Below, in pieces: positions 1 to 64,000 of a stretch of 64,000 nt of DNA. Both the position numbers and the translations under genes were made by a program. The DNA is from an uncultured Gammaproteobacteria bacterium (lineage in GTDB: Bacteria > Patescibacteriota > Patescibacteriia > UBA9934 > GWF2-40-263), in contig CAZIDX010000002.1 in NCBI GenBank assembly GCA_964538435.1, positions 41,566 to 105,565 of the forward strand, written 5' to 3'. Numbering within the stretch: position 1 is the stretch's first letter; every line of letters starts with the position of its first letter. The notes under the pieces are model-generated. The model was not told where the DNA came from. It worked only from the letters and a program-made list of their open reading frames with translations, and ran no database searches.

Positions 1-768
1 CGAAAATGAAACAAAATTTGTGAATAAAAACAAATAATCCAACAACACTGCTTTTACCCATCGAAGCACAGCTCCAAACAATCCGTATGAACGAGAAAAA
101 CCTGTATCAAACATCCCAAGCGCAAGTGCCTCACGATAAAAACGCTTTGTCACTCCTCGCAATGTCTCTCTGTGAGAATGAAACACACGGCTCTTTGGTG
201 TATACACGATTTTGTAACCACGCTCGCGAGCTCGAATTGCCCATTCAATATCTTCAGCCCCTGTAAGAACCTCATCAAAATCCATCTTCCGCCACACATC
301 AAGGCGCACAGCATTATGCGCATTGGAAAACAACTCACCTCCTGTGTCACAAGATGCATCCCCATCTGGATACGCCTCCTTCAAACCCTTTCGCTCAATA
401 ATCCCCGCATCATCAAAAGGAATCTGCTGCCCGTATGTTCCAGCCACCCTCTCATCAGTAAAAGGCCTCACAAGCTCCTCAATCCAACGATCATTCTCAG
501 GTAAACAATGCGCGCTAATCCCAACAGCAACATCTCCTCTAGCAGCCTCAAGCCCAACGTTTAGTGAGTACCCAAAGGTAAACGATTCTGGAGGAATCTC
601 AATCACGTGACAACCAAAACTTCTTGCAATCTCAACCGTTCTGTCTGTTGACCCAGAATCCACAAGAACAATATCAACAGGTTGAACCGTTTGCTTCTTT
701 GTCATCTCAAGCAAAGGCTCAAGACTTCCTGCTTCATTCTTTGTTCGAATAACGAGCGAAACATTCAT
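1..768 (-). CDS. GT2-family glycosyltransferase, partial (C-terminus beyond window start); not in ORF track because it is edge-truncated
   Basis: Manual translation of minus strand from ATG (complement of 766-768): MNVSLVIRTKNEAG...VLVDSGSTDRTVEIA...GAEDIEW; DSGSTD and ED motifs typical of GT-A fold GT2 enzymes. Confidence 0.7.
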   Translation of the reverse strand, partial: MNVSLVIRTKNEAGSLEPLLEMTKKQTVQPVDIVLVDSGSTDRTVEIARSFGCHVIEIPPESFTFGYSLNVGLEAARGDVAVGISAHCLPENDRWIEELVRPFTDERVAGTYGQQIPFDDAGIIERKGLKEAYPDGDASCDTGGELFSNAHNAVRLDVWRKMDFDEVLTGAEDIEWAIRARERGYKIVYTPKSRVFHSHRETLRGVTKRFYREALALGMFDTGFSRSYGLFGAVLRWVKAVLLDYLFLFTNFVSFS

Positions 769-770
769 AT

Positions 771-1805
771 TTAATGATGATAGGTTTCCCAAAGACGCGT
801 GCACATCCTAGCCAGCGCGCACGAATCATCTACTGCACATGACTCCTTGAACCACAATTCTGCCAAACGCACCGCCTCTCTATTTTGATTGCGCAACGCA
901 AGCTCAACAACTCTTTCAGTGCGGCGAAGTTGATGACCAGGAACAAGACGCTCCTTGTACACAACTATTTTAATCAAATTCTTACACTTACTCAAAACGG
1001 ATGTGGTTGTCTTTTTAAATGGATCATCATGAACAAGTATCTCATACCGATCGAGAAAGAACGAACGCGCTTGCTGATAAAACTGCACATGATCAACATC
1101 GAGCGGGTCAAGCACTCCGAGCTTGATTCCGTAAGCCTGCGAAACAAGATCCCTAGTTCCAAACAACGCTTTATGCTTGCTCCGCTGTTGCCGATACGAA
1201 GTTGCATACTCCCCTTTCTCAATAAGCTCACCAATAGCCGAAGCAATAACCGCCTTACTTATCTGAAGCACAAAACGACGTCTGTCATATTCCTCAAGCT
1301 TCTCTTCCTTGAAAAAAGCTTCCGGTGTGAGCTCAAAAAAACAAATAAGTCGATTGCGAAGCTGAATTCGAGCCTCCTCCAAATCAATTAACGTTGCGTC
1401 AACGCAGGGTGCTTCACCAAGAACATCTTCCCCCCAAACAACTTGACTTGACTTCAGGTCACAAACAAACACACTTGGATCCATTTTCCCAAACGCACTA
1501 CGCGTAATCGCACCCAAATCCACAAACCGAATCCCAACCTTCTCTGCAAGCTCTTTTGAAAGCTCATCCAGCACAGCTCGTGAGACACGTGACGTTGTAA
1601 TGAGCAAAAGATCATAATCATTATGCGGTCGCAGCACACCATCTTTATTAATCACACTTCCTTCACCTCTACCAAACCCACCACACAAAAGAACAGACAC
1701 AAGATTTTTCCCAAATGCACCACAAAGTCGCTGCACAATAACACCAAGATCTGACTCAATCTTCTCATCAACCCCCTCAAAATCTAGCACTGTATATTTT
1801 GACAT
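771..1805 (-). CDS. nucleotidyltransferase-fold (Pol-beta superfamily-like) protein of unknown function
   Basis: Motif GS-VINKDGVLRPHN-DYD-LLL fits hG[GS]x9-13Dh[DE]h; embedded in polysaccharide gene cluster. Confidence 0.4.
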   Translation of the reverse strand: MSKYTVLDFEGVDEKIESDLGVIVQRLCGAFGKNLVSVLLCGGFGRGEGSVINKDGVLRPHNDYDLLLITTSRVSRAVLDELSKELAEKVGIRFVDLGAITRSAFGKMDPSVFVCDLKSSQVVWGEDVLGEAPCVDATLIDLEEARIQLRNRLICFFELTPEAFFKEEKLEEYDRRRFVLQISKAVIASAIGELIEKGEYATSYRQQRSKHKALFGTRDLVSQAYGIKLGVLDPLDVDHVQFYQQARSFFLDRYEILVHDDPFKKTTTSVLSKCKNLIKIVVYKERLVPGHQLRRTERVVELALRNQNREAVRLAELWFKESCAVDDSCALARMCTRLWETYHH

Positions 1806-1806
1806 A

Positions 1807-3120
1807 CTAGCGTCCTGACAAATTCAGCACATGCAAAACCGTCTTGATCAAAATCTCCAGATCAAACATGAGTGACCTGTGCTTTAGATAGTATAAGTCG
1901 TATTGCAATTTTCTACGAGAATCCTCAACGTCAGATGCATACACATGAAGCTGTGCCCAACCCGCCAGACCTGGAAGGATCTCTGTTCGATGATTATAAA
2001 ACGGAATATGATCAGCAAGCTTCTCGCACAAATGAGACTGCTCTGGTCTTGGTCCAACCAAACTCATATCCCCCCTAAGAAGGTTGATACATTGCGGCAC
2101 CTCATCTAATCGCGACTTACGTAAAAACGATCCAATACGGGTAATCCGCGGATCATTTTTCTCTGTCCACGTATCCGTTCTCGTCCCCGTACGCATTGAT
2201 CGATACTTGATCAGCTTAAACGATTTCCCCTGCAAAGAGTAACGATCCTGTTTGAAAAACACAGACCCTTTACCTGACAATTTGATAAGCACGGCAATAA
2301 ACGGAAGCGTTGTCACAAAAAACACACCAATGATAAGCCCAGAACAAATATCACCTAAACGCTTCGCTGTGTCATACAACCCCTTTCGAGACCGAACCAA
2401 AAACCACCAGTCACTCAAGTCATCTAGAGACACTCGACGATAGTAATCCTCATAAAATGCTGGATACGAAACAATCGTTGCGCCTTTTGAGTGAACTTCC
2501 TGCAATCTAGCAAGCGTGCTCCGGCTAAGCTCCTTAACATCTCCGACTACAAACCATGACCGCTCACATCTTGCTTGTCCAAATCGATGATCTTCATGAT
2601 CAAATGAGATTGACTGCCTCAAATGTAAGCTGTGATTCCTCTTAATTTCATTATCAGCCTTTAACTCACTCCACTGCTTCCTAAGGCCAACAAAGTACAC
2701 ATCCGTCACTGCATGCCGATGGAGGAAGTACCTAAGAGAAAAGAGCCAACCAAAAAGCAATGCACTTGCAATGAGGAACTGAGCAAGTAAAAATCGACGA
2801 GGGGTAAGGATGAGATCTGGCTGAAGATAAAAAACCAAAACAGCAAACACAAGATTAAACGCCGAAGCATTCAAGAACCCTCCAACATAATCTCTAATAT
2901 GTTTATGTCTCCACGGATCAAACGCACCGAACGCAAACAACGCAACCACCCAAACAGCAAAGATAACGGAAAACAATGTGATGTGCGCAGAAGTTTGAGC
3001 AACTGACAATCCCTCTGGATACCAAACCCCAAGCGTCCAATGTAAACTCAGGCACAAAAAACCGACTGACGGGAGAATCAGTAGAAAAAACTGGATTGCG
3101 TGTTTAGATCTTTGCTTCAT
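1807..3120 (-). CDS. polyprenyl-phosphate hexose-1-phosphate transferase (WbaP/WcaJ/EpsE-type bacterial sugar transferase)
   Basis: C-terminal block KQDRYSLQGKSFKLIKYRSM...DEVPQCINLLRGDMSLVGPRPE...LAGWAQL is the canonical bacterial sugar transferase domain; N-terminal TM helices. Confidence 0.85.
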   Translation of the reverse strand: MKQRSKHAIQFFLLILPSVGFLCLSLHWTLGVWYPEGLSVAQTSAHITLFSVIFAVWVVALFAFGAFDPWRHKHIRDYVGGFLNASAFNLVFAVLVFYLQPDLILTPRRFLLAQFLIASALLFGWLFSLRYFLHRHAVTDVYFVGLRKQWSELKADNEIKRNHSLHLRQSISFDHEDHRFGQARCERSWFVVGDVKELSRSTLARLQEVHSKGATIVSYPAFYEDYYRRVSLDDLSDWWFLVRSRKGLYDTAKRLGDICSGLIIGVFFVTTLPFIAVLIKLSGKGSVFFKQDRYSLQGKSFKLIKYRSMRTGTRTDTWTEKNDPRITRIGSFLRKSRLDEVPQCINLLRGDMSLVGPRPEQSHLCEKLADHIPFYNHRTEILPGLAGWAQLHVYASDVEDSRRKLQYDLYYLKHRSLMFDLEILIKTVLHVLNLSGR

Positions 3121-3127
3121 AGGTTCA

Positions 3128-5317
3128 TTAATCCTGCAAAAACTGTTCTACGAGCGGATGTTCATTTGGTGATATCTCAAGCAAGTACTCGCCTGTTTCA
3201 ATCGCCATCTCAACATTACCTAAGGCAAGATAAGTCCCCACCAGAATCTCGTAGAACTGATATTCCTCAGGATGTATTTCAATCAAACGATTCAAAAATA
3301 CAAGCAACTCTTCAGATTGCCCGTTCTCTGAAAACCTCATGATAAGCCACAACGCAATCGTGTGATCTGCATCGTAAAACTCGTGATCGAGCGCGCGATA
3401 TAAAACCTCAGCCGCCTCATCAAAACGCTCTTGATCCAAATACAGCTGCCCCAAAATCCCTAGCGCCTCAGCATCAGTCGGAGCTTTCTCTGCAGCTTCT
3501 TCTGCAACCGCAATGGCTTGATTGGTATCACCACTTAACTGATACATATGCGCAAGCGAGACCATCCATTCAACCCGATCAGGAGCAAGTTGCTCTGCTT
3601 GATCAAACACCTCAAGAGAACGCTCAGTAAACACCTCAAACTCAGGATCAGTTTCTACAGCAGAGGCTGCTCTGAGCGCCAAAAACGCAGCGTATTTGTC
3701 CCAATGCCTAGCACGCAAAGGTCGCTGCGACACCAAATGCTCAAATGATTCTTCTGCTGCATCAAACAAGCCAACAAGATGCTCATACTGCGCATCTGAT
3801 TGCATGGCGTACACAAGCACATCAAACTGTGTCTCAGGAATAAGCCGAGGCCCAAGAAGCAGCGTTTGCTTATCATTCAAAGCCACTGCATCAATCACAG
3901 CTTGTTGAGGACTCTCATTAAGCATTGCCTTGCTGCTGAGCGTTGCATGCACAGCCCCATAATACGGGAGCACAACAAACACAACCGAGAAAAACATCAC
4001 AACCACAGCCGCCGAACTGATCGGCACAACCATCTTCTGTTCTTCAAAGTCTTTCTCTGATTCTGAAACATGAAAAGCAGCAAGCGAGACAAGTAATGCA
4101 AATGGGATCAAAGAACCAACGGTTTCAAACATGAAGAAAACATTTCCAAGATAAGCCACAAGCGCAGCCAAGAACCATTCACTGCGCTCTTTTCTCCAAA
4201 ACGCACGAACAAGAAAGAACAAAAATGCAGCATAAGCAAGCAAAGCAACAATTCCGCCTGCTGTCAGTAAATCCAAGAAATGATTATGAGGTTTGTCCGG
4301 CCACGTGTCTGAGAGCTCGTACAACTCTGCTGAGTATCGCTCATCCGCAATCTTGAAATAATTATCAAAACCTAATCCAGGCAAAAGATTATCCTTTGAC
4401 TCCTCCAAGGCAAACGCCCAATAACTCAACCTTTGTGATGAAGTCTCTGAATAAAAATGCGTAAGCCGATACGGAAGACTTCGCTCAGGAGCAAATGTCC
4501 AAGCCAGAGCAAATGCCATTGAACAAAGCACAGCAAGCACAACAAACCCACTGAGAAGCTTCCGTCGCTTCTTCTGATCTCCTGCCTTAAACGCATACAC
4601 AAACCCACCAACAACTGCACCTGCAACAAGCCCAATGAGCGCCGCCCGCGTCCCTGACGCCAAGATAGCAAGCAAGATCACACCAGCAGATCCAAAATAC
4701 AAATGCTTCTTTCTCTCACAAACACCCAAATAAATCGCCATGAAAAACGGAATGATCAGAAAGCTCGCAAAGTACGCTGGGTTCCCAAACACACTTGATA
4801 CGCGTGGAAGATACGGCTCAGCCATAGTCGGCAGCCACCCCACATATTCAAACAATGCGTACACAGAAGCCAAAGCCGCCCCACCAACAAGCACGATCAT
4901 TGAGTGCCGCCCGAACTCCTTCCCCCATCGAAGGTGTGCAAATCGTAAAAGCACTACAAACACCAAAATGTGCGCAAGGAAAAACAAACCTCCCACACGA
5001 TCCATATTCCCCAAAAAACTATTCCAAGGATCAATCCCAAATGCAGAAGCAACAACGAGAGCAAGGAAAAAACCAACAAAACTGAGAACTACCGGATCAC
5101 GCCAAAAGCCTTTTTGACGATTCTTTAAATACAGATACAAAAAAACGGGAACTAAAAGTTCCACCAAAATCATGAACGAAATCTTCTTTGCATTTTGAAA
5201 CGGAGCATAAATATGTGGAAAAACCACAAGCGGTGTCAAAAGCACCATCAAAATCCCCCAATAATAGATCGTTTTCAAGCTTTTTTCCATATGTTTTTGT
5301 GGTCTGTAGTATAGCAA
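3128..5317 (-). CDS. O-antigen ligase-like polytopic membrane protein with C-terminal TPR repeats
   Basis: About 430 aa of multi-TM sequence followed by TPR-like helical repeats (e.g. AEEAAEKAPTDAEALGILGQLYLDQERFDEAAEVLYRAL). Confidence 0.55.
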   Translation of the reverse strand: MLYYRPQKHMEKSLKTIYYWGILMVLLTPLVVFPHIYAPFQNAKKISFMILVELLVPVFLYLYLKNRQKGFWRDPVVLSFVGFFLALVVASAFGIDPWNSFLGNMDRVGGLFFLAHILVFVVLLRFAHLRWGKEFGRHSMIVLVGGAALASVYALFEYVGWLPTMAEPYLPRVSSVFGNPAYFASFLIIPFFMAIYLGVCERKKHLYFGSAGVILLAILASGTRAALIGLVAGAVVGGFVYAFKAGDQKKRRKLLSGFVVLAVLCSMAFALAWTFAPERSLPYRLTHFYSETSSQRLSYWAFALEESKDNLLPGLGFDNYFKIADERYSAELYELSDTWPDKPHNHFLDLLTAGGIVALLAYAAFLFFLVRAFWRKERSEWFLAALVAYLGNVFFMFETVGSLIPFALLVSLAAFHVSESEKDFEEQKMVVPISSAAVVVMFFSVVFVVLPYYGAVHATLSSKAMLNESPQQAVIDAVALNDKQTLLLGPRLIPETQFDVLVYAMQSDAQYEHLVGLFDAAEESFEHLVSQRPLRARHWDKYAAFLALRAASAVETDPEFEVFTERSLEVFDQAEQLAPDRVEWMVSLAHMYQLSGDTNQAIAVAEEAAEKAPTDAEALGILGQLYLDQERFDEAAEVLYRALDHEFYDADHTIALWLIMRFSENGQSEELLVFLNRLIEIHPEEYQFYEILVGTYLALGNVEMAIETGEYLLEISPNEHPLVEQFLQD

Positions 5318-5372
5318 ATACTCAATAAATAGCTATGTTTTCTCAATTCAATCAAACGAAAACTTTGAAATA

Positions 5373-5398
5373 GAAAAACCCTGACATTGCTGCCAGGG
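5373..5398 (-). terminator. intrinsic terminator of histidine-phosphatase gene (CCCUGGCAGCAAUGUCAGGG-UUUUUC on minus strand); part of duplicated 33-bp repeat
   Basis: Hairpin ccctg/caggg with T-run, 8 nt after stop codon; near-identical copy at 6319-6344. Confidence 0.6.
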
Positions 5399-5406
5399 CC
5401 GTGTGA

Positions 5407-6129
5407 CTACGGCATGGACGCACCATCAGGGAGACGACCTTCCCAGGGTGTGATGTAGTCGATCGCAGGATTGTGAACCAGCCTGGAGCAGCCAGTCTCC
5501 GAATCCGTCTGGTTGTGATAGCGCAGGATCGAGACATTGGCCACGACCTGATGGTCACGGTACATCTGCTCGACCTGCTCGATGGTCCAGCCCTCGAGCA
5601 CCTTCTGCAGAAGCAGGAGCCAGTGCGCATGACCGACCACAGCGATCTTCTTGCCAGCGTACTTCAGACGCAGCATGAGCAGGAACTCGTGCACACGACG
5701 CTCCATATCCGCCCAGCTCTCACCCGCGATCGGGCGATGATGGTACGGACCACTCGCTGCCAGACGACCTGCCTCGAACGGGAACTGGATCGCCATCTGC
5801 TGACGCGTCAGCACATGCTCGATTCCACGATCTCGCTCAGCCAGACGAGGATCCTGACGAATCTCTCTGTCCGGGAAGCAGATGTCTGCAGTCTCGCAGG
5901 TTCGCTTGTAGTACGAAGCAAAGATGCGATAGAGAGCATCCCCACTGTAATGCCCAGCAAGCCAGTCCCGCGTGAACCCAGCCTGAGCTTGTCCAAGCTC
6001 GGTCAGAGCATAGCGATTGCTCGCCAGCGGGTTGCGAGCACGCTCTTCACGCGTCATCACATTCCCTTGGCTCTGTGCATGCCGGATGAACAGCACCTCG
6101 TCAGGAAAAGCCAGTTCTCTCAGTGACAT
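5407..6129 (-). CDS. histidine phosphatase superfamily (phosphoglycerate mutase-like) protein; visibly GC-rich
   Basis: LFIRHAQSQGN matches RHG-x-x-x-N catalytic motif; SD GGAGAGG 6 nt upstream of ATG; G+C clearly above flanks. Confidence 0.6.
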   Translation of the reverse strand: MSLRELAFPDEVLFIRHAQSQGNVMTREERARNPLASNRYALTELGQAQAGFTRDWLAGHYSGDALYRIFASYYKRTCETADICFPDREIRQDPRLAERDRGIEHVLTRQQMAIQFPFEAGRLAASGPYHHRPIAGESWADMERRVHEFLLMLRLKYAGKKIAVVGHAHWLLLLQKVLEGWTIEQVEQMYRDHQVVANVSILRYHNQTDSETGCSRLVHNPAIDYITPWEGRLPDGASMP

Positions 6130-6216
6130 GAATTACCTCTCCCCGCGCGCTAAAGAGGGTTCTCTTTCTTTAGTACGGGAGAAAAGAAAACTACATGAAA
6201 CAAGCTTTTCCGTCAA

Positions 6217-6266
6217 TTGAGAGATACCATATAAGTACCGATCGGCACTTATATGGTATCTCTCAA
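6217..6266. promoter_or_regulatory. 50-bp near-perfect palindrome (20-bp perfect arms ttgagagataccatataagt / acttatatggtatctctcaa around ccgatcgg core) upstream of the histidine phosphatase gene
   Basis: Read directly; right arm abuts a minus-strand TTGACG -35-like hexamer; candidate operator. Confidence 0.4.
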
Positions 6267-6318
6267 AATACTCAATAAACGAAAAATACCTAAACTAGGA
6301 ATTATTGACAGATGAATA

Positions 6319-6344
6319 GAAAAACCCCGACATTGCTGCCAGGG
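6319..6344 (-). terminator. intrinsic terminator of 149-aa GC-rich gene; second copy of 33-bp repeat agaaaaacccYgacattgctgccagggccgtg
   Basis: Near-identical to 5371-5403 (1 mismatch); hairpin + U-run on minus strand. Confidence 0.6.
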
Positions 6345-6354
6345 CCGTGCAGCG

Positions 6355-6804
6355 CTAGGCTGCGGCAAGCTCCCAGAGATAGACCGTACGCTTGCATGTC
6401 TGAGAACGATCGAGCTCCTCGATCCCACTGACCTTCACCAGAAACGAAGGCGGGATGTCCTCGAGCGCTCCGTCCGAAAGCCGAGGGCCATGCGTGCAGT
6501 CCAGCGCCCGTAGGTTGAGCTCACGCCCACCCTGAGCAAACCAGCTCCGAAGCTTGTGAACCGCCACTTCCTCGGACACGCTCCCATTCGAAGGAACCGC
6601 CACCTTGAAGTACGAGGTATTCCCCCAGTTCATGGGAAACTGAGACTTGTCCCGGTTGAAGTCCGGATCCGAACTCGTGACCTCCACTGCAAACACATGC
6701 AGCATGAAGTTGCTCGGATGCCACTTGGGCAACTCAACCTTATTCCGACCAGAAAACCGCTCGTACAGGAATCCTCTTACAGCATCCAGAAAGGAGATCG
6801 TCAT
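6355..6804 (-). CDS. hypothetical protein (149 aa), GC-rich
   Basis: ORF with elevated G+C, own terminator copy; no recognisable motifs. Confidence 0.45.
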   Translation of the reverse strand: MTISFLDAVRGFLYERFSGRNKVELPKWHPSNFMLHVFAVEVTSSDPDFNRDKSQFPMNWGNTSYFKVAVPSNGSVSEEVAVHKLRSWFAQGGRELNLRALDCTHGPRLSDGALEDIPPSFLVKVSGIEELDRSQTCKRTVYLWELAAA

Positions 6805-7175
6805 CTCTTTACCCCCTTGGAGTTATTGCTCTTGCGGAGCCCCTAAGCTACTACACCCACATCACCATGTCAACCATAGGCTATTTTCAACACCAAAACG
6901 AAGACCGCACCAATTGCGTTAGGTGCGGTCCGTCCAGCCGACCAAGTCAAACTTGGCAAGAGCTGGTTCGCTGCCTTTCTCAGGTGTTGTTGAAGCGGGC
7001 TCGAAACCAAAGGTATCGAATCACCCCAACGAACAAGAGTGTCGAGCTGAGAAAAAGTGCCAACGAGATCACCCACATCTCTATAGAGCGGAAAATCCCA
7101 CCCTAACGAACGACCTGAGTTAGCACAAAAATAGGGCTTTGTCAATGGTTTAATGGAAAAAACACCACAAACCCG

Positions 7176-7203
7176 TTGATTTATCCCAACGATATGCTAC
7201 AAT
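7176..7203 (+). promoter_or_regulatory. sigma70-like promoter TTGATT-N16-TACAAT upstream of tRNA-Gln
   Basis: Hexamers read directly; about 100-nt leader with two short hairpins before the tRNA. Confidence 0.4.
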
Positions 7204-7313
7204 CTCCGCGGATGACTTAAGAATAGGAATGCGCTCCCGGATGCTTTGCATCCGTATCGCTCCGCTCGGGCCTAGAAAATACGCAAGCGTCTTTTCTAGA
7301 CCGCTCGCTACGC

Positions 7314-7387
7314 TCCCGGATCGTCTAATGGCAGGACGCCTGGTTTTGGTCCAGGTAATCGGGGTTCGAATCCCTGTCCGGGAACCA
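7314..7387 (+). tRNA. tRNA-Gln (anticodon TTG), CCA encoded
   Basis: Cloverleaf folded by hand: acceptor TCCCGGA/TCCGGGA (U1-A72), anticodon stem CCTGG/CCAGG, loop TTTTGGT, T-loop TTCGAAT, discriminator A + CCA. Confidence 0.85.
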
Positions 7388-7390
7388 CAT

Positions 7391-7425
7391 AAAACCGACA
7401 GCTTTTGCTGACGGTTTTATGTTTC
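7391..7425 (+). terminator. intrinsic terminator after tRNA-Gln
   Basis: aaaaccgacagc-tttt-gctgacggtttt hairpin followed by T-run. Confidence 0.6.
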
Positions 7426-7714
7426 TGGACAGCGTCAGTCAGAAAACTTCGCTGGTTCATCAGGAATGTGAGCGAGAGAACTCACTCTGACAATTCCGAG
7501 CGAATGAGTCGTTTCGTCCGGCTCTGCTGGACCATCTCTGTTCGCCAAAAACCACCCACATGGTCTCACTCCAGCGTGCAGCTCCATGTTTACACACAAA
7601 CCACCAACTCTAAACGTAAGTTTTTTGACAAACCTAATCGAACACATGACAATAAACCTGCCCCCCTCCGTTCAATCGGTGGGTTTTATATACTCAAAAT
7701 AATAAACTCAACGA

Positions 7715-7744
7715 CACAAATTCTCGTACGTACGAGAATTTGTG
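7715..7744. repeat. 30-bp perfect palindrome cacaaattctcgtacgtacgagaatttgtg
   Basis: Verified by reverse-complementing; second imperfect copy of core TCTCGTACGTACGA at 7807-7831. Confidence 0.8.
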
Positions 7745-7806
7745 CAGCACTTAACAAAAAAGTTCTTTTCCTTGCTTTTCGTAAATATAGATACTTTTAC
7801 ACAACA

Positions 7807-7831
7807 CATTTTCTCGTACGTACGAAAAATG
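7807..7831. repeat. second copy of TCGTACGTACGA-core palindrome (imperfect arms)
   Basis: cattttctcgtacgtacgaaaaatg; shares 12-bp palindromic core with 7715-7744. Confidence 0.7.
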
Positions 7832-7871
7832 CAGAATCATAAAAACCCACACTTAGCCAACACAAACAAAA

Positions 7872-7900
7872 AACAACCGTCTTCCACGGTTGTTTTGTTA
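7872..7900. terminator. bidirectional terminator hairpin aacaaccg-tcttcca-cggttgtt + T-run (ends ftsX transcript; could also end a small plus-strand transcript)
   Basis: Perfect 8-bp stem flanked by A-run/T-run. Confidence 0.55.
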
Positions 7901-7904
7901 TCAT

Positions 7905-8873
7905 CTACACCTTCAAATACCTCCTCATTGCCAAACTCGTCGACACAAGCGTTACCACCACCAGCACAAGCAACTCCAACCCATAAATCATAACCCCATT
8001 TGTTGCAAAGTATTCCACAAGCCCAACCGTCTCTGTTCCAAAGTAAACATTAAACCGGGGCTCAATCATGGCAAGCACTGGATACATAAGCGCCACTGTT
8101 CCTCCCACTGCAAGCATGCTAAGTAGAACCATCTCAAGGAAGAACGGCGCCTTGATGAACCAATTTGAGGCTCCCACAAGCCGCATAATCCCAATCTCTT
8201 CCCGATGAATATAAATCCCTATGCGCACCGTATTAAACACAATCAAGATCGCAATAAGCATGAACACAACCGACAGCGCCACACCAAAGGCCCGAATCTT
8301 ATCAGTGGTGTCTTGAATGCGCGTAACAATCTCCTCATAATTTGAAAAATCTTTCTCTCGAATCTCATCAGCAAACGCTGGATTTTCAAGTGAGTCCAAG
8401 ATGAGCTCAAAATCCTCAGCCGAGTTCGCCTTCACAATCAACGTCGGCCCAAACGGATTATCTTCAATCTCCTCAAGCGAGGCCAAAATCTCCTCATCAA
8501 GAGCATGGCGTTCTACAAACTGTTCGTACGCCTCCTCTGCTGAAATCGTCTCAACATCCCTCACCTGCGCTAGGCTGCGCATGTACTCAACCGCACCATT
8601 AATCGTTTCCTCACCTGCAGTCTCATGAAAATACACCGAAACCTCAATCCGATCTTCAACAAATCCAATCGCCTTCTCTGTCACCACATTCATCACAAGC
8701 AAAATGTTGATCGTGATAAGAGTAAGCAAAAGCATGCTCACTGTGATAATGGAAAGCCAAAAATTTCTCCAAAAATTCTGAAAGGCAAATTTTGAAACGC
8801 GAAATGAACTTACAAACATATTAAATCTTATATCTTCCCTCTTCGACGTCAGAGACAACCTGACCGTCATCAA
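7905..8873 (-). CDS. ftsX: cell division permease FtsX-like
   Basis: 4-TM topology with large extracytoplasmic loop, conserved MRLVGAS..FI motif, directly downstream of ftsE. Confidence 0.75.
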   Translation of the reverse strand: MMTVRLSLTSKREDIRFNMFVSSFRVSKFAFQNFWRNFWLSIITVSMLLLTLITINILLVMNVVTEKAIGFVEDRIEVSVYFHETAGEETINGAVEYMRSLAQVRDVETISAEEAYEQFVERHALDEEILASLEEIEDNPFGPTLIVKANSAEDFELILDSLENPAFADEIREKDFSNYEEIVTRIQDTTDKIRAFGVALSVVFMLIAILIVFNTVRIGIYIHREEIGIMRLVGASNWFIKAPFFLEMVLLSMLAVGGTVALMYPVLAMIEPRFNVYFGTETVGLVEYFATNGVMIYGLELLVLVVVTLVSTSLAMRRYLKV

Positions 8874-9501
8874 GAGAAATAACGCGTTTCTTAAGTCGAT
8901 TCACAATCTCACGATCATGTGTCACAAGCACAACCGTTGTGCCAAACTCATTGATTCGTTTTAGAAGATCGATAATCTCCCGCGCATTGAGCGTATCCAA
9001 ATTCCCTGTTGGCTCATCAGCAACAAGAATCTTTGGTGAATGCACAAGCGCACGCCCAATAGCCACACGTTGCTGCTCACCACCAGAAAGCTGATGAGGA
9101 TAACGGTTAGCCTTGTCCCCAAGATCAACAATGTCAATCACGCGCGGGACCACATCTCGAATACGCCGCGGCTTTACACCTGCAACCTGAAGCGCAAACG
9201 CAATATTCTCCTGAACAGTCTTTTTCTTTAACAGCTTGTAATCCTGAAACACCACACCAATTTGCCTGCGAAGCAATGGAACGTCTCGATCTTTTATCCG
9301 AGTGATATCCCACCCACCAATCTCAATCTTCCCATGCGATGGACGCTCTTCTGCAAACAAAAGTTTAGCAAGCGTGGACTTCCCAGTACCGCTCTGCCCC
9401 ACAATGGAAACAAATTCTCCAGGTCTAATATGGAGACTCACACTGTCCACACCAACAACATTGGGGTGGTACATCTTTGAAACATTTTTAAATCGAATCA
9501 T
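8821..9501 (-). CDS. ftsE: cell division ATP-binding protein FtsE (ABC ATPase)
   Basis: Walker A GQSGTGKST, ABC signature LSGGEQQRVAIGRAL, Walker B ILVADEPTGNLD. Confidence 0.85.
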   Translation of the reverse strand: MIRFKNVSKMYHPNVVGVDSVSLHIRPGEFVSIVGQSGTGKSTLAKLLFAEERPSHGKIEIGGWDITRIKDRDVPLLRRQIGVVFQDYKLLKKKTVQENIAFALQVAGVKPRRIRDVVPRVIDIVDLGDKANRYPHQLSGGEQQRVAIGRALVHSPKILVADEPTGNLDTLNAREIIDLLKRINEFGTTVVLVTHDREIVNRLKKRVISLDDGQVVSDVEEGRYKI

Positions 9502-9527
9502 GCATTTATTCTAGTTCATCGCCTTCT

Positions 9528-10586
9528 ATGATACCCTATGAACGTATGAGTGAACAAGCGCCAGACAATCAAAAATACACCTCCTTTGAGCTCCCCAAAG
9601 CACCAGAGCAAGAGCAACAACCTCAAGGTCAAGAACAAAAGGTTGTTGAGCTTAAAGAATCACTAGAAGCAAAACAAGAACTCACAACTTGGACAGAAAA
9701 AATAGTTGAAGATGCTCTTGATGATCTTCAGATTGAATTTGACTTCAACTTTCACGAAGAAAACTTTACCTTTCACGGACGCGAACACTCACAAGATGTT
9801 ATTGACCGATCTGCAACCATACTAAGAACCATGCAATCTGAAGGAGGGCATGTCAGCGAAAAAGACGTTGCTCTGGCTAAAATCGCTGCAGCATACCATG
9901 ATGCAAAGCAAGAATGGGTAGTGAATGATCAGTGGAAAGAAGGAAGTGATGATGCAAAATTTGGAAAAAAACTTCGTCAGCGCAAAACAAGAGACAATGA
10001 AATCAATAGTGCGAAAAAAGCTATTGAAGCAATGCGTTATGCCAACAAGGGTGCGGGAAAAGAAATTTTCACTCAAATAGACATGGAACGTGTTGCTGAT
10101 GCCATCGAAGGCACCATTCCTGGCTTTGATCCAGATCTTGGAACAGTTGTCCAGCCATCAGCAGAATCCTCACAAGATATCATCACCCGAGCCATCGCAC
10201 TTGCCGACCTGGGTGAGGCAGGTATGTCAGGACCCAAAGCATTCCTTGATGGAGGCGATAAGCTCTTCATGGAAGAAAACATTGACATGTGGAATCTTGA
10301 TCCAGCAAAACTTTCTGATGAGCAAAAGGTATATTACAAAAAACGCATGGACGGATGGAATGGATTTCAACCAATTTTTGCAAACGGAAGAAAAGAAAAG
10401 CTTAGTGATGAACTAGCAACACTCCCTGACGAATCCCGCACCCACCTAGAAAAACTCTTCAATAAATTCGATGCATCAGTCAAAGCTGCCACAGCGCGAG
10501 CAAAGATCAGAAAAGGAATGAACTTTGACGAGCTCTATACCTCCATGGGTTTTATGGACTTTGCTGAAGAACGTAATGCAGCCTAA
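9528..10586 (+). CDS. HD-domain-like hypothetical protein
   Basis: H...HD pattern (GREHSQDV ... AAAYHDAKQE); Glu/Gln-rich N-terminus. Confidence 0.4.
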   Translation: MIPYERMSEQAPDNQKYTSFELPKAPEQEQQPQGQEQKVVELKESLEAKQELTTWTEKIVEDALDDLQIEFDFNFHEENFTFHGREHSQDVIDRSATILRTMQSEGGHVSEKDVALAKIAAAYHDAKQEWVVNDQWKEGSDDAKFGKKLRQRKTRDNEINSAKKAIEAMRYANKGAGKEIFTQIDMERVADAIEGTIPGFDPDLGTVVQPSAESSQDIITRAIALADLGEAGMSGPKAFLDGGDKLFMEENIDMWNLDPAKLSDEQKVYYKKRMDGWNGFQPIFANGRKEKLSDELATLPDESRTHLEKLFNKFDASVKAATARAKIRKGMNFDELYTSMGFMDFAEERNAA

Positions 10587-10587
10587 T

Positions 10588-10845
10588 ATGAACATTGAAC
10601 AAAGATTGGACATTATCGAAGAACGAAATAAACGCGTAGAAGCTGACAAAGCTTGGGAGACAAGCACCTTCCGCGTAATCTCCATCACCCTCATCACCTA
10701 CATCATCGCCACAATCGTCATGTTCCTGCTCGGCGTGGTAAAACCCTGGCTCGGAGCCCTGATCCCAACGCTTGGATACTACTTATCAACCAGATCCCTC
10801 CCCATCATGAAACGCTGGTGGATAAACAAGCACTTAAAGAAATAA
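10588..10845 (+). CDS. small 2-TM membrane protein (86 aa from ATG at 10588)
   Basis: Two hydrophobic helices; ATG immediately after upstream stop. Confidence 0.4.
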   Translation: MNIEQRLDIIEERNKRVEADKAWETSTFRVISITLITYIIATIVMFLLGVVKPWLGALIPTLGYYLSTRSLPIMKRWWINKHLKK

Positions 10846-10850
10846 CAAAA

Positions 10851-10876
10851 AACAACCCACAATGGGTTGTTTTTCT
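10851..10876. terminator. bidirectional intrinsic terminator aacaaccc-acaat-gggttgtt + T-run between convergent genes
   Basis: Read directly. Confidence 0.6.
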
Positions 10877-10887
10877 ATTCAGTAAAA

Positions 10888-11886
10888 CTAGTCAATGTAA
10901 TTCTTAAGCTCAGACGCTTCCACAAATTCCTCCACAATCTTTTCAAGTGTTTGTTTTTGAACAGTGATCGCAAGCAAGTGCAACTGCGTGTCTTCCCCTG
11001 CAACAATCGAGTCGTTTACAAGAAAGATGGCAAACCCCTCTTCAAGCTCAAGCATTTCTGTATACTCACCAATCTGAAGATCTTCTACATCCTGAGCCCA
11101 TGCTGATGGAATCGATGACAACTTCACGTACCCGAGGTCGCTCTCAACAGAATCATCATACGCAGCATGAACATCCTTTGCCACCTGAGCAAAATCTTCA
11201 CCTGACTGCACGCGCGCATAGGCTGCATTCATTGCATCCTGGCGATCTTTCTGAATTTCGTCATTTTCAAGAACGAATGTGTGCATCTGAAGCGCAAGAA
11301 CAATGGAGTCAACAATGTTTTCTTTAAACTCTTCTGTTGTCCAGCCAAAGGTCTCCTCAAGTTCTTCAGCAAACACCTCCTCACTCTCCTGCCCGCTCAA
11401 AATCCCTTGATAGTAATTCTCAGCCTCCCCTTCATCAATCTCCACCCCATACTCATCAGCAAGCTGACGAACAGCAATCTTGTTCACAAGTGTTTCTGAA
11501 ATAGCGTCTTCCAACTCCTGATCAGATGGCGCAGACTCGTCAGCGCTAAAGAAACTGACAAGCGCATCATACTCATTCAAATACTCTTTTATAGAAACTG
11601 TTGTTCCATTCAGTGTAATCGCAGGATACGGAATAACACTCGCCACAGCCCTAACAAAACCATCAGAAACCGGTCGTTTATAAACTTCACGAGTCACAAG
11701 ACCAAATGCCACCAAAAACAAAACTAAACTGATAACGATTTTTTTCTTATGGGAAGAAAAAAACGCCCGTCTTGGTGACGTGGTTGTATCATGTTTCTTG
11801 TGTGTTTCAGGCTTTTTCTTTTCCGTTTCGGTATGTTTGTGAGTTGTAGAATGTTCTTTGTGATCCCCCTTGTGAGAGCTATTCAT
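10888..11886 (-). CDS. SurA/PrsA-like protein with PpiC (parvulin)-type PPIase domain; start taken at internal Met (ATGA overlap with upstream gene)
   Basis: GEDFAQVAKD...SDLGYV...FAIFLVND resembles parvulin GADFGKLAKK...GGDLGEF...GYHIIKV (catalytic His not conserved); N-terminal TM anchor. Confidence 0.5.
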   Translation of the reverse strand: MNSSHKGDHKEHSTTHKHTETEKKKPETHKKHDTTTSPRRAFFSSHKKKIVISLVLFLVAFGLVTREVYKRPVSDGFVRAVASVIPYPAITLNGTTVSIKEYLNEYDALVSFFSADESAPSDQELEDAISETLVNKIAVRQLADEYGVEIDEGEAENYYQGILSGQESEEVFAEELEETFGWTTEEFKENIVDSIVLALQMHTFVLENDEIQKDRQDAMNAAYARVQSGEDFAQVAKDVHAAYDDSVESDLGYVKLSSIPSAWAQDVEDLQIGEYTEMLELEEGFAIFLVNDSIVAGEDTQLHLLAITVQKQTLEKIVEEFVEASELKNYID

Positions 11887-12340
11887 AGGCAGAAATTTGA
11901 TCAAAAGCTTGTTTGTTGAAGAAGTAATACCACCACTTTGTCGGATTTGCAAGTGCCATGTTTGTTGATAAATCTGTGATCACAAACCCTAGCGGGTCAC
12001 TGGAGTCTACCACAACCCCCTCCCCTGTCACAACAGACTCTTCATCTTGAATAACAACAACATTTTCACCTGGTTTTTTCATACCAAGCTTGAGCCGGGC
12101 CTCACGTTCAATATACGACTCACTCTGAAGCGCACTCTGAAGCGCACTGATATTACTGTTCTCATCCGCAAGCTCAGCAGCCTGCACTTGAAGCGCACTG
12201 ATCTCAGATTGAATCGTGTTATTCCTTACAACCTCCTTACCCAAAGACAATGACAAAAAAACAATAACCACAAAATTCAGAACGAATAGGAATCGCCATG
12301 AAATCAGTCGCTCTACAAATGTTCCTCTAGGAGCCGGCAT
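11879..12340 (-). CDS. septum formation initiator FtsB/DivIC-family protein
   Basis: Single TM, coiled coil, YIEREARLKLGMKKPGENVVV matches DivIC/FtsB signature. Confidence 0.6.
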   Translation of the reverse strand: MPAPRGTFVERLISWRFLFVLNFVVIVFLSLSLGKEVVRNNTIQSEISALQVQAAELADENSNISALQSALQSESYIEREARLKLGMKKPGENVVVIQDEESVVTGEGVVVDSSDPLGFVITDLSTNMALANPTKWWYYFFNKQAFDQISAYE

Positions 12341-12342
12341 GA

Positions 12343-12849
12343 TTATTCTTGTTTGTCTACGTCGTTTTCGTCTCGCAAATCATGCAAAAGATCAGCGATA
12401 CGCGCTGGACGCTTAACATAATAAAACTCAATATCCGCAGCATTGCCCTGAAGTTTTATCTCAAGTTCCCCAAGTCTAAAAATAGTCTTCCAAAAACCTT
12501 TAATCCGATAAGCAACATCATCAACCTGATAATGGCGCGCCTCTGTGATCGTTCGGGCATAGAGCCCCTCCTGATTGAAATCCACAATCCGCCGGTCTGT
12601 TACAAGAAGAAATGTTCGAGACCAAACATAAAACGCTCGCCAGATTAGAAACACAGCCACCACAAGCAAAACAAAGAAAATGATCACCCCAATCGTTCCC
12701 TCTCGAAAAAGCGGAAACATCAAAAAGAATGGAAGTGAAAGTAAAATGATAAAAAACGTAAACTTTGGAATCTGAGGCAATGCCGATTCATGCACAACCT
12801 CAAGAATTTCTTCCCGCGGCTTCAATTTTATCAGTCGATCAGGTTGCAT
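12343..12849 (-). CDS. bacterial PH-domain (bPH_2/YdbT-like) membrane protein
   Basis: Two N-terminal TM helices then LLVTDRRIVDF...RLGELEIKLQG block typical of bPH_2. Confidence 0.5.
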   Translation of the reverse strand: MQPDRLIKLKPREEILEVVHESALPQIPKFTFFIILLSLPFFLMFPLFREGTIGVIIFFVLLVVAVFLIWRAFYVWSRTFLLVTDRRIVDFNQEGLYARTITEARHYQVDDVAYRIKGFWKTIFRLGELEIKLQGNAADIEFYYVKRPARIADLLHDLRDENDVDKQE

Positions 12850-12852
12850 AAC

Positions 12853-14190
12853 TCATGATTTCGAATGAATAGCTTTACGCGCCGCCTCTCTATCATCCCA
12901 AGAAATCTTCTTGCCGTTTGCCACAGCCATCACCGGCTCACTTCCTTTCCCAGTAATCAGCACAAGATCGTCAGGCTTTGCAATGCTCATTGCAAAATCG
13001 ATAGCCTCCTGCCGATCAAGAATCCTAAACAAGTTTACATCCTCTTGCGCACCGGCCTGCACAGCCGCATCAGCAACATCGTGAATGATCTGCATAGGAT
13101 CTTCATCGTAGGGATCTTCATTTGTCACAATAGCAATATCATCCCGCTCAGCAGCCATGCGCCCAAGAATCTCTCTTCGAGCCGTGTCACGCCCTCCTCC
13201 AGCCGACCCTGTCACGTGAATAACTCTCTCATGAGGAATAAGCTCAATGGCTTCGTAGACCGCAGTGAGCGCTGCAGGCTCATACGCATAATCAACTATC
13301 ACCGTATGCGGCTGCCCTTCATCAATCCGTTCCAATCGACCTGGAACCGCCTCAAGAGACTCAACCGCATCCCGAATCTCTTCCCAGCCTTTTCCAAACG
13401 CACGCAGCACAGCGATTGCCGCAAGAACATTCAACAAATTAAACCGGCCCACTGGCTTGAAGTGAAACGTATGACCAGAAAGCACAAACGTTGTGCAAGC
13501 CCCAGAAAATTCAACCTGCTCTGGAATAACAGGATTTCTCGTAAGCTCAAGAGTCAACCGATCTCCAGCATGCTCACGAATCCCAAACCCAGCTTTCACA
13601 TCTGCTTCATGCGCCAAAAAACTAAACGCATGATCATCATCAATGTTCACCACGCTCACAGTTTCAATCTCCTTCTCACCAATTGTTTTTCTTTCTTTCG
13701 CACTGAGAGAACGAAACAGAAGTTCTTTTGCGCTCTTATACGCATCAAACCCGCCATGCGCTTCAATATGTTCAGGAGTCAAATTTGTAAACACAGCAGC
13801 ATCGTAATGCACACCAACATGCCTATGCTGAACCAAACCTTGTGAAGAAGTCTCAACAATTGCATACCCACAACTCTGCTTCTTCATCTCATAAAGAAGC
13901 TTGTGCGTCTGAAAGCGTCCAAGCATGGTCATCTTCTGATCATTCACCCACTCCTTCTTTCCAACCTTCAAACTTGCTGTTGATGTCCACCCAACACTCT
14001 CACCCATCTGCTCAAGCATTCTCCCCAAAAACTGCACGGTCGTAGACTTCCCATTTGTCCCAGTCACACCAATCACCACCATGCTCTCAGACGGATGATT
14101 GTATGCAGCTGCAGCCACCCGAGCCAAAGCATAGTGATATGCGGTAATCACCTTCTCAGGAACTAATTTTCGAATGAAACGTTTAGTCAT
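12853..14190 (-). CDS. murE: Mur ligase, MurE-like (UDP-MurNAc-tripeptide synthetase), short N-terminal domain, altered DNPR motif
   Basis: IGVTGTNGKSTT P-loop, NLTPEHIEAHGGFDAYKSAKELLF, GKGSE, and TNEDPYDEDP aligning to MurE TSDNPRSEDP (DNPR replaced by EDPY); adjacent to murD. Confidence 0.6.
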   Translation of the reverse strand: MTKRFIRKLVPEKVITAYHYALARVAAAAYNHPSESMVVIGVTGTNGKSTTVQFLGRMLEQMGESVGWTSTASLKVGKKEWVNDQKMTMLGRFQTHKLLYEMKKQSCGYAIVETSSQGLVQHRHVGVHYDAAVFTNLTPEHIEAHGGFDAYKSAKELLFRSLSAKERKTIGEKEIETVSVVNIDDDHAFSFLAHEADVKAGFGIREHAGDRLTLELTRNPVIPEQVEFSGACTTFVLSGHTFHFKPVGRFNLLNVLAAIAVLRAFGKGWEEIRDAVESLEAVPGRLERIDEGQPHTVIVDYAYEPAALTAVYEAIELIPHERVIHVTGSAGGGRDTARREILGRMAAERDDIAIVTNEDPYDEDPMQIIHDVADAAVQAGAQEDVNLFRILDRQEAIDFAMSIAKPDDLVLITGKGSEPVMAVANGKKISWDDREAARKAIHSKS

Positions 14191-14193
14191 AAA

Positions 14194-14256
14194 AGCGACT
14201 AGCGTATAGCGATTAGCGATTAGTCTATACGCTATTCGCTAAACGCTCCTCGCTGC
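14194..14256. repeat. 63-bp nine-heptad palindromic element, copy A: (AGCGNNN)x4-AGTCTAT-(NCGCTNN)x4, 3 nt upstream of murE ATG
   Basis: agcgact agcgtat agcgatt agcgatt agtctat acgctat tcgctaa acgctcc tcgctgc; same architecture at 27093-27155 and 30703-30765. Confidence 0.8.
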
Positions 14257-14323
14257 ATTTTTAACATACCCCAAAAAATTTCCAGCATCCTGGACAGCTT
14301 CATTGTACCATGTTTGTTAAATC

Positions 14324-14350
14324 AAAAAGCGGGGATAACCCGCTCTTTAT
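14324..14350. terminator. terminator after murD: agcggg-gataa-cccgct with flanking A/T runs
   Basis: Read directly. Confidence 0.55.
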
Positions 14351-14360
14351 TGACTTTTTC

Positions 14361-15848
14361 CTATTTTACTTCCTCATCCTTTTCCTCAGATTCAATCGCA
14401 TCATATGCCTTTTGAAACTGCTCTCCCCTATCAAATTCATTCCTAAATAACTCGAAACTTGATGTCCCTGGCGAAAGAAGAACAATATCCCCAAGAGCCA
14501 CATGCTCCCCAGCAACTTCCATAGCACGCTGCATTGAATCTACTCGCTCAACAGGCACGCGGCCACCAATTCCGTCTTCAATTGCATCAGCTGCTGACCC
14601 ATCAAACAAGGCAACAAATTTACACTGCTCACCAATCTCTTCACCCATCTCCTCATAACTAAGCCCCTTTGCGCCCCCTCCTGCGATAAGCACGATGTTG
14701 CCTCCTTTTCCAAAACGCTTTAGCGCAGCCATGACTCCCTCAGGAGAAAACGCTGCCGTGTCATTGACATACATTACACCCTCTTTCTCCCCGATGATCT
14801 CTTGCCGTCCTGGAAGTCCCGCAAACTCCTTGAGTGTCACATGAATATCATCATCAGAAACACCTGACAGATGCGCAACAAGTGATGCAGAAAGCGCATT
14901 CATAATATTGTGATCACCCTCAAGCTTCAAATCATGCGCATGCGCAAACCCAACCTTCTCCCCATCTCGGACCCGCACAAAATCATCACCATCTCGATAA
15001 ACCCCCTGTTTTCCTTCTGGAAGCTCCTTTGAAGAAAACCAGAAGATATTTTTTGATGGAATCTCCTCTGCAATATCATCCATGATCTCCTGATCTGCAT
15101 TAAGAACAGCATATTGCTCCTCGCTCTGCTCCATAAAAATCATTTCCTTTGCACGCAAGTAATGCTCAAACGAATCGTACCGATCCAAATGATCCTTATA
15201 CGCATTCGTCAAAAGCGCTGCGCTCGGACCAAGCCCAAGCCCCTGCAATGTCTCAAGTAGCCACGATGACAACTCAAGCACGATCGGAACAGGTTCTGTT
15301 TCTTCTAAAAGCCAATCCAAATCCTCAAGCGGTGAGCGGGTGATGTTTCCAGCCACAACAGCTTTTGGATGCTTATGCTTAAACATCTCACCAAGCAATG
15401 CTGTAGTCGTGGACTTCCCTCGTGTCCCTGTCACAGTCACGATAGGAAACTTGCAGTAGCGGAAAAACAAAGAGACATCACTCTCAACAAGCACCCCTTC
15501 TTTTTTCGCAAGCTCCACAAGCTCTGACTCACGCACAACCCCAGGATTCTGCACAACCATGTCAACATTCGTGAAATTATCTTCATCATGCTTTCCAAGA
15601 ACAAACACCGGTGCATAGATATCACGATCCTTATACTCTTCACGATACTGTGTATACCAAGTCATAATCTCATCAATGGAATCACGAAGATCGCCCTCAT
15701 CTTTTAAATCAGTGATCACAATCTGAGCACCATGCCGCATGAGCCATTTTGCTGCACCAACACCACTTCCTTTTTTATAACGCCCAAGCCCCATGACCGT
15801 TACCATGGAATCCTGAATGTTCTCGATTGAAGATAAATCTAAAGCCAT
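14361..15848 (-). CDS. murD: UDP-N-acetylmuramoylalanine--D-glutamate ligase
   Basis: N-terminal Rossmann VMGLGRYKKGSGVGAAKWLMRHGAQIV, P-loop VTGTRGKSTTTALL, Mur ligase middle and C-domains. Confidence 0.85.
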   Translation of the reverse strand: MALDLSSIENIQDSMVTVMGLGRYKKGSGVGAAKWLMRHGAQIVITDLKDEGDLRDSIDEIMTWYTQYREEYKDRDIYAPVFVLGKHDEDNFTNVDMVVQNPGVVRESELVELAKKEGVLVESDVSLFFRYCKFPIVTVTGTRGKSTTTALLGEMFKHKHPKAVVAGNITRSPLEDLDWLLEETEPVPIVLELSSWLLETLQGLGLGPSAALLTNAYKDHLDRYDSFEHYLRAKEMIFMEQSEEQYAVLNADQEIMDDIAEEIPSKNIFWFSSKELPEGKQGVYRDGDDFVRVRDGEKVGFAHAHDLKLEGDHNIMNALSASLVAHLSGVSDDDIHVTLKEFAGLPGRQEIIGEKEGVMYVNDTAAFSPEGVMAALKRFGKGGNIVLIAGGGAKGLSYEEMGEEIGEQCKFVALFDGSAADAIEDGIGGRVPVERVDSMQRAMEVAGEHVALGDIVLLSPGTSSFELFRNEFDRGEQFQKAYDAIESEEKDEEVK

Positions 15849-15852
15849 ACGT

Positions 15853-16515
15853 TTAAAGTTTGCCTTGAAGATGAGCGATTCTCACGCTAATCCAGGCCTG
15901 AAACACTTGATAAAACATCACAACATATTGTAGCACACCACGGACATATCCAACCTTCTCATACTTCCTCCGAATCGATATGTGCTTGAGCACCACTGCC
16001 CCATAAACATACCCTCGAGATCGGCAATAATAGTTCAATGACGCCTCAACCATGAATCCCTTTAACAACTTTGGACAAATACCCTCGATCACACGCCGCT
16101 CCATAACACGCTCACCCCCTATCAAAGGCAAATGAAGAGCAATCTGAGTAAACCCAAACCCCTTATCACGAAGACCAACATTCATCACTCTGTCCCCACT
16201 CAAAACCGGAAGCACAAGTTGCTCCACATGTTCTTTGGTAAATCCTTTGAGGTCCGCATCAAAAAAACCAATGACCGAAGCGTTTGTCTGACTCACACCA
16301 TAAAGCATTGCCTGCCCCTTTCCCTGATTCTTCTCAAAAGCATATACGCGCGCACCTGCTGCCTTTGCAACCTCGCAAGTGCGATCAGTAGATCCATCAG
16401 AAACAACAATCACTTCTTCAATATACTCAGAAGCCAGAAGCGGATGAATAACATCTGCAATCGTTTTCTCTTCATTCCACGCAGGAACAATAGCTGTGAC
16501 CCTACGCTGCTCCAT
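15853..16515 (-). CDS. GT2-family glycosyltransferase (DPM1/GtrB-like); start placed at internal Met, ORF-track extension to 16725 is L/W-rich and probably untranslated
   Basis: MEQRRVTAIVPAWNEEKTIADVI...VVSDGSTDRT...FFDADL GT-A motifs. Confidence 0.7.
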   Translation of the reverse strand: MEQRRVTAIVPAWNEEKTIADVIHPLLASEYIEEVIVVSDGSTDRTCEVAKAAGARVYAFEKNQGKGQAMLYGVSQTNASVIGFFDADLKGFTKEHVEQLVLPVLSGDRVMNVGLRDKGFGFTQIALHLPLIGGERVMERRVIEGICPKLLKGFMVEASLNYYCRSRGYVYGAVVLKHISIRRKYEKVGYVRGVLQYVVMFYQVFQAWISVRIAHLQGKL

Positions 16516-17203
16516 ATATCCCTTTAGAATTTTGCCGCTTCTCAAGCTCAACAATACGAGCCTCAAATCCTCCAAGGAGCTGTCGCGCAACCCCAACCAT
16601 CTCAACAACAGCACCTGAATCGAGTTCCTGACCAATAACATGCTCCAAAGAATCCGCAACACGACCAAGATAAATGCTTGCCAGCTTATACTCTGCAATA
16701 GCCATATCAACCCCCAACGCATCACCCCTTAGCTCCTCAAGGATAGCCACCGAGAGTTTAATGGGAACCAAATTTACATTCGCATACACACAAAACATCT
16801 CTCGAGATCGCACGTTTTCATGCTCATACTTTCTATGCGCAAACGCATAAACCTTCCGCGCCCATGCGCGCGCATGCTGATACAAGGGCTGACGACTCAC
16901 TTCTTTTCGAAAAAGTAAAAGAGATGCTTCATCTGGTTCTTCTCGCTGCTCTGAATCTGTAAACATCTTTTGATTTCCAAACAAAAAAACGTCTCGTTCA
17001 AAAACGTTTTTTAATGACTGATCAAACAACTCTTCAGTTTGAAGCTGCTCTTGAAGAACCTCTTGCTCCATGGTGAGCCGACCATCCAAAGGAACATCGT
17101 GACGCTCAAAAAGATCCTCGATATGATCCTCGAGTAAATCAACCTCATCTCTATAAAACACCCAAGGGTAATCACCGTCACCAGTGGTCATATTATTTAT
17201 CAC
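16502..17203 (-). CDS. hypothetical acidic protein (233 aa)
   Basis: Long ORF, coding-like composition; no motif recognised. Confidence 0.4.
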   Translation of the reverse strand: MINNMTTGDGDYPWVFYRDEVDLLEDHIEDLFERHDVPLDGRLTMEQEVLQEQLQTEELFDQSLKNVFERDVFLFGNQKMFTDSEQREEPDEASLLLFRKEVSRQPLYQHARAWARKVYAFAHRKYEHENVRSREMFCVYANVNLVPIKLSVAILEELRGDALGVDMAIAEYKLASIYLGRVADSLEHVIGQELDSGAVVEMVGVARQLLGGFEARIVELEKRQNSKGIYGAA

Positions 17204-17768
17204 GTAGCGAGAGATCGTACACCATCTCTTCTAGCCTTCGGTAATTCTTTTTTGCTTGGTCAAACTTTGTTCGAAGGTATCCGGTCAAATCCATGTCTAG
17301 CAAAAACTCAATCACCATTGCCACAACCTCACGCGCCTCATGCACGGCCTTTGTATCACCCTGAGTCACACGCTTCATAGCATAACGCACAATCTCACCA
17401 GTTGTGTCAGAGAGTCCACCAAGATAGATCCCTGGCTCCATAGCACGCTCATCAATCGCACCAAGCTTACGTGTGGTCATGTAGCTATAAAAAAGCGCAG
17501 CCTCAGCATACTCTTCAAGTGCAGCCTTGTACGCACCCTCATATTTTAGATCCGGAAATTTCTTGAACTTCTTTTCAATAAGAGCAAAGACAGCAACCGC
17601 TTCCTTTAAGAGCTTTTCTGATCCTGAAATATCATCACGATGAAGAGCAAAAATTGCACGCTTTGATCGGCTAAGAGCCTCGTTTGAACGACCAATAAGA
17701 TCACGACGCTCCTTCTCCCGAGTTGAGTGTCGTTTCTTTAGCCTTGAAAAAATTGCTGGAGTTTTCAT
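17193..17768 (-). CDS. hypothetical all-helical protein (191 aa)
   Basis: Overlaps neighbours by ATGA-type overlaps suggesting operon with 16502-17203 and small ORF. Confidence 0.4.
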   Translation of the reverse strand: MKTPAIFSRLKKRHSTREKERRDLIGRSNEALSRSKRAIFALHRDDISGSEKLLKEAVAVFALIEKKFKKFPDLKYEGAYKAALEEYAEAALFYSYMTTRKLGAIDERAMEPGIYLGGLSDTTGEIVRYAMKRVTQGDTKAVHEAREVVAMVIEFLLDMDLTGYLRTKFDQAKKNYRRLEEMVYDLSLRDK

Positions 17769-17914
17769 TTTGTTTTGCGAGAACCATCAACCAAATTGAT
17801 GAGTTCACGAATAAGTCTCTCCTGCTCCTCCTTGTTACCCGTCTTCCTACGAATCGCAGCTTTTTGCTTTCGCACATACTTAGCCAACGATCGAGGATAT
17901 TTTGTCTTAGTCAT
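17765..17914 (-). CDS. small basic protein (49 aa) MTKTKYPRSLAKYVRKQKAAIRRKTGNKEEQERLIRELINLVDGSRKTK, below ORF-track cutoff
   Basis: Manual translation; stop overlaps next start (ATGA); highly basic, ribosomal-protein-like composition but family not recognised. Confidence 0.3.
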   Translation of the reverse strand: MTKTKYPRSLAKYVRKQKAAIRRKTGNKEEQERLIRELINLVDGSRKTK

Positions 17915-17977
17915 AAGCAGGTAGTAGATGAATTAAAAATCCTCTCCCCTCTCACTAGAGAAAACTCTAAACAGCCG

Positions 17978-18076
17978 CCCAGGCCGCCAAACGGCCATTC
18001 GAGGTCGTAGGTTAAAAACATTTACAACGAGTTTTTAAACTACGACCTCGTGGCCGCCCCAAGCCCCCACAGCAAG
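17978..18076. repeat. 99-bp structured intergenic element, copy 1 (flanks cccaggccgccaaacggcc ... gtggccgccccaagcccccacagcaag around a 19-bp-stem hairpin)
   Basis: Near-identical architecture with compensatory stem changes at 37930-38028; diverged copy 39303-39416; lies 4 nt past ATPase stop codon. Confidence 0.75.
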
Positions 18077-18079
18077 AGC

Positions 18080-20719
18080 TTATTTATGTTTTCGTAAAAT
18101 CAACAACTCTTTACCAAATTCAATAATCACAACCTTGATTAACCCCATAATAAGCAAGAGGCCCCACATATGCAAACCAAGCGGCACAATCTCGAACACT
18201 CTCTGCAACAGCGGAACAGTTGTTGCTGCAATCATCATTACAAACCCAATCGACACACCACCAATGAGCCAAAGGTTCGAAAATGGGTTAACTCTAAAAA
18301 TGCTTTTTCTAAATGTTCTTGTGGAGAACACATAGAAAAGCGTATCAATCCCCACAGCAACAAACATAATTGATCGAACGGCCTCTTCTGAGCGTTCTGT
18401 TGAGAGAAGCCAGAAAAAGAGCCCCAACAAAAACACATTCGCCACCACCGCAATCAACCCAATCATTTTAATCATGTCACGATTAAGCACACGCTCCTCT
18501 CGCTTACGAGGCTTGAGCCCCATAACATCCTGCTCTTTCTTTTCAAGCGCAAGTCCAATATGCGGAAAACTGTCAGCAAAGAAATTGATCCAAAGAATCT
18601 GAACAGGTAAAAGCGGTGCAGGAAGACCGGCCAGCATGGCAAATCCAATCAGGAACACTTCCGTAAAACTCCCAGCAATCAAATACACAGCCACCTTACG
18701 AATATTGTCAAAAATCACACGCCCCTCCTCAATCGCTGCGGAAATCGTTCCCAGATCATTATTCAGAATCACCACATCAGACGCTTGCTTTGCCACATCT
18801 GTTCCTGACCCAACCGCAATACCAATATCCGATGCTTTCAAAGCTGGTGCATCATTCACCCCATCACCTGTCATGGCCACAACCTCACCTCGTGCCTGCC
18901 ACGCTTTCACAATTCGAATCTTATGCCGAGGTTCCACGCGCGCATAAATCGATATCTTTGCCACCTGCTTCTTAAGATCTTCATCAGACCATGAATCAAG
19001 ATCTGTCCCCACTACCACACTTTCTTTGTCTGCATGAAGGCCTGCCTCAGCACCAATGGCACGTGCCGTTTCAGGATGATCACCTGTGATGATCACTGTG
19101 CGCACACCCGCCCGCTTTGCTGCCTTGATCTGCTGCTTTGCCTCTGCACGGAGCGGATCCCGAAGCCCAACAAATCCAAGAAAGGTGAAACCTCTTAGCT
19201 TATCCTTGTGAATAACATCTCCTTTTTCAACATCCTCTAAAACGGCAAGCGCAATAATCCGAAGCCCTTTTTGCGTTGCCTTAAGCACGCGCTTCTCCCA
19301 CTCTGCCTTTTTCTTTGCATCAAGCTTTACTGTTTTCTCTCCTCTTTGCACAAACGAACACATCTCAAACACCTTTCCAGGTGCCCCTTTCACAAACAAC
19401 GCCTGCGCATTCCCCCACTCATGCTTTGTCACCATGTACTTCCACGCAGAATCAAACGGAATCTCAGCAACACGCTTATGCGCCTTCTGCAGCGCATCAA
19501 GATCCATGTGCGTATCAAGCACACTGTGCATAAGCGCAGCCTCAGTTGGGCTCCCCTTCACCTCAACCTCTTCACCCTCAACAACGATTGCGTCATTACA
19601 AAGCCCGCTTATCTCAAACATCTTCCAAACAACACCATCCTCAGATCGATAAGCCTCTTCAATCGTAAATGTCTCATTAGCTGTCTCAACATCAGTAACC
19701 CGCATCTCCCCCTCAGTAATCGTCCCTGTTTTGTCTGAACAAAGAACAGACACGCTTCCAAGCGTCTCAGCTCCAACCAAACGTCGCACAAGCGACCGAC
19801 GCTTGAGAATCCTTTGCATTCCAATTGCCAAAATGATCGTCACAGACACGAGAAGTCCTTCTGGGATCGCTGCAACCGCAAGTGCAACACTCATTTCAAA
19901 CATGTGCACAAATGACTCTCCTCGAAACAAACCAAACGCAAACAAAACAAAGATGATCCCAGCAACTACGCCAGAAATCCACTTTGCAAGCACAGCAAGC
20001 TGCTCCTGAAGCGGCGTCTGTGTCTCATCGGTTTCCTGCACCATGCTAGAAATCTTCCCAAGTTCCGTCTTGAGCCCTGTCTCCACCACAACCGCTAAAC
20101 CACGACCACCTGTCACAACCGTCCCGGCATAAACCATGTTCTTGCGCTCGGCAAGCAAGGCACCCTCATTCAATTCTTCTGTGATCTTCTTGATCGGCAT
20201 GGACTCACCCGTAAGCGCAGCCTCATTCATGACAAGATCATGCGTTTCAAGCATGCGCGCATCAGCTGAAATTCTATTCCCTGTTCGAAGCACAAGAACA
20301 TCTCCAGGAACCAATTCCTTTGCACTCACCACAGTCTCTCGACCCTCTCGAACAACCGTTGCCTCAGGCTGCACAAGCGATCGTAAATGCTCAAGCGCCT
20401 GATTGGCTTTAAATTCCTGAATGAATCCAATAGCTGTGTTTACCACAACAGCTGCCCCAATCACCCAAGCATCCACCCACTCACCAAGCAAAGCACTGAT
20501 CACAGCCGCAGCAACAAGCACGTAGATAAGCGGAGAGGTAAACTGGTGAAGCAAAACAAGCCACCAAGGATCACTCTTTTTATGCGGAAGCTCATTCCTC
20601 CCATGTATCCCAATCCTTCTTTCCACAGTCGAGCCAGAAAGGCCCTCCATATCAACAGAGAGCGTCTTTAAAGCGTCTTCAGTTGTCTTTGCATGCCAAG
20701 TAGCCATGTAAAATCTCAT
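18080..20719 (-). CDS. P-type cation-transporting ATPase (type II, Ca/Mg-like)
   Basis: DKTGTITEGEM phosphorylation motif, TGDGVNDAPALK, GDHPETA, 10 predicted TMs. Confidence 0.9.
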   Translation of the reverse strand: MRFYMATWHAKTTEDALKTLSVDMEGLSGSTVERRIGIHGRNELPHKKSDPWWLVLLHQFTSPLIYVLVAAAVISALLGEWVDAWVIGAAVVVNTAIGFIQEFKANQALEHLRSLVQPEATVVREGRETVVSAKELVPGDVLVLRTGNRISADARMLETHDLVMNEAALTGESMPIKKITEELNEGALLAERKNMVYAGTVVTGGRGLAVVVETGLKTELGKISSMVQETDETQTPLQEQLAVLAKWISGVVAGIIFVLFAFGLFRGESFVHMFEMSVALAVAAIPEGLLVSVTIILAIGMQRILKRRSLVRRLVGAETLGSVSVLCSDKTGTITEGEMRVTDVETANETFTIEEAYRSEDGVVWKMFEISGLCNDAIVVEGEEVEVKGSPTEAALMHSVLDTHMDLDALQKAHKRVAEIPFDSAWKYMVTKHEWGNAQALFVKGAPGKVFEMCSFVQRGEKTVKLDAKKKAEWEKRVLKATQKGLRIIALAVLEDVEKGDVIHKDKLRGFTFLGFVGLRDPLRAEAKQQIKAAKRAGVRTVIITGDHPETARAIGAEAGLHADKESVVVGTDLDSWSDEDLKKQVAKISIYARVEPRHKIRIVKAWQARGEVVAMTGDGVNDAPALKASDIGIAVGSGTDVAKQASDVVILNNDLGTISAAIEEGRVIFDNIRKVAVYLIAGSFTEVFLIGFAMLAGLPAPLLPVQILWINFFADSFPHIGLALEKKEQDVMGLKPRKREERVLNRDMIKMIGLIAVVANVFLLGLFFWLLSTERSEEAVRSIMFVAVGIDTLFYVFSTRTFRKSIFRVNPFSNLWLIGGVSIGFVMMIAATTVPLLQRVFEIVPLGLHMWGLLLIMGLIKVVIIEFGKELLILRKHK

Positions 20720-20726
20720 TTAGGAT

Positions 20727-20792
20727 GATTCTTGAGTGCTTGCTCTCTCAAAACCATCCGGTTGGTTTTGAAGAGCAAGTGCTCGAATCATC
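20727..20792. terminator. long imperfect hairpin (about 28-bp arms) between GT4 stop and ATPase start; apex ctctctcaaaacc...ggttttgaagag
   Basis: Read directly; apex shared with hairpin at 39345-39385. Confidence 0.4.
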
Positions 20793-20805
20793 CGTTAAAT
20801 ACGTA

Positions 20806-21930
20806 TTAGTGACGAAGAGATCGGTAAACTTCTTCAGTTTTCGACACAACACTATCCCACGAAAACAGCGTCTGAATAATGTCTTGTCCCTGGCGACCAA
20901 CACTCCACAGCACCTCCTCATCAACCAAAAGCTCTTCAAGCTGCATCATAAGGTCTGCTGCATCTTTATTTCGAAAAGTAAATCCCGCCTTGTGGATAGC
21001 TTCAACATTTTCTGGAATATCAGACACAAGCACAGGCGTTCCCGCCCCCATTGCCTCCAAAACCACCACAGGAAGCCCCTCAGCCTCGGATGCATGCACA
21101 AATACTTTGGCATGCGCAAAGAGTTGCTTGAGCGCGTCTCCTGTCTGAAACCCAAGAAAAAGAATGTTATCGCTCCCGCGCGCCACTCGTCTGAGCTCTT
21201 GTTCATAGGAATCTCCATACGTCGATGCTCCAACAATAGCCACTTTCAAATCTTTCACCAAATCGGGCTTTGACTGCTCAAGCCGTCTATACGCCTCAAT
21301 GATGTACCACTGCCCCTTATGTGGCTCAAGCCGACTCACACTAAGGAGAAACTTCCCAGGCTCAAGACCAAGCACTTCAAGCTCGCCTGTTTCTTTCACA
21401 AGCTCTGGATTGGCACCGTTTGGAATATACATGACCTGCCGCTTGATCTTTTTACGCGCAAACACCTGAATCGAATGACTCACTGCAATCGTTGCATGCG
21501 GAAACCAACACGACGCCCACTCTCCAAAAAGCAGATAAGCTTTTGCAAACCTTCCCCACTTCCCATGAAATCGATCCTGTGAATGAAACGTAACAACAGT
21601 CCTAGTCTTCCTTTTAAGTAGACGCGGAATCCAAGCAAGCGTGGCTGGACCCACACCATGATAATGAATAATGTCGTAAGGATGAATGAGCGCGTCGATC
21701 GTAGCCAAAGTTGTGTGAACAATTGCCTCAAGATTCTTTCGATAAATCGTTGGCAGATACTTCACAAACACATCCCCATCCTCAACACGGCCATAGCGTG
21801 AACGCGCATAGACCGTAACAGCATGACCATTTTTTGAAAGGCGCCGGGCAAGCTGCGTAACATGTTGTTCAATCCCTCCTCCTCGCTCTCCAACATCAAA
21901 ACCCTTCTGCCCGATCATTGCGATACGCAT
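20806..21930 (-). CDS. GT4-family glycosyltransferase
   Basis: C-terminal EGLPVVVLEAMGAGTPVLVSD (E-x7-E type GT-B motif). Confidence 0.8.
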   Translation of the reverse strand: MRIAMIGQKGFDVGERGGGIEQHVTQLARRLSKNGHAVTVYARSRYGRVEDGDVFVKYLPTIYRKNLEAIVHTTLATIDALIHPYDIIHYHGVGPATLAWIPRLLKRKTRTVVTFHSQDRFHGKWGRFAKAYLLFGEWASCWFPHATIAVSHSIQVFARKKIKRQVMYIPNGANPELVKETGELEVLGLEPGKFLLSVSRLEPHKGQWYIIEAYRRLEQSKPDLVKDLKVAIVGASTYGDSYEQELRRVARGSDNILFLGFQTGDALKQLFAHAKVFVHASEAEGLPVVVLEAMGAGTPVLVSDIPENVEAIHKAGFTFRNKDAADLMMQLEELLVDEEVLWSVGRQGQDIIQTLFSWDSVVSKTEEVYRSLRH

Positions 21931-21993
21931 ATGCTTTATTTTACTTTGTTTCGAAAAAACGGTCTATTTAGCACAAAGATAAACGCACCAGGC

Positions 21994-22022
21994 TTGCCAA
22001 ACCCCAAAATACCTGTTATATT
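21994..22022 (+). promoter_or_regulatory. sigma70-like promoter TTGCCA-N17-TATATT for tRNA-Lys
   Basis: Hexamers and spacing read directly; tRNA starts about 16 nt downstream. Confidence 0.45.
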
Positions 22023-22037
22023 CTTGGCGCTGAGCAT

Positions 22038-22114
22038 GCGCCGGTAGCTCAGTCAGGTAGAGCAAGGGCCTTTTAAGCCCGGGGTCGTGGGTTCGAATCC
22101 CACTCGGCGTACCA
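22038..22114 (+). tRNA. tRNA-Lys (anticodon TTT), CCA encoded
   Basis: D-arm TAGCTCAGTCAGGTAGAGC, anticodon loop CTTTTAA, T-arm GTGGGTTCGAATCCCAC, acceptor with two G-U pairs. Confidence 0.8.
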
Positions 22115-22118
22115 TAAA

Positions 22119-22152
22119 ACAACCAGCTTTTGTTGGTTGTTTTTTGTTTGCC
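22119..22152 (+). terminator. intrinsic terminator after tRNA-Lys (aacaacca-gcttttgt-tggttgtt + T-run)
   Basis: Read directly. Confidence 0.55.
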
Positions 22153-22185
22153 GAGTAGCAATAACTTGACGACGGGTCAAAGTTC

Positions 22186-22221
22186 AACTTCCGATGTTTA
22201 ACTTCCGATGTTTAACTTTGC
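22186..22221 (+). repeat. tandem direct repeat (aacttccgatgttt) x 2.3
   Basis: Read directly; sits between a small palindrome ttgacgacgggtcaa and the 22248 ORF. Confidence 0.7.
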
Positions 22222-22247
22222 TAACTGATGAGATACCATAAAAACAT

Positions 22248-22469
22248 ATGAACACAACATCGATTACTCTCACAAAAAATGAAGCGCTTGTGCTCTTTGA
22301 ATTTTTAACAAGATTTTCAGAAACAGAAAGGTTAGAAATTAATAACCAGGCTGAAGAAAGAGTTCTCTGGGACCTGCAATGCACCCTTGAAAAAGAACTT
22401 CAAAATGAAACTGGATACGGATATGAAAAACACCTCGAGCAAGCAAGAAACCAAATCCGTGACAAGTAA
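22248..22469 (+). CDS. hypothetical small protein (73 aa)
   Basis: ORF only; weak. Confidence 0.3.
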   Translation: MNTTSITLTKNEALVLFEFLTRFSETERLEINNQAEERVLWDLQCTLEKELQNETGYGYEKHLEQARNQIRDK

Positions 22470-22482
22470 AAATGATTTGCAA

Positions 22483-22511
22483 AATTGACAATTTCCCTAA
22501 AATCTGCTATA
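22483..22511 (+). promoter_or_regulatory. consensus-like promoter TTGACA-N17-TATACT
   Basis: Read directly, 35 nt upstream of 22546 ORF. Confidence 0.5.
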
Positions 22512-22545
22512 CTTGTGCGCGTAATTCATAACTCCCAATACCACT

Positions 22546-22827
22546 ATGGAAGGAGTATGTGTTGCCTGCGGCGCAGGTGAAGTCGAACTAAACGACGAGA
22601 CCAAGTGCCCAGGATGTGTAGCACCTGCTGCACCAACTGAAGCCCCAGTTGAGGCTCCAGTCGAGGAAGCTCCAGCAGCCCCAGAGGTTGTTGAAGCTCC
22701 AGTTGAAGCTACTGAGGCTCCTGCAGAGGAACCTGTAGTTGAGGAAGCTCCTGTAGAAGCTCCAGCAGAGCCAGTTGAGGCTCCAGCCGAAGCACCTGCA
22801 GAAGAAGAGGTTCCACCTGCTGTTTAA
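22546..22827 (+). CDS. small zinc-ribbon protein (CxxC...CxxC) with Ala/Pro/Glu/Val-rich repetitive tail
   Basis: MEGVCVACG...CPGC then (APxEAPVE)-like repeats; SD GGAAGGAG overlaps start. Confidence 0.45.
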   Translation: MEGVCVACGAGEVELNDETKCPGCVAPAAPTEAPVEAPVEEAPAAPEVVEAPVEATEAPAEEPVVEEAPVEAPAEPVEAPAEAPAEEEVPPAV

Positions 22828-22873
22828 TTACAGAAAGCAAAACACCCAGCGCAAGCTAGGTGTTTTTCTTTTT

Positions 22874-23917
22874 CTAAAGTTGTTTAAGATCTTTGATGAG
22901 CTCATCTGTTGCCTCAGTATCAAGCAGCTTCCCAATCGCCTCTGACATCCGCCGGCGTTCCACCTCATCTTCAAGCGTGAGCCTGATCGTTTCCATAAGC
23001 GCCCACGGCGTCATGTCCTGCCCCACAACAATCGCCCCTTCTTTGATCGCACATGCATTCTTTTCTTGTGGTGAATCAGGAAGTGGAATCACAATCGATG
23101 GCATCCCAAGCGCGGCAAGCTCGGTGATTGTTGCAAGACCAGCCCTACAAACCACAAGATCCGCAACCGCATACGCATCCGCCATCTCATCAGAAAGCAA
23201 CTCAACTGCATTATAATTCCCGCCAATCTCCTCAAGCTCACCAAGCATCTTCCCCTTCCCTGTCACATGAATAACATTTGCGAACCGCTCAATCTCTTTC
23301 CCCATCTGGGCCATCGTCTTATTCATCCATATTGCCCCTGAACCACCCCCAAACACAAACACGGTCATCTTGCGCTCATCCAGCTTAAAAAACTCTTCAG
23401 CGCGCTCCCTGGACCCCTCAAGCACATGCGCACGCACAGGGTTCCCAACAAGCCTCGCCTTTTTCAATGCTTTAAGATTTTCCTTCCACGCAACGGTTAC
23501 AAGATTTGCAAATGGCGCAGTGAGTTTATTTGTCAAAATAATTTCCACATCTTGCTGATGCACCCAAACAGGAATCCTCAGAAGCTTTGCAGCAAAAATC
23601 ACAGGCACAGCCGTATACCCACCAGCCGATCCAACCAAGGCTGGCTTTTCTTTCATAAGCACCCTAAGAGCCTTGGCAAACGCCCACAAAATCTTAACTG
23701 GAAGCGTCACCCACTCAAGACTGACATACCGAGGAAGCTTGGCCACTGGCAACACATAAAACCGCGCACCAATCTGTTCCACCAACTCCCGCTCAGGCCC
23801 ATGAGGTGTTCCAACCCAAACAACATCAAGTTCTTCTCGTTTCTTCCAAGCGTCTATAACTGCCAAGAGTGGTGTAACAGGACCAAGCGTCCCCCCACCT
23901 GCAAATAAAACTTTCAT
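22874..23917 (-). CDS. murG: undecaprenyldiphospho-muramoylpentapeptide beta-N-acetylglucosaminyltransferase
   Basis: N-terminal MKVLFAGGGTLGPVTPLLAV, GT-B fold, position after ftsW. Confidence 0.85.
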   Translation of the reverse strand: MKVLFAGGGTLGPVTPLLAVIDAWKKREELDVVWVGTPHGPERELVEQIGARFYVLPVAKLPRYVSLEWVTLPVKILWAFAKALRVLMKEKPALVGSAGGYTAVPVIFAAKLLRIPVWVHQQDVEIILTNKLTAPFANLVTVAWKENLKALKKARLVGNPVRAHVLEGSRERAEEFFKLDERKMTVFVFGGGSGAIWMNKTMAQMGKEIERFANVIHVTGKGKMLGELEEIGGNYNAVELLSDEMADAYAVADLVVCRAGLATITELAALGMPSIVIPLPDSPQEKNACAIKEGAIVVGQDMTPWALMETIRLTLEDEVERRRMSEAIGKLLDTEATDELIKDLKQL

Positions 23918-23918
23918 A

Positions 23919-25025
23919 TTATTTTGTATGCTTCGATATATTAAGCATCACCCCTATCGCTCCCATGGTAATCGCAAGCGATGTTCCTCCATAACTAATG
24001 AATGGAAGCGGCACACCAGTAATCGGCATAAGCGCCACCATTGAGCCAATGTTTACAAACGCTTGCACTGCAATCCAAGCTCCAATTCCCACAACAACAT
24101 ATTTTGCAAAATTATCCGGTGCACGCTTTGCAATCTCAATCGCGCGCCACACAAACAAGAGAAAGAGAACAAGCACAAGCACCCCAACAACAAATCCCAT
24201 CTCCTCAGCGATAATCGCATATACACTATCACCCGCCACCTCAGGAAGATATTGAAACTTCTGCCTTGAGTGACCATACCCAAGACCGAAAAAACCACCA
24301 GAACCAATTGCAAGAAGCGCCTGGTTAATATGATATCCAATCCCAAGAGGATCAAGCTCAGGATGAAGGAATGTTGTAAAACGAGCGGCTCGATAAGGCT
24401 CAAGTGCAATCAAAAGCGCGAGTCCAGAAAACCCAGCGCTCACAAGACCAATGATATAGGAAACTGGAGCGCCCGCAGCAAAATACACAATGAGTGACAT
24501 GGCCGCAATAATACTCATGGTTCCAATATCCGGCTGCAAAATCATCAAAAACATGATCGTGCCAAGCACAAGAACAAACGGCAAAAATCCTTCTCCCACA
24601 TTCTTCACACTGTGACGATCACGCTGAGCAAGCCAGGCAGCCAAGTAAAACAAAAAAGTCAGCTTCACAATCTCAGATGGCTGAAGTGAAAACACACCAC
24701 CAATATTGATCCATGAATGCGCTGTTCCAATACCCGCAGAAAGACCTGGAATAAAAACAAGCACGAGCAGCACCCCTGAAAGAATAAGAAGATGCCATGC
24801 ATGCTTTTGCCAAAACGTATACGGAATTCGAGAAAATGCTATGAGCGCACCAAGACCAGGAATCAAGCCGAAAATGAGTTGGTGCTTTACAAAGTAGTAG
24901 CTGTCAGAGAAGTTCGCGTATCCACTCGGAGCTGACGCACTTAGCAGCATGATCAAGCCAAAAACAATGATCGTACCTATAATGATCATCAGCCAGATAT
25001 CCATTGATCCTGATGTACGTCGCAT
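23919..25025 (-). CDS. ftsW: SEDS-family peptidoglycan glycosyltransferase FtsW/RodA
   Basis: 10-TM protein with conserved SEDS blocks, between mraY and murG. Confidence 0.85.
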   Translation of the reverse strand: MRRTSGSMDIWLMIIIGTIIVFGLIMLLSASAPSGYANFSDSYYFVKHQLIFGLIPGLGALIAFSRIPYTFWQKHAWHLLILSGVLLVLVFIPGLSAGIGTAHSWINIGGVFSLQPSEIVKLTFLFYLAAWLAQRDRHSVKNVGEGFLPFVLVLGTIMFLMILQPDIGTMSIIAAMSLIVYFAAGAPVSYIIGLVSAGFSGLALLIALEPYRAARFTTFLHPELDPLGIGYHINQALLAIGSGGFFGLGYGHSRQKFQYLPEVAGDSVYAIIAEEMGFVVGVLVLVLFLLFVWRAIEIAKRAPDNFAKYVVVGIGAWIAVQAFVNIGSMVALMPITGVPLPFISYGGTSLAITMGAIGVMLNISKHTK

Positions 25026-25036
25026 GAATGAAAAAA

Positions 25037-26095
25037 TTACACGACCAACGCATCAAGAAGCGCGACCGCAACCCCAACAGACGCCGCAACCGTAGACACT
25101 ACCCAAAGCCGCATCACAATCGTGCACTCAGGCCAGCCAATGGCTTCAAGGTGATGATGAAACGGTGCTGAGCGCAAGAATTTTCGTTTAAACACTTTTC
25201 TCCAACCAACTTGGACAATCACAGAAAGAGATTCTAGAACAAAGATAAGTCCAATGATCGGAAGCAAAAGCGCTGAGTTTGTGAGCATGGCTACAATCCC
25301 GAGCGTGACCCCCAATGACATCGCCCCTGTATCACCCATAAACACCTGTGCTGGATGAATATTGAACCACTGGAACGCAAGAAGGGCTCCAAGAATCACT
25401 CCACAAAACACAGCAAGGTCAAACCTTCCCTGTGCAAACGCAATAATTGAAAACGCCCCAAACGCTGCTAACAAAGGCCCACCTGCCAATCCATCCAAAC
25501 CATCCGCTTCATTAACAGAAAACGCTGTTGAGACAATCACAAGAATAAAGAATGGAACATACCAGAATCCAATATTGAAATCTCCAATAAAAGGAACATG
25601 CAGCAGATCCCAATCAAGCTTCACGCGGAACCACCATGCGCCAATCACAGCAATGGCCGTATAAATCATGAGCCTATGCCGCATCCGAAGCCCACCTCCC
25701 TTTGGACCAATACCCTTTGCATTGTAGTAATCATCAACAAGCCCCACGAGTGCTGAAGCAACAAGAGCTCCAAGCGGAAGCAGAGTTTCCCCTCGAGACA
25801 AAAAGTTGAGACGCGCCAAGAGCGACCCTTCTGGAAACAACGGCGCAAGGTAATAAAACAAAATCGCAAGCGCAAACACTGTCACCCACACCAAGATACC
25901 TCCCATGGTAGGCGTCCCTTTCTTCTTTGAATGAAGCTTTGCAAAGATCGGCGCAGAAGACTCAGGACGAATCGACTTGCCCATCCCCCACCTCTTAAGC
26001 CCACGAATAAGACCAGGAGCCCAAACAAACGCAACAACAAACGCAAACGCAGACAGTAAAAGTACGCGAACGATTTCAAATGATTCAAGGGTCAT
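25037..26095 (-). CDS. mraY: phospho-N-acetylmuramoyl-pentapeptide transferase
   Basis: Polytopic, PNPT family motifs (DD...NxxNxxDGxDGL-like blocks), conserved position. Confidence 0.9.
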   Translation of the reverse strand: MTLESFEIVRVLLLSAFAFVVAFVWAPGLIRGLKRWGMGKSIRPESSAPIFAKLHSKKKGTPTMGGILVWVTVFALAILFYYLAPLFPEGSLLARLNFLSRGETLLPLGALVASALVGLVDDYYNAKGIGPKGGGLRMRHRLMIYTAIAVIGAWWFRVKLDWDLLHVPFIGDFNIGFWYVPFFILVIVSTAFSVNEADGLDGLAGGPLLAAFGAFSIIAFAQGRFDLAVFCGVILGALLAFQWFNIHPAQVFMGDTGAMSLGVTLGIVAMLTNSALLLPIIGLIFVLESLSVIVQVGWRKVFKRKFLRSAPFHHHLEAIGWPECTIVMRLWVVSTVAASVGVAVALLDALVV

Positions 26096-26502
26096 AGAAT
26101 AATCAAAATGATAAGTGCCATGGCAAGAAGAAAGATAAGCTGAATCACCGGAGTCACAATGGCAAAGAACCGTGTGAGAAGTTTCTCACGTTTATAAAAG
26201 TACGTTTGCATTCCAAGATTGACGAGAAGGAATACAAACCCAAGGATCGGTAAAAAGAAAAGGTCTCGCATTGGACCAAACCGATCAACACCAAGATAGA
26301 TATTGTAATGGAGAGGAATAAACGGTTGATCAGCCGCAAGTGGCACTACACGCCAGATTGGCAGCGTAATCGTCAGTGCAAGAAGAACAATCGAGAGAAT
26401 CATCATCCACAAATACAAACGGCTTGATTTCATCATCTCAAGAAACCGTTTTAAAAAATCTTTTATGTTTCGCTTATGTCTCCCCATACTACTCAACAGC
26501 AA
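26092..26502 (-). CDS. hypothetical membrane protein (136 aa)
   Basis: 3-4 TM helices; ATGA overlap with mraY. Confidence 0.4.
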   Translation of the reverse strand: MLLSSMGRHKRNIKDFLKRFLEMMKSSRLYLWMMILSIVLLALTITLPIWRVVPLAADQPFIPLHYNIYLGVDRFGPMRDLFFLPILGFVFLLVNLGMQTYFYKREKLLTRFFAIVTPVIQLIFLLAMALIILIIL

Positions 26503-26764
26503 TCACTTCTTTAATTTCCGAAATAGATTCACAAAGCGCAGACTCAACCCCCATCTTAAGCGTGATCTCAGACATGGGACACCCAACACAAGCACCTTGA
26601 AACCTCACATGCACCCGCCCTGCATCTGCCTCGTACTTCACAAACTCAATACCACCACCGTCCATATGAAGCGCTGGTCGAACCTGATCGAGCACCTCCT
26701 CAATCTGCTCTTCAATCGTTTTATCCATACTGCTATTCATTTTATCACTTATCGTGTTAAACAA
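26489..26764 (-). CDS. NifU-like (Nfu) Fe-S cluster assembly domain protein
   Basis: GGGIEFVKYEADAGRVHVRFQGACVGCPMSEITLKMGVESAL matches Nfu C-terminal domain CxxC. Confidence 0.7.
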   Translation of the reverse strand: MFNTISDKMNSSMDKTIEEQIEEVLDQVRPALHMDGGGIEFVKYEADAGRVHVRFQGACVGCPMSEITLKMGVESALCESISEIKEVIAVE

Positions 26765-26797
26765 ACAAAAATCACCGCCTCCGCGATGATTCTTTGT

Positions 26798-27079
26798 TTA
26801 CTGTTTTGGTTCAATGTTCGCGTACTTCCGATTTTTCAGAGCGCCATGAAAGTTCTTTGCCTTTTTCTGAGTAAACTTCACAATACCGCTCACAACCGCA
26901 TAAAGCGTATCATCAGCACCACGTCGGACATTTTTTCCAGGATGGATCTTTGTACCACGCTGCCGAACAAGAATCTGTCCAGCATTGATTGTCTGGCCAT
27001 CACCCACTTTAGCGCCAAGACGCTTACTTTGTGAATCACGACCCAAACTAGTACTTCCACCAGCTTTTTTATGTGCCAT
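26798..27079 (-). CDS. rpmA: 50S ribosomal protein L27
   Basis: [29 protein letters not shown]...[13 protein letters not shown] canonical bL27. Confidence 0.9.
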
Positions 27080-27092
27080 ATTATAATCTTCA

Positions 27093-27155
27093 AGCGAATA
27101 GCGGTTAGCGGTTAGCGAATAATCTACTCGCTCATCACTCTTCGCTCATCGCTGC
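27093..27155. repeat. 63-bp nine-heptad palindromic element, copy B, 13 nt upstream of rpmA ATG
   Basis: agcgaat agcggtt agcggtt agcgaat aatctac tcgctca tcactct tcgctca tcgctgc. Confidence 0.8.
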
Positions 27156-27198
27156 AATAATCAATTAACGCCAGGAGTTTAGCTAAATCCCTGTTTTT

Positions 27199-27227
27199 TG
27201 TCAATACTTCACTCCACAATAGCAAGA
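27199..27227 (-). promoter_or_regulatory. candidate promoter TTGACA-N17-TAAACT (minus strand) for rpmA, leaving about 100-nt leader containing element B
   Basis: Read on reverse complement. Confidence 0.35.
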
Positions 27228-27285
27228 CCCCGTCCGAAGACGGGGTCCGTACGTACCCGGAAAACCCCGGATACAGGCTGCTTGT

Positions 27286-27933
27286 CTAGTAGGCGTCGTG
27301 CTTGTAGACCATGGCCCGACGATGGGCACTGCGGCTGGACGTGAAGATGAAGTACGTCATCAGGATGCCACCGATCACCGCGAGCAGCAGCATGAAGAGC
27401 ACTAGGAGCTTGCCCTTGCCATCACTGTCATCTCCAAGAAAGAAATCTGCCACTTCCTCGAACGCACCCGGAATGTGGCGGATGCCACTGGAGATGTTGT
27501 ACACCATGGAAAAGGTGTCATAGCTCGCAACCGCTCCGCTCCCGAACGTACGACGTCGGTAGAAGTGTCCCCACGCATCGACCGTGATCACCAGACCAGA
27601 ACCCACGATCGGGAACCAGACCAGGATGTAGCCAGCGTTGAGGAACGCCTCGACCATATACTGATCCACCAGAGGACCCACCTCGGCTCCGGAAGCCAGG
27701 AGCGCATCCTTGGCCTCCTCGGACATCACGAGGGTCTCGGGCAGTGCCATGCCCACGAACGCGAGCACGATCAGCAAACACCAGGTAAACCCAGACGCGG
27801 ACATGATGAGCCCGCACCAGTTCACCAGGTGACCCATGGGGTTGGCATGCTTGGTCTCGTCGAAACTCTTCCCGACCGCCCAGGCATTGAACCAGGAGAT
27901 CGCGAAGTTCAGAATCCAGATGAAGAAGAGCAT
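27286..27933 (-). CDS. GC-rich polytopic membrane protein (215 aa), hypothetical
   Basis: High G+C relative to flanks; multiple TM helices; followed on minus strand by ccgggguuuucc and gaccccguc-UUCG-gacgggguc hairpins (27225-27285). Confidence 0.5.
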   Translation of the reverse strand: MLFFIWILNFAISWFNAWAVGKSFDETKHANPMGHLVNWCGLIMSASGFTWCLLIVLAFVGMALPETLVMSEEAKDALLASGAEVGPLVDQYMVEAFLNAGYILVWFPIVGSGLVITVDAWGHFYRRRTFGSGAVASYDTFSMVYNISSGIRHIPGAFEEVADFFLGDDSDGKGKLLVLFMLLLAVIGGILMTYFIFTSSRSAHRRAMVYKHDAY

Positions 27934-28025
27934 GTACTTTCCTCCGGCTCGAATCTATTCCGAGCAACAAGACAAGTTATACTATTTTTCCCATTTTGTC
28001 AACCAATACGCTATAATCAAGCCGT

Positions 28026-29024
28026 ATGCAAACAAATAAAACCCTACTTTTAATAGTAATTCTCCTAGGCCTTACAGTGGCTGGAGCGATTGGTTGGATT
28101 ACCACCCAAGAATACAAAGGAGCCCAGAAACACTCAGACCCCATCAACGAGCTTGTGATCGACACAGAAGACCTTGCAGACGAGCAAGCCGATCCTGTCT
28201 ACTTCATTGCTGTTCACAACGAACCCTACAACTCTGCCGCAGCAAAATCCGAAGTCGAACTTGAAAACGCATTCAACAACCTCGTTAACATGATCGATGC
28301 TGCAGACGAACAAAATATAAAACTAACTCTCATGTTCTCTGCCTCCTGGGCCGACTACATCCTCACAGAGCCAATACGAACCAGAATCTTTGAAAGCTGG
28401 GTTGCTGCCGGTCACGAGATTGCTGGTCATCACCACGGACTCACTCACGGCGCCTGGGATGGCTACTCTGCTCTGCCTGAACTCGAAGCAATTCAAACCA
28501 GAGCCGCTAACAAAGATGGCGCCCCTGAACCTTATCAAGGAACACTCAAGGACTACTCAACCGAGCTGAAGCGCCTCAACCCTGCGTTTAACTCTGGGTG
28601 TATGAATGAAGAAAACAACAAACAAGAAATGCCAGACGATGTCATCTATAGCACCTGCTCAGGTTACTCAAACTACTCAAATGACATTGTGGAAAAAATG
28701 GACCAAGACAGTGTTCTTGTGGGAGACAATCAACTCATTGTCTCTGCCATGATAAATGACCACATGCGCTACTGGATTTCCCACTACAATATCGGTGCTG
28801 CAAACAGAGCCATCGAAGCCATCGCTTACTTCGATCAAATGGAAGCTGGTGCCTTTGGAATGGTCCTTCATAGCACAAACGCAAACCAAAGCGGATTTGA
28901 GGCAGCTCTCAAAACACTCAAACAAGTCGACCCAAACGGCAACCAAAGCCGAACCATGAAACAAATTTTTGAAAGCAACACCTTGCCTACACTGGAAGTA
29001 AGTGAAGAATTCTTCCAAAACTAA
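28026..29024 (+). CDS. hypothetical N-terminally anchored exported protein (332 aa)
   Basis: Signal-anchor helix; His cluster EIAGHHHGLTHG; no confident family. Confidence 0.45.
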   Translation: MQTNKTLLLIVILLGLTVAGAIGWITTQEYKGAQKHSDPINELVIDTEDLADEQADPVYFIAVHNEPYNSAAAKSEVELENAFNNLVNMIDAADEQNIKLTLMFSASWADYILTEPIRTRIFESWVAAGHEIAGHHHGLTHGAWDGYSALPELEAIQTRAANKDGAPEPYQGTLKDYSTELKRLNPAFNSGCMNEENNKQEMPDDVIYSTCSGYSNYSNDIVEKMDQDSVLVGDNQLIVSAMINDHMRYWISHYNIGAANRAIEAIAYFDQMEAGAFGMVLHSTNANQSGFEAALKTLKQVDPNGNQSRTMKQIFESNTLPTLEVSEEFFQN

Positions 29025-29035
29025 ACCTTGCAACC

Positions 29036-29068
29036 AAAACACCCCGGGATATCCGGGGTGTTTTTGAT
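29036..29068. terminator. bidirectional terminator acaccccgg-gata-tccggggtgt + T-run
   Basis: Read directly. Confidence 0.6.
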
Positions 29069-29073
29069 TTCTA

Positions 29074-30696
29074 CTACTTTTTCAAGGCAGCCTTCACAAA
29101 CGCCTTGAAGACAGGATGTGGGTGCAACGGACGTGATTTAAACTCAGGATGAAACTGCACACCAACAAAGAACGGGTGATCCTTGAGCTCAACAATCTCA
29201 ACCAAACCGTTTTGCGGATTCACACCAGAGATCACCATTCCATTTTCCTCAAGCGCCTGCGTGTAAACATTATTAAACTCGTACCGATGTCTGTGCCGCT
29301 CTGAAACAAGATCTTCTCCGTACGCTCGCCTTGCAATTGTTCCTTTCTTGAGCTCGCAATCATACGCACCAAGACGCATGGTCCCACCGTACTGATTCTG
29401 ACGAATATTCTTTAACTGCTTTGGATTCACATGAATAATCGGATCAACTGCCTGCTCATCCACCTCCACGGTATGCGCCCCCTTCTTTCCTAGAACGTTT
29501 CGAGCAAACTCTACGCAGGCAAGCTGCATGCCGTAGCAAATTCCAAAGTACGGAATATTTTTCTCGCGACAATACTTAATCGTTGAGATCACTCCTTCGA
29601 TGCCGCGCGTTCCAAACCCACCAGGAACAAGCACGCCGTCATACTTTGAAAGCGAGCGAAGCTTCTTTTTATCCTCTTCAAACTCCTCTGAATTCACCCA
29701 CACAAGCTCAATCCGAGCCTTGTTGTGCCATGCAGCCGACTTAAGTGCCTCGATCACAGAAATATAAGAATCAGAAAGTGTGTAGTCACCGGTTGAAAAA
29801 TACTTCCCAACCACACCAATCTTTACTTTCTTCTCAGACTTGTCCTGCACATCCGCCATGCGATTCCATGCCTTCAAATCCGACTTCTTTTTCCGCTCAC
29901 CAAACTTCTTCAAAATCATGTCCGACAACCCTTGCTTTTCAAACATCTGAGGAATGTGATAGATCGTCTTCACATCTGGTGCTGAAATCACGTCCCCTGG
30001 CTTCACATTACAAAAGATTGAAAGCTTGTCCCGCCTAGGCTTATCCATATACTGCTCACCTCGACAGATTATAAAATCCGGATGAATACCAACACTATTA
30101 AGTGTTCGCGTAGCCTGCTGCGTAGGCTTTGTCTTCATCTCTCCCAAGTGACTTGGAATTGGCAAGTAGCTCACCATCACAAACATCACACTCTCTGGAT
30201 CCTCAAGATGCATCATGCGCGCCGCCTCCAGGAAAAGGATGTTCTCATACTCCCCAACAGTTCCACCCACTTCAATCATGGTGAAATCTGCCTTGGCATT
30301 TTTTGCAGCCTTCTTAATCCGACTAATCACCTCAAGCGGGATATGTGGCACCACCTGCACACACTTCCCCTTGTACCCAAGGTTTCTCTCCCTCTCAATC
30401 ACGCTCTGATACACACGACCTGTGGTCATGTAGTTCATGCTTGTTAAATCTGTTTCCAAAAATCGCTCATAGTTCCCCATATCCTGATCCGTCTCATCAC
30501 CGTCATCAGTTACAAAAACTTCACCGTGCTCAACAGGGTTCATAGTTCCAGCATCCACATTCACATACGGATCAACTTTAATGGCAGTCACACTGTACCC
30601 ACGAGACTGTAGTATCTTTCCTATGGACGCAGTGGTGACCCCTTTTCCCACACCGGACATCACTCCACCCACAACGAAAATATATTTGTGTTTCAT
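29074..30696 (-). CDS. pyrG: CTP synthase; start at internal Met (MKHKYIFVVGG...), ORF-track 5-prime extension overlaps repeat C
   Basis: N-terminal synthetase domain GGVMSGVGKG, C-terminal glutamine amidotransferase GICYGMQ...HPEF. Confidence 0.9.
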   Translation of the reverse strand: MKHKYIFVVGGVMSGVGKGVTTASIGKILQSRGYSVTAIKVDPYVNVDAGTMNPVEHGEVFVTDDGDETDQDMGNYERFLETDLTSMNYMTTGRVYQSVIERERNLGYKGKCVQVVPHIPLEVISRIKKAAKNAKADFTMIEVGGTVGEYENILFLEAARMMHLEDPESVMFVMVSYLPIPSHLGEMKTKPTQQATRTLNSVGIHPDFIICRGEQYMDKPRRDKLSIFCNVKPGDVISAPDVKTIYHIPQMFEKQGLSDMILKKFGERKKKSDLKAWNRMADVQDKSEKKVKIGVVGKYFSTGDYTLSDSYISVIEALKSAAWHNKARIELVWVNSEEFEEDKKKLRSLSKYDGVLVPGGFGTRGIEGVISTIKYCREKNIPYFGICYGMQLACVEFARNVLGKKGAHTVEVDEQAVDPIIHVNPKQLKNIRQNQYGGTMRLGAYDCELKKGTIARRAYGEDLVSERHRHRYEFNNVYTQALEENGMVISGVNPQNGLVEIVELKDHPFFVGVQFHPEFKSRPLHPHPVFKAFVKAALKK

Positions 30697-30702
30697 AAAC
30701 AA

Positions 30703-30765
30703 AGCGTTTAGCGGGTAGCGTATAGCGGGTAGTCTAATCGCTACTCGCTCCACGCTAATCGCTCT
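30703..30765. repeat. 63-bp nine-heptad palindromic element, copy C, 6 nt upstream of pyrG ATG
   Basis: agcgttt agcgggt agcgtat agcgggt agtctaa tcgctac tcgctcc acgctaa tcgctct. Confidence 0.8.
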
Positions 30766-30793
30766 AAATTAAAAACGGGCCATGCCCGCTTTA

Positions 30794-31237
30794 TTATTTT
30801 TCTTCGATGCTAACGCTGACCTCTGCTTCGAAGCCGTGATTGAGCTCAATCATGACAGTGTGCGTCCCAAGTTCTTTTATGGGATCAGCAATCTTGATCA
30901 TATCGGGTTTCACCTTGTGACCGAGTTCTTTTAGCGCTTTTGCAATGGTCTTGGATGTAACAGCGGCGTAGAGAACCCCGCCCTCATTCACTTTTTCCTT
31001 TATGACGATCTCTTGGCCATCCAGCTCTTTTGCTAACTGCCCAGCCACAGACACGTCTTTATTCACCTGGCGTTGCTTTGACTCCTCCTGTTCCTTGCGC
31101 TTCTGCAGAGCCTCTGGAGTAGCCTGGACTGCCAAGTTTTGTAGAAAAAGAAAATTCCGAGCGTGTCCATCAGACACCTCTACTACATCCCCCTCCTGAC
31201 CTAGCGACTTTACGTCGCGGATGAGGATAACTTTCAT
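30794..31237 (-). CDS. rplI: 50S ribosomal protein L9
   Basis: MKVILIRDVKSLGQEGDVVEVSDGHARNFL N-domain and C-domain of bL9. Confidence 0.85.
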   Translation of the reverse strand: MKVILIRDVKSLGQEGDVVEVSDGHARNFLFLQNLAVQATPEALQKRKEQEESKQRQVNKDVSVAGQLAKELDGQEIVIKEKVNEGGVLYAAVTSKTIAKALKELGHKVKPDMIKIADPIKELGTHTVMIELNHGFEAEVSVSIEEK

Positions 31238-31333
31238 AAGCTTAGCTCAATTATACCAGATTGCACCTGCCCAGACAAAACATTGTTCACCTGATCGAAA
31301 CTAAGTATACTCAATGCATAACCAAACATACTT

Positions 31334-32524
31334 ATGCCTCCTGAAACAACTCACAGACAGCACGAAAAACCACTAAAGGAGCGGGTTGAAAAGCCGCAAC
31401 ACAACGCAGCCTCAGATCAATACGACACAGCAGGCCGCCCACTGCTCCCACATGAACTTGATTCTACATCCAGGCAAGAAGTTGAGGAGGCTCTTGAAGC
31501 ACCACAAGCAGAACTTGCCAATGAACTGGTTACAACAAAAATCGAAATCACAGGAGACATCAACGGAGAATGGGATCGAGTTATTGACGAGCTTGTAAAA
31601 AGAGCTGAAAAAGCTAACGCTCTTGAGAAAAATTCAAACAACGAACGAGTTGCAAGAAAACAAATCCGCCAGCTAAGACTCGAATTAGAAGCGGTGGCCA
31701 AGATTAAAGCCAGGCATGAGATACTCACCCAGATCTCAGATGGTCGTGAACCAAGCGTCATCCTCGAACAAGTCACACAAAGCCGAAAGCTCCACGCAGA
31801 CCGACTAGGAACAAACACAGACACACGAGCACGCATCGAAGGTGCCGCCATGTTAATCTTGAGAAAAACCGAGCAACGCATCGCAAAAGACATTGCAACG
31901 AATCCAGACAAACTCTCAGAGCTCCAAAAAGAAAACAAAGAACTCTTTGACAATGTCCTCAGACACTCCGGAGCAGAAGGCGGAACACATGAAGTATCGT
32001 TCACCCCTTCAAAAAAGACCTCACTTGCAGAACAAAAGGTGATCGATTTTGATAAACGAATTACAAACGTTGAAAAGCACATTCAAAAACTTTCCTGGTT
32101 CGCACGCAAATTTTCAAAAGAAGGAAAAGTTCTTCGCGCTCGACTAGACGAGATGAAGACAGAACGCAGGTCACTTGCCTTTGCAGCAGCAACAGAACTC
32201 ATTGGAAAAGCATTATCTACAAAAGAAGCAAAACAAGCACTATCAATGGAAGAACTCTCTGAAAGCAACATGGAGTCCGTTGAAACCACCTGGGAAGAAT
32301 ACCAAGCAGAGCTGGCCTCCATGCACTCACTCCAAGAAAAACGAGCTGCCCTCAGCCGTCTCCCATGGAAAGATCGCGCAGAAAAGAAAAAACTAGACAT
32401 GCTCATGCTTGTAAAAGACGAACGCATCAAAGCCCTAAAAGCAGCCCACGCAGCTGAAATCCGAGAAAAAAACCTCGCACGAGAACGCGAACTCCAAGAA
32501 TACATAAACAAATCTAATCAATAG
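31334..32524 (+). CDS. hypothetical coiled-coil protein (396 aa)
   Basis: Heptad-rich charged sequence; antisense ORFs in this region are Ser-rich shadows. Confidence 0.45.
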   Translation: MPPETTHRQHEKPLKERVEKPQHNAASDQYDTAGRPLLPHELDSTSRQEVEEALEAPQAELANELVTTKIEITGDINGEWDRVIDELVKRAEKANALEKNSNNERVARKQIRQLRLELEAVAKIKARHEILTQISDGREPSVILEQVTQSRKLHADRLGTNTDTRARIEGAAMLILRKTEQRIAKDIATNPDKLSELQKENKELFDNVLRHSGAEGGTHEVSFTPSKKTSLAEQKVIDFDKRITNVEKHIQKLSWFARKFSKEGKVLRARLDEMKTERRSLAFAAATELIGKALSTKEAKQALSMEELSESNMESVETTWEEYQAELASMHSLQEKRAALSRLPWKDRAEKKKLDMLMLVKDERIKALKAAHAAEIREKNLARERELQEYINKSNQ

Positions 32525-32529
32525 TACAT

Positions 32530-33261
32530 ATGGGAATCTTTGATCGATTTCGAGGAGGGGTACCACCACAGGACACACAACCAAAACCTGACACAGAGCT
32601 CAACCCAAATCTACTGGGAGAAATCACAACTGTTGATCATGTAGACAACAGCACAGAAGAACGAGCTGTACTGAAAGAAGGCGTAACGCTTGGATCAGCT
32701 GATCTAGAGCAACATCGTCGTGAATGGGCAAGAAACGAAAAAGAACTAGACCAACTCCTTCACACTGCAGAAGTTTCTAGATCGTTTCAAAATGAAGACG
32801 GATCAGAATATGCAAGAAGAGATTACAAATACACACAAACCCCAGACGGAAGACTGCATTCAACAGAGTGTAGATACACAGCCACCCCAGAACATGCTGA
32901 AGGAAGCAGCAAGGTGACCTCAATTGTTGAAGAAAGGCAAATTGATGCAAATGGGCGCGTGACAGAATACGCAAGAACAGAAATTGGCCTTAACAATGTT
33001 TCAACGCGGAGGACTGAGCAACTCACTTACGATGAAGACGGAGATGTGACAAAACGAGAATACACTAGAGAAGAAGATGGTGAGGTGGTATACAAGACAG
33101 AAACTCAAATCGACCCAGACAATGATAAAGGTACTGTATTCAAGGTGCTCCTCAATACCCGAGAAGGAGTGCAACCAGGATACACTGACAAAAACGATGC
33201 AAATGCCGACAAATTCAAAAATACTTTTCACTCAGCAATGATCTCACTTCTTGAAGCCTAA
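32530..33261 (+). CDS. hypothetical protein (243 aa)
   Basis: ORF with SD-like context; followed by terminator aaacagcc-tgaaatac-ggctgtttttt. Confidence 0.45.
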   Translation: MGIFDRFRGGVPPQDTQPKPDTELNPNLLGEITTVDHVDNSTEERAVLKEGVTLGSADLEQHRREWARNEKELDQLLHTAEVSRSFQNEDGSEYARRDYKYTQTPDGRLHSTECRYTATPEHAEGSSKVTSIVEERQIDANGRVTEYARTEIGLNNVSTRRTEQLTYDEDGDVTKREYTREEDGEVVYKTETQIDPDNDKGTVFKVLLNTREGVQPGYTDKNDANADKFKNTFHSAMISLLEA

Positions 33262-33305
33262 ACAAAAAAACAGCCTGAAATACGGCTGTTTTTTGATTGT
33301 AAGCA

Positions 33306-33334
33306 TTGACAAGAAGAGTTTGCAGATGTATAAA
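33306..33334 (+). promoter_or_regulatory. consensus promoter TTGACA-N17-TATAAA with SD AAGGAGGA upstream of GC-rich gene
   Basis: Read directly. Confidence 0.55.
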
Positions 33335-33361
33335 ACCCTCTGGCATGAAGGAGGATTCACC

Positions 33362-33889
33362 ATGTTCAGAGAAATGATCTTGGCCCTGGCAGTCGCAATC
33401 ATCTGCACGTTCGGACTGCCACCCGCTCACGCCCAGGACAAGCCCCTCACCACTGAGGAGCAGACCTGGCTCGAACAGCTCGCCCAGGACCCCGCCCGTG
33501 TCCGCGCACTCATCCAGGCCGAGCGCAACGCTCAGCTCATGGAGCACTGGGACACCGTCACCGCTGTCGGCGTCAACTACCTGACGTTCTGCTACAAGAT
33601 GAACGGTCGCGATCCCGGCCCCGAGATCACTCGCGCCAACGTGGGCGAATCAGTTGTGATCTCCTGGGGTCTCGAGATGCCGCGCAAGATGCCCGTCCCC
33701 TTCGATGTGCAGATCGTGTGGAAGCACAACGGCGTGATCGACCGGCTCGACACCAGCTCGATCGACGCCCCGTCGTACAACTACCGCCTCTGGGACCGCC
33801 AGACCCTGCGCAAGACTGGCACCTGGACCGCCGCGGTCGTCTACAACGGCAACGAACTCGCAACCACCACGCTGGTGGTCAGCGAGTAG
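33362..33889 (+). CDS. GC-rich secreted hypothetical protein (start at MFREMILALAVAIICTFGLPPAHA signal peptide)
   Basis: Signal peptide, high G+C, terminator ccucgucc-ucg-gacgggg-UUUUCAAAU at 33897-33925. Confidence 0.5.
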   Translation: MFREMILALAVAIICTFGLPPAHAQDKPLTTEEQTWLEQLAQDPARVRALIQAERNAQLMEHWDTVTAVGVNYLTFCYKMNGRDPGPEITRANVGESVVISWGLEMPRKMPVPFDVQIVWKHNGVIDRLDTSSIDAPSYNYRLWDRQTLRKTGTWTAAVVYNGNELATTTLVVSE

Positions 33890-33940
33890 CTCTCCAACCT
33901 CGTCCTCGGACGGGGTTTTCAAATACAAACAGGAGTGAAA

Positions 33941-34028
33941 CTGTAACGTGAAATAAAAAAACAAGGTGGTGGTCGTCTATATCGCGAGACGGCCCGGCTC
34001 CGCCTTGTTTTTTTATTTCACGTTACAG
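33941..34028. repeat. 88-bp palindromic element: perfect 26-bp inverted arms (ctgtaacgtgaaataaaaaaacaagg / ccttgtttttttatttcacgttacag) around 36-bp GC-rich spacer with inner hairpin; probable bidirectional terminator
   Basis: Arms verified by reverse-complement; lies between convergent genes. Confidence 0.7.
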
Positions 34029-34041
34029 TGAACGATCTTAA

Positions 34042-36489
34042 TCAAACCCCAACTTGCTTCCCTCGATCCAACTTAACCCTCTGAATCTCCATCCCCTCAC
34101 CCTCCTCTGGATTCTCAAGCGCATCAATAAACGCAGATCGATGCGAAATAATAACAAATGTTGTATTCGGTCGCTTCTTTTTCTCCGCTAGCATAATCCG
34201 CGCCACCTCTGCCTCAGTCTCCTCATCAAGTTCCTCTGTTGCTTGATCCAAAAACACAATCCCCCCATTCTCCTGCGAACGAATCTTAAGAAGCACACGA
34301 GCAAGCCCAAGCCGAGCTTTCTCACCACCAGACAATCCTTTTATGCTACCCCTTAGATCCAACACACCATCCTGAGTAAACCGCTCAGCAAGTCCAAGCT
34401 CACTCAAAATCTGAATCATGTCCGCATCCTGCGCATCATTTGTTCCAAATGAAATGTTATCTCGAAGATTCCCACTGTCAAAAATGTATGGATGCTGCGA
34501 TAAATACGCAACATGAGAATAAAGAGAATCTTCACCCGTTCGCTTGATATTCCCAATATCCTGACCACCAATCTTAACCTCACCTTCAGTCGGAGAATAA
34601 TAGCCTGACATGAGCCGCGAAAGTGTTGTCTTCCCATGACCACTTCGCCCCTCCAATCGAATCACTCCCCCAGCCGGAACTTTAAACTCAACACCTTCAA
34701 TAATCTTGTTCCCATCGATCTCAAGTCCAACACCTGAAAGCTCAAGAGCAAAATCTTCAAGTTCAGACGCTCCCACACGTTTCTGATCAGCCTCCACCTC
34801 TGCTCGCGCATATCCATTAAATACCTCCTCCATTTCCACAATAGCTTCCACTGATTTAATCAGATCATTATTAACTCTTAAAATCTCACCAAACCCTCTG
34901 CTAAAGTGCTGAGAATAAATAATCGCCGCAACAACATCGCCAGCATTTCCCATCCCCATCTCTCGAAGAACAGCACCAGTGCCAACAAGCCCCGCAATTA
35001 CACTACTATTTAACACATAACCATGCTGAAACTCCATGTCAGCCCGAGCATGAGTGCGCTCATGTCCGATCTCATTCCAATTCTTACCAATCTCCTCAAC
35101 CCTCTGAGCTATTTTTTCTTGCATGCCACCAAGAACAATATCCTGATGAGCATCTACCTGCTCTCCAATCTCTTGTGCCAGTGCATCTTCATTCTCGTAC
35201 GACTCCATAATGATCGGGTGAAGGCGTTTATCTGCCTTCCGTGCAATTGAAATTGCAATTGGCGCAGAAGCAAGCGAAATAAGACCCAACCTCCAATCCA
35301 TTGCCATCATCGCAGTGAACCCAACACTGGCGGTAGCAACCGCAGGTAAATGAACGCGCGCAACTGAAAACAAAATATCTTTAAATGCGCTTTGAGACCG
35401 ACGCATGGACGAAATAATCCTACCTCTTTCTTCCCCTCCCATTCTCTCACCCGGCTGAAACACTAAATCCTGAGAAAGCCGCTCATACAATCCATCTTGA
35501 TGTTCAGTAATCTCATTCATGAGCTGGTTAAACCCAATATCTAGCCTCCTCTTGATTCCACCAGAAGCCAAATTGATTCCAAGATACCCAAGCGCAAATG
35601 TCGCGGCCATCATTCCACCCACCTCATCATTAAGAGCCTTCCCCAAAAGAGCAGGGCCGACCCCCTCAACCGCACCGACCCCAGTCATAGCAACCGCAAA
35701 CTTCACATACTGACTCTTATCCCCATCACTCAAATATTCATTCCACACCTCTTTCATCACCCGAAGACGCTGTGTTTCCTGTGGCTTACCCTCTGGATCA
35801 AACTCCGGAATCTCATCACCTGCCTGCGCAAGCAAAACAAGATTCTTAACCTGTTCCTTTGAAAAACCAAACTTAGAGTACGCGCGAATCATCTCACGCT
35901 CAATGTATGGCTGTTGCTCTGCATCTGGCTTGGTTGATGCGCGTTTTTGAAGCTTCTCAAGGGTTACCTGAAACTGCCCCACGTTTTCAAACTCCGTAAT
36001 CTGCTCCGCCCAACGCTGCATGTTGAAAATCATGTCCTGATCATCCTGACCGAGCTCACGCTCATGTTCTTCACTCTTTGCATCCACCCACCAAAGCACC
36101 TGCCCCTTCTCAGGAACAGACTCAATACCTGTATCTTGCACGTCCTCCCTGAACGTTAAAACCTTTGCAGCAACACGCTCCATCTGCTCATACACAGCAT
36201 CATCTGGCTCATCCATGAAATGTTTCTCACCAACCTGAGCCTCAATCGTACGAATCACATAATTCATCTCCGCCTGCAGCTGTGGAGGCACCTCTGGAAT
36301 CCCAAACTGCTCTCGAAGTGCAGCCTCAACACTCTCTCTTGCATCGTCTAAAGATTCCTGTAAGGTTTCAGGAAGAACTTCTCGAAGGTCATCAAAACCA
36401 CGATCGTGATATTGCTCACGAACGTGCTCATCAAGTTTCTTTGGCTTCATGGCCAATTCCTGTGGTGAAGGTCGGTAGAGTTCCCCCAT
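34042..36489 (-). CDS. ABC transporter, fused permease/ATP-binding protein with long N-terminal extension
   Basis: C-terminal NBD: Walker A GRSGHGKTTL, signature LSGGEKARLGLARVLL, Walker B IVFLDQATEELD. Confidence 0.75.
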   Translation of the reverse strand: MGELYRPSPQELAMKPKKLDEHVREQYHDRGFDDLREVLPETLQESLDDARESVEAALREQFGIPEVPPQLQAEMNYVIRTIEAQVGEKHFMDEPDDAVYEQMERVAAKVLTFREDVQDTGIESVPEKGQVLWWVDAKSEEHERELGQDDQDMIFNMQRWAEQITEFENVGQFQVTLEKLQKRASTKPDAEQQPYIEREMIRAYSKFGFSKEQVKNLVLLAQAGDEIPEFDPEGKPQETQRLRVMKEVWNEYLSDGDKSQYVKFAVAMTGVGAVEGVGPALLGKALNDEVGGMMAATFALGYLGINLASGGIKRRLDIGFNQLMNEITEHQDGLYERLSQDLVFQPGERMGGEERGRIISSMRRSQSAFKDILFSVARVHLPAVATASVGFTAMMAMDWRLGLISLASAPIAISIARKADKRLHPIIMESYENEDALAQEIGEQVDAHQDIVLGGMQEKIAQRVEEIGKNWNEIGHERTHARADMEFQHGYVLNSSVIAGLVGTGAVLREMGMGNAGDVVAAIIYSQHFSRGFGEILRVNNDLIKSVEAIVEMEEVFNGYARAEVEADQKRVGASELEDFALELSGVGLEIDGNKIIEGVEFKVPAGGVIRLEGRSGHGKTTLSRLMSGYYSPTEGEVKIGGQDIGNIKRTGEDSLYSHVAYLSQHPYIFDSGNLRDNISFGTNDAQDADMIQILSELGLAERFTQDGVLDLRGSIKGLSGGEKARLGLARVLLKIRSQENGGIVFLDQATEELDEETEAEVARIMLAEKKKRPNTTFVIISHRSAFIDALENPEEGEGMEIQRVKLDRGKQVGV

Positions 36490-36528
36490 AACTATTGGTT
36501 TCTGTTATTATACCATCATAGCGTCAAC

Positions 36529-37863
36529 TTGCAACGCACGAGAATGCATATGCAATTCAACTACAACCACTCGGGAATCAAACCAGAACACATTGCCCCA
36601 CTCAAAGATCAGCTTGAGCCGTATCGCATCACGCTTCAAAAAAATGCAAAAGCAAGTGGGTACGAAGAATTTGAATCTTTGCTTCAGCTCCCATCTGATG
36701 ATGAGCTTCTCACAGCAGTAAAAGCTGTTGCACAAGCCATCAAAACACCCACCCTACAATATATTGTAGTTAATGGAATTGGTGGATCCAATCTGGGAAC
36801 AAGAGCTGTTTACGAAGCCATTGCTGGTTCCATGCATCATTTGGTTGATCGTCTCCCAAAACTCCTTTTTCTAGACACCGTCTCAGACGAACGCATGACA
36901 GCCGTATGCTCACGATTGCTGCGCATGTCAGAATCCGATGACTTTGCTGTAATCTCAATCAGCAAATCAGGTGGAACTGTTGAAACTGTTGCAAACACAG
37001 AAGCTCTCATGCTTCATCTCAAAGAACACTTCCACGATGTCCGCCACCGCTTCGCAGTCATTACACAAGAAGGATCAAAAATGTGGCATGTTGCCGGTGA
37101 AAACAAATTCCACCGCATCTCCATGCCGAGCACAATTGTTGGACGCTTCAGTGTGTTCTCTGCTGTTGGCCTGCTCCCTCTTTATCTTGCTAACATTGAC
37201 GTTGAAGAGCTTCGAGCAGGTGCACAACAAGCCATCAAGGATGGTGTGTCAGAAGACCTTGAGCAAAACCACGCCATGACAAATGCGATCCTGACATACC
37301 TGCACAACAAGGAGGGTCGCAACATGCACAACTCGTTCGTTTTTTCACCAAAGCTTGAATCGCTTGGAAAATGGTATCGCCAACTCATGGGTGAAAGTGT
37401 TGGAAAAGAAAAAGACATGGATGGCAATGTGATCAACGCCGGCATCACACCGATTGTATCCGTTGGCTCAACAGACCTGCACTCTCTAGCACAGCTCTAC
37501 TACGGCGGACCTGATGACAAATTCACAAACCTCATCTTCTCTTTTAAAGGCGATATCCACCATGTCCCAAACAACCTCACACTCCCAGGCCTCGTAAAGG
37601 ACCTGGCAGGTAAATCTCTTGAGGATCTCATGCACGCAATCGTTGACGGCGTCATCCCAGCATACATCGAAAAGAAACGACCCTTTGTCACCATAGACAT
37701 GGAAGGAATCACAACCCGAGAACTCGGATACTTCCTGCAATTCCGCATGATCGAAGTCATGTACCTAGCAAAACTCTTCAACGTAAACGCATTTGACCAA
37801 CCAGCCGTAGAACTCTACAAATCAGGAATGAGAGAGTCCATGCAAAAAAGAAGGTTGAAATAA
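36529..37863 (+). CDS. pgi: glucose-6-phosphate isomerase
   Basis: VVNGIGGSNLGTRAVYEAI (PGI signature GIGGS.LG), SIS domains. Confidence 0.8.
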   Translation: MQRTRMHMQFNYNHSGIKPEHIAPLKDQLEPYRITLQKNAKASGYEEFESLLQLPSDDELLTAVKAVAQAIKTPTLQYIVVNGIGGSNLGTRAVYEAIAGSMHHLVDRLPKLLFLDTVSDERMTAVCSRLLRMSESDDFAVISISKSGGTVETVANTEALMLHLKEHFHDVRHRFAVITQEGSKMWHVAGENKFHRISMPSTIVGRFSVFSAVGLLPLYLANIDVEELRAGAQQAIKDGVSEDLEQNHAMTNAILTYLHNKEGRNMHNSFVFSPKLESLGKWYRQLMGESVGKEKDMDGNVINAGITPIVSVGSTDLHSLAQLYYGGPDDKFTNLIFSFKGDIHHVPNNLTLPGLVKDLAGKSLEDLMHAIVDGVIPAYIEKKRPFVTIDMEGITTRELGYFLQFRMIEVMYLAKLFNVNAFDQPAVELYKSGMRESMQKRRLK

Positions 37864-37873
37864 CGCACCAACC

Positions 37874-37907
37874 AAAAATGAGAAGGCTCGATGCCTTCTC
37901 ATTTTTA
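37874..37907. terminator. bidirectional terminator aaaaatgagaaggc-tcgat-gccttctcattttt
   Basis: Read directly; same TCGAT-loop architecture as 39265-39295. Confidence 0.6.
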
Positions 37908-37929
37908 AATTCCACCACCCCACCATAGA

Positions 37930-38028
37930 CCCAGGACGCCAAACGGCCGTTCGAGGTAGTAGTTGAAAAGCATTTACAGCGAGTTTTTCAACTACTACCT
38001 CGTGGCCGCCCTAAGCCCCCACAGCAAG
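37930..38028. repeat. 99-bp structured intergenic element, copy 2
   Basis: Same length and flanks as copy 1; stem gaggtagtagttgaaaagc/gtttttcaactactacctc with compensatory substitutions relative to copy 1; ends 8 nt before lipoprotein stop codon. Confidence 0.75.
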
Positions 38029-38035
38029 CTTCGAG

Positions 38036-38614
38036 CTAAAAGCGCAACGTATCCAAAACTCGCTCAAACGTTATCGACTCTCTCTGATGACTTATCACAA
38101 ACACCTTCTCACCATACTGAAACACCACAAGCTTATCCGGAGAATCATCTTCCCCTGTACCACGAATCACAATCGAACTCTCTCCAGCAAACTCCCCAAT
38201 CGTCTGCCCACCAACCCCCTCAGGATAATACGCATCCAAATTCAGTGTCACCCACTCATGCGCTGACCGAGCCTCAACAACCATAATCGTGAGCACATTC
38301 ACTTCGCTATCAACAAGCTCAGACGCATTCGCATCTGTAATGCGGATCACATCCGCATCCTCATCAGGAGTAAGAATATACGACTGCTCCCCAACCTGAG
38401 CCACCTCTCGATAAAGGATAGCCTCAGCCGGATACGAAACCTCGTATCCATATTTTATATTCACATACGTCTCCCAACTAGCCGGAACTTCCATTCCCTC
38501 CTCAACCACACTCTCACCCCCCTGCTCTCGCACAACCTGCTCAATCTCAAAAACCCCACATCCTGGAAGAATGAGGAGAAAACAGGCCAAACTGAGTAAA
38601 ACAAGCCGTTTCAT
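38036..38614 (-). CDS. lipoprotein (start MKRLVLLSLACFLLILPGC, lipobox LPGC); ORF-track extension to 38845 unlikely
   Basis: Signal peptide with lipobox; extension would overlap promoter/start of divergent gene. Confidence 0.5.
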   Translation of the reverse strand: MKRLVLLSLACFLLILPGCGVFEIEQVVREQGGESVVEEGMEVPASWETYVNIKYGYEVSYPAEAILYREVAQVGEQSYILTPDEDADVIRITDANASELVDSEVNVLTIMVVEARSAHEWVTLNLDAYYPEGVGGQTIGEFAGESSIVIRGTGEDDSPDKLVVFQYGEKVFVISHQRESITFERVLDTLRF

Positions 38615-38707
38615 ATCAAGCGGATTATACCATGATCGCTTGACTTTTTGTGCGAGAAGTAGTAGATTCAAACGTCTTCCCATGACGGGAAACAAAGGAG
38701 AACCTCG

Positions 38708-39190
38708 ATGCTGCTCAGCATCATCCTCGCCCTCGCCCTGCTCGTCTCCCCAGTCAACGCTGAGGACGTCATTCTGGAGAGGGCCGACATCATCGCGTAC
38801 CACGAGGTAGACCGCGAGATCCGCCACCTGGCCCACGAGCTTCACGAGCTCGAGACCTGCAAGACCGAGGTGCCGAACATCAGCATCACGGTCGAGACAG
38901 CCAAGGACCCGATCGAAGCTGTCCAGGCGCTCTACATCAACGTGGACACTTGCGAGCTCATGGCTCGCAACGCCAAGGAGGTCGCCTACCTGAGTATGAT
39001 GGTTCTCGTGGCCGAATCACAGCGCATCCCAGATGAACGCGCTGCCGAGCGCGAGTCCATGAACGAGAGCATCACGCAGATCGAGTTCGAGTGGAAACAC
39101 TTCATGGCCGAGGAAGCCATGTTCCAGGACTTCAAGGCCTTCATGGTCATGCTCCTGATCGGCTCTGAGCAGTGGCGTCGCTCGCCCTGA
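38708..39190 (+). CDS. GC-rich secreted hypothetical protein (160 aa)
   Basis: Signal peptide MLLSIILALALLVSPVNA; high G+C; promoter TTGACT-N17-TAGATT and SD AAGGAG upstream; terminator ccccagcc-gcua-ggccgggg-UUUUCGAAUU at 39213-39240. Confidence 0.5.
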   Translation: MLLSIILALALLVSPVNAEDVILERADIIAYHEVDREIRHLAHELHELETCKTEVPNISITVETAKDPIEAVQALYINVDTCELMARNAKEVAYLSMMVLVAESQRIPDERAAERESMNESITQIEFEWKHFMAEEAMFQDFKAFMVMLLIGSEQWRRSP

Positions 39191-39264
39191 TCACCTCTCC
39201 GACACGTACAAGCCCCAGCCGCTAGGCCGGGGTTTTCGAATTATCTAACCCTCCTGGAGAGGAC

Positions 39265-39295
39265 AAAAAGAGAACACTCGATGTGTTCTCTTTTT
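39265..39295. terminator. second hairpin aaaaagagaacac-tcgat-gtgttctcttttt
   Basis: Read directly. Confidence 0.5.
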
Positions 39296-39302
39296 GAAAC
39301 AT

Positions 39303-39416
39303 CTCCACCACCCCTGGTAAGGACAGGTTGGGTACCGGCCGTTGCGACGTTTCTCTCTCAAAACCTGTGTGTTTTGAAGAGAAATGTCGCCGGCCGTCAC
39401 AAGCTTACGTAGCAAG
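39303..39416. repeat. diverged copy 3 of the structured intergenic element (tccaccacccc...ggccgtt-hairpin-ccggccg...cacaagctt)
   Basis: Shares flank motifs with copy 2 (tccaccacccc, ggccgtt(c/g)cga(g/c)g, cac(a)agcaag) but different 18-bp stem; ends 3 nt before SOD stop codon. Confidence 0.6.
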
Positions 39417-39418
39417 AA

Positions 39419-40003
39419 CTATTTCATCTGCTCAAGCACAAACCCCCAATTCACATACTCCCAAAAACCATCAATAAACTTCCCTCTATCATTTCTATGA
39501 TCAATATAATAAGCATGCTCCCATACATCGAGCGTCAAGAGAGGCTTATCTGAAGTCTCAGCCGGTGTGTCAGCATCATGATAATCCTGAATCGACAACT
39601 TCCCATCACTGTCCATAAGAAGCCAAACCCAACCAGATCCAAAATGCTTGAGTGCCAATGCACCAAACTCCTCCTTAAACTTCTCAAACGAACCAAAATC
39701 TCGATTAATAAACTCTCCCAGCTGCCCAGAAGGCTCTTGTTTTTCAGATGATAAGCAATTCCAAAAGAAACTGTGATTAAAGTGCTGCGCAGCCAGATTG
39801 TAAAGCGCTGAATTTGAACGCCTTGCAGCCACAATCACCTCTTCAACTGTTTTCTCTCTTAAATCAGTCGATTCAAGTGCGGCATTAAGCTTATTAACAT
39901 AGCCAGCATGATGCTTGCCATGGTGATATTCCAATGTTTCTGCAGATGCCCAAGGTGCCAATGAACCCTTTTCAAACAGCAGGTCAGGTAAGATATGTGC
40001 CAT
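39419..40003 (-). CDS. sodA: Fe/Mn superoxide dismutase
   Basis: HHGKHH, metal ligands, DVWEHAYY motif. Confidence 0.85.
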   Translation of the reverse strand: MAHILPDLLFEKGSLAPWASAETLEYHHGKHHAGYVNKLNAALESTDLREKTVEEVIVAARRSNSALYNLAAQHFNHSFFWNCLSSEKQEPSGQLGEFINRDFGSFEKFKEEFGALALKHFGSGWVWLLMDSDGKLSIQDYHDADTPAETSDKPLLTLDVWEHAYYIDHRNDRGKFIDGFWEYVNWGFVLEQMK

Positions 40004-40060
40004 ATTTGTTGTTATTATTGATAAACACACTCTATCAGAGCTGAGGCCCCCCTACCAGGG

Positions 40061-40089
40061 TTGACAAAAAGCTAAAAATACGCTATACT
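40061..40089 (+). promoter_or_regulatory. consensus promoter TTGACA-N17-TATACT, about 60-nt leader without obvious SD before RRM gene
   Basis: Read directly. Confidence 0.5.
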
Positions 40090-40155
40090 AGCGGCGCTTC
40101 TCTTGTTCGATTCGTAATGAGAGTAAGTTCCTAAGTAACCGTTACCACTCTTGTT

Positions 40156-40410
40156 ATGAGCAACAAATTGTTTGTTGGCAGCCTTCCATGGTCTGTTGAC
40201 GATCAAGGGCTCCAAGAGCTTTTCGCCGCTCACGGTGAAGTCGTTTCTGCTCGTGTCATCACTGACCGAGAAACAGGACGAAGTCGCGGATTCGGATTCG
40301 TTGAGTACAACGATGAAGCAACCGCTCAGACTGCTCTTGATGCCATGAATGGTGCTGAGATCGAAGGACGCACAATTAGTGTAGACTTCGCTCGTCCAGC
40401 CCAGGACTAA
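40156..40410 (+). CDS. RRM-type glycine-poor RNA-binding protein
   Basis: RNP-2 LFVGSL and RNP-1 RGFGFVEY. Confidence 0.8.
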   Translation: MSNKLFVGSLPWSVDDQGLQELFAAHGEVVSARVITDRETGRSRGFGFVEYNDEATAQTALDAMNGAEIEGRTISVDFARPAQD

Positions 40411-40461
40411 ATTTAGTTCAAAAGAAAGCACCCAGCTCCGGCTGGGTGTTTTTGGTTTTAT

Positions 40462-41856
40462 CTAAAAACGCTCAGGAGGATCATCCACCATCTCTTTGGC
40501 AAGCCTCTTAAGTTCTCCTCGAAGCTGCTTAATATCAGCCTTCATTTCCCCAACATCCTTGTATCCCTCCCAAACCTCTGCAATCCGCTCGGCAGCACTC
40601 AATGAACTACAATACGGCGACTCGTCACGAATCCTCTCCAAAAATCCATTCATGTCTTCATAAAGCCTACCTCTCAACCTTCTATTATCATAAATGGCGT
40701 CAAAGATTTTTTTCCACGCATCCATGTCTGTATCACGATCATACCTCTCCCAAGTTGGATTTGTCTGAAAAACTTCAAATACTTTTATTTTCTCTTTTAC
40801 CCCATCACCAAACATTTGCCACATATCCAAATGTTCATAACTGTCCGGCCCTCCTTCCTGTTCAATTTTGTCAATATATGCCTCGCACTCATGCAACAAA
40901 TCAAGGTACGACCCAACCTGCTGCTTTGCTCTTTCAACAGACGAATCAATCTTCTCACGAAGCGCATCTCGAATCGTATCGATGTTTGGTTGATTCACCC
41001 GAGAAGAAAGGAGTTCATTATCAGGCAACTCCAGTACACCAGCAAGCCCAGGCCTACGAAACCACGGCAGTTTCTGTTTATCTCTTTCAAGATCCCCAAA
41101 TCTTGCCTCAGACTTGTAAAAATTCACTGAATGCCAATCCGCATCCGGAAACGCATTTTCAAACAATCGCAATGCTGTCATCTGAGTTGAACCAGAACCA
41201 CTAAGCTCATCAACAACAAGAATGCTACCACCAGCAAACTCATCCTTGTAAACCCGTTTCAACTCTTCAACCACACCTGTCTGCTCATCAATCTTATCCC
41301 TCCATTCTCTTGGAATATCTCGCTTACTCATCCACTTCCCCTGCTCTCCATCACACAAAAGATCTTGAACTTCATCAAACTTTTCCAATGACAAATCACT
41401 GCCTTGAAGCGTAGAAGTATCCCCTCCATGAAAATAACTTGATGTTCCAATATTCACAAACTTAACATCAGGAATATCTTCATCTGGATACTTAAGCTTC
41501 CAACCCTCTCTAAACATCCACGAAAGCGGCCGTGCGCTACGATCAAGAAATACAATCGTATCAACATCACGATTGCGCACATTTTCAATCATGAGATCCA
41601 TGCGCTCAATAATATCCTCCCGAGCGTACTCAGATTTAAAAAACTTATACTCAACGAAAGATTTTTCTTTTGTTTCAACACCCTGTTCCTCTGCCTGATC
41701 TAAAAACTTCTTGTCTAACACTGTATCTTCGTCAGAAAGCCCCCTGCTTCGTAATGAATCTAATATTCCCATATACAACACATGGTATCCAATCACACGC
41801 ACATAAACAAGAACACCAAAAAATGACAGGTTTTTTGTCAAGTCCAAACCGAACAT
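40462..41856 (-). CDS. hypothetical protein with type-I phosphoribosyltransferase-like motif
   Basis: ILVVDELSGSGSTQ resembles PRTase PRPP-binding loop (VLLVDDVLTTGGT); true start uncertain. Confidence 0.4.
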   Translation of the reverse strand: MFGLDLTKNLSFFGVLVYVRVIGYHVLYMGILDSLRSRGLSDEDTVLDKKFLDQAEEQGVETKEKSFVEYKFFKSEYAREDIIERMDLMIENVRNRDVDTIVFLDRSARPLSWMFREGWKLKYPDEDIPDVKFVNIGTSSYFHGGDTSTLQGSDLSLEKFDEVQDLLCDGEQGKWMSKRDIPREWRDKIDEQTGVVEELKRVYKDEFAGGSILVVDELSGSGSTQMTALRLFENAFPDADWHSVNFYKSEARFGDLERDKQKLPWFRRPGLAGVLELPDNELLSSRVNQPNIDTIRDALREKIDSSVERAKQQVGSYLDLLHECEAYIDKIEQEGGPDSYEHLDMWQMFGDGVKEKIKVFEVFQTNPTWERYDRDTDMDAWKKIFDAIYDNRRLRGRLYEDMNGFLERIRDESPYCSSLSAAERIAEVWEGYKDVGEMKADIKQLRGELKRLAKEMVDDPPERF

Positions 41857-41918
41857 TTCACCCTTGAAAAAATGCTTGCACTAGCGTAGAATAGCCGCGA
41901 AATTATTGATAACCAATT

Positions 41919-42878
41919 ATGCACTTCGCAATCCTCGTTTTCGGACAAGAAGACAAAAAACTTCTCCCTGGATCAAGGGCAATTGTTAAATCCGCACGCA
42001 AGCGCGGACACAGAATGACAATCCTAAGAGAAAAAGATCTGTACCTTCTTTTTGATGGAAACAGAGAGTGTTTGCATAACAAAAACGGTAAACCTCTTCC
42101 AAAATACGATGCTGTCATTGCCAGACCAAGTTTTGCTTCAGACCCATCCATTCACGCGTCACTGATTAGACAGTTTGAACTCCAAGGCCAACTCGTGATC
42201 AACAAACACACAGGAGTGCACCGAGCAAAAAACAAAGTACGTACACTCCAACTGCTGCACCACTACCAAATCCCAATGCCAAAAACCGTTGTGCTGTTTG
42301 GATCAGAAAACATCGATAAGGTCATGAGTGAATTCAAGTACCCTGTCGTTGTAAAGTCAGCCTACGGCGCTGGTGGCTCTGGAGTATTCATTGCAGAAAC
42401 AAAACGCTCTCTCAAACCGGTTGTTGAGCACCTGCTCCGAAGCAAATCCAGCAACAAAGAACCAATCAAAATCCAAGAGTACATTCACGAATCCAAAGGC
42501 AAGGATCTGCGTCTGTTCGTTGTAGGAAGAAGAGTGGTTGCTGCCATGCAACGCAGCGCTCAAAAAGGAGAATTTCGATCAAACTTTCACAAAGGCGGAA
42601 ATGTAAAAGGTATCACCCCAACAGAACAAGAAGTCACCATGTCTATTCAAGCCGCTCTTAACATGGGGCTCGATATTTCAGGAGTTGACATTCTGCGAAC
42701 AAAACGCGGGCCAATGATCATCGAAGTGAACGCTCAGCCAGGACTAGAGGGCATCACCAAGGCATCGGGAATCGATGTGGCAGCTGAAATCATGAAATTC
42801 GTAGAACGAAAAGCAAAACAACGAAAAGCACGCATTCGAAAACCCATAAAAGAGCGCGCTAGTGCTGTGGAGGGCTAA
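41919..42878 (+). CDS. ATP-grasp ligase, RimK-like (alpha-L-glutamate ligase family)
   Basis: VVKSAYGAGGSGV, DLRLFVVG, IIEVNAQPGLEGI ATP-grasp blocks. Confidence 0.7.
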   Translation: MHFAILVFGQEDKKLLPGSRAIVKSARKRGHRMTILREKDLYLLFDGNRECLHNKNGKPLPKYDAVIARPSFASDPSIHASLIRQFELQGQLVINKHTGVHRAKNKVRTLQLLHHYQIPMPKTVVLFGSENIDKVMSEFKYPVVVKSAYGAGGSGVFIAETKRSLKPVVEHLLRSKSSNKEPIKIQEYIHESKGKDLRLFVVGRRVVAAMQRSAQKGEFRSNFHKGGNVKGITPTEQEVTMSIQAALNMGLDISGVDILRTKRGPMIIEVNAQPGLEGITKASGIDVAAEIMKFVERKAKQRKARIRKPIKERASAVEG

Positions 42879-42919
42879 CGTAACAAAACACTCAAAATCG
42901 TGTAAAATGGACATAACGT

Positions 42920-43675
42920 ATGTCCAAATCAAAGATGATCCGCAGCTTCAACCGCTACGAACTCAAGTACTTGATGCATGAGCGTGACGCCGCCGCGTTT
43001 CGGGAACAATTAAAACCTTATACTGAGCTTGATCCCTACGGGGATGATACAGGCAGCTACTTTTTAGCTAGCCTGTATTTTGATACAGACGATCATTTGT
43101 TCTATTGGGAAAAAATTGAAGGCCTCAAATTCCGAAGAAAAATCCGCATGCGCATTTACGAAACTCCAGACAAAATCACCGATGATTCAAATGTCTTCGT
43201 AGAAGTAAAACAGCGCCTGGATAAAATCATTCAAAAACGCCGAGTAGTTCTCCCGTACAAACACGCAAAAAAACTTCTCTACGATTACAAGATTCCCCCA
43301 CACGAAGACAAGGACTCAGCAACGATCCAGGAGATCTACCACATGCTAACCACCTATCAACTCAAACCAACCTGCATTACAAGCTACAAACGCCAGGCAC
43401 TAATCGGACATGAGTATGACCTAGGCCTGCGAATCACCTTTGACACAAACGTCCGCTATCGCGACAAAGACCTGGACCTCACATCCAAGAAGATTGGAAA
43501 AGCCATGATCCCACTTGATTACGTCATCATGGAAGTAAAAGTGAACGACCGCATCCCTTACTGGCTCACAGAACTCATTGCCGATCAAAACGCAAGCCTC
43601 ATCCGCATCAGCAAATACTGCACCGGCCTTGAGCAAGCAAACATTGTTCCAAATAAACATTATCTATTCGCCTAA
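42920..43675 (+). CDS. VTC-domain (polyphosphate polymerase domain / CYTH-like) protein
   Basis: N-terminal FNRYELKYLM hallmark of VTC domain. Confidence 0.6.
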   Translation: MSKSKMIRSFNRYELKYLMHERDAAAFREQLKPYTELDPYGDDTGSYFLASLYFDTDDHLFYWEKIEGLKFRRKIRMRIYETPDKITDDSNVFVEVKQRLDKIIQKRRVVLPYKHAKKLLYDYKIPPHEDKDSATIQEIYHMLTTYQLKPTCITSYKRQALIGHEYDLGLRITFDTNVRYRDKDLDLTSKKIGKAMIPLDYVIMEVKVNDRIPYWLTELIADQNASLIRISKYCTGLEQANIVPNKHYLFA

Positions 43676-43684
43676 ATAACAACT

Positions 43685-44392
43685 ATGGATCCAGAGACTT
43701 TATCTTTCCTCCAGCAACTAACCAGCTTCGAGGATCTCACGGGTGTCTTTTCTGTGACAGACGTTGTTCTCACAATCGTGCTCAGCTTTATCCTGACGGC
43801 TGTTGTGGGATACGTCTACATGATCACACACAAAGGCACATCCTACACCCAAAGCTACGTGCACACACTCGTGCTCATGGGAATGGTGGTTGCCATCATC
43901 ATGCTCGTTGTTGGCTCAAACATTGCTCGAGCCTTCTCTCTTGTTGGTGCGCTCTCCATCATCCGCTTCCGTAACGCTGTCAAAGAAACCAGAGACGTCG
44001 GCTTCATATTCTTTGCCATGGCAATCGGTATGGCCGCAGGAACGCGCTTCTATCTTCTGGCAGTGATTGCCACTATTGTAATCTGTCTTTTGATCATTAT
44101 CATGTACAAGTTCGACTTCTACCGAAAAGACGCATCAAGTCGCATCCTAAAAATCCAGATTCCAAACAATGCTGCCTATGACAAACTCTTTGACGATGTC
44201 CTGCTCAAATACACAAAGTCCTCTCATCTTGTAAGTATTGATTCAGTACGCTCAGGAGCCCTCACCGAACTCCTCTACAACGTAGAGCTTAAACGCGGAA
44301 AGAAAATGCAGGAATTCCTTAGCGAGATCAAGAACCTTAACGGAAACCACAAGGTCACACTCGTTACTGGCTACAACACAACCGACCTCTAA
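43685..44392 (+). CDS. DUF4956-like membrane protein
   Basis: 3-4 TM helices + C-terminal soluble domain, conserved position between VTC and CotH genes. Confidence 0.5.
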   Translation: MDPETLSFLQQLTSFEDLTGVFSVTDVVLTIVLSFILTAVVGYVYMITHKGTSYTQSYVHTLVLMGMVVAIIMLVVGSNIARAFSLVGALSIIRFRNAVKETRDVGFIFFAMAIGMAAGTRFYLLAVIATIVICLLIIIMYKFDFYRKDASSRILKIQIPNNAAYDKLFDDVLLKYTKSSHLVSIDSVRSGALTELLYNVELKRGKKMQEFLSEIKNLNGNHKVTLVTGYNTTDL

Positions 44393-44394
44393 TC

Positions 44395-46002
44395 ATGCGA
44401 CCACTCACGCTCCGAAGAAACTATAAATGGATTGCAGCAACCCTTCTTGTTGTGTGTTTTTTCGTTGCAATGCTTGGAAACGAACGCATCATTCCCTATG
44501 TATCCTCGTTTAGCTGGAGCATGGGTGACGCATGGCCAATAGCACAACCGATCGAAGTAGAACCTGCTGAGCCTGACACACTCTTCTCTTTAGATTTCAT
44601 GCACGAAATTGAAATTGAAATGGATGAAGCTGATCACGAAACCATGATCCTTACTTTTGAAGAGACAGATGAAAAAGAATTCTTCCATGCATCAGTCACC
44701 ATCGATGGAACACATTTCGAAGACGTTGGCATCAGACTAAAGGGAAACTCAACGCTCTCTTCATCACTTGGACTAGGTATGGGGCCCTCTAACAAGATGA
44801 GCAACGTAACAAGCGACATCCCTTACCTCATCAAACTCAACGAGTACGTATCTGGCCAAGATTACCAAGGCTACGAACAAATCGCACTGCGCAGCCAGTT
44901 TAAAGACACGGCAATGATGCGCGAAGTCTTAGGTTTCCAACTCCTGGAAATGATGGATATTCCCGCACCTCATTCAACCTATTCTGTTGTAACGTTTAAT
45001 GGTGAACTGTCGCTCTACATGATGACAGAAGTTGTTGTCGAAGAATTCGTAGAAAAATACCTTATCGATGGAGATGAGGAAATGGGCAATCTCTTCAAGG
45101 CGTCTCCTGGCGCGAAACTTGAGTACACAAGTGACGATCCTCTTGACTACGCATCTTTTGAGCAAAAGACAAACGTAAACGAAGAGGATGTCTATCAAAT
45201 CATTGAGCTTGCAGAATTCATTTCCAATTCAACAGACGAAGAATTCGCAAACAATCTTGATAACTACATCGATGTTGAATCCACTCTCAAGTACATCGCT
45301 TTCTGCAACATCATCGTCAACCTCGATTCGTTTGCAAGCAATGGAAACAACTACTATCTCTACCAAGACCCAGAGACTGATCAATTTTCTGTTGTCCCAT
45401 GGGATCTCAACGAATCGTTTGGTGGATTCTGGCGATATATCGGAGAAACCTATGAACTAGACATGTTCTTTGACAACGAAGAAAAGACAGGTGGTCCTGG
45501 CGGTCAACAAAGGATGATGCCAAATAATGAAAATCAACAAATGCAAAACGGAAATCAAATCATGCAACCCGTTGCTTTTGAGGCAAGCCAAGACCAACAA
45601 CTCCAACAAGGCATGCGACCAAACAAGCGCATGAAACGTATTCCTGAAGGATTCAATCCTCCAACAAATTTCGAACCACCAGAAGGCTTTGATCCTGATG
45701 CCGAGCAACCAACCCACAAGGTCATGTCAATGCAAAACACCTTTGTTACACGACTATTAGAAACCGAACCATACAAAACAATGTATGTAGACATTGTGAA
45801 AGACTTGATCGACGATGAACTGTCTATCGAATCGGTTATAGATATAGTTGAGGACTTGCAAGCCTTTGTAGACAGCGCGAACGCAAGTTATGGCTTCTGG
45901 GAAAACGAAATCGAACATGACTACGGAACAAAAGAGTTGCTCGAATTCATTCGCAATCGATACAAATTCCTTTACGCAGAACTGGCAAGTGTGGAAAACT
46001 AA
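44395..46002 (+). CDS. CotH-family atypical protein kinase-like protein
   Basis: Size, GIRLKGNSTLSS block, and VTC/DUF4956 neighbourhood typical of bacterial CotH genes. Confidence 0.6.
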   Translation: MRPLTLRRNYKWIAATLLVVCFFVAMLGNERIIPYVSSFSWSMGDAWPIAQPIEVEPAEPDTLFSLDFMHEIEIEMDEADHETMILTFEETDEKEFFHASVTIDGTHFEDVGIRLKGNSTLSSSLGLGMGPSNKMSNVTSDIPYLIKLNEYVSGQDYQGYEQIALRSQFKDTAMMREVLGFQLLEMMDIPAPHSTYSVVTFNGELSLYMMTEVVVEEFVEKYLIDGDEEMGNLFKASPGAKLEYTSDDPLDYASFEQKTNVNEEDVYQIIELAEFISNSTDEEFANNLDNYIDVESTLKYIAFCNIIVNLDSFASNGNNYYLYQDPETDQFSVVPWDLNESFGGFWRYIGETYELDMFFDNEEKTGGPGGQQRMMPNNENQQMQNGNQIMQPVAFEASQDQQLQQGMRPNKRMKRIPEGFNPPTNFEPPEGFDPDAEQPTHKVMSMQNTFVTRLLETEPYKTMYVDIVKDLIDDELSIESVIDIVEDLQAFVDSANASYGFWENEIEHDYGTKELLEFIRNRYKFLYAELASVEN

Positions 46003-46098
46003 CTAGCTCTACATGCAGTTTTATGCCATAATTGTCCTCGATGTGTAAAAAAGACACAATACGACTAATTCGTAAGAGCCTACCGGGCTTGTTTTTTT

Positions 46099-46929
46099 AT
46101 GACAAAAAACTACATCGGCGAGCCAAACGTGCCCGCCTTCAGCCGCGTAGTCAATGCACTGCGCGGTTTTTTTCTATCTAAAGGATTCCTTGAGGTTCAC
46201 ACCCAGGATCGCCTTTCCATTCTCGCAGCATGCGAAGACCCAACCACCGTTGCCACCTTCTCCTATGCCGGTCAAATCTGGCCACTCCCACAGACAGGCC
46301 AAATGTGGCTCGAATACGAACTCCTCACTCGCCCGGATGTGCCGGGTGTTTTTTGTGTCAGCACAAGCTACAGACACGAACCCCATCCAGTCGAAGGCAG
46401 GCACAAAATCGTATTCCCAATGTTCGAGTTTGAATCACGCGGAGACGTAAACGATCTCCAGCAACTCATGGCCGAGATGCTCGAGCACCTGGGGTACGGC
46501 TCTCGAGAAAGCTTCAAACGTATCAACTACCGTGATGCCATGAGAACATATAACACAAAAGAGATTGATCACGAACATGAAAAACAACTCTGCGAAGACT
46601 ATGGACGCGCAGTATTCCTAGAAAAATTCCCAGAGCACACAAGCCCCTTCTGGAATATGAAACGAGCCAAGGACGGAACCTCACACAAAATCGACGTGAT
46701 CATCGACGGCATGGAAACATTCGGAACTGCTGAACGCAGCTCAAACCCAGTAGAAATGCGAGAAGCCTTCCACACCATCTCAGACGGAGGCTACGCCAAC
46801 CTGCTCTACGATCTGTTTGGAAAAGAAAGAGTCGAGGCTGAACTCGAAGAATTCCTCTCCCACAACTTTGTCCCACGCTACGGCGGTGGCATCGGCGTCA
46901 CCCGGCTTGTAAGCTCGCTGGCAAGGTAA
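46099..46929 (+). CDS. class II aminoacyl-tRNA-synthetase-like catalytic-core protein (AsnA / EpmA-like amino-acid ligase)
   Basis: Motif-2-like STSYRHEPHP and C-terminal motif-3 YGGGIGVTRL; no anticodon-binding domain. Confidence 0.5.
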   Translation: MTKNYIGEPNVPAFSRVVNALRGFFLSKGFLEVHTQDRLSILAACEDPTTVATFSYAGQIWPLPQTGQMWLEYELLTRPDVPGVFCVSTSYRHEPHPVEGRHKIVFPMFEFESRGDVNDLQQLMAEMLEHLGYGSRESFKRINYRDAMRTYNTKEIDHEHEKQLCEDYGRAVFLEKFPEHTSPFWNMKRAKDGTSHKIDVIIDGMETFGTAERSSNPVEMREAFHTISDGGYANLLYDLFGKERVEAELEEFLSHNFVPRYGGGIGVTRLVSSLAR

Positions 46930-46955
46930 AAGAAAAGTCCTGTGCGTCGTAACGC

Positions 46956-47525
46956 TCAAGACTTGTATGCGGCCGCGAGCTCGATGAGCTTGTCGACCCG
47001 CTTGCGCAGATGAATCCACACCCGCGCCGTGAGCACTGAGTCGTACAGCGGGTTGTGCCACCCACCACCGATGTCGCTCATGTCGATGTCGTACTTCTTC
47101 TTGTACGCCCCGTGCTTGGTCGATTCCTCACCAAGCATCTCGAGCACGGAAGCTGTGTCGTGCAGCGGGAATGGTGCCTCATCCGTGGTGATCATACACG
47201 CCTTTTTCATGAGCGTGAGCACGCGCGCCTCCACTGGAAACTGCACATGCGCCAGGATGATGGTGTCGTCGTCCGTGTACTTGAGGTAGAACTCACTGAA
47301 CGCCCTGAGGAGCTCCAGCAGGGTCGCGTGCGTCTGATCGATCCCCTCCATGGGAGGAAGAACGTTCTCGAGCACCCACACGTCTACCTCGTCCATGATC
47401 GGACATCGACCCACGAACCGATCGATCTCCACACCCTCCTCGTCGCAGACAAAGGCCGCGATCGAAAACGGGTGGCCTTCGAGACCATTGGTCTCGGCAT
47501 CGAACGAGAAAATCTTCTTCCCCAT
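46956..47525 (-). CDS. DEDD-family 3-prime-5-prime exonuclease (DnaQ-like), GC-rich; start at MGKKIFSFDAETNGL with SD AAGGAGA
   Basis: Exo I motif FDAETNGL; later D and Y-x3-D-like motifs; high G+C. Confidence 0.65.
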   Translation of the reverse strand: MGKKIFSFDAETNGLEGHPFSIAAFVCDEEGVEIDRFVGRCPIMDEVDVWVLENVLPPMEGIDQTHATLLELLRAFSEFYLKYTDDDTIILAHVQFPVEARVLTLMKKACMITTDEAPFPLHDTASVLEMLGEESTKHGAYKKKYDIDMSDIGGGWHNPLYDSVLTARVWIHLRKRVDKLIELAAAYKS

Positions 47526-47626
47526 CTCATCTCCTTTCGTCTGACTACTATGCAGCCAACAGACGTTTATACGCGAAAACCAAGCCTTTGTCAATACAAA
47601 AACACCCTTTTCACAAGAGTGTTTAT

Positions 47627-48217
47627 TTACCGAAAAATCATCTTCTGCTCAAGCCCATCTGTAATCACATCACCCACAGTTTTTATGAGCAGAAAAAATA
47701 CAAGTCCCACAACACCTTTTCCAAAAATGAAACCAAGGATCACAATAAGATGCATTGGCAGGATTCGTGGGTATGGCAAAAAGAAAAGCTTGCCAAGATG
47801 CTGGCCTTTCTCATCGTCAATTTTTCGAACCGATCGATATGCAAATGCATGGTTCACAAAAAAGATAAGCGCAAACAACCCAATCGCTCCCCAATCATCA
47901 ACTCTTGGCCATGCCAAAATGATAATGAAAACAAGATAAACAAAATGAAAGATTCCATAATGAAGCAAGAAAAAATTCGCCGCGCTCTTCTTAGCTCTCT
48001 CGGTCGGCTCTACCGCTTCGCCATTCACCTGCATCCCCTCAACCGAAAACTTTTTGAGCGAGAGCATACGCTTTGCATGAAACAAACCAATAATCACACT
48101 CTGCGCCCAATACCCCCAAACAACCACAGAAAAATCCCACCCCTGCCAAACAGCAAGAGCGATAACGATGAGGTTGCTTACAATCAGACCAATCGATGAT
48201 GAGTTTACATATTTCAT
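47627..48217 (-). CDS. hypothetical polytopic membrane protein (196 aa)
   Basis: 5-6 TM helices. Confidence 0.4.
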   Translation of the reverse strand: MKYVNSSSIGLIVSNLIVIALAVWQGWDFSVVVWGYWAQSVIIGLFHAKRMLSLKKFSVEGMQVNGEAVEPTERAKKSAANFFLLHYGIFHFVYLVFIIILAWPRVDDWGAIGLFALIFFVNHAFAYRSVRKIDDEKGQHLGKLFFLPYPRILPMHLIVILGFIFGKGVVGLVFFLLIKTVGDVITDGLEQKMIFR

Positions 48218-48218
48218 A

Positions 48219-49523
48219 TCAATTCGATAACTTCTCCATAAAGTTTACTACAGCCTCATCTAGAATAACATCCTTTTGTTTAAACGGCTTGAGAAGCACA
48301 AGCCCATCAAACGTTGTGCAACGACTAAGTGCAACGTAGAGCTGCCCATGCGCAAACGCTCCCCACCCCATATCAACGAGCACGCGATCAAACGTCTTGC
48401 CCTGAGCCTTGTGAATCGTCACTGCCCACGCAAGCGCGATCGGATACTGCGTATATGAACCAATAATCGACTCCTCGAAACTTCCACCATCATGCTCATA
48501 CTCAAAAAGTTCCCACCGATGCTGGCTTACATCCACCTCTGACCCATCTTCAAGCACCACCTCCAAAACAGGATTCTTCTGCAGCCCAAGTTTCTGAATC
48601 CTCCTGATTGTTCCAAGCGATCCATTCACCCAGCGCTTTTCAGGATCATTTACCGTAAACATGATCCGAGCACCTTCCTTCACGGTAATCGTTGGCTCAG
48701 ATGGCATGCGACGATCTGGAATCTCCCCTGTGGAACGTGATTTTAGTTTCCACGGTTTTGTATCCAGCTGAGAAAGCTCAAAATCATTTCTCTGCTTTGC
48801 CATCTTATTCGTGGTTGTCAGATGGATAAAATCTGCCTCCCCTCGAGGATCAAAATACGGATCATGCCGCTCATTCCAAAGATCAATATCATCCTGAGTG
48901 AGTGTTTGCATTCGAATCTTTTCAAGTAGCTCAACAAAATCTTCATCTTGCTGCCGATATACCTTTGTAAGCTCAATCATTCTCACACGCACCCCACCCA
49001 TCGCGTACGCAGAGAAAAAATATGGCGATGTGTACTCATTCTCAAACCTAAATGCTTCCTCACGCGTCACCACTGGCGGAAGCTGGTACAAATCTCCAAT
49101 AAAAATCATTTGCACACCACCAAACGGCTCACCCGGCCTCCCCCGGTTCAGTCGCAGAGCCTTATCAACACAATCCAAAAGATCAGCGCGCACCATGGAA
49201 ATCTCATCAATCACAATCGTCTCAAGCGCCTCAAACAACGGCCGTGCATCTGGAAACGCTGGACGCACAAGATCTGGTCGGATCGCAGGATGAAAACCAA
49301 AAAACGAGTGTATCGTCTGCCCCCTAACATTAAGAGCAGCCACACCCGTTGGTGCCAGCACAACATGTTTTTTCTTTGTATGCTCACGAAAATACTTGAG
49401 AAGCGTTGACTTTCCGGTTCCAGCACGGCCTGTCACAAAAATATGATCACCCGTTTCGTTCATGGTCTTATACGCAGCCTTGGATTCTTTTCCAATTCGA
49501 ATCTTCTTTGTCATAAGTGGCAC
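48219..49523 (-). CDS. PIF1/RecD-family SF1 DNA helicase
   Basis: Walker A GRAGTGKST, DEISMV, IGDLYQLPPV, C-terminal TIHKAQGKTFDRV. Confidence 0.75.
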   Translation of the reverse strand: MPLMTKKIRIGKESKAAYKTMNETGDHIFVTGRAGTGKSTLLKYFREHTKKKHVVLAPTGVAALNVRGQTIHSFFGFHPAIRPDLVRPAFPDARPLFEALETIVIDEISMVRADLLDCVDKALRLNRGRPGEPFGGVQMIFIGDLYQLPPVVTREEAFRFENEYTSPYFFSAYAMGGVRVRMIELTKVYRQQDEDFVELLEKIRMQTLTQDDIDLWNERHDPYFDPRGEADFIHLTTTNKMAKQRNDFELSQLDTKPWKLKSRSTGEIPDRRMPSEPTITVKEGARIMFTVNDPEKRWVNGSLGTIRRIQKLGLQKNPVLEVVLEDGSEVDVSQHRWELFEYEHDGGSFEESIIGSYTQYPIALAWAVTIHKAQGKTFDRVLVDMGWGAFAHGQLYVALSRCTTFDGLVLLKPFKQKDVILDEAVVNFMEKLSN

Positions 49524-49544
49524 AAGTATACCACTTTTTTTATT

Positions 49545-51179
49545 CTACCAATCCACCAACCAATCATTAGCACACTCTGACTCAGGAATATTTACTTGAT
49601 ATGCTCCAGGAAAATCTTCACACCTGTCACCCAAAAACGGAATAAAATACGGTGCATCAGGATAACTTGGATCATAACAACAAATATACACAAACTCTTC
49701 CTCATCTTCTTCGTCATCAAAACTCACTTCATCCTCGATGACGTCCTCAATCTCTTCAACTGACTCATCTACAACCTCTTCAATCACCTCCTCAACAGGC
49801 TCTTCAACCACCACAACCTCCTCCTCAACAATCTCCACCACAGACTCCACCTCTTCCTCAGAAGGAGTCCATTCAGGCTCAAACTGCCATGGCTCTAAAT
49901 CAGTACCCTCATCTGTCTCAGCAGGAACATCAAACACGGATTGTTCCGACGGAGAACCATCAACCCCAGCTCGATCAACCTCCAAATGTTCAATTTGTTC
50001 ACCCTCGTCTTGAACAATTTCATTTTGAACAGTTTCTTCTTGCACAAACTCAATACTCTCTACCTGAATCTCAATCGTCTCCCCCTCGCTAATCTCAAAC
50101 TCAACAGGATTAAATGGAGTCACGCTTGTACTTCCAATTTCTTTCCCAACTACAACAGTTGTTGTGTCTGTATCAGAAGAACTCGGAGGTGGAAGCGCTA
50201 TAGCAACAAGACTGCTGTACTTACTTCTTGAAACTGGACCGAAAAAATCATCTTGCGAAACAATGACCGTCTGATTGGATTGCCATTTTCCAACAGAAGA
50301 ACTTGTCACAGGACCATAAAACGAACCATTCTCTGGCCCATTCGATCCAAGCACAGAATGAAAACTATCTACATATTGAGTCAATGCCGAAACACTATCC
50401 CCAACAGGTGGGTCAAATGCCGAAACTGGGGTTGGTTCAATTGACGTTAATTCCATTTGGATTGCTGTAATCTGTTCAAATAATGCAGAAATTTGCGCTT
50501 GCAAAACCATTGGATCAACCGGTGCTTGCGCCTGCACATTCACCTGCCCAGCTCCCTGCGCATGTGCTGTCTTCACAAACGGTAACTTCCACGGCTCTGA
50601 AACCGAAACAGCCGACGACCCCTGAGTTAGCTCAATAGCAAACGAACCGCTTTCCTCTGCAACTTGCTCATACATCCACCCCAGCTCATACCCCTCCTTC
50701 ACTACCCAAAACATGGTCCAGCCCTGTTGCTGCTCAGGGTACCAAGCAAGTCCATTCGAATCTGTTTTGTGAACTGAATCAAGCTCAAACGAATTCGGAT
50801 CAAGCGCAAACAAATACGCATCAGCAAGCGGACCGTTCTCATCATAAGCATACACTAGCACACTCTGCTTGCTCTTTTGATTTAGATAAATCATCTCACT
50901 CAATGTTGTTCGATTGTAATACTCATACCCCTCAGCAAGAACCACCACTGGACCACCACTCACCAAACTGCCGTCCCATCTTCCATCAAGGTCTGTTTTA
51001 ATCACTAAATCCTGTACAAACACATATGCACCACCAACCGGCTCATCATTAGCTCCCAGAACAACATGCGAGAGCTCGCTGCTTGGTTCTGGATACATTT
51101 TCAAAAAAATCGCAGCCCCAATCACCACTAGGACAACCCCGAGCGCAATGAGAACCTGCGTAACAGATACTTTTTTCAT
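49545..51179 (-). CDS. secreted/anchored acidic protein with Cys-rich C-terminal tail (start MKKVSVTQVLIALGVVLVVIG)
   Basis: N-terminal TM/signal, long E/V/D-rich region, C-terminal FVYICCYDPSYPDAPYFIPFLGDRCEDFPGAYQVNIPESECANDW. Confidence 0.45.
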   Translation of the reverse strand: MKKVSVTQVLIALGVVLVVIGAAIFLKMYPEPSSELSHVVLGANDEPVGGAYVFVQDLVIKTDLDGRWDGSLVSGGPVVVLAEGYEYYNRTTLSEMIYLNQKSKQSVLVYAYDENGPLADAYLFALDPNSFELDSVHKTDSNGLAWYPEQQQGWTMFWVVKEGYELGWMYEQVAEESGSFAIELTQGSSAVSVSEPWKLPFVKTAHAQGAGQVNVQAQAPVDPMVLQAQISALFEQITAIQMELTSIEPTPVSAFDPPVGDSVSALTQYVDSFHSVLGSNGPENGSFYGPVTSSSVGKWQSNQTVIVSQDDFFGPVSRSKYSSLVAIALPPPSSSDTDTTTVVVGKEIGSTSVTPFNPVEFEISEGETIEIQVESIEFVQEETVQNEIVQDEGEQIEHLEVDRAGVDGSPSEQSVFDVPAETDEGTDLEPWQFEPEWTPSEEEVESVVEIVEEEVVVVEEPVEEVIEEVVDESVEEIEDVIEDEVSFDDEEDEEEFVYICCYDPSYPDAPYFIPFLGDRCEDFPGAYQVNIPESECANDWLVDW

Positions 51180-51263
51180 ATTGTTTTCCTCACTTATTCT
51201 GATATTCATTGTACCAGTTTTCACAATCGAAAACACGCCCATAGATGAGCGTGCGCGTTGGTT

Positions 51264-51605
51264 CTAGCTGTCCTTGAGCGGAATCAGGCGGCCGGAAGGA
51301 TATCCTTCCACGAGAGTTGCGAAGCGTCGATTCCTCTTGGAATCGAACGGTGTGAATACCATCACCTCGTAGATCCGATCACCGATCTGGATACCGTTTG
51401 GAACATGCTCCTTGAGTAGTTCGATGTGGTGATCGTTCGTGAGCGGTCGAATCGATTCACTGAACAGAGAACCAATGAGCCCCCTCAGCAGCAAAGCGAG
51501 TTCATGAGGAATATTGGTCTCCAAGTGTGCTGTCTCCAACTCACCCCACCACCCTTCACGGGTGAGTGTCAAAGATGCCATCTGTCTACCTCCTTTTCGG
51601 AACAC
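51264..51605 (-). CDS. hypothetical small protein, moderately GC-rich
   Basis: ORF; terminator cacgc-ucaucuaugg-gcgug-UUUUCGAUUG immediately after stop. Confidence 0.35.
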   Translation of the reverse strand: MFRKGGRQMASLTLTREGWWGELETAHLETNIPHELALLLRGLIGSLFSESIRPLTNDHHIELLKEHVPNGIQIGDRIYEVMVFTPFDSKRNRRFATLVEGYPSGRLIPLKDS

Positions 51606-51633
51606 TTCTTTCTACATGCAAAACACCATCTTG

Positions 51634-51981
51634 TCAACCCACGCACCTTCGAGATCTGAGCAACACCCCAAAGAAAACCAAATAAAACAAACACGCAACC
51701 ACATCAATCACCCCAACCTCGTCAAGTAGACACAACACTGCCATTGCACCCACATACACGAGCGTGACAAAGAACCACCGCTTGAAATGATGAATGAGCA
51801 ACCACAGTAGCGCGATCGTGATAGCTGCGTTCACAATCATAAGTACCGCATTCATCTGATACACCTCAAACGGAAACACGCCACGCGACACAAACAAAAA
51901 CACCCCAGCACTGAGCCAGAACGCCGCACTGAACAAGAAAAAGAAACACACAGAATTCTTCATACCTTCACATCGTATCAC
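51634..51981 (-). CDS. small membrane protein (115 aa)
   Basis: 3 TM helices; overlaps ABC-F gene start by 4 nt. Confidence 0.35.
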   Translation of the reverse strand: MIRCEGMKNSVCFFFLFSAAFWLSAGVFLFVSRGVFPFEVYQMNAVLMIVNAAITIALLWLLIHHFKRWFFVTLVYVGAMAVLCLLDEVGVIDVVACLFYLVFFGVLLRSRRCVG

Positions 51982-53759
51982 AACCCCTTTCTTAAATGAT
52001 CAATCACCTCCTGATCCTTCACCCAAAGCACCTCAAGCCTTTCAATCTCCTTTGTAACCTCATCTAGGCGCTGAGCCTTCACTGGTGCATAATCCGTTGG
52101 ATTCTCAAAAAAGTACGCGAGAATCTCACTCTTCTCAACATCAAGAACCTTCATCTTCTTATTAATTCTCGCTTGCGATCGCTGATGCTCTTTCACACGC
52201 ATTTGAGCCTCAGCCCGCAAAACTCGATCACCCCCTTCTTCAGAACACTCCACCACAAGCGATTCTCGTGCCCGATCCATCAGATCATCCACATACTCGC
52301 CATAGGTTCCCATGTGCTGACGAACTCTTCCATTGCGCACCTCCAAGATCTTCTCTGCAAGCGCATTCACAAATGTTCGTGCATGCGAAATAAAAAGCAC
52401 TGTTCCTGAATACTTTTTGAGTGCAAGTGCAAGCGCCTCTGTTGTTTCCACATCCAAGTGGTTGGTTGGCTCGTCCAGAAGGAGGACATTATGTTCATGC
52501 AACAAAATCCCAGCCAAGCAAAGCCGAGCACGCTCCCCACCGGAGAGAACACTGGTTGGCTTATCAAGATCATCACCTCGAAACAAAAAGTTCCCAGCCA
52601 TCATCAAAATCCGCTCACCGGATGCATCACGCGGCGCCATGCGCGTAAGATGCTGCAACACCGTCTCAGTATCGATAAGCGCTGCATCCGTCTTCTGATC
52701 ATAATATCCAATGTCCGCGTGATGCCACCACTTCACCTTCCCCTCAAGCTGATCAATCTTGCCGGCAAGCGTCTTAAGCAGTGTAGATTTTCCATTCCCA
52801 TTCTCCCCAGCAATCACAATCTTTTCCCCACGCATCACATCAAGATCAATCTTCTCTGCTACAACATGCTCACCATACCCGATCACCAAATCATCTGCGC
52901 GCACAGCAGGACCAGGCACAACCCGCGACGATGGGATGGTGATGTTTGTTGTTGCTAGCGCAGAGTCAATATCAGAAATCTGATTGCGAAGCTTTGCAAT
53001 ATGTTTAATCTTGCTCTGTGCGCGTGTAGCCAAACTGGCTTTATATCGAAAACGATCCACAAATGTTTGGTGGTGCGCCATCTCACGCCTGAGCCTCTTG
53101 TTCGTGCTCTTTTGAAACTCAAGCTGCTCCTGTTTGTACTCCAAATACTCCTGAACCGTTCCCTTGTACACCGTCAGTTTTCCGCGCTCAATCTCAAACG
53201 TTGTCGTGCACGTATTCTGCAAAAACGTCCGATCATGCGCTGCAATAATACAACCTCCACGAAAATCTTTTAAGAACATTTCAAGTAAAAGAAGTGTCTG
53301 CAGATCCAAATAGTTCACAGGCTCATCAAGAAGCAAAAGATTTGGCTCAAGAAGGAGCATAGCCACAAGCTTCACACGCATCTGATACCCACCGGAAAGT
53401 TCGGAAGGTGGCACCTGCAAGTGAGACTCTCCAAGACCAAACCTGGCTCCAAGCTTTTTTACCTTCCAATCTGAAACCCCTCCTCGTTTCTCCAAAAACG
53501 CAAGAGTTGTGCAATCAGACGGAAGCACCTCATGCTGCTCAACCACCCCCAACCTCAACTTTGGAAACATGTTTACCTCACCCCCATCCGCTTCTTCTGC
53601 TCCGGTGATAATCTTTAAAAGAGTTGACTTGCCCGCACCATTCCGTCCAATGAGTGCAATCTTTTGTTTCTCGGCAATCAAAAAAGAAAGGTCCTCAAGC
53701 ACGGTCTGCAATCCATATTTCTTTCTTAAATTTTTTCCCTCAATCAGTGGATGCCCCAT
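51978..53759 (-). CDS. ABC-F family ATPase (tandem NBDs, EttA/Uup-like translation factor)
   Basis: Two Walker A (GRNGAGKSTLL, GENGNGKSTLL), two signatures (LSGGYQMRV, LSGGERARL), inter-domain linker, C-terminal coiled coil. Confidence 0.85.
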   Translation of the reverse strand: MGHPLIEGKNLRKKYGLQTVLEDLSFLIAEKQKIALIGRNGAGKSTLLKIITGAEEADGGEVNMFPKLRLGVVEQHEVLPSDCTTLAFLEKRGGVSDWKVKKLGARFGLGESHLQVPPSELSGGYQMRVKLVAMLLLEPNLLLLDEPVNYLDLQTLLLLEMFLKDFRGGCIIAAHDRTFLQNTCTTTFEIERGKLTVYKGTVQEYLEYKQEQLEFQKSTNKRLRREMAHHQTFVDRFRYKASLATRAQSKIKHIAKLRNQISDIDSALATTNITIPSSRVVPGPAVRADDLVIGYGEHVVAEKIDLDVMRGEKIVIAGENGNGKSTLLKTLAGKIDQLEGKVKWWHHADIGYYDQKTDAALIDTETVLQHLTRMAPRDASGERILMMAGNFLFRGDDLDKPTSVLSGGERARLCLAGILLHEHNVLLLDEPTNHLDVETTEALALALKKYSGTVLFISHARTFVNALAEKILEVRNGRVRQHMGTYGEYVDDLMDRARESLVVECSEEGGDRVLRAEAQMRVKEHQRSQARINKKMKVLDVEKSEILAYFFENPTDYAPVKAQRLDEVTKEIERLEVLWVKDQEVIDHLRKGL

Positions 53760-54999
53760 GTGTTCCTGCTACAAACCCGGTAGTCCAGCACAGCTGAAGA
53801 GAAAAACCACCAGATGGTCGATTAATATTTATTGTGTCTCCAATCAAATACAAATTCGGATACAGCCTCGAAGTCATAGATCTAAAGTCCACCTCCTCTG
53901 GAACCACACCACCGTCTGCAACAATCGAATACTCATACCCCATGGTTCCAGCAATATCAAAACGCAAATCCTTGAACATCGTCACCAAACGCTTGCGCTG
54001 ATCCTTTGTAATCGAATGCACAGGCGTGTCTGCAATTGATTCTCCAAAACGACTAAACACAACTTCGCAAACCTGTTTTTGAGCAAGCCCCTTGAGCACA
54101 CTCTTGAGCTTCTTGTTCTTGTGCTTCTCAAACTCCGCAACTAAATGTGTATCCAAACTTCCCAGATCGTGATCTGGAAAAAGATCTATCGACGCATCAA
54201 CCGTTCCCTTTGCAAGCAATTTCTTAACCTCATGTGCCGAATTAATCACAAGCGGACCAGAGATTCCAAAGTGCGTAAACAAAAGTCGACCGCGCACTTT
54301 CAGTCTCGTCTTCTTATCCTGGATGTACCGCAGCTCCATATCATCAAGCGTCACCCCCGAAAGCCCATGCACCCACTTTGTCTCAGTTCGAAGCGGAACC
54401 AAATCTGGGTCAGCTTCTTTTACTGTGTGCCCAATCGCAGCAAGCATTGAAATCCCATCTCCTGTTGATCCGGTCTCAGGCGCAGCAAGCCCACCCGTTG
54501 CCAGCACGATCTTACCAGCACGAAAGACACCCTTATTAGTTTTCACCCCCACCAAAGCATCTTGTTCTTTCACAAACGACTCCGCACTCACACCAAGCAT
54601 CACTTCAACATTCCCACTCTCCTTCACATACACTTCAAGAGTTCGACAAACATCCTCTGCCTTCTGAGACTTTGGAAACGCCCGGTTGCGTTCCTCCACC
54701 ACAAGCGGCAGACCACGCTCCTGAAAAAAATCAAACGTGGCTTTTACATCAAACTGCGCAAACGGTGAGAACAAAAACTTACTTGTCTCAGGAAAGCTCT
54801 CAAGAAACAAACGAGGATCAAACACAGCATTCGTGATGTTGCACCTACGCCCCCCAGTAATGCTGAGCTTCTTGCCAAGCCTGATATTTTTCTCAAGCAA
54901 AAGAACACGAGCCCCAAGCTCGCCTGCGCGTCCAGCAGCCATCATTCCAGATGGACCACCGCCGATAACAATCATGTCAAATGTATTTTCCATGCGCAC
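53740..54999 (-). CDS. HI0933-like FAD-dependent oxidoreductase (aminoacetone-oxidase family flavoprotein)
   Basis: N-terminal DMIVIGGGPSGMMAAGRA dinucleotide fold, family-typical length. Confidence 0.7.
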   Translation of the reverse strand: MRMENTFDMIVIGGGPSGMMAAGRAGELGARVLLLEKNIRLGKKLSITGGRRCNITNAVFDPRLFLESFPETSKFLFSPFAQFDVKATFDFFQERGLPLVVEERNRAFPKSQKAEDVCRTLEVYVKESGNVEVMLGVSAESFVKEQDALVGVKTNKGVFRAGKIVLATGGLAAPETGSTGDGISMLAAIGHTVKEADPDLVPLRTETKWVHGLSGVTLDDMELRYIQDKKTRLKVRGRLLFTHFGISGPLVINSAHEVKKLLAKGTVDASIDLFPDHDLGSLDTHLVAEFEKHKNKKLKSVLKGLAQKQVCEVVFSRFGESIADTPVHSITKDQRKRLVTMFKDLRFDIAGTMGYEYSIVADGGVVPEEVDFRSMTSRLYPNLYLIGDTININRPSGGFSLQLCWTTGFVAGTHGASTD

Positions 55000-55286
55000 A
55001 TCATCTCAAATTTTGAATAACAAAGAAAGCCGCTAGCTGATAACACATTGAAAATGTGAATAACTCAACCTCTCTTTAGGTCACACAAAGACCTGCATCA
55101 AAGCCAGAATAACAACCCGCTTTGAACACTTATATTGCACAAAGTCCCTGCTGTCGCATGATTAGACAAATCACTTCTTGACAGCTTTTTGGTAGAAAGG
55201 CTAACGTTAGTGTGCGATTAACACTTACAAGATTTGTCGCTATTCACCTCCCCTGCTTCCAAAGCAGGGTTGAGAACACCAGAAAC

Positions 55287-55315
55287 ATTGACAAACCTTG
55301 AATTAAGTGCTAATT
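55287..55315 (+). promoter_or_regulatory. candidate promoter TTGACA-N17-TAATTT for GC-rich operon
   Basis: Read directly; about 100-nt leader then SD AGAGG. Confidence 0.4.
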
Positions 55316-55417
55316 TCGGCGGCTGTAACCAACCGGAATACAGAAGCCAAAACAAGAAGTTACTTAGCAACCCTCGCCCTTTCCCAAACCAACCCTAGAC
55401 CAAGAGGTAGAGGCCCC

Positions 55418-56266
55418 ATGCCAACCATGGACATTCAAGGCCCCGAGCACGTCTACACGGTCACGCACCGCGTGGGCGAGTGCAGCCACTACCGTCTCTA
55501 CACGTGTCTCCAACAGGACACAGACCGGCAGTGCATCATGATGATCGCGGCCGAGCGTCGCAACAACGCAGACCTCGAGCGCGCCGCGTACCTCCTCAAG
55601 CAACTCCGCAAGGAAGGCGACCTCAACGAGGAAGACTACGCCAAGGATCCCAAGAACGAAGGTCGTATGCTCAACTACCAGCTCGGCTTCCCCGAGGTGA
55701 TGGACAGCTTCATCTTCGAAGAGCAGGATCACCGGCGCATCCTCATCCTGGCGTTCGACAACATCCAGGAGATCGACGGCCTGGTCCCCCTCCTGAACAT
55801 TCGGGAGAAGGACCTCAAGCGCCTCGACATCAAGACCGGCGCGTGGATCCTGGGCAAGGCCCTCAAGACCCTCAAGCTAGCGCACAGCATCGGGATCTCC
55901 ATGGGTACCATGGATGCCTCCCGCATCCTGGTCCAGCTCGACGAGCACTACGTGATCATGTTCGACTGGTGCTACGCCAGGACCGGCACAGACCAGGTCC
56001 CGAGAGACCTGGCACGCCGCGACATCATGAACGTAGCCCGCGCCGTCATCACTGCCTTGGGCGGAGACTGGCGCAGCCGTCACCTCCCCTTCCCCGGCAA
56101 CGAGGAAGGGTACGGCAGGTTCACCGAAATCCTCTTCCGACTCGCTGGCGGAGCACAGACCAGCGCAGCCATGGCTCACCAGACGTTCTACGAGATGGTA
56201 GACGCGGCCTGGGAGCCTGGCTTTCACCCCGCAACCACCCACCCTCTCGAAAAGACAGGAGATTGA
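55418..56266 (+). CDS. protein-kinase-fold protein, probably pseudokinase/atypical kinase; GC-rich
   Basis: LAHSIGISMGTMDASRILV aligns to LHSxGIVHRDLKPSNILV (HRD degenerate), IMFDWCYAR to DFG region, alphaC-like LERAAYLLKQL. Confidence 0.45.
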   Translation: MPTMDIQGPEHVYTVTHRVGECSHYRLYTCLQQDTDRQCIMMIAAERRNNADLERAAYLLKQLRKEGDLNEEDYAKDPKNEGRMLNYQLGFPEVMDSFIFEEQDHRRILILAFDNIQEIDGLVPLLNIREKDLKRLDIKTGAWILGKALKTLKLAHSIGISMGTMDASRILVQLDEHYVIMFDWCYARTGTDQVPRDLARRDIMNVARAVITALGGDWRSRHLPFPGNEEGYGRFTEILFRLAGGAQTSAAMAHQTFYEMVDAAWEPGFHPATTHPLEKTGD

Positions 56267-56268
56267 TC

Positions 56269-57438
56269 ATGGGACGAGGAGTTCTCTCACGAGTAGCACA
56301 CACCAGGACGCGTGACACCGCCACCCGCGGAGGTCGCAGCGCCACCCACCGGGCCGAAGAGCGCGTGCGCATGGGCAAGGGACTCGACGTGTCCGTGGAC
56401 CCCAAGGGGTACCCGCACCTGGGTCCGGTCCGGCTCAGCCTGCCGCGCTTCGACCAGCGTGAAGACGGTCTCTGGGAGCTCACCAGCGGCATGCCCGTCC
56501 CGGTGGAGACCCTGCTCGACGGTACCGGTTCCATGGGGCACGATTTCATCGCCGCCGTCATGGCCGTCCTGCCCGACGCGTTCGATGCGTTCACCTCCGG
56601 AACCATGCCGGTGCTGGGGCGCTACGACGTGCAGATCGCCAACGCCATCTTCGGCGACACGGTCGACACCCACAACGGGCGTCACGTGCTGTGCCGGACC
56701 CAGTTCGAGATGGCCGACAAGATCTCGGTCCAGGTCACGAACCTGGCCCCGACGCACGGTGGTGCCGGCAACGGCAAGGAAGACCCCCAGTTCGGGCTCT
56801 TCGCGGCCGCCTACCTGACCAACGCCAGGCTCTGGAAGTACGGTCTGCGCGGCTACCACTTCGTCTTCACCGACGACAACTCGGTGATGGAGGTCGAGGT
56901 GAGCTGGCTGAAGCGCATCTTCGGGGATGACGTCCTCGAGCGTGCGTGCGAGAACGGCCACGACTTCTCCGGTGTGCGCAGCATCCCGACCCAGCAGGTC
57001 GTGCAGGATCTGCTGAGCCACACCAACGCCTTCGTCTTCCTGCGGCAGGGCAACAGCATCCGCTCCTGGCAGCGCCTCTACGGCAACGACCGCTGCATCG
57101 TCATGGACGACATGCCCGACACCTTCCACCTCTACGAGGCCGTGGTGATCGGGCTGACCGAGGGCATCATCAACCTGGAGACGGCCGAGACCTTCCTGAT
57201 CGAGCACGGCGCCGACCAGCGCCAGGCCCAGCGCATCGTGCACGCGGTCTCGCACATCCCCCTGGGCGCCCAGACCCTGCGCGAGAACTTCCACCGGATC
57301 CCGGTCGCCGGCGATCTGTTCCGCGAGAAGACCGACCTCTGGCCCCTCACCGCGGACGAGATCGCTGCGCACACCGGCGAGGCCTCGGACGGCGCCAGCG
57401 GCTCCAGCGAGGGTAGCGACAAGGTCCAGTGGCTCTAG
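56269..57438 (+). CDS. PP2C-like (PPM) phosphatase-fold or vWA-like protein; GC-rich
   Basis: LLDGTGSMGHDFIAAV resembles PP2C motif-2 VADGMGGHxAG; QREDG resembles RxxNED; GDTVD resembles GDSR; alternative reading as vWA MIDAS DxTxS. Confidence 0.35.
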   Translation: MGRGVLSRVAHTRTRDTATRGGRSATHRAEERVRMGKGLDVSVDPKGYPHLGPVRLSLPRFDQREDGLWELTSGMPVPVETLLDGTGSMGHDFIAAVMAVLPDAFDAFTSGTMPVLGRYDVQIANAIFGDTVDTHNGRHVLCRTQFEMADKISVQVTNLAPTHGGAGNGKEDPQFGLFAAAYLTNARLWKYGLRGYHFVFTDDNSVMEVEVSWLKRIFGDDVLERACENGHDFSGVRSIPTQQVVQDLLSHTNAFVFLRQGNSIRSWQRLYGNDRCIVMDDMPDTFHLYEAVVIGLTEGIINLETAETFLIEHGADQRQAQRIVHAVSHIPLGAQTLRENFHRIPVAGDLFREKTDLWPLTADEIAAHTGEASDGASGSSEGSDKVQWL

Positions 57439-57469
57439 GGACGAGCTGAATCCAGCTCTACGACAACGA

Positions 57470-57500
57470 CCCCGACTAGCGCATGCTAGTCGGGGCTTTC
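57470..57500 (+). terminator. terminator ccccgactagc-gcat-gctagtcgggg-CUUUCC
   Basis: Perfect 11-bp stem. Confidence 0.6.
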
Positions 57501-57563
57501 CATGAGATCATCGTGATAAACACGGTGACATCGTGGTTAGAACCACCAACCCGAGAGGTACAC

Positions 57564-58970
57564 GTGAAGAAGTGTTACATCGTCACCGACCTCGGACCCG
57601 GGGACGGTGGAAAAGGTGGCATCGTCCACCGCATCGCAACCCTGCTGCGAGCCATCTGCATCATCAAGGCAGGCGGCTTCCAAGGCAACCACGGCGTGCA
57701 CACCTCCCGAGGTGAACGCATGGACTTCAGTCAGTGGGGCTGCGGAACCCTCGAAGGAATCCGGACCCACATCTCGACTGACCTCATTGTGAGTCCTGAA
57801 GGACTCCTCAACGAAGCCGATCAGCTCCAGCGCCAGTGCGGAATCAACAACCCCTGGAGCATGCTGACCATCGATGAAAACGCACTGTGCTCAACCGAGT
57901 TCCACGGCGTGGCCTCGCGCATCAAGGAGATGGCCCGCGGTAAAAACCCGCGTGGAACCATCGGATCCGGCGCGGGCCAGTGCCATCGCTACAACCAGAG
58001 CCACCCCAAGCTCTCCATCTTCATGCGCGACCTGCGCGACCCCAAGACCCTGCGCTTCAAGCTCAACCTGATCCGGCTGCACATCGCATCAGATCTCATC
58101 GAGATCATCGAAGGTGGCTTCCTGCCTACGGACAACGAGCGTGTTCAAGACGAACTGAGCTTCATCATGAACCCTCATTCGGTCAACTACGTACTCGAGC
58201 GCTTCCTCATGGTAGGCAGGCTTGCAAACATCGTGGACTCAGACTACATGGCTCGCGAAATCCTCTCGAAGGATGGAGTCGTGGTCGTAGAGTCCTCGCA
58301 CGGTGTCCTCACTGACAACCTCATGGGCTTTGCCCCGCACACCAGCGCGATCCGCACGATCCCGCTCCTGCGCGAAAAACTCATCAAGGAAGCTGGCTAC
58401 GACGGACAGATCGTACATGTGGCCTGCCACCGCGCCTACAACGTGCGCCACGGCGCTGGCCCCATGCCAACAACCGATCCGAGTCTGAACGAAACCCTGC
58501 TCCCAGGCTCGTCCAATGACGAGAACCGCTGGCAAGGACATGTCCGGGTTGGTCCACTCGACCTCCCGCTCCTGCGCTACGCCATCGCGGTCAGCGGCCC
58601 CGAGCTCTTCAATGGCCTGGCTCTGACCTGGTTCGACCAGATCGTGAGAAACAATGTTTGGCACGTGGTGCATCGCTACAGCAGCGGAACCGAAGACCGA
58701 AAGTTCTTCACTGCTGACGGCGAGCTGCGGATCACAGCACTGCCAAGCAAGGCAGAGCAACACGCGTACACGCGCGAACTCGGAGACCAGCTCAGCCGCT
58801 GCGTTCCCGAGATCACCTCCATCCCAATCCCAGACGGACTGAGCCCAGAGGAGCTCTTTCATCTGGTCGAGGACGTCCTCAACAACGCGCTGGGTATCGA
58901 GCTTGCCATGCTCTCGCTCGGCCCCACCGAAACGGACAAGGTCCTCATGGCTCCCAAGAGCCAACGGTAA
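57564..58970 (+). CDS. divergent adenylosuccinate synthetase (PurA)-family protein with substituted substrate-binding motifs; GTG start after SD GAGAGG
   Basis: GDGGKGG (PurA GDEGKGK), GNHGVHT (GGHNAGHT), RAYNVRHGAGPMPT (KAYSTRVGAGPFPT), LSLGPTETDKVLM (ISTGPDRTETM); but TTGRGIGP becomes TIGSGAGQ, GAQG becomes SSHG, GATTGRRRRTGW becomes NRWQGHVRVG. Confidence 0.7.
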   Translation: MKKCYIVTDLGPGDGGKGGIVHRIATLLRAICIIKAGGFQGNHGVHTSRGERMDFSQWGCGTLEGIRTHISTDLIVSPEGLLNEADQLQRQCGINNPWSMLTIDENALCSTEFHGVASRIKEMARGKNPRGTIGSGAGQCHRYNQSHPKLSIFMRDLRDPKTLRFKLNLIRLHIASDLIEIIEGGFLPTDNERVQDELSFIMNPHSVNYVLERFLMVGRLANIVDSDYMAREILSKDGVVVVESSHGVLTDNLMGFAPHTSAIRTIPLLREKLIKEAGYDGQIVHVACHRAYNVRHGAGPMPTTDPSLNETLLPGSSNDENRWQGHVRVGPLDLPLLRYAIAVSGPELFNGLALTWFDQIVRNNVWHVVHRYSSGTEDRKFFTADGELRITALPSKAEQHAYTRELGDQLSRCVPEITSIPIPDGLSPEELFHLVEDVLNNALGIELAMLSLGPTETDKVLMAPKSQR

Positions 58971-58978
58971 CCAAAACA

Positions 58979-59006
58979 CCCGGACGCAACGCGCGCCCGG
59001 GTTTTC
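58979..59006 (+). terminator. terminator cccgg-N12-ccggg-UUUUCUAAUU
   Basis: Read directly. Confidence 0.55.
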
Positions 59007-59035
59007 TAATTCAATCTCATCCCCCATGGAGATGG

Positions 59036-59122
59036 CGACCTGAGGGCCTCGATGGCCCGAAAGGTCGTGATACCACTCTCCTCCACCGTTCGAGGAGAGT
59101 GCAACGTGCGCTCTAAGGCGCA
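59036..59122 (+). ncRNA. candidate structured RNA / triple-hairpin GC-rich element (strand uncertain)
   Basis: Three consecutive hairpins: cgaccu-ga-gggcc-ucgau-ggccc-gaa-aggucg; cucuccuc-caccguuc-gaggagag; ugcgc-ucuaag-gcgca; no ORF. Confidence 0.2.
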
Positions 59123-59217
59123 GGGGACAATTTTTGTGAGGTCAGCTTGCTGCCGAACAAAGAATTCGTCCCCGAGCCCTCTCTCTTAAAACTTACAGGC
59201 CTAGTAAAGGCGAAAAA

Positions 59218-61128
59218 TTAACGCTCTAGCTTAGGTAAAAACACACGATCTACATACAACTTCGTCGCAACCTGCCTATACCCCGAATCATAGAACATAC
59301 TCTCCCCATCCATCCGATCCGCCTTTTCTGAATGCAATCCACCAAACCGCGGATTAAACCGCTCGTATCCATTATGCATAAGCCGATACTGAAGCGTATC
59401 CCGCTCCATTTCTTCAATACAAATCGCTCGATGATCAATACCTTGAAACTCTCGCCCCTGATCATACAAATACGGCGCAAGCACTTTCTGCCTGAGTTCT
59501 TGTACAGCCCCAGGCTCTCCATCCCACACTGCCCCAAAGAGCGCATAGGCCCAAATACTTTCTGCGCGGTGCGGATCAAACTCTTCATGATCCTGAATCC
59601 AAAGCTCTTCGCCCCGCTCCTCAAGCCAAAACTCTGTAACCTCTCCACCAATCATCTCATGCCCGAAAAGTTCTGTGAGTGCTTCCCGCATCTTCTTTGT
59701 ATCTTTCTCTTGCATCCCTTCTCGCACAAACACAGCAACATCAAGATCAGAATCCTCCCGACCATACCCCTTGAGCCGAGACCCAAACGGAAGCACAACT
59801 GGATACACATATTTTGAAAGTACAGGGTGATTCTCAAGCTCAGTTGCAAGCCGAGTAACCTCTTTGAGCTCTGGCTTCATGCGCTTCATGTTCTCAGAAA
59901 ACGGCCCAGCAAGCTTTGGTGCTTTAAGCCCGAGATTCTCAAGCTGCATCTTACTCATGACTCCGTGCCTCGTGGCATGGTGGAACGTTTTTGCAAGCAC
60001 TCCACGAAGCTCTTCTGGCCCCTGAGTCCAAAGATCCATAAGTTTAGCTCCATAATCATCAAATAATTCTTGAGCAAGCAAATCGCGATCCTCAGCCAAC
60101 GCATCAATCGCGCGCAAGAGCCCATGAATACAAGCTTCCTGCACAAGCAGATCACCAGAATCAAGAAGTGCATTTCCATTAAATTCTTCATCACGCAGTG
60201 CTTCTGCAATCATCTCCCCTGCCTGCTCTATAGCAATACGTTTTCCATCTTTGCGAAGCCACGCCTCCCGTTTCTTTGTAATGCCATCATGCTTTTCTGA
60301 ATCAATCCGAACAAACTCAGCCTCAAGCCATGTTGCAACACTTCCTGCAGTCACCTCAGCAAGCGATGGTTTCTCGGCGCGCACAGGTACCTTCACACCA
60401 ACCCCCATGCGATCAAGATCAATCTGCTCGATCAAACCTTTTTCAAGAAGCACGGGAATGGTATCTGCCACACTCTGCACCAACAAAGGGTCAGAATCCT
60501 TAAGAAGCTCAAATACATCTCCAGGCTCAAGCCAGCCTTTTTCCATAAGCCCTGGAATAAGGTGAGCTGCCTTTACCACCCGCTCAAGATCTCCGTCCCG
60601 CGTTTCAATATCCATCACATCCCCATCAACAAAGTTCGCGCGCACATCATGTGTGCCCAAGAGCCGATCCCAAGCATGCAAATACTTCTCTCGAAGCGTG
60701 AGCGCTGCATCATCAAGATCACCTGTCTTAATCTTCCAATCCGCATCAGGCAAAAGCTCAAACGGAAGATAGAGCAATACTCTCTGATATTCAGAATCCT
60801 CTTCAAGCATCTTGCTAAGCGACTCATAGAGCTCTGCAACCTGACCCTCAGCAAGCTCACCAAGCTCCACAGCTCGCTGAACAGAAACATCAGGTCGTGA
60901 CAAAGCCGCAAACACCGTGTCGAGTCTCTCACTGAGCTGACGACGCTCCTTAACCTGACGCTGAAACTCAGGATTGTCTACAACTTCCTTTGGTAGCACC
61001 TTCTCAGCACTCCCAACATCTAACAAAACCTCACTCGCTGAGGGTTGAAAATATTGCTCAATTTTGGCCTCTTCGACATGTTTTTCATGTTCTTGTGTCA
61101 TATACGCACAGTGTAGCAGATTCCCCAA
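59218..61128 (-). CDS. large hypothetical protein with C-terminal Pol-beta-type nucleotidyltransferase domain
   Basis: FGSRLKGYGREDSDLDVAVFV fits GSx10DhDh; about 450-aa helical N-terminal region of unknown function. Confidence 0.45.
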   Translation of the reverse strand: MGNLLHCAYMTQEHEKHVEEAKIEQYFQPSASEVLLDVGSAEKVLPKEVVDNPEFQRQVKERRQLSERLDTVFAALSRPDVSVQRAVELGELAEGQVAELYESLSKMLEEDSEYQRVLLYLPFELLPDADWKIKTGDLDDAALTLREKYLHAWDRLLGTHDVRANFVDGDVMDIETRDGDLERVVKAAHLIPGLMEKGWLEPGDVFELLKDSDPLLVQSVADTIPVLLEKGLIEQIDLDRMGVGVKVPVRAEKPSLAEVTAGSVATWLEAEFVRIDSEKHDGITKKREAWLRKDGKRIAIEQAGEMIAEALRDEEFNGNALLDSGDLLVQEACIHGLLRAIDALAEDRDLLAQELFDDYGAKLMDLWTQGPEELRGVLAKTFHHATRHGVMSKMQLENLGLKAPKLAGPFSENMKRMKPELKEVTRLATELENHPVLSKYVYPVVLPFGSRLKGYGREDSDLDVAVFVREGMQEKDTKKMREALTELFGHEMIGGEVTEFWLEERGEELWIQDHEEFDPHRAESIWAYALFGAVWDGEPGAVQELRQKVLAPYLYDQGREFQGIDHRAICIEEMERDTLQYRLMHNGYERFNPRFGGLHSEKADRMDGESMFYDSGYRQVATKLYVDRVFLPKLER

Positions 61129-61161
61129 CCAAAAACACCCGCTCCACGCGGGTGTTTGTTT

Positions 61162-62031
61162 TTATGAAAAGAAATCTTTCAAACCAGCCCAGAACCCTTT
61201 CCTCTTTGCAGACTTCTTTGCGGCCGCCTTTTGCTCTGGAAGGCCCTGCGGCTCAAAATCAGGACTCGCTGCCTCATCCTTCAGTGCCTGCCACTCACCT
61301 CGTGTAAATGCTCGAGCATCGTCTTTTCTTGGCTCTCTCGTGCGCCCCCTACTCGTCTCAGCACCACCTTTCTTTGTGTCATACGCATCCACCTTTCTAT
61401 CAAGCAAAGCCTCAGCCTTCAAAAAGGTTCGCATCTTCTCACCGTCTGTCATGCCCAAACGAATTTTTTGCGCATCAAACCTACTACGATTCGCACCCCA
61501 AACTCTTGAGAGGCTATCCACATCCTCATCTGTTAAATTCTCAATGTGCTCTTCCAAACCAATCACCATATCAAACACTTGGTCTGCCGCCTCATCATAA
61601 CCTTGCTGTGCATCATCGCTATCAGGATTTCTTCCAGCATGACTTTCAGCTCCCTTAAACACATGCACAGCAATCATGAGTTTTTGAATTGCCAAGTCTA
61701 TCTTATTTCGACCTTCGCTATACTCTTGTTCCTCAGCTGCTTTCTGCTCAGCCTCTCTAAGATCTCGTTCCACTGATCTTCGCTTCACATCAACGGCTAA
61801 CTGCCGCTCAACTGGATCCTTACTTGTCTCACTGGGCGCCCTAAGACTGACCCTAGCCCCAGGATCCCCATCTAGCTCGGCAATCCTTGCTTCATTAAAT
61901 GCAAGCAGTCTTTTTCCAATATCCTCCATCTCATCATCCCCCATCCTCTCAGCTGGAGCTTCTTGGCCTCCTTCTGGTTTTTTTCTCTTCCACCCATCGC
62001 CTCCAGATGAGTCTCTTGCGTCAAAATTCAT
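61162..62031 (-). CDS. hypothetical charged protein (289 aa)
   Basis: ORF, coding-like; no motif. Confidence 0.4.
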   Translation of the reverse strand: MNFDARDSSGGDGWKRKKPEGGQEAPAERMGDDEMEDIGKRLLAFNEARIAELDGDPGARVSLRAPSETSKDPVERQLAVDVKRRSVERDLREAEQKAAEEQEYSEGRNKIDLAIQKLMIAVHVFKGAESHAGRNPDSDDAQQGYDEAADQVFDMVIGLEEHIENLTDEDVDSLSRVWGANRSRFDAQKIRLGMTDGEKMRTFLKAEALLDRKVDAYDTKKGGAETSRGRTREPRKDDARAFTRGEWQALKDEAASPDFEPQGLPEQKAAAKKSAKRKGFWAGLKDFFS

Positions 62032-62052
62032 ATAATTTTCGAAAATGTGTTG

Positions 62053-64000
62053 TTAATCAAGTACTAATTCTATTCTACGCTTCATAACTATAGGGTCAAC
62101 CTCTTCACCCACACCAAATTCTTCACCCAGATCAAATCGAGAGAACAATGTAAGATCCACATCAATCACATAATCCGCCCAATCATCTCCAAACAACCCG
62201 ATCGCCGTCTCTTCGTCCGGAATATGTCGAATCACAGCGCGATCCGCATCCTCACTTGTTTCAACTACATACACATGCGGCACACTCGGAATCTTCACAA
62301 GCACCACCCCAGGCTTTGGAAGCATAGGAGCACCAAGCGGAATGAGCGAAAGCGTAGCATCAGAAACAAGCCGCACGTCATCAAACCCGTCAGCCCAAGT
62401 CAAAAAGATCTGAAGCGTTGGAAACGGTCGTCGCTTGCCTTGCTCATCAAGATAGTAAACAACCTTGGTGGTCTCACCGGTAATCATGTCACCTGGCTCA
62501 AGCCCCTGAGCCACACCTTGCATAAAGCCTGTGTGTGGAGACTCTGCTTCGATTGGCAGGTCAAACAAGCCTGACCCCTCAGCCTCACTCGGCTCACCAG
62601 CTTCTCCTTCGTTTTCAATCTCATCAACCTCCTCTTCAACCACATCTTCTGTTGAGCTTCCACCTCCCCCACCAGGACTCTCAGCAACTGAAATCGAGAA
62701 TGCATAATCTGATGAATCAAACGTTTCATCAGCCGCATCCTCAAGTGAAGCGCGAACAAACGCACTTGATGTTTCTTCTTCTGGAACTTCCCAATCGTAA
62801 CTTGTTTCACTTGCAAGAACGGTATCAATAAGGTCATACGTAGCACCTGCGTCGTATGAAATGTACAAACCAACATCAGAAGAGGAAGAATAATTCGTTG
62901 TTGTCCAAGTTATGCTCTCAATGTTTCCAGAAACCACCACCTCTCCTCCCGTTGGATTGAGTAGCACAATCGTTGCAACAGGATCATCTGTCTCATACCC
63001 AGCGGTATTCTCTGCAGTAAACACCCAAGCTGTTTTACTAACAATACCAGCAAAATCATTGGTTGCTGCATCATCAAAAGCTGTTGCATTAATGAGCACA
63101 TAGTACTCTTCACCACCATCAAACTCGCCTGATGGATTCACTGTGATTGTATCGCTTCCACCGGCAGAAACCTGCCCACCAGTCACATCAATGGTCTCAA
63201 ACTCAGAATCATCTGAATTTACTTTTACTTCAATGTTTCCTGACCCAATATTCACAGACTCAGAAAACGTCATTACAAGGTTTGTGGTCGTTGATACATC
63301 ATCACTGCCATTTGCTGGCGTAAGCGCGATAATAACCGGTGCAGCAGCATCATTTAGAGTCTCTCCTGAAACATCCGAAAGATTTGAACCAGCGCCATCA
63401 TGAATTGAATTTGCTGTGCCGTTTGATGCATCATATGAAATCGTAAACGACAAATCTGTATCCCCTGCAATTGCGTTTGCAATTGTAAGCTCCAAAATAT
63501 TTGTTGCTGCAGAGCACGAAGAAACAACAATTGCACCAGCATCTACTCCTCCAAATGAATAATCCGCAACCTCGCACTCATCTAGTGTGATATTTTTGTT
63601 AAAAACCAAATCTACCTGATCCACCTGCCCATCCGTATTGATATCTTTGTATTTACCGTAATTCAGAACCAAAAGTTGAATTGGAGTAAACACTCCTGTG
63701 CTCCCGTCATCCGCAGTATCTGTCGCGCCAGTTGGCCCACCGTCTCCACCAGGAGCAACACCAGCACTAACCAAACCAGCAAAAAACGAACTTGAATTTG
63801 TTGCATACTCTACAGCGGCAAGACCTCCACCACCTCCACCACCTTCAATTGAACCATTTCCATCCGAACCATCACCACCCATAACTGAAAGGGTGCCTGT
63901 GGTACCTGAAAGAATTCCTGACACAGTAATGTACACAGAACCTCCAGAACCACCACCGTGCGCTCGGTTAGACCCAGTGTCATAAGCATCACCCCCCTCA
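62053..64000 (-). CDS. very large Gly/Thr/Asp-rich surface protein, N-terminus beyond window end (no stop in frame through position 64000)
   Basis: Repetitive beta-rich segments (Ig-like), GGGGGGG runs, acidic linker; manual check shows frame stays open to window edge. Confidence 0.5.
   Translation of the reverse strand, partial: EGGDAYDTGSNRAHGGGSGGSVYITVSGILSGTTGTLSVMGGDGSDGNGSIEGGGGGGGLAAVEYATNSSSFFAGLVSAGVAPGGDGGPTGATDTADDGSTGVFTPIQLLVLNYGKYKDINTDGQVDQVDLVFNKNITLDECEVADYSFGGVDAGAIVVSSCSAATNILELTIANAIAGDTDLSFTISYDASNGTANSIHDGAGSNLSDVSGETLNDAAAPVIIALTPANGSDDVSTTTNLVMTFSESVNIGSGNIEVKVNSDDSEFETIDVTGGQVSAGGSDTITVNPSGEFDGGEEYYVLINATAFDDAATNDFAGIVSKTAWVFTAENTAGYETDDPVATIVLLNPTGGEVVVSGNIESITWTTTNYSSSSDVGLYISYDAGATYDLIDTVLASETSYDWEVPEEETSSAFVRASLEDAADETFDSSDYAFSISVAESPGGGGGSSTEDVVEEEVDEIENEGEAGEPSEAEGSGLFDLPIEAESPHTGFMQGVAQGLEPGDMITGETTKVVYYLDEQGKRRPFPTLQIFLTWADGFDDVRLVSDATLSLIPLGAPMLPKPGVVLVKIPSVPHVYVVETSEDADRAVIRHIPDEETAIGLFGDDWADYVIDVDLTLFSRFDLGEEFGVGEEVDPIVMKRRIELVLD

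Follow-up and report, generated by a model that had tools for sequence, protein, structure and literature searches.

A conserved gene cassette for kinase-fold, vWA and PurA-like proteins in Patescibacteria and large phages

Introduction

A segment of sharply raised G+C content interrupts the 64,000-nt stretch of DNA analysed here (the window), the source of which is assigned to Patescibacteria by synteny and best matches, and three genes (g1, g2 and g3) are located in the segment. The locus raises the question of whether this segment is a foreign insertion or a resident unit of the chromosome, and what its three products may do together. A preliminary description had read it as a horizontally acquired, phospho-regulated module for nucleotide modification or defence, with a kinase/phosphatase pair next to a divergent PurA homologue. 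The GC-rich stretch is a genuine three-gene unit. The folds, the motifs, the gene order, the distribution and the long residence of the unit at this site are established by the observations below.

Results

Composition and gene layout

In 500-nt windows the G+C content is 0.43–0.50 up to 55.2 kb, 0.56–0.67 over 55.25–59.0 kb, and 0.48–0.50 thereafter (56–67% over 55.3–59.0 kb against 43–50% in the backbone), in agreement with the jump described previously. The 2-kb bins across the 64 kb do not exceed 0.51 anywhere outside the cassette. The GC3 values are 0.83 for g1, 0.91 for g2 and 0.76 for g3, compared to 0.33–0.51 in eight host genes. The G+C surplus is located at synonymous sites, with GC2 and amino-acid composition nearly as in the host genes, and the third-position G/C skew is that of the host genes on the + strand. 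Raised synonymous-site G+C relative to the flanks is seen for the cassette in many lineages.

The three genes are co-directional, each with its own Shine-Dalgarno site, and g2 begins 2 nt after the stop of g1, all as described earlier (Table 1). The Shine-Dalgarno sites are of the GGAG type. An alternative ATG for g1, at 55427, gives a slightly better fit to the family alignment. The GTG start of g3 agrees with the N-terminus of its family; the longer open reading frame (ATG at 57483) begins within a hairpin. Differences from the related genome L001 (GCA_900089805.1), by codon position, are concentrated at the third position in the three genes (39/24/92, 72/62/127 and 77/56/193). A long antisense open reading frame (56287–57372) is conserved to just 60% in this comparison. 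The + strand frames are the genuine coding frames.

Table 1. Features of the cassette and its downstream neighbour (positions in the window).
Feature	Position	Strand	Details
Candidate promoter, read from the sequence	55288..55316	+	TTGACA, 17 nt, (TGc)TAATTT
g1, protein-kinase-fold protein, predicted pseudokinase	55418–56266	+	282 aa
g2, cytosolic vWA protein with MIDAS motif	56269–57438	+	389 aa
Perfect 11-bp GC-rich hairpin in the g2–g3 gap	57470–57495	+	dG ~-36 kcal/mol for the region, z -6.7
g3, divergent PurA-family (adenylosuccinate-synthetase-like) enzyme	57564–58970	+	468 aa, GTG start
Terminator-like hairpin and U-run closing the unit, bidirectional	58978..59011	+	hairpin 58978–59002, then UUUUCUAAUU
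Convergent nucleotidyltransferase neighbour	59218..61128	-	636 aa; Pol-beta-type domain; PF01909, 25.2 bits (cut-off 21)

The candidate promoter is in a block conserved in L001, the upstream spacer of which has otherwise diverged. It was missed by the consensus scan because its -10 hexamer fits just three of six positions. A hairpin is indeed present ahead of g3, as had been noted; its U-tract is weak, and the terminator scan did not call it. The terminator described at the end of the unit is found there as a hairpin with a U-run. The nucleotidyltransferase gene beyond it has backbone-like G+C.

The kinase-fold and vWA proteins

The fold of g1 is the bilobal protein-kinase fold. The positions of the β3 Lys, HRD Asp, catalytic-loop Asn and DFG Asp are occupied in the window copy by Met42, Gly163, Arg169 and Asp183, respectively, and the glycine-rich loop is absent. 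Among 64 family members, the β3 position is Gln in 37 and Lys in 22, the HRD position is variable (Asp in eight), the loop Asn is found in 53 and the DFG Asp in 48. The window protein has no match to PF00069 at E values up to 1; weak Pkinase matches are seen for eight of the 64 relatives (best E 3e-4), none of them reaching the Pfam gathering score. These features are consistent with the kinase fold and degenerate catalytic loop that had been proposed, and g1 is predicted to be a pseudokinase, with the fold but without the catalytic residues. It differs from bacterial pseudokinase domains such as the kinase-homology domain of Rv3910/MviN (PDB 3uqc) in being a stand-alone soluble 280-aa protein of a different sequence family.

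The fold of g2 is that of a vWA domain (Rossmann-like α/β). Its MIDAS residues, Asp84-x-Thr86-x-Ser88 and Asp202, lie at the ends of the predicted strands 76–84 and 195–201 and are invariant in 72 sequences, including gp271 of phage I3. The metal-binding site is predicted to be intact. PP2C motif 2 had been considered the best fit for this protein, with a vWA MIDAS as the alternative. It is the alternative that is correct: neither the PP2C fold nor the PP2C sequence family is found, and a PP2C phosphatase was rejected. The Pfam VWA models do not match the window protein; VWA_4 matches one of the 72 relatives (E 0.007), and a PDB sequence search with the family profile gave no matches. vWA/MIDAS domains are protein-ligand binding modules. 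In g2 the domain is extended at its N-terminal side and followed by a helical domain at the C-terminus, and the termini of the family (MG... at the N-terminus, (R/W)L at the C-terminus) are kept even in relatives with ~25% identity. These extensions and termini set the family apart from NorD, BchD/ChlD and CoxE. Moreover, the partner in those vWA/MIDAS systems (NorD-NorQ, BchD/ChlD, CoxE) is an AAA+ MoxR ATPase, compared to a PurA-fold enzyme here.

The PurA-like enzyme

The assignment of g3 to the PurA family is borne out by its match to PF00709 (E 7e-29, 101 bits, cut-off 27); it also matches phrog_1211 (E 2e-35). The matches in solved structures, with the single protein and with the family profile, are all named adenylosuccinate synthetase, as are many homologues at NCBI and JGI. 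The identity to the solved PurAs is 25–30%, and g3 is ~35 residues longer. Alignment to E. coli PurA (1ade) shows that Asp13, Lys16, His41 and the guanine-binding Asp333 are kept and show little or no variation among family members, and the P-loop GD.GKG is conserved. g3 therefore resembles PurA (EC 6.3.4.4) in fold family, P-loop and these residues.

g3 also differs from PurA. Thr300, Thr301, Arg303 and Arg305, which bind L-aspartate in E. coli PurA, are replaced or missing: Thr300/Thr301 correspond to Trp323/Gln324, Arg303/Arg304 to His326/Val, and Arg305 is deleted. Across the family the replacements of Thr300, Thr301 and Arg303 are Trp/Tyr, Gln and His/Lys, and an invariant motif, N-R-W/Y-Q-G...R, occupies the site. 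The QG..R motif, which stands in place of TTGRRR, does not vary in CPR or phage copies. The aspartate-binding signature has thus been lost, as suggested earlier. Other changes are Asn38 to Gln40, Gln224 to His246 and Lys331 to Trp.

The suggested loss of the IMP-binding signature holds only in part. Asn38, Thr129 (Ile133 in g3) and Gln224 are changed, but several ligand positions for the nucleotide phosphate still carry a similar residue. Thr239 is aligned to Ser261, with Thr260 adjacent. The alignment of Arg143 is ambiguous because of a two-residue gap, and an invariant Arg142 is close by. With Arg143 ambiguous and Thr129 and Gln224 changed, the acceptor of g3 may not be IMP.

PurZ, the N6-succino-2-amino-2'-deoxyadenylate synthase of Z-genome phages, is likewise a phage-borne PurA paralogue with altered substrate use. 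PHROGs places PurZ and the g3-type enzymes together in phrog_1211, and it is for this reason that mycobacteriophage genes are named '2-aminooxy adenylosuccinate synthetase' in RefSeq. Aspartate is still a substrate of PurZ, the gene of which is accompanied by datZ, mazZ and dpoZ (PMC12884076). g3 has lost the aspartate site, and the genes around it encode the predicted pseudokinase, the vWA protein and the nucleotidyltransferase. A PurZ/Z-genome cluster was therefore rejected.

Distribution and gene order

The genes g1, g2 and g3 are found in one order and on one strand in 69 of the 83 loci examined, nearly all in Patescibacteria, and the loci lacking the full set are mostly at contig ends. 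This supports the three-gene unit of the preliminary description and shows that g1 and g2 are conserved beside the PurA-like homologues, as is also seen in phages. A g3-type enzyme almost never occurs without g2, and the constant linkage to a vWA gene is a further difference from PurA; purB is not a conserved neighbour. The nucleotidyltransferase gene has a matching relative position and strand in 75 Patescibacteria loci from many CPR classes, and the window protein shares 48.5% identity with an Uhrbacteria copy. This synteny suggests a functional tie to the cassette.

The g2/PurA-like pair is found in four further contexts: phage I3 (a Bixzunavirus, cluster C mycobacteriophage), Rhizobium phage RHph_TM30 (gp018/gp019, hhalign 99.2% and 99.8%) and two metagenome contigs, one with a nucleoside deoxyribosyltransferase-like gene in between. 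In phage I3, the pair is gp271/gp273 and the kinase is gp270. The three proteins are homologous to those of the cassette (23%, 22% and 31% identity), with the order kept and three PHROGs shared. The I3 module differs in having an additional 112-aa gene (phrog_3263), unrelated to the cassette, and a kinase-like protein that retains the β3 Lys and gives a kinase-domain match. Modules of this type are present in ~200 phage records; that of I3 is annotated as 'kinase', hypothetical, hypothetical and 'PurA-like', and is itself uncharacterised. The phage copies have neighbours of nucleotide metabolism: I3 has a polynucleotide kinase there, and RHph_TM30 a cytidylyltransferase together with a PRTase-like gene. 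One contig encodes a g1–g2 fusion, possibly an artefact. No published description of a kinase-fold/vWA/PurA-like association was found in the literature, in line with the earlier supposition.

Residence of the cassette at the site

The cassette is present at the matching site in L001, with both junctions identical in layout. Identity to L001 is 84–87% for the flanks, 74–81% for the cassette and 71% for the nucleotidyltransferase neighbour, and the upstream spacer is shared right up to the start codon. The distances of g1 and g3 co-vary with those of the neighbour (r 0.77–0.78); the g2 distances fit less well.

These observations bear on two explanations of the G+C anomaly. One is an assembly chimera, a GC-rich fragment of another organism joined into a contig of 46% G+C. 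A Logan contig of SRR8146443 (L002), 100% identical to window positions 55332–58982, spans the GC-rich part only and ends at both G+C boundaries, which are therefore not bridged by it. Both junctions recur, however, in L001, an NCBI assembly made independently from a related organism, with the spacer conserved to the start codon, and at least 69 other loci have g1–g3 followed by the convergent nucleotidyltransferase gene; a chimera is excluded for practical purposes. The other is the model of the preliminary description, taken here as a recent acquisition: a module for nucleotide modification, defence or toxin action under phospho-regulation by a kinase and a PP2C. It would account for a GC3 of 0.76–0.91 next to flanks at ~0.45, and phage homologues exist. 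The excess of cassette over flank G+C in many lineages and the poorer fit of the g2 distances do allow for some lateral exchange. On the other hand, atypical G+C is the sole mark of a recent genomic island to be seen: no tRNA gene lies within 30 kb, no integrase or bracketing direct repeats were found at the borders, the third-position skew is already host-like, divergence from L001 is flank-like, and the position beside the nucleotidyltransferase gene is fixed in 75 loci, unlike the variable defence islands. Recent acquisition is accordingly not supported. Signatures of defence or toxin function were not found either; g1, g2 and g3 have no matches in PADLOC-DB 2.0 at E values up to 1, and the neighbour has only weak ones, to short PDC-S09 nucleotidyltransferase models of a candidate system (best E 3.8e-5). 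With a vWA protein in place of the phosphatase and a kinase-like protein without catalytic residues, there is no basis for 'kinase/phosphatase pair' or 'phospho-regulated'. This explanation is largely refuted, and we consider it very improbable.

A TerY-P-type triad, which had been mentioned as a parallel, does not apply either. This triad, which Anantharaman, Iyer and Aravind reportedly described in 2012, consists of the vWA protein TerY, a PP2C phosphatase and a Ser/Thr kinase. The cassette shares with it a vWA gene adjoining a Hanks-type kinase-fold gene in a cytosolic bacterial operon. It lacks the PP2C, the kinase catalytic residues and the Ter context, and its third partner is PurA-like.

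Discussion

The reading we favour, with somewhat less than even confidence, is that the trio is an ancient, chromosomally fixed and uncharacterised cassette of the ultra-small Patescibacteria (CPR), more diverged in large Mycobacterium and Rhizobium phages, and that it may encode a multi-subunit, GTP-dependent purine-nucleotide enzyme. As the GTP-binding and catalytic residues of PurA are kept in g3, it is expected to phosphorylate a carbonyl oxygen at the expense of GTP. It would bind GTP and, like PurA acting on IMP, place the γ-phosphate on such an oxygen in a nucleoside 5'-monophosphate, and the activated carbon would then be passed to an amine. Since the L-aspartate pocket has been rebuilt, this amine would not be free aspartate in the manner of PurA. 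g1 and g2 would have no catalytic part of their own and would form a complex with g3, in which they would act as a scaffold, regulate it or present its substrate, as suggested by the gene order and by the possibly artefactual fusion. The role would probably be in the interconversion or salvage of purine nucleotides. Both carriers would live off the nucleotide pools of other cells, the phages being lytic and the CPR bacteria being episymbionts that have no de novo nucleotide synthesis (PMC10187176). This model does not account for the high GC3 values of g1, g2 and g3.

Two other functions need to be considered for g3. It could be the plain PurA of these reduced genomes, producing AMP from salvaged IMP and L-aspartate, with g1 and g2 accessory or unrelated. 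The Adenylsucc_synt score is far above the cut-off, many homologues carry that name, g3 retains the catalytic Asp, Lys and His as well as the Asp that binds guanine, and salvaged purines need interconversion in CPR bacteria (PMC10187176). However, the aspartate residues are replaced or deleted by a motif that is itself invariant, Gln224 and Lys331 are changed as well, purB is not conserved beside the cassette, and the enzyme is nearly always found with g2, even in phages, which would not require a housekeeping PurA. We regard this function as unlikely. Less likely still, g3 could couple a purine nucleotide to an amine of a protein, for example the conserved N-terminal glycine of g2, or alter an RNA or DNA base, with g1 and g2 as substrate or targeting subunits. 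Loss of a small-molecule aspartate pocket, the conservation of the g2 termini at ~25% identity, the binding of protein ligands by vWA/MIDAS domains, the polynucleotide kinase near a phage copy and the nucleotidyltransferase gene as a conserved neighbour would all fit. This support is purely circumstantial, however, the g2 termini may just mark docking sites, and we know of no PurA-fold enzyme that acts on macromolecules.

A bolder and rather doubtful proposal is that the cassette encodes a new kind of purine-nucleotide enzyme complex, in which a PurA-fold subunit presents a GTP-activated nucleotide carbonyl to a nucleophile other than aspartate. A candidate nucleophile is ammonia, which would convert IMP to AMP in one step without PurB; another is a group offered by the vWA and pseudokinase partners, for which the conserved glycine at the N-terminus of g2 is one possibility. 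If true, this would be an overlooked core step in the use of host nucleotide pools by CPR episymbionts and, independently, by some large phages.

Organization of the cassette and its coding strand

The cassette consists of three co-directional genes, encoding a kinase-fold protein (g1), a vWA/MIDAS protein (g2) and a PurA-like enzyme (g3), each preceded by a GGAG-type ribosome-binding site. The G+C content (500-nt windows) is 0.43–0.50 up to 55.2 kb, 0.56–0.67 at 55.25–59.0 kb and 0.48–0.50 thereafter, and elsewhere in the window it never exceeds 0.51 (2-kb bins). Both the G+C step and the three-gene arrangement of the preliminary description are therefore real. The gap between g2 and g3 contains a perfectly paired 11-bp hairpin whose U-run is weak, and the unit is closed by a hairpin followed by UUUUCUAAUU.

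Due to the high G+C content, the antisense ORFs are long, and the coding strand was therefore checked. In the plus-strand frames, substitutions relative to a related locus (L001, in GCA_900089805.1) gather at third codon positions (39/24/92, 72/62/127 and 77/56/193 by codon position). The 361-aa antisense ORF at 56287–57372 (−), with a conservation of only 60% in this comparison, was rejected as a gene, being a GC-rich artefact, as the coding evidence favors the plus-strand frames. The two minus-strand genes called in L001 across g1 and g2 (L001:7718–9699 (−)), one of which matches this ORF, are also artefacts on the wrong strand. Because these public calls placed the genes antisense, the protein database contains no g1 or g2 homologue from the L001 genome. 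Its entry for L001 g3 (P0001) has its start 27 codons too early, within the hairpin.

The spacer upstream of g1 shares several blocks with L001 (see table). Three spaced copies of TCAAAnnnnGAATAACAA are also found in the spacer, at 55006, 55049 and 55098. A search with Rfam for a riboswitch or leader 5′ of g1 gave tRNAs as the only matches at the gathering score, and otherwise a match at chance level (E 0.38).

Features of the cassette and its surroundings in the window
Feature	Position	Strand	Remarks
g1, kinase-fold protein	55418–56266	+	ATG at 55427 is a slightly better fit to the family N-terminus
g2, vWA protein	56269–57438	+	Begins 2 nt past the g1 stop
g3, PurA-like enzyme	57564–58970	+	GTG start
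Neighbor, nucleotidyltransferase	59218–61128	−	636 aa; Pol-beta-type nucleotidyltransferase domain ~445–492; convergent to g3; backbone-like G+C
Spacer	55000–55417		418 nt, from the divergent HI0933-like gene to g1; several blocks common to L001
TTGACA-N17-(TGc)TAATTT	55288–55316		Block common to the window and L001
Second TTGACA	55178–55183		Followed by palindrome CTAACGTTAG at about 55206–55215; common to L001
Spacer hairpin	55253–55269		Common to L001

The PurA-like enzyme

The g3 protein belongs to the PurA family (PF00709, E 7e-29), and its residues were read off a profile alignment to E. coli PurA (1ade). Asp13, Lys16, His41 and Asp333, which serve in E. coli to transfer the phosphoryl group and bind guanine, are all retained. 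The substitutions are Asn38 to Gln, Thr129 to Ile, Gln224 to His and Lys331 to Trp. Moreover, the aspartate-binding segment G-A-T300-T301-G-R303-R-R305-R is N-R-W-Q-G-H-V-(gap)-R in g3. Gln324, Gly325 and Arg328 of this motif are invariant among the copies from Patescibacteria (CPR) and mycobacteriophage I3, and the Gln, Gly and Arg are present again in the copy from a Rhizobium phage. Of the IMP- and aspartate-binding signatures described earlier as lost, the aspartate site has indeed been replaced, and the IMP part is changed at Asn38, Thr129 and Gln224. With the core residues retained and the aspartate segment replaced by an invariant motif, g3 reads as an active-looking enzyme with a putatively rebuilt pocket for the third substrate.

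Hundreds of g3 homologues (40–57% identity) are found, in named or binned Uhrbacteria, Saccharibacteria, Paceibacterota and other Patescibacteria. In the databases they are mostly unnamed or labeled ‘adenylosuccinate synthetase’, and the relatives of g1 and g2 are hypothetical proteins without domains. Pfam contains no family for two of the three proteins.

The kinase-fold and vWA proteins

The catalytic residues of g1 were compared among 64 family sequences. The position of the β3 Lys is occupied by Gln in 37 sequences and Lys in 22 (Met in the window), that of the HRD Asp is variable (Gly in the window), and the catalytic-loop Asn is kept in 53 (Arg in the window). The DFG-type Asp, found in 48, is the sole fairly conserved catalytic residue. 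The family also has an invariant but unrelated His177. The degenerate HRD triad noted earlier is thus upheld, and g1 is predicted to be a pseudokinase with a kinase fold since these residues are not retained. The model of g1 was built on a shallow alignment, as the homologue search gave only 3 proteins.

For g2, the PP2C reading preferred in the preliminary description fails, as both the structure and the scanning of 72 relatives with Pfam rule it out. Almost all proteins of the g2 family (set P0365–P0391) have an MG(x)(G/S)..(W/F/Y) N-terminus and an (R/W)L C-terminus (56269–56290 and 57427–57438 in the window). These termini persist in ~330-aa relatives at ~25% identity and in both phage copies, a pattern of conservation that suggests both may be functional.

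A profile search found only 750 g2-family clusters among 1.84 billion representative proteins (291 at E ≤1e-10), and a scan of IMG/VR with the family as query gave only 3 loci. A 679-aa protein (P0299, L085:1323–3362, Logan SRR14209495) has a g1-like domain (hhalign 99.2%) fused to a g2-like domain; this fusion is found on one short contig only, is possibly a frameshift artefact, and is followed by a dnaX-like rather than a PurA-like gene. Among viral structures, the g2 model is matched best by BFVD A0A3G3M5V4 of Mycobacterium phage Sauce (595 aa, E 1.6e-13, TM 0.66 on query). This protein far exceeds g2 in length, and it may represent a further version of the vWA partner with a fusion or extension.

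Distribution and neighboring genes

Eighty species-representative g3 loci with 10-kb flanks were searched with g1 and g2. The order and strand of g1-g2-g3 are identical in 69 of the 83 loci examined, the exceptions being mostly contig ends or cases of very weak g1 similarity. Every ORF in the flanks was clustered, which identified two conserved neighbors. A convergent gene, whose product of ~617 aa includes a Pol-beta nucleotidyltransferase domain, is present in 75 loci and may belong functionally to the cassette, since it holds the same position; in the window it is the gene at 59218–61128. A fourth, co-directional gene (g4, ~400 aa, with a weakly SAM/HhH-like N-terminus) lies directly 3′ of g3 in at least 54 loci (for example L004:5458–6633). 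It is missing from L001 and from the window (58971–59217), and no remnant was found with tblastn.

The Bixzunavirus I3 encodes a homologue of each cassette protein, with gp270 (‘kinase’) corresponding to g1, gp271 to g2 and gp273 (‘PurA-like’) to g3; the gene order is preserved, and the same holds for ~200 other cluster C mycobacteriophages. The I3 gp272 has no relation to g2 or g3. In Rhizobium phage RHph_TM30, a g2 homologue (hhalign 99.2%) is followed immediately by a gene of the same PurA-like subtype (99.8%), with no convincing candidate for a kinase-like gene beside the pair. In addition, distant g2 relatives on two metagenome contigs each lie upstream of a PurA-like gene, and in one of these contigs (L086:1365–1862) a nucleoside 2-deoxyribosyltransferase-like gene (PF15891) lies between the vWA and PurA-like genes. 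Because the pair recurs in phages and metagenome contigs, the invariant core is vWA plus PurA-like, with the kinase-fold protein usually added. The cassette is also present in MAGs of animal-associated Saccharibacteria, among them Candidatus Nanosyncoccus, and in Mycobacterium smegmatis phages.

Residence of the cassette in the host genome

The GC3 values of the cassette genes are 0.83, 0.91 and 0.76 as compared to 0.33–0.51 for host genes, and the amino-acid make-up is little changed. Of the evidence on the horizontally acquired island proposed earlier, only this composition fits. The L001 cassette is flanked, as in the window, by the HI0933-like gene and the nucleotidyltransferase gene, with amino-acid identities of 74–81% for the cassette and 84–87% and 71% for the flanks. 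The neighboring nucleotidyltransferase has a host-like GC3 (0.43) and is 48.5% identical to its Uhrbacteria counterpart, as compared to 43–56% for g1–g3. Across loci, the pairwise distances of g1 and g3 track those of this neighbor (r 0.77–0.78); the correlation is weaker for g2 (r 0.60).

The window shows extreme strand asymmetry, with a GC skew of −0.07 to −0.36 in all 2-kb bins. C3 is 0.08–0.15 in minus-strand genes, and for host genes on the plus strand G3 is 0.14 and A3 is 0.31–0.38. The third-position C:G ratio of the cassette, about 2:1, equals that of other plus-strand host genes. No tRNA, integrase, or att-like or bracketing direct repeats were found at the cassette borders. Based on the shared site in L001, the matching divergence, the distance correlation, the C:G ratio and the lack of mobility features, the cassette is long-resident, and the host would be a Patescibacterium.

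In most lineages GC3 is above that of the flanks for the cassette genes and not for the neighbor, with a median excess of +0.11 for g2 and +0.18 for g4 (the highest), exceeding 0.2 in 17 of 80 loci. As the g2 distances fit those of the neighbor less well, occasional cassette replacement, GC-biased gene conversion or selection could each be the cause.

The window also contains a cell-wall and division cluster at 12853–26095 (Mur ligases, MurD, FtsW, MurG and an MraY-type transferase), a region that looks like ordinary chromosomal backbone, without mobile-element genes. A P-type Ca-ATPase, CTP synthase and a CotH kinase-like protein (44395–46002) are found as well.

Comparison with known systems and possible function

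The cassette is distinct from three known systems. In contrast to PurA in the strict sense, g3 does not retain the aspartate site; it differs from PurZ in this respect and in having no Z-cluster neighbors; and, unlike the TerY-P triad, the cassette has no PP2C and no active kinase. The closest relative is the gp270–273 module of cluster C mycobacteriophages, itself uncharacterized. Full-text literature searches found no description of a kinase-fold, vWA and PurA-like association, in agreement with the preliminary description. What is new is the predicted substrate pocket in a PurA-family enzyme together with two obligate partners, and the copy in the window is typical of a cassette that is widespread but unstudied.

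In the trio, the PurA-fold subunit is equipped for catalysis, the vWA subunit bears a MIDAS and the kinase fold is degenerate. The three are tightly coupled (2-nt spacing) and have been inherited together over very deep divergences, as well as independently in phages. We infer that the three proteins form one machine, in which g3 would use GTP, activate a carbonyl of a nucleoside monophosphate and join it to an amine that is not free L-aspartate. The g1 and g2 proteins would be scaffold, regulator or substrate-presenting partners. CPR episymbionts lack de novo nucleotide synthesis (PMC10187176), and the phage copies lie among nucleotide-metabolism genes. As the carriers are such bacteria and lytic phages with this gene context, we tentatively assign the machine to purine-nucleotide interconversion or salvage, a reading to which we give somewhat less than even chances.

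It is unlikely that g3 is an ordinary PurA with bystander neighbors, as the aspartate site is rebuilt and the linkage to the partners is obligate. A reaction directed at a macromolecule would be consistent with the loss of the small-molecule pocket, and with the conservation of both ends of the vWA-family proteins (MG... and (R/W)L); we regard it as quite improbable. The acquired, phospho-regulated defense or toxin-like module proposed earlier appears less probable again. With PADLOC, no catalogued defense system is matched by g1–g3, and g4, I3 gp271 and I3 gp273 also have no match; the matches of the neighbor are confined to short nucleotidyltransferase models, and those of I3 gp270 to generic kinase-domain models. 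An assembly chimera would be consistent with the breaks of an identical Logan contig (L002, SRR8146443) at both G+C boundaries, but the same junctions are present in L001, and this explanation is effectively excluded.

Patescibacteria represent a large share of bacterial diversity, and to our knowledge their handling of scavenged purines is poorly understood. In public CPR annotation, the PurA-like protein is ‘adenylosuccinate synthetase’ and the other two are ‘hypothetical protein’. With the aspartate site gone, and with the linkage to the vWA protein and pseudokinase across CPR classes and ~200 mycobacteriophages, the cassette probably encodes an uncharacterized, multi-subunit nucleotide enzyme. 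The excess of synonymous G+C, seen family-wide in genomes that otherwise lean toward AT, poses an evolutionary puzzle of its own. Cultivable Saccharibacteria may carry the cassette, since it is found in Saccharibacteria MAGs, and together with the engineerable M. smegmatis phages they make the system open to experiment. CPR metabolic reconstructions that score a g3-type gene as PurA may be wrong, due to a probable mis-annotation.

What the first reader, a model, noticed from the sequence alone, without database searches (positions are those of the whole stretch)
57564..58970. PurA-family enzyme with rewired active site
The protein aligns with E. coli PurA along its whole length, from the P-loop through GGHN and KAYSTRVGAGPFP to ISTGPDRTE. 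Three catalytic or substrate motifs are replaced:
- the IMP-phosphate loop TTGRGIGP becomes TIGSGAGQ;
- GAQG (Gln224) becomes SSHG;
- the aspartate-binding GATTGRRRRTGW becomes NRWQGHVRVG.

The P-loop is GDGGKGG, losing the Glu and second Lys of GDEGKGK. Loss of Arg303/Arg305 equivalents argues against canonical adenylosuccinate synthesis and for a different acceptor or nucleotide. That would parallel phage PurZ, or ligases that use an NTP-dependent phosphoryl intermediate. The window shows no canonical purA, but the window is too small to conclude anything from that.
Basis: partly seen in the sequence, partly recalled or inferred. Interest (0 to 1): 0.7.

Follow-up and report, generated by a model that had tools for sequence, protein, structure and literature searches.

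The report
Rewired PurA-like ligase in NAD-regulon operon
This gene encodes a relative of the purine enzyme adenylosuccinate synthetase that keeps its GTP-using chemistry but has lost the sites for its normal substrates; it always travels with a partner protein in tiny symbiotic bacteria and large phages, next to NAD-recycling genes, so it probably catalyses an undescribed reaction.

Summary
Window 57564-58970 (+) encodes a 468-aa full-length PurA-fold protein (Pfam PF00709, 101 bits). It scores far below every adenylosuccinate-synthase equivalog cut-off (68 vs 402 bits).

In 200 homologues the GTP and phosphoryl-transfer residues are kept: Asp13, Lys16, His41, Asp333, Ser414. The IMP-phosphate ligands, Gln224 and the aspartate loop are replaced in one fixed way.

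It is not a one-off. It is the third gene of an operon (pseudokinase-like, vWA-like, PurA-like) conserved in order in about 80 Patescibacteria species, usually followed by a SAM/HhH-domain gene and a convergent NTase gene. A vWA-like gene directly upstream of a PurA-like gene also recurs in at least 70 viral contigs and three cultured large phages.

The cluster repeatedly lies among NAD genes (nrtR, nadA/B/E, pncA/B, ADP-ribosylglycohydrolase). A 21-bp NrtR-type palindrome, TTAGTGT-N7-ACACTAA, precedes both those genes and this operon, including window 55207-55227.

Best reading: a GTP-dependent PurA-type ligase with a new acceptor and a new amine, working with its vWA partner in NAD/ADP-ribose homeostasis. 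The reaction itself is unknown. I found no description of the module in the searchable literature.

The parts
55178..55183 (+). TTGACA -35-like hexamer just upstream of the operator
   Evidence: Read directly from the sequence. The operator begins 24 nt downstream, so it would overlap the -10/+1 region. This is inference only. The consensus scan listed a different, weaker site at 55109-55136.
55207..55227 (.). Candidate NrtR operator: 21-bp palindrome TTAGTGTGCGATTAACACTTA, one mismatch to TTAGTGT-N7-ACACTAA
   Evidence: It is the only match with up to 3 mismatches in the 64-kb window. The same palindrome precedes the kinase-like gene in about 19 CPR loci, and precedes nrtR, nadB, nadE, pncA and ARH genes. 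There were 51 sites against 12.7 expected from shuffles. It fits the published NrtR box: 21-bp palindrome with core GT-N7-AC (PMC2330246).
55418..56266 (+). Pseudokinase-like protein, first gene of the operon. The longest ORF starts at 55307; ATG 55418 has a GAGG Shine-Dalgarno-like sequence upstream.
   Evidence: A profile of 22 homologues hits the catalytic-loop/DWG region of CK2-alpha and other protein kinases (E 1e-7). It also hits PHROG 3043 'kinase'. The HRD Asp is absent in CPR members and in viral members, which read H-G-A. The gene is conserved upstream of the vWA gene in about 79 loci.
56269..57438 (+). vWA-fold partner protein with an intact MIDAS-like D-x-T-x-S motif, an invariant N-terminal Met-Gly, and an acidic disordered tail ending in W-L
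57564..58970 (+). PurA-superfamily protein: GTP and phosphotransfer site kept, IMP-phosphate and aspartate sites replaced
58975..59005 (.). GC-rich hairpin between the convergent PurA-like and NTase genes; terminator-like
   Evidence: A T-run was scored on the minus strand.
59218..61128 (-). Convergent 636-aa protein: N-terminal alpha-solenoid plus C-terminal Pol-beta-type nucleotidyltransferase (GSRLKGYG..SDLDVAVF)

Best explanation
The gene encodes a member of a distinct branch of the PurA (adenylosuccinate synthetase) superfamily that is not an adenylosuccinate synthetase.

Shown:
- The fold is PurA along the whole length.
- The residues that bind GTP and transfer its gamma-phosphate to an acceptor oxygen are conserved: P-loop Gly/Lys16, Asp13, His41, guanine-specific Asp333 and Ser414.
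- The residues that hold the IMP 5'-phosphate (Thr129, Arg143), the IMP base (Gln224) and L-aspartate (Thr300/301, Arg303-305) are replaced by a different but equally invariant set: Ile/Val, Glu/Asp, His, a new His at position 273, and an N-R-W/Y-Q-G loop.
- The gene is always preceded by a vWA-fold protein gene and nearly always by a pseudokinase-like gene.
- In Patescibacteria the operon carries an NrtR-type operator and sits among NAD biosynthesis and salvage genes.
- Related vWA+PurA-like pairs are common in large phages, sometimes inside phage NAD-salvage islands.

Inferred:
- The enzyme still does PurA-type chemistry: GTP-dependent O-phosphorylation of an acceptor, then displacement of phosphate by an amine. 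Both the acceptor and the nucleophile are new.
- It works as a complex with the vWA partner, which may replace the second PurA subunit that normally supplies Arg143.
- It is switched on with the NAD regulon when ADP-ribose signals that NAD is being consumed.
- It therefore contributes to NAD or ADP-ribose homeostasis.

My most specific guess, at low confidence, is that the invariant N-terminal glycine amine of the vWA partner, or nicotinamide, takes the place of aspartate.
For: Fold and family.

Not an equivalog: (68 bits vs 402).

Residue conservation in 200 members. Alignments.

Separate clade.

Conserved five-gene order in about 80 species spanning Uhrbacteria, Paceibacterota, Saccharibacteria, Peribacteria, Falkowbacteria and others.

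vWA fold. Pseudokinase.

Phage module: Bixzunavirus, Vibrio phage Va1 and Rhizobium phage RHph_Y65, 80 IMG/VR loci.

NAD neighbours:
- 22 of about 82 CPR loci.
- Gene orders such as nrtR-nadB-nadA-kin-vwa-purAL-X, nrtR->kin, and nadE-nrtR-NTase.
- Viral L155: NAPRTase ... vWA - PurA-like - NadE ... PncA.

Shared 21-bp operator, including the window copy. It matches the NrtR-box definition in PMC2330246.

A canonical PurA coexists with the PurA-like gene in one Saccharibacteria locus, L028, so the family is not simply the lineage's PurA.

The N-terminal Met-Gly of the partner is invariant from CPR to phages.
Against: - No biochemical data exist, and neither the acceptor nor the nucleophile is identified.
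- Conserved catalytic residues are also compatible with a GTPase that has no second substrate.
- The window itself has no NAD gene and no nrtR within 64 kb. Its NAD link rests on the operator alone.
- About 70% of CPR loci show no NAD gene within 10 kb. Phage neighbours are as often DNA/RNA ligases, TROVE or RecA as NAD genes.
- Operator assignment to NrtR is by motif shape and position, not by binding.
- The NJ tree is crude, has no support values and only three outgroup sequences.
- The elevated GC3 of the operon is unexplained and could reflect something the model does not cover.
Confidence: 0.7

Rival explanations
1. It is a pseudoenzyme or regulatory GTPase. The PurA fold has been recruited as a GTP-binding switch in a vWA-pseudokinase signalling or assembly complex, analogous to MoxR-vWA pairs, and does no ligation chemistry.
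For: Both substrate sites of PurA are lost. The partner kinase is itself catalytically dead. vWA proteins usually act as protein-protein adaptors for P-loop NTPases (established knowledge; MoxR-vWA pairs are mentioned in PMC7824862). The NTase neighbour has a large alpha-solenoid scaffold.
Against: The remodelled pocket is as invariant as the catalytic residues: His224, His273, the N-R-W-Q-G loop and Arg328 are fixed in about 200/200 members. That argues for a specific bound ligand. Asp13 and His41, which serve acceptor deprotonation and phosphotransfer rather than nucleotide binding, are fully kept. PurA-like is also the most conserved protein of the cluster, with mean pairwise identity 56% against 36-48% for the others.
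Confidence: 0.15
2. It modifies or repairs a base in a nucleic acid, for example re-amination or derivatisation of a 6-oxopurine in RNA or DNA. The polymer chain would pass where the IMP 5'-phosphate clamp and the aspartate loop used to close the site.
For: All four 5'-phosphate ligands are altered and the aspartate loop is shortened. Phage neighbours include ATP-dependent DNA ligase (11 loci), RNA ligase-HNH (4), TROVE/Ro60-like (7), RecA, and polynucleotide kinase and exonuclease. The CPR cluster includes a SAM/HhH-like protein and an NTase.
Against: The regulatory and neighbourhood signal in CPR points to NAD genes, not repair genes. Large phages cluster many early or auxiliary genes, so ligase neighbours may be coincidental. 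No nucleic-acid-binding domain lies in the PurA-like protein or in its obligate vWA partner.
Confidence: 0.08
3. It is a genuine but highly diverged adenylosuccinate synthetase, or a PurZ-like aspartate-dependent enzyme acting on (d)GMP, serving purine salvage in organisms that lack de novo synthesis.
For: Annotated 'adenylosuccinate synthetase' in public records, and the phage homologues fall in the PHROG named after PurZ. The fold is full-length and the catalytic Asp and His are present.
Against: The aspartate-binding Thr300/Thr301/Arg303/Arg305 are absent in 200/200 members, and Gln224 and Thr129 are replaced. The score is 68 bits against a cut-off of 402. A canonical PurA coexists in L028. 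phiVC8 PurZ keeps an Arg-rich loop and lacks the guanine-binding segment that this family keeps. No DatZ-, MazZ- or DpoZ-type gene was identified among the neighbours that were annotated. Strict linkage to vWA and pseudokinase genes and to an NrtR box is not expected for purine salvage.
Confidence: 0.05

Closest known systems
Adenylosuccinate synthetase PurA (EC 6.3.4.4; Pfam PF00709; E. coli structures such as 1ADE and 1CG0)
   Same: Same fold over the full length. Same P-loop, catalytic Asp13 and His41, Lys16, and guanine-specific Asp333/Ser414. It therefore most likely shares the first half-reaction: GTP gamma-phosphate transfer to an acceptor oxygen.
   Different: About 22% identity. IMP 5'-phosphate ligands are changed (Thr129->Ile/Val, Arg143->Glu/Asp, Asn38->Gln). 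Gln224->His and Val273->His. The aspartate loop GATTGRRRR is replaced by the shorter NRWQG-x-V-R. It has two insertions, an obligate vWA partner, and an NAD rather than a purine genomic context.
PurZ / PurZ0 of Z-genome phages (phiVC8, S-2L; 2-aminoadenine DNA)
   Same: A phage-associated PurA paralogue with altered substrate specificity. Both are placed in the same PHROG (phrog_1211, 123 bits).
   Different: PurZ keeps an Arg-rich loop at the aspartate-loop position and, per PMC12884076, condenses aspartate with dGMP using ATP. In the alignment it lacks the guanine-recognition segment. PurZ is described there with DatZ, MazZ and DpoZ. This family keeps the GTP determinants, loses the aspartate site, and travels with vWA and pseudokinase genes instead. 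In the NJ tree PurZ is the most distant sequence.
Phage 'PurA-like adenylosuccinate synthetase' of Bixzunavirus (Bxz1/I3-type mycobacteriophages), Vibrio phage Va1 and Rhizobium phage RHph_Y65; uncharacterised
   Same: True relatives at about 30% identity. They share His273, the WQG loop with the 4-residue deletion, loss of Arg143, and a vWA-like gene directly upstream, often with the H-G-A pseudokinase as well.
   Different: Phage forms still have Gln224, Gly40 and often Glu14. They lack the SAM/HhH gene and the NTase gene. The CPR family is a derived, monophyletic sub-branch.
Phage NAD+ reconstitution pathways NARP1 (Adps+Namat), NARP2 (Nampt+Nmnat) and NARP3 (PnuC+NadR-like)
   Same: Auxiliary modules in phages linked to NAD supply. 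The vWA+PurA-like pair lies inside or beside NAD-salvage genes in several phage contigs (L089, L093, L155, L156).
   Different: No homology to any NARP enzyme. No activity is shown. The NARP papers searched do not mention it.
MoxR-type AAA+ ATPase / vWA chaperone pairs
   Same: A P-loop NTPase gene coupled to a MIDAS-bearing vWA gene.
   Different: The NTPase here is a PurA-fold enzyme, not an AAA+ ATPase, and it keeps residues for phosphoryl transfer to a substrate.

Membership tests
Adenylosuccinate synthetase (PurA, EC 6.3.4.4) | PF00709 domain over the full length | tested here: met
   101 bits, E 7e-29, residues 13-454 against profile positions 8-410 of 416. PDB PurA chains match at E 1e-9 to 1e-7.
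Adenylosuccinate synthetase (PurA, EC 6.3.4.4) | Reaches the NCBIfam/TIGRFAM equivalog score | tested here: not met
   NF002223: 68 bits against cut-off 402. TIGR00184: 58 against 396.
Adenylosuccinate synthetase (PurA, EC 6.3.4.4) | GTP site and phosphotransfer residues (G12-K16 P-loop, Asp13, His41, Asp333, Ser414) | tested here: met
   D13 198/200, K16 199/200, H41 200/200, D333 200/200, S414 193/200.
Adenylosuccinate synthetase (PurA, EC 6.3.4.4) | IMP ligands Asn38, Thr129, Thr239, Arg143' and Gln224 | tested here: not met
   N38->Q 197/200; T129->I/V 198/200; R143->E/D in 164/200 (Gly in 11; Lys in the window protein); Q224->H 200/200; T239->S 195/200.
Adenylosuccinate synthetase (PurA, EC 6.3.4.4) | Aspartate-binding loop (Thr300, Thr301, Arg303, Arg305) | tested here: not met
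   T300->K/E, T301->V/I, and G302-R305 deleted in 200/200. One Arg is kept.
Adenylosuccinate synthetase (PurA, EC 6.3.4.4) | Catalyses IMP + Asp + GTP -> adenylosuccinate | not testable with these tools
   Needs an enzyme assay or purA complementation.
PurZ (2-aminoadenine pathway) | Aspartate site kept, guanine-specific segment absent (ATP use), gene linked to datZ/mazZ/dpoZ | tested here: not met
   Opposite residue pattern to phiVC8 PurZ in the alignment. None of those genes was identified among the neighbours that were annotated. PurZ properties are taken from PMC12884076.
vWA-linked PurA-like module (defined here) | vWA-fold gene with N-terminal Met-Gly directly upstream; His273 and W/Y-Q-G loop in the PurA-like protein | tested here: met
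vWA-linked PurA-like module (defined here) | Kinase-fold gene lacking the HRD aspartate in the same operon | tested here: met
   Window 55418-56266.
NrtR regulon | 21-bp palindromic operator with GT-N7-AC core upstream of the operon, shared with NAD genes and nrtR | tested here: met
   Window 55207-55227. There were 51 sites against 12.7 expected, nearly all upstream of kin, nrtR, nadB, nadE, pncA or ARH genes. The definition comes from PMC2330246.
NrtR regulon | nrtR gene present in the same genome, and NrtR binding relieved by ADP-ribose | tested here: inconclusive
   No nrtR within the 64-kb window. nrtR is adjacent to the cluster in at least 10 other CPR loci. Binding is not testable here.
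Known anti-phage defence systems (PADLOC-DB), including the TerY-P vWA/kinase triad | Match to a defence-system protein model | tested here: not met
   No PADLOC hit at E <= 0.1 for the three operon proteins.

The most novel reading that the evidence does not exclude
The vWA + PurA-like pair is a new enzyme system shared by Patescibacteria and large phages that handles an NAD breakdown product by PurA-type chemistry. Two versions fit the evidence.

(a) It regenerates NAD+ or a precursor with GTP. One example is activation of ADP-ribose or a nicotinate nucleotide, followed by attack of nicotinamide or ammonia. That would be a fourth NAD-reconstitution route.

(b) It covalently joins a nucleotide to the invariant N-terminal glycine amine of the vWA partner, with the glycine standing in for aspartate. 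That would create a protein-nucleotide conjugate of a kind not yet described.
Probability: 0.15. Interest if true: 0.9.

Novelty: new variant of a known kind. Interest (0 to 1): 0.75.

Why it matters
- PurA is a textbook enzyme with, so far, one known functional offshoot (PurZ), which led to the discovery of how Z-genome DNA is made. Here is a second, larger offshoot with a fully remodelled substrate pocket, invariant across phylum-level distances.
- It appears in many species of a bacterial radiation that makes up a large share of uncultured diversity, and it is annotated everywhere as 'adenylosuccinate synthetase' or 'hypothetical'. Metabolic reconstructions of Patescibacteria that count it as purA would therefore be wrong.
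- Its link to the NrtR operator and to NAD-salvage islands in phages gives a concrete, testable hypothesis. NAD depletion and reconstitution is currently a central theme in phage-host conflict.
- The obligate vWA and pseudokinase partners suggest a multi-protein enzyme unlike any known purine or NAD enzyme.

Tried and rejected
- **Defence system:** no PADLOC match for the three proteins. The syntenic, largely vertical distribution is unlike a defence island.
- **Recent horizontal transfer as the cause of the GC-rich block:** rejected. The same GC/GC3 elevation is seen in the operon in most CPR loci. PurA-like identities also track those of the normal-GC NTase gene (r 0.63; window vs L001 is 69-81% for all four proteins).
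- **PurZ or Z-genome function:** rejected on residues and context.
- **Literature:** nine searches found no description of this family or module. The NARP1/2 preprint and the jumbo-phage comparative paper do not mention it, and NARP3 is an unrelated PnuC + NadR-like pair.
- **Sequence-profile searches of the vWA-like protein** against PDB and Pfam gave nothing. Only structure prediction identified the fold.
- **Foldseek against afdb50** was unavailable.
- **Gene X (SAM/HhH-like)** gave only weak hits, and the gene is absent from this window.
- **Looking for one missing NAD step that the module could replace:** inconsistent. NadC is missing near L002, while NadD is missing near L155 and L040.
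Full report
**1. The observation**

The window has an ORF at 57483-58970 (+).

The 468-aa product matches Pfam PF00709 (adenylosuccinate synthetase) over essentially its whole length (101 bits, E 7e-29). Its best solved relatives are PurA enzymes. Against NCBI's equivalog models for adenylosuccinate synthase it scores 68 and 58 bits, where 402 and 396 are required.

I then aligned 200 family members and counted residues at the positions known from E. coli PurA structures.

Kept, all serving GTP binding and phosphotransfer:

| E. coli residue | Count in family |
|---|---|
| Asp13 | 198/200 |
| Lys16 | 199/200 |
| His41 | 200/200 |
| Asp333 | 200/200 |
| Ser414 | 193/200 |

Replaced in a fixed way:
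- Glu14->Gly, Lys18->Gly, Asn38->Gln, Gly40->Ser, Thr42->Gly
- Thr129->Ile/Val, Arg131->Thr, Arg143->Glu/Asp
- Gln224->His (200/200), Val273->His (200/200)
- Thr300/Thr301->Lys/Val, and a four-residue deletion removing Gly302-Arg305
- Lys331->Trp

One Arg of the cluster survives and is invariant. No second PurA-family ORF exists in the window.

**2. It is a large family, not a degenerate copy**

The protein database returned more than 1000 hits. The best 120 are 50-57% identical proteins of about 460 aa, and those that carry a name are mostly from Patescibacteria (Uhrbacteria, Spechtbacteria, Pacebacteria, Parcubacteria and others), annotated 'adenylosuccinate synthetase' or 'hypothetical'.

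A scan of one genome per species found 139 confirmed loci from two motif patterns. I fetched 80 of them. They span Saccharibacteria, Paceibacterota, Peribacteria, Falkowbacteria, Wildermuthbacteria, Daviesbacteria, Moranbacteria and more.

In one Saccharibacteria locus (L028) a canonical PurA, with GDEGKG and an Arg-rich GATTKRARR loop, lies 8 kb from the PurA-like gene. The family is therefore not simply the lineage's PurA.

**3. Conserved operon**

A local jackhmmer analysis of the fetched loci shows an almost invariant order:
1. a kinase-like gene (about 270 aa)
2. a gene of about 375 aa
3. the PurA-like gene
4. a gene of about 400 aa ('X', in two subtypes)
5. on the opposite strand and convergent, a gene of about 600 aa with a Pol-beta nucleotidyltransferase motif

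The window has all of these except X, as do L001 (its 75%-identical relative), L008, L012, L021, L022, L045 and L060.

What each partner is:
- **Kinase-like protein.** It has a protein-kinase fold by profile search (CK2-alpha catalytic loop and DWG, E 1e-7). It lacks the HRD aspartate, and in CPR members also the VAIK lysine. Viral homologues read H-G-A at that position. It is a pseudokinase throughout.
- **Gene X.** It has a weak SAM/HhH-like N-terminus.
- **The convergent protein.** It is an alpha-solenoid followed by the NTase domain.

PurA-like is the most conserved of the set, at 56% mean pairwise identity against 36-48% for the others. One database protein (P0415, 679 aa) fuses the kinase-like and vWA-like parts. 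This may be a gene-call merge.

**4. Phage relatives**

The window protein hits 219 phage records at about 30% identity. Of these, 202 are Mycobacterium phages; the 25 listed are Bixzunavirus-type phages (Mangeria, I3, LRRHood, Sebata and others).

In phage Mangeria the order is kinase - hypothetical (the vWA-like protein) - small ORF - 'PurA-like'. The vWA-like protein also lies directly upstream of an 'adenylosuccinate synthase' gene in Vibrio phage Va1 and Rhizobium phage RHph_Y65.

A scan of IMG/VR gave at least 544 confirmed stretches. In the 80 fetched loci the PurA-like gene has a vWA-like gene nearby, almost always just upstream, in all but about seven, and most of those seven are cut at the contig end. 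A kinase-like gene was detected in about 35 of them. Many of these contigs are 100-490 kb long.

Phage forms share His273 and the W-Q-G loop with its deletion, but keep Gln224 and Gly40.

A crude NJ tree places E. coli PurA and the canonical L028 PurA outside. All vWA-linked PurA-likes form one clade, with the Patescibacteria family monophyletic and nested among viral sequences.

The vWA-like family has 638 clusters at 50% identity with E <= 1e-3, and 87 with E <= 1e-30.

**5. A striking feature of the partner**

In all 21 aligned CPR and phage members, and in about 74 of 78 viral homologues, the vWA-like protein begins Met-Gly. The motif is M-G-x-x-x-[aromatic/Leu]-[Ser/Thr/Asp/Asn], even though overall identity is only about 20-25%. 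The C-terminus is an acidic, disordered tail ending in W-L in CPR members, and usually in Leu in phages.

An invariant N-terminal glycine implies a functional free alpha-amine or a docking motif. I cannot test which.

**6. Link to NAD metabolism**

I clustered the genes flanking the five-gene block in the CPR loci. The recurrent families are:

| Family | Loci |
|---|---|
| NrtR (Nudix + winged helix) | 13 |
| ADP-ribosylglycohydrolase | 8 |
| Isochorismatase / PncA-like | 7 |
| Glutamine-dependent NAD synthase | 7 |
| AAA_28 + CYTH (AAA_28 is the family I recall as including the NadR ribosylnicotinamide-kinase domain; not checked here) | 6 |
| NAPRTase | 5 |

With seed searches, 22 of about 82 independent CPR loci carry at least one NAD-related neighbour, in many different lineages.

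Gene orders are telling:
- nrtR-nadB-nadA-kin-vwa-purAL-X, all on one strand (L002)
- nrtR immediately upstream of the kinase-like gene (L013, L024, L055; divergent in L037)
- nadE-nrtR-NTase co-directional (L040, and similar in L036 and L031)
- pncB-pncA and ARH just upstream of the kinase-like gene (L018, L040, L042)

Seven viral loci also carry NAD genes next to the module. The clearest is L155: NAPRTase - DUF7831 - two small ORFs - vWA - PurA-like - NadE - small ORF - PncA-like.

**7. A shared operator**

I searched the upstream regions for inverted repeats. The top hit was TAGTGT-N7-ACACTA.

The 21-bp palindrome TTAGTGT-N7-ACACTAA, allowing up to 2 mismatches, occurs 51 times in 2.46 Mb of fetched loci, against 12.7 in shuffles. 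Nearly all sites lie upstream of one of these:
- the kinase-like gene, in about 19 CPR loci
- nrtR, nadB, nadE, pncA or ARH
- the NTase gene, in three loci

In the 64-kb window the only match with up to 3 mismatches is 55207-55227 (TTAGTGTGCGATTAACACTTA, one mismatch). It lies 24 nt downstream of a TTGACA hexamer and about 190 nt upstream of the kinase-like gene's ATG at 55418.

Rodionov et al. describe NrtR boxes as 21-bp palindromes with a conserved GT-N7-AC core. They report that ADP-ribose releases NrtR from DNA, and they note nrtR-draG loci (PMC2330246). The motif found here fits that description.

I therefore assign the operon to the NrtR (NAD) regulon. The assignment is by motif and position only.

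**8. Mechanism**

Shown:
- PurA fold
- intact GTP and phosphotransfer machinery
- remodelled but invariant acceptor and nucleophile pockets
- obligate genomic coupling to a MIDAS-bearing vWA protein and a pseudokinase
- an NrtR-type operator and NAD-gene neighbourhoods

Inferred:
- The enzyme still phosphorylates an acceptor oxygen with GTP, and an amine then displaces the phosphate. The acceptor is not IMP held in the PurA manner, because Thr129 and the trans-acting Arg143 are gone. The amine is not aspartate.
- The aromatic and amide-rich N-R-W/Y-Q-G loop and the two new histidines form the new site.
- The vWA partner is a subunit, and possibly the co-substrate through its N-terminal glycine.
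- Expression rises when ADP-ribose signals NAD consumption.

Candidate reactions include:
- GTP-driven re-formation of NAD+ or a precursor from ADP-ribose or nicotinate nucleotides
- nucleotide conjugation to the partner's N-terminus

I cannot discriminate between these. Each is individually unlikely, and together I put them at about 0.15.

**9. Rivals**

- A regulatory GTPase or pseudoenzyme in a vWA-pseudokinase complex (0.15). This is disfavoured by the invariance of the remodelled pocket and of Asp13 and His41.
- A nucleic-acid base-modifying or repair enzyme (0.08). It is suggested by ligase, TROVE, RecA, Pnk and exonuclease neighbours in phages and by the HhH and NTase genes in CPR.
- A true adenylosuccinate or PurZ-type synthetase (0.05). 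It is contradicted by residues, scores, the coexisting canonical PurA, and context.

**10. Novelty and value**

I found no paper describing this family or the module. It is a new functional variant within a known superfamily, embedded in what looks like a new multi-protein system.

It would correct a widespread mis-annotation in Patescibacteria metabolic reconstructions. It also offers a testable entry into NAD/ADP-ribose biology shared by ultra-small symbionts and large phages.

Noticed in passing
window 55300-59000, and the same genes in most CPR loci (L001-L086): The kinase-like, vWA-like and PurA-like genes, and gene X where present, have much higher GC3 than their surroundings. In the window, GC3 is 0.76-0.91 against 0.33-0.48 for neighbours. 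Family means are 0.49-0.64 against 0.42 for the adjacent NTase gene. This holds across lineages and is not explained by recent transfer. It could reflect very high expression or another constraint.
   Followed up: partly
L001 5718-6548(-) and 6614-7699(-); L170 3075-3863; window 56287-57372(-) and 58239-59027(-): Public gene calls in this GC3-rich block pick long antisense ORFs instead of the real kinase-like, vWA-like and PurA-like genes. The operon is therefore partly mis-annotated in deposited genomes.
   Followed up: partly
Bixzunavirus records such as RoMag, Koguma, Janiyra, ET08 and Pinkcreek; BFVD hit A0A3G3M5V4, 595 aa: In some Bixzunaviruses the vWA-like gene matches in two pieces spread over about 1780 bp instead of 1017 bp, and the Mycobacterium phage Sauce protein is 595 aa. 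This looks like an intein or another insertion inside the vWA-like gene.
   Followed up: no
L038 5220-6647(-) and 6771-7778(-): One Patescibacteria contig carries a second, phage-type vWA + PurA-like pair on the opposite strand, right next to the CPR-type operon. It could be a paralogue or a prophage remnant. In the NJ tree it sits among the sequences nearest the CPR clade.
   Followed up: partly
P0415 (679 aa): A single database protein joins the kinase-like and vWA-like parts in one chain. This would support a physical complex, but it may be a merged gene call, since the two genes often overlap by 4 nt.
   Followed up: partly
window 55251-55269: A perfect 8-bp hairpin (CCCTGCTT-CCA-AAGCAGGG) lies in the roughly 190-nt leader between the candidate operator and the kinase-like gene start. 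Its function is unknown.
   Followed up: no
viral loci L093, L097, L098 (contigs L093 350 kb and L098 407 kb; L097 is an 8.6-kb contig): These IMG/VR 'viral' contigs carry an NrtR homologue very similar to the CPR one (E about 1e-82) beside the vWA + PurA-like pair. They may be huge phages of Patescibacteria hosts or misclassified cellular contigs.
   Followed up: no
window 61162-62031(-) and 62053-63936(-); L001 11626-16152: A 289-aa acidic, Lys-rich protein with no family match and a Big_5-domain protein follow the NTase gene in both the window and its relative L001. They are not part of the wider conserved cluster.
   Followed up: no
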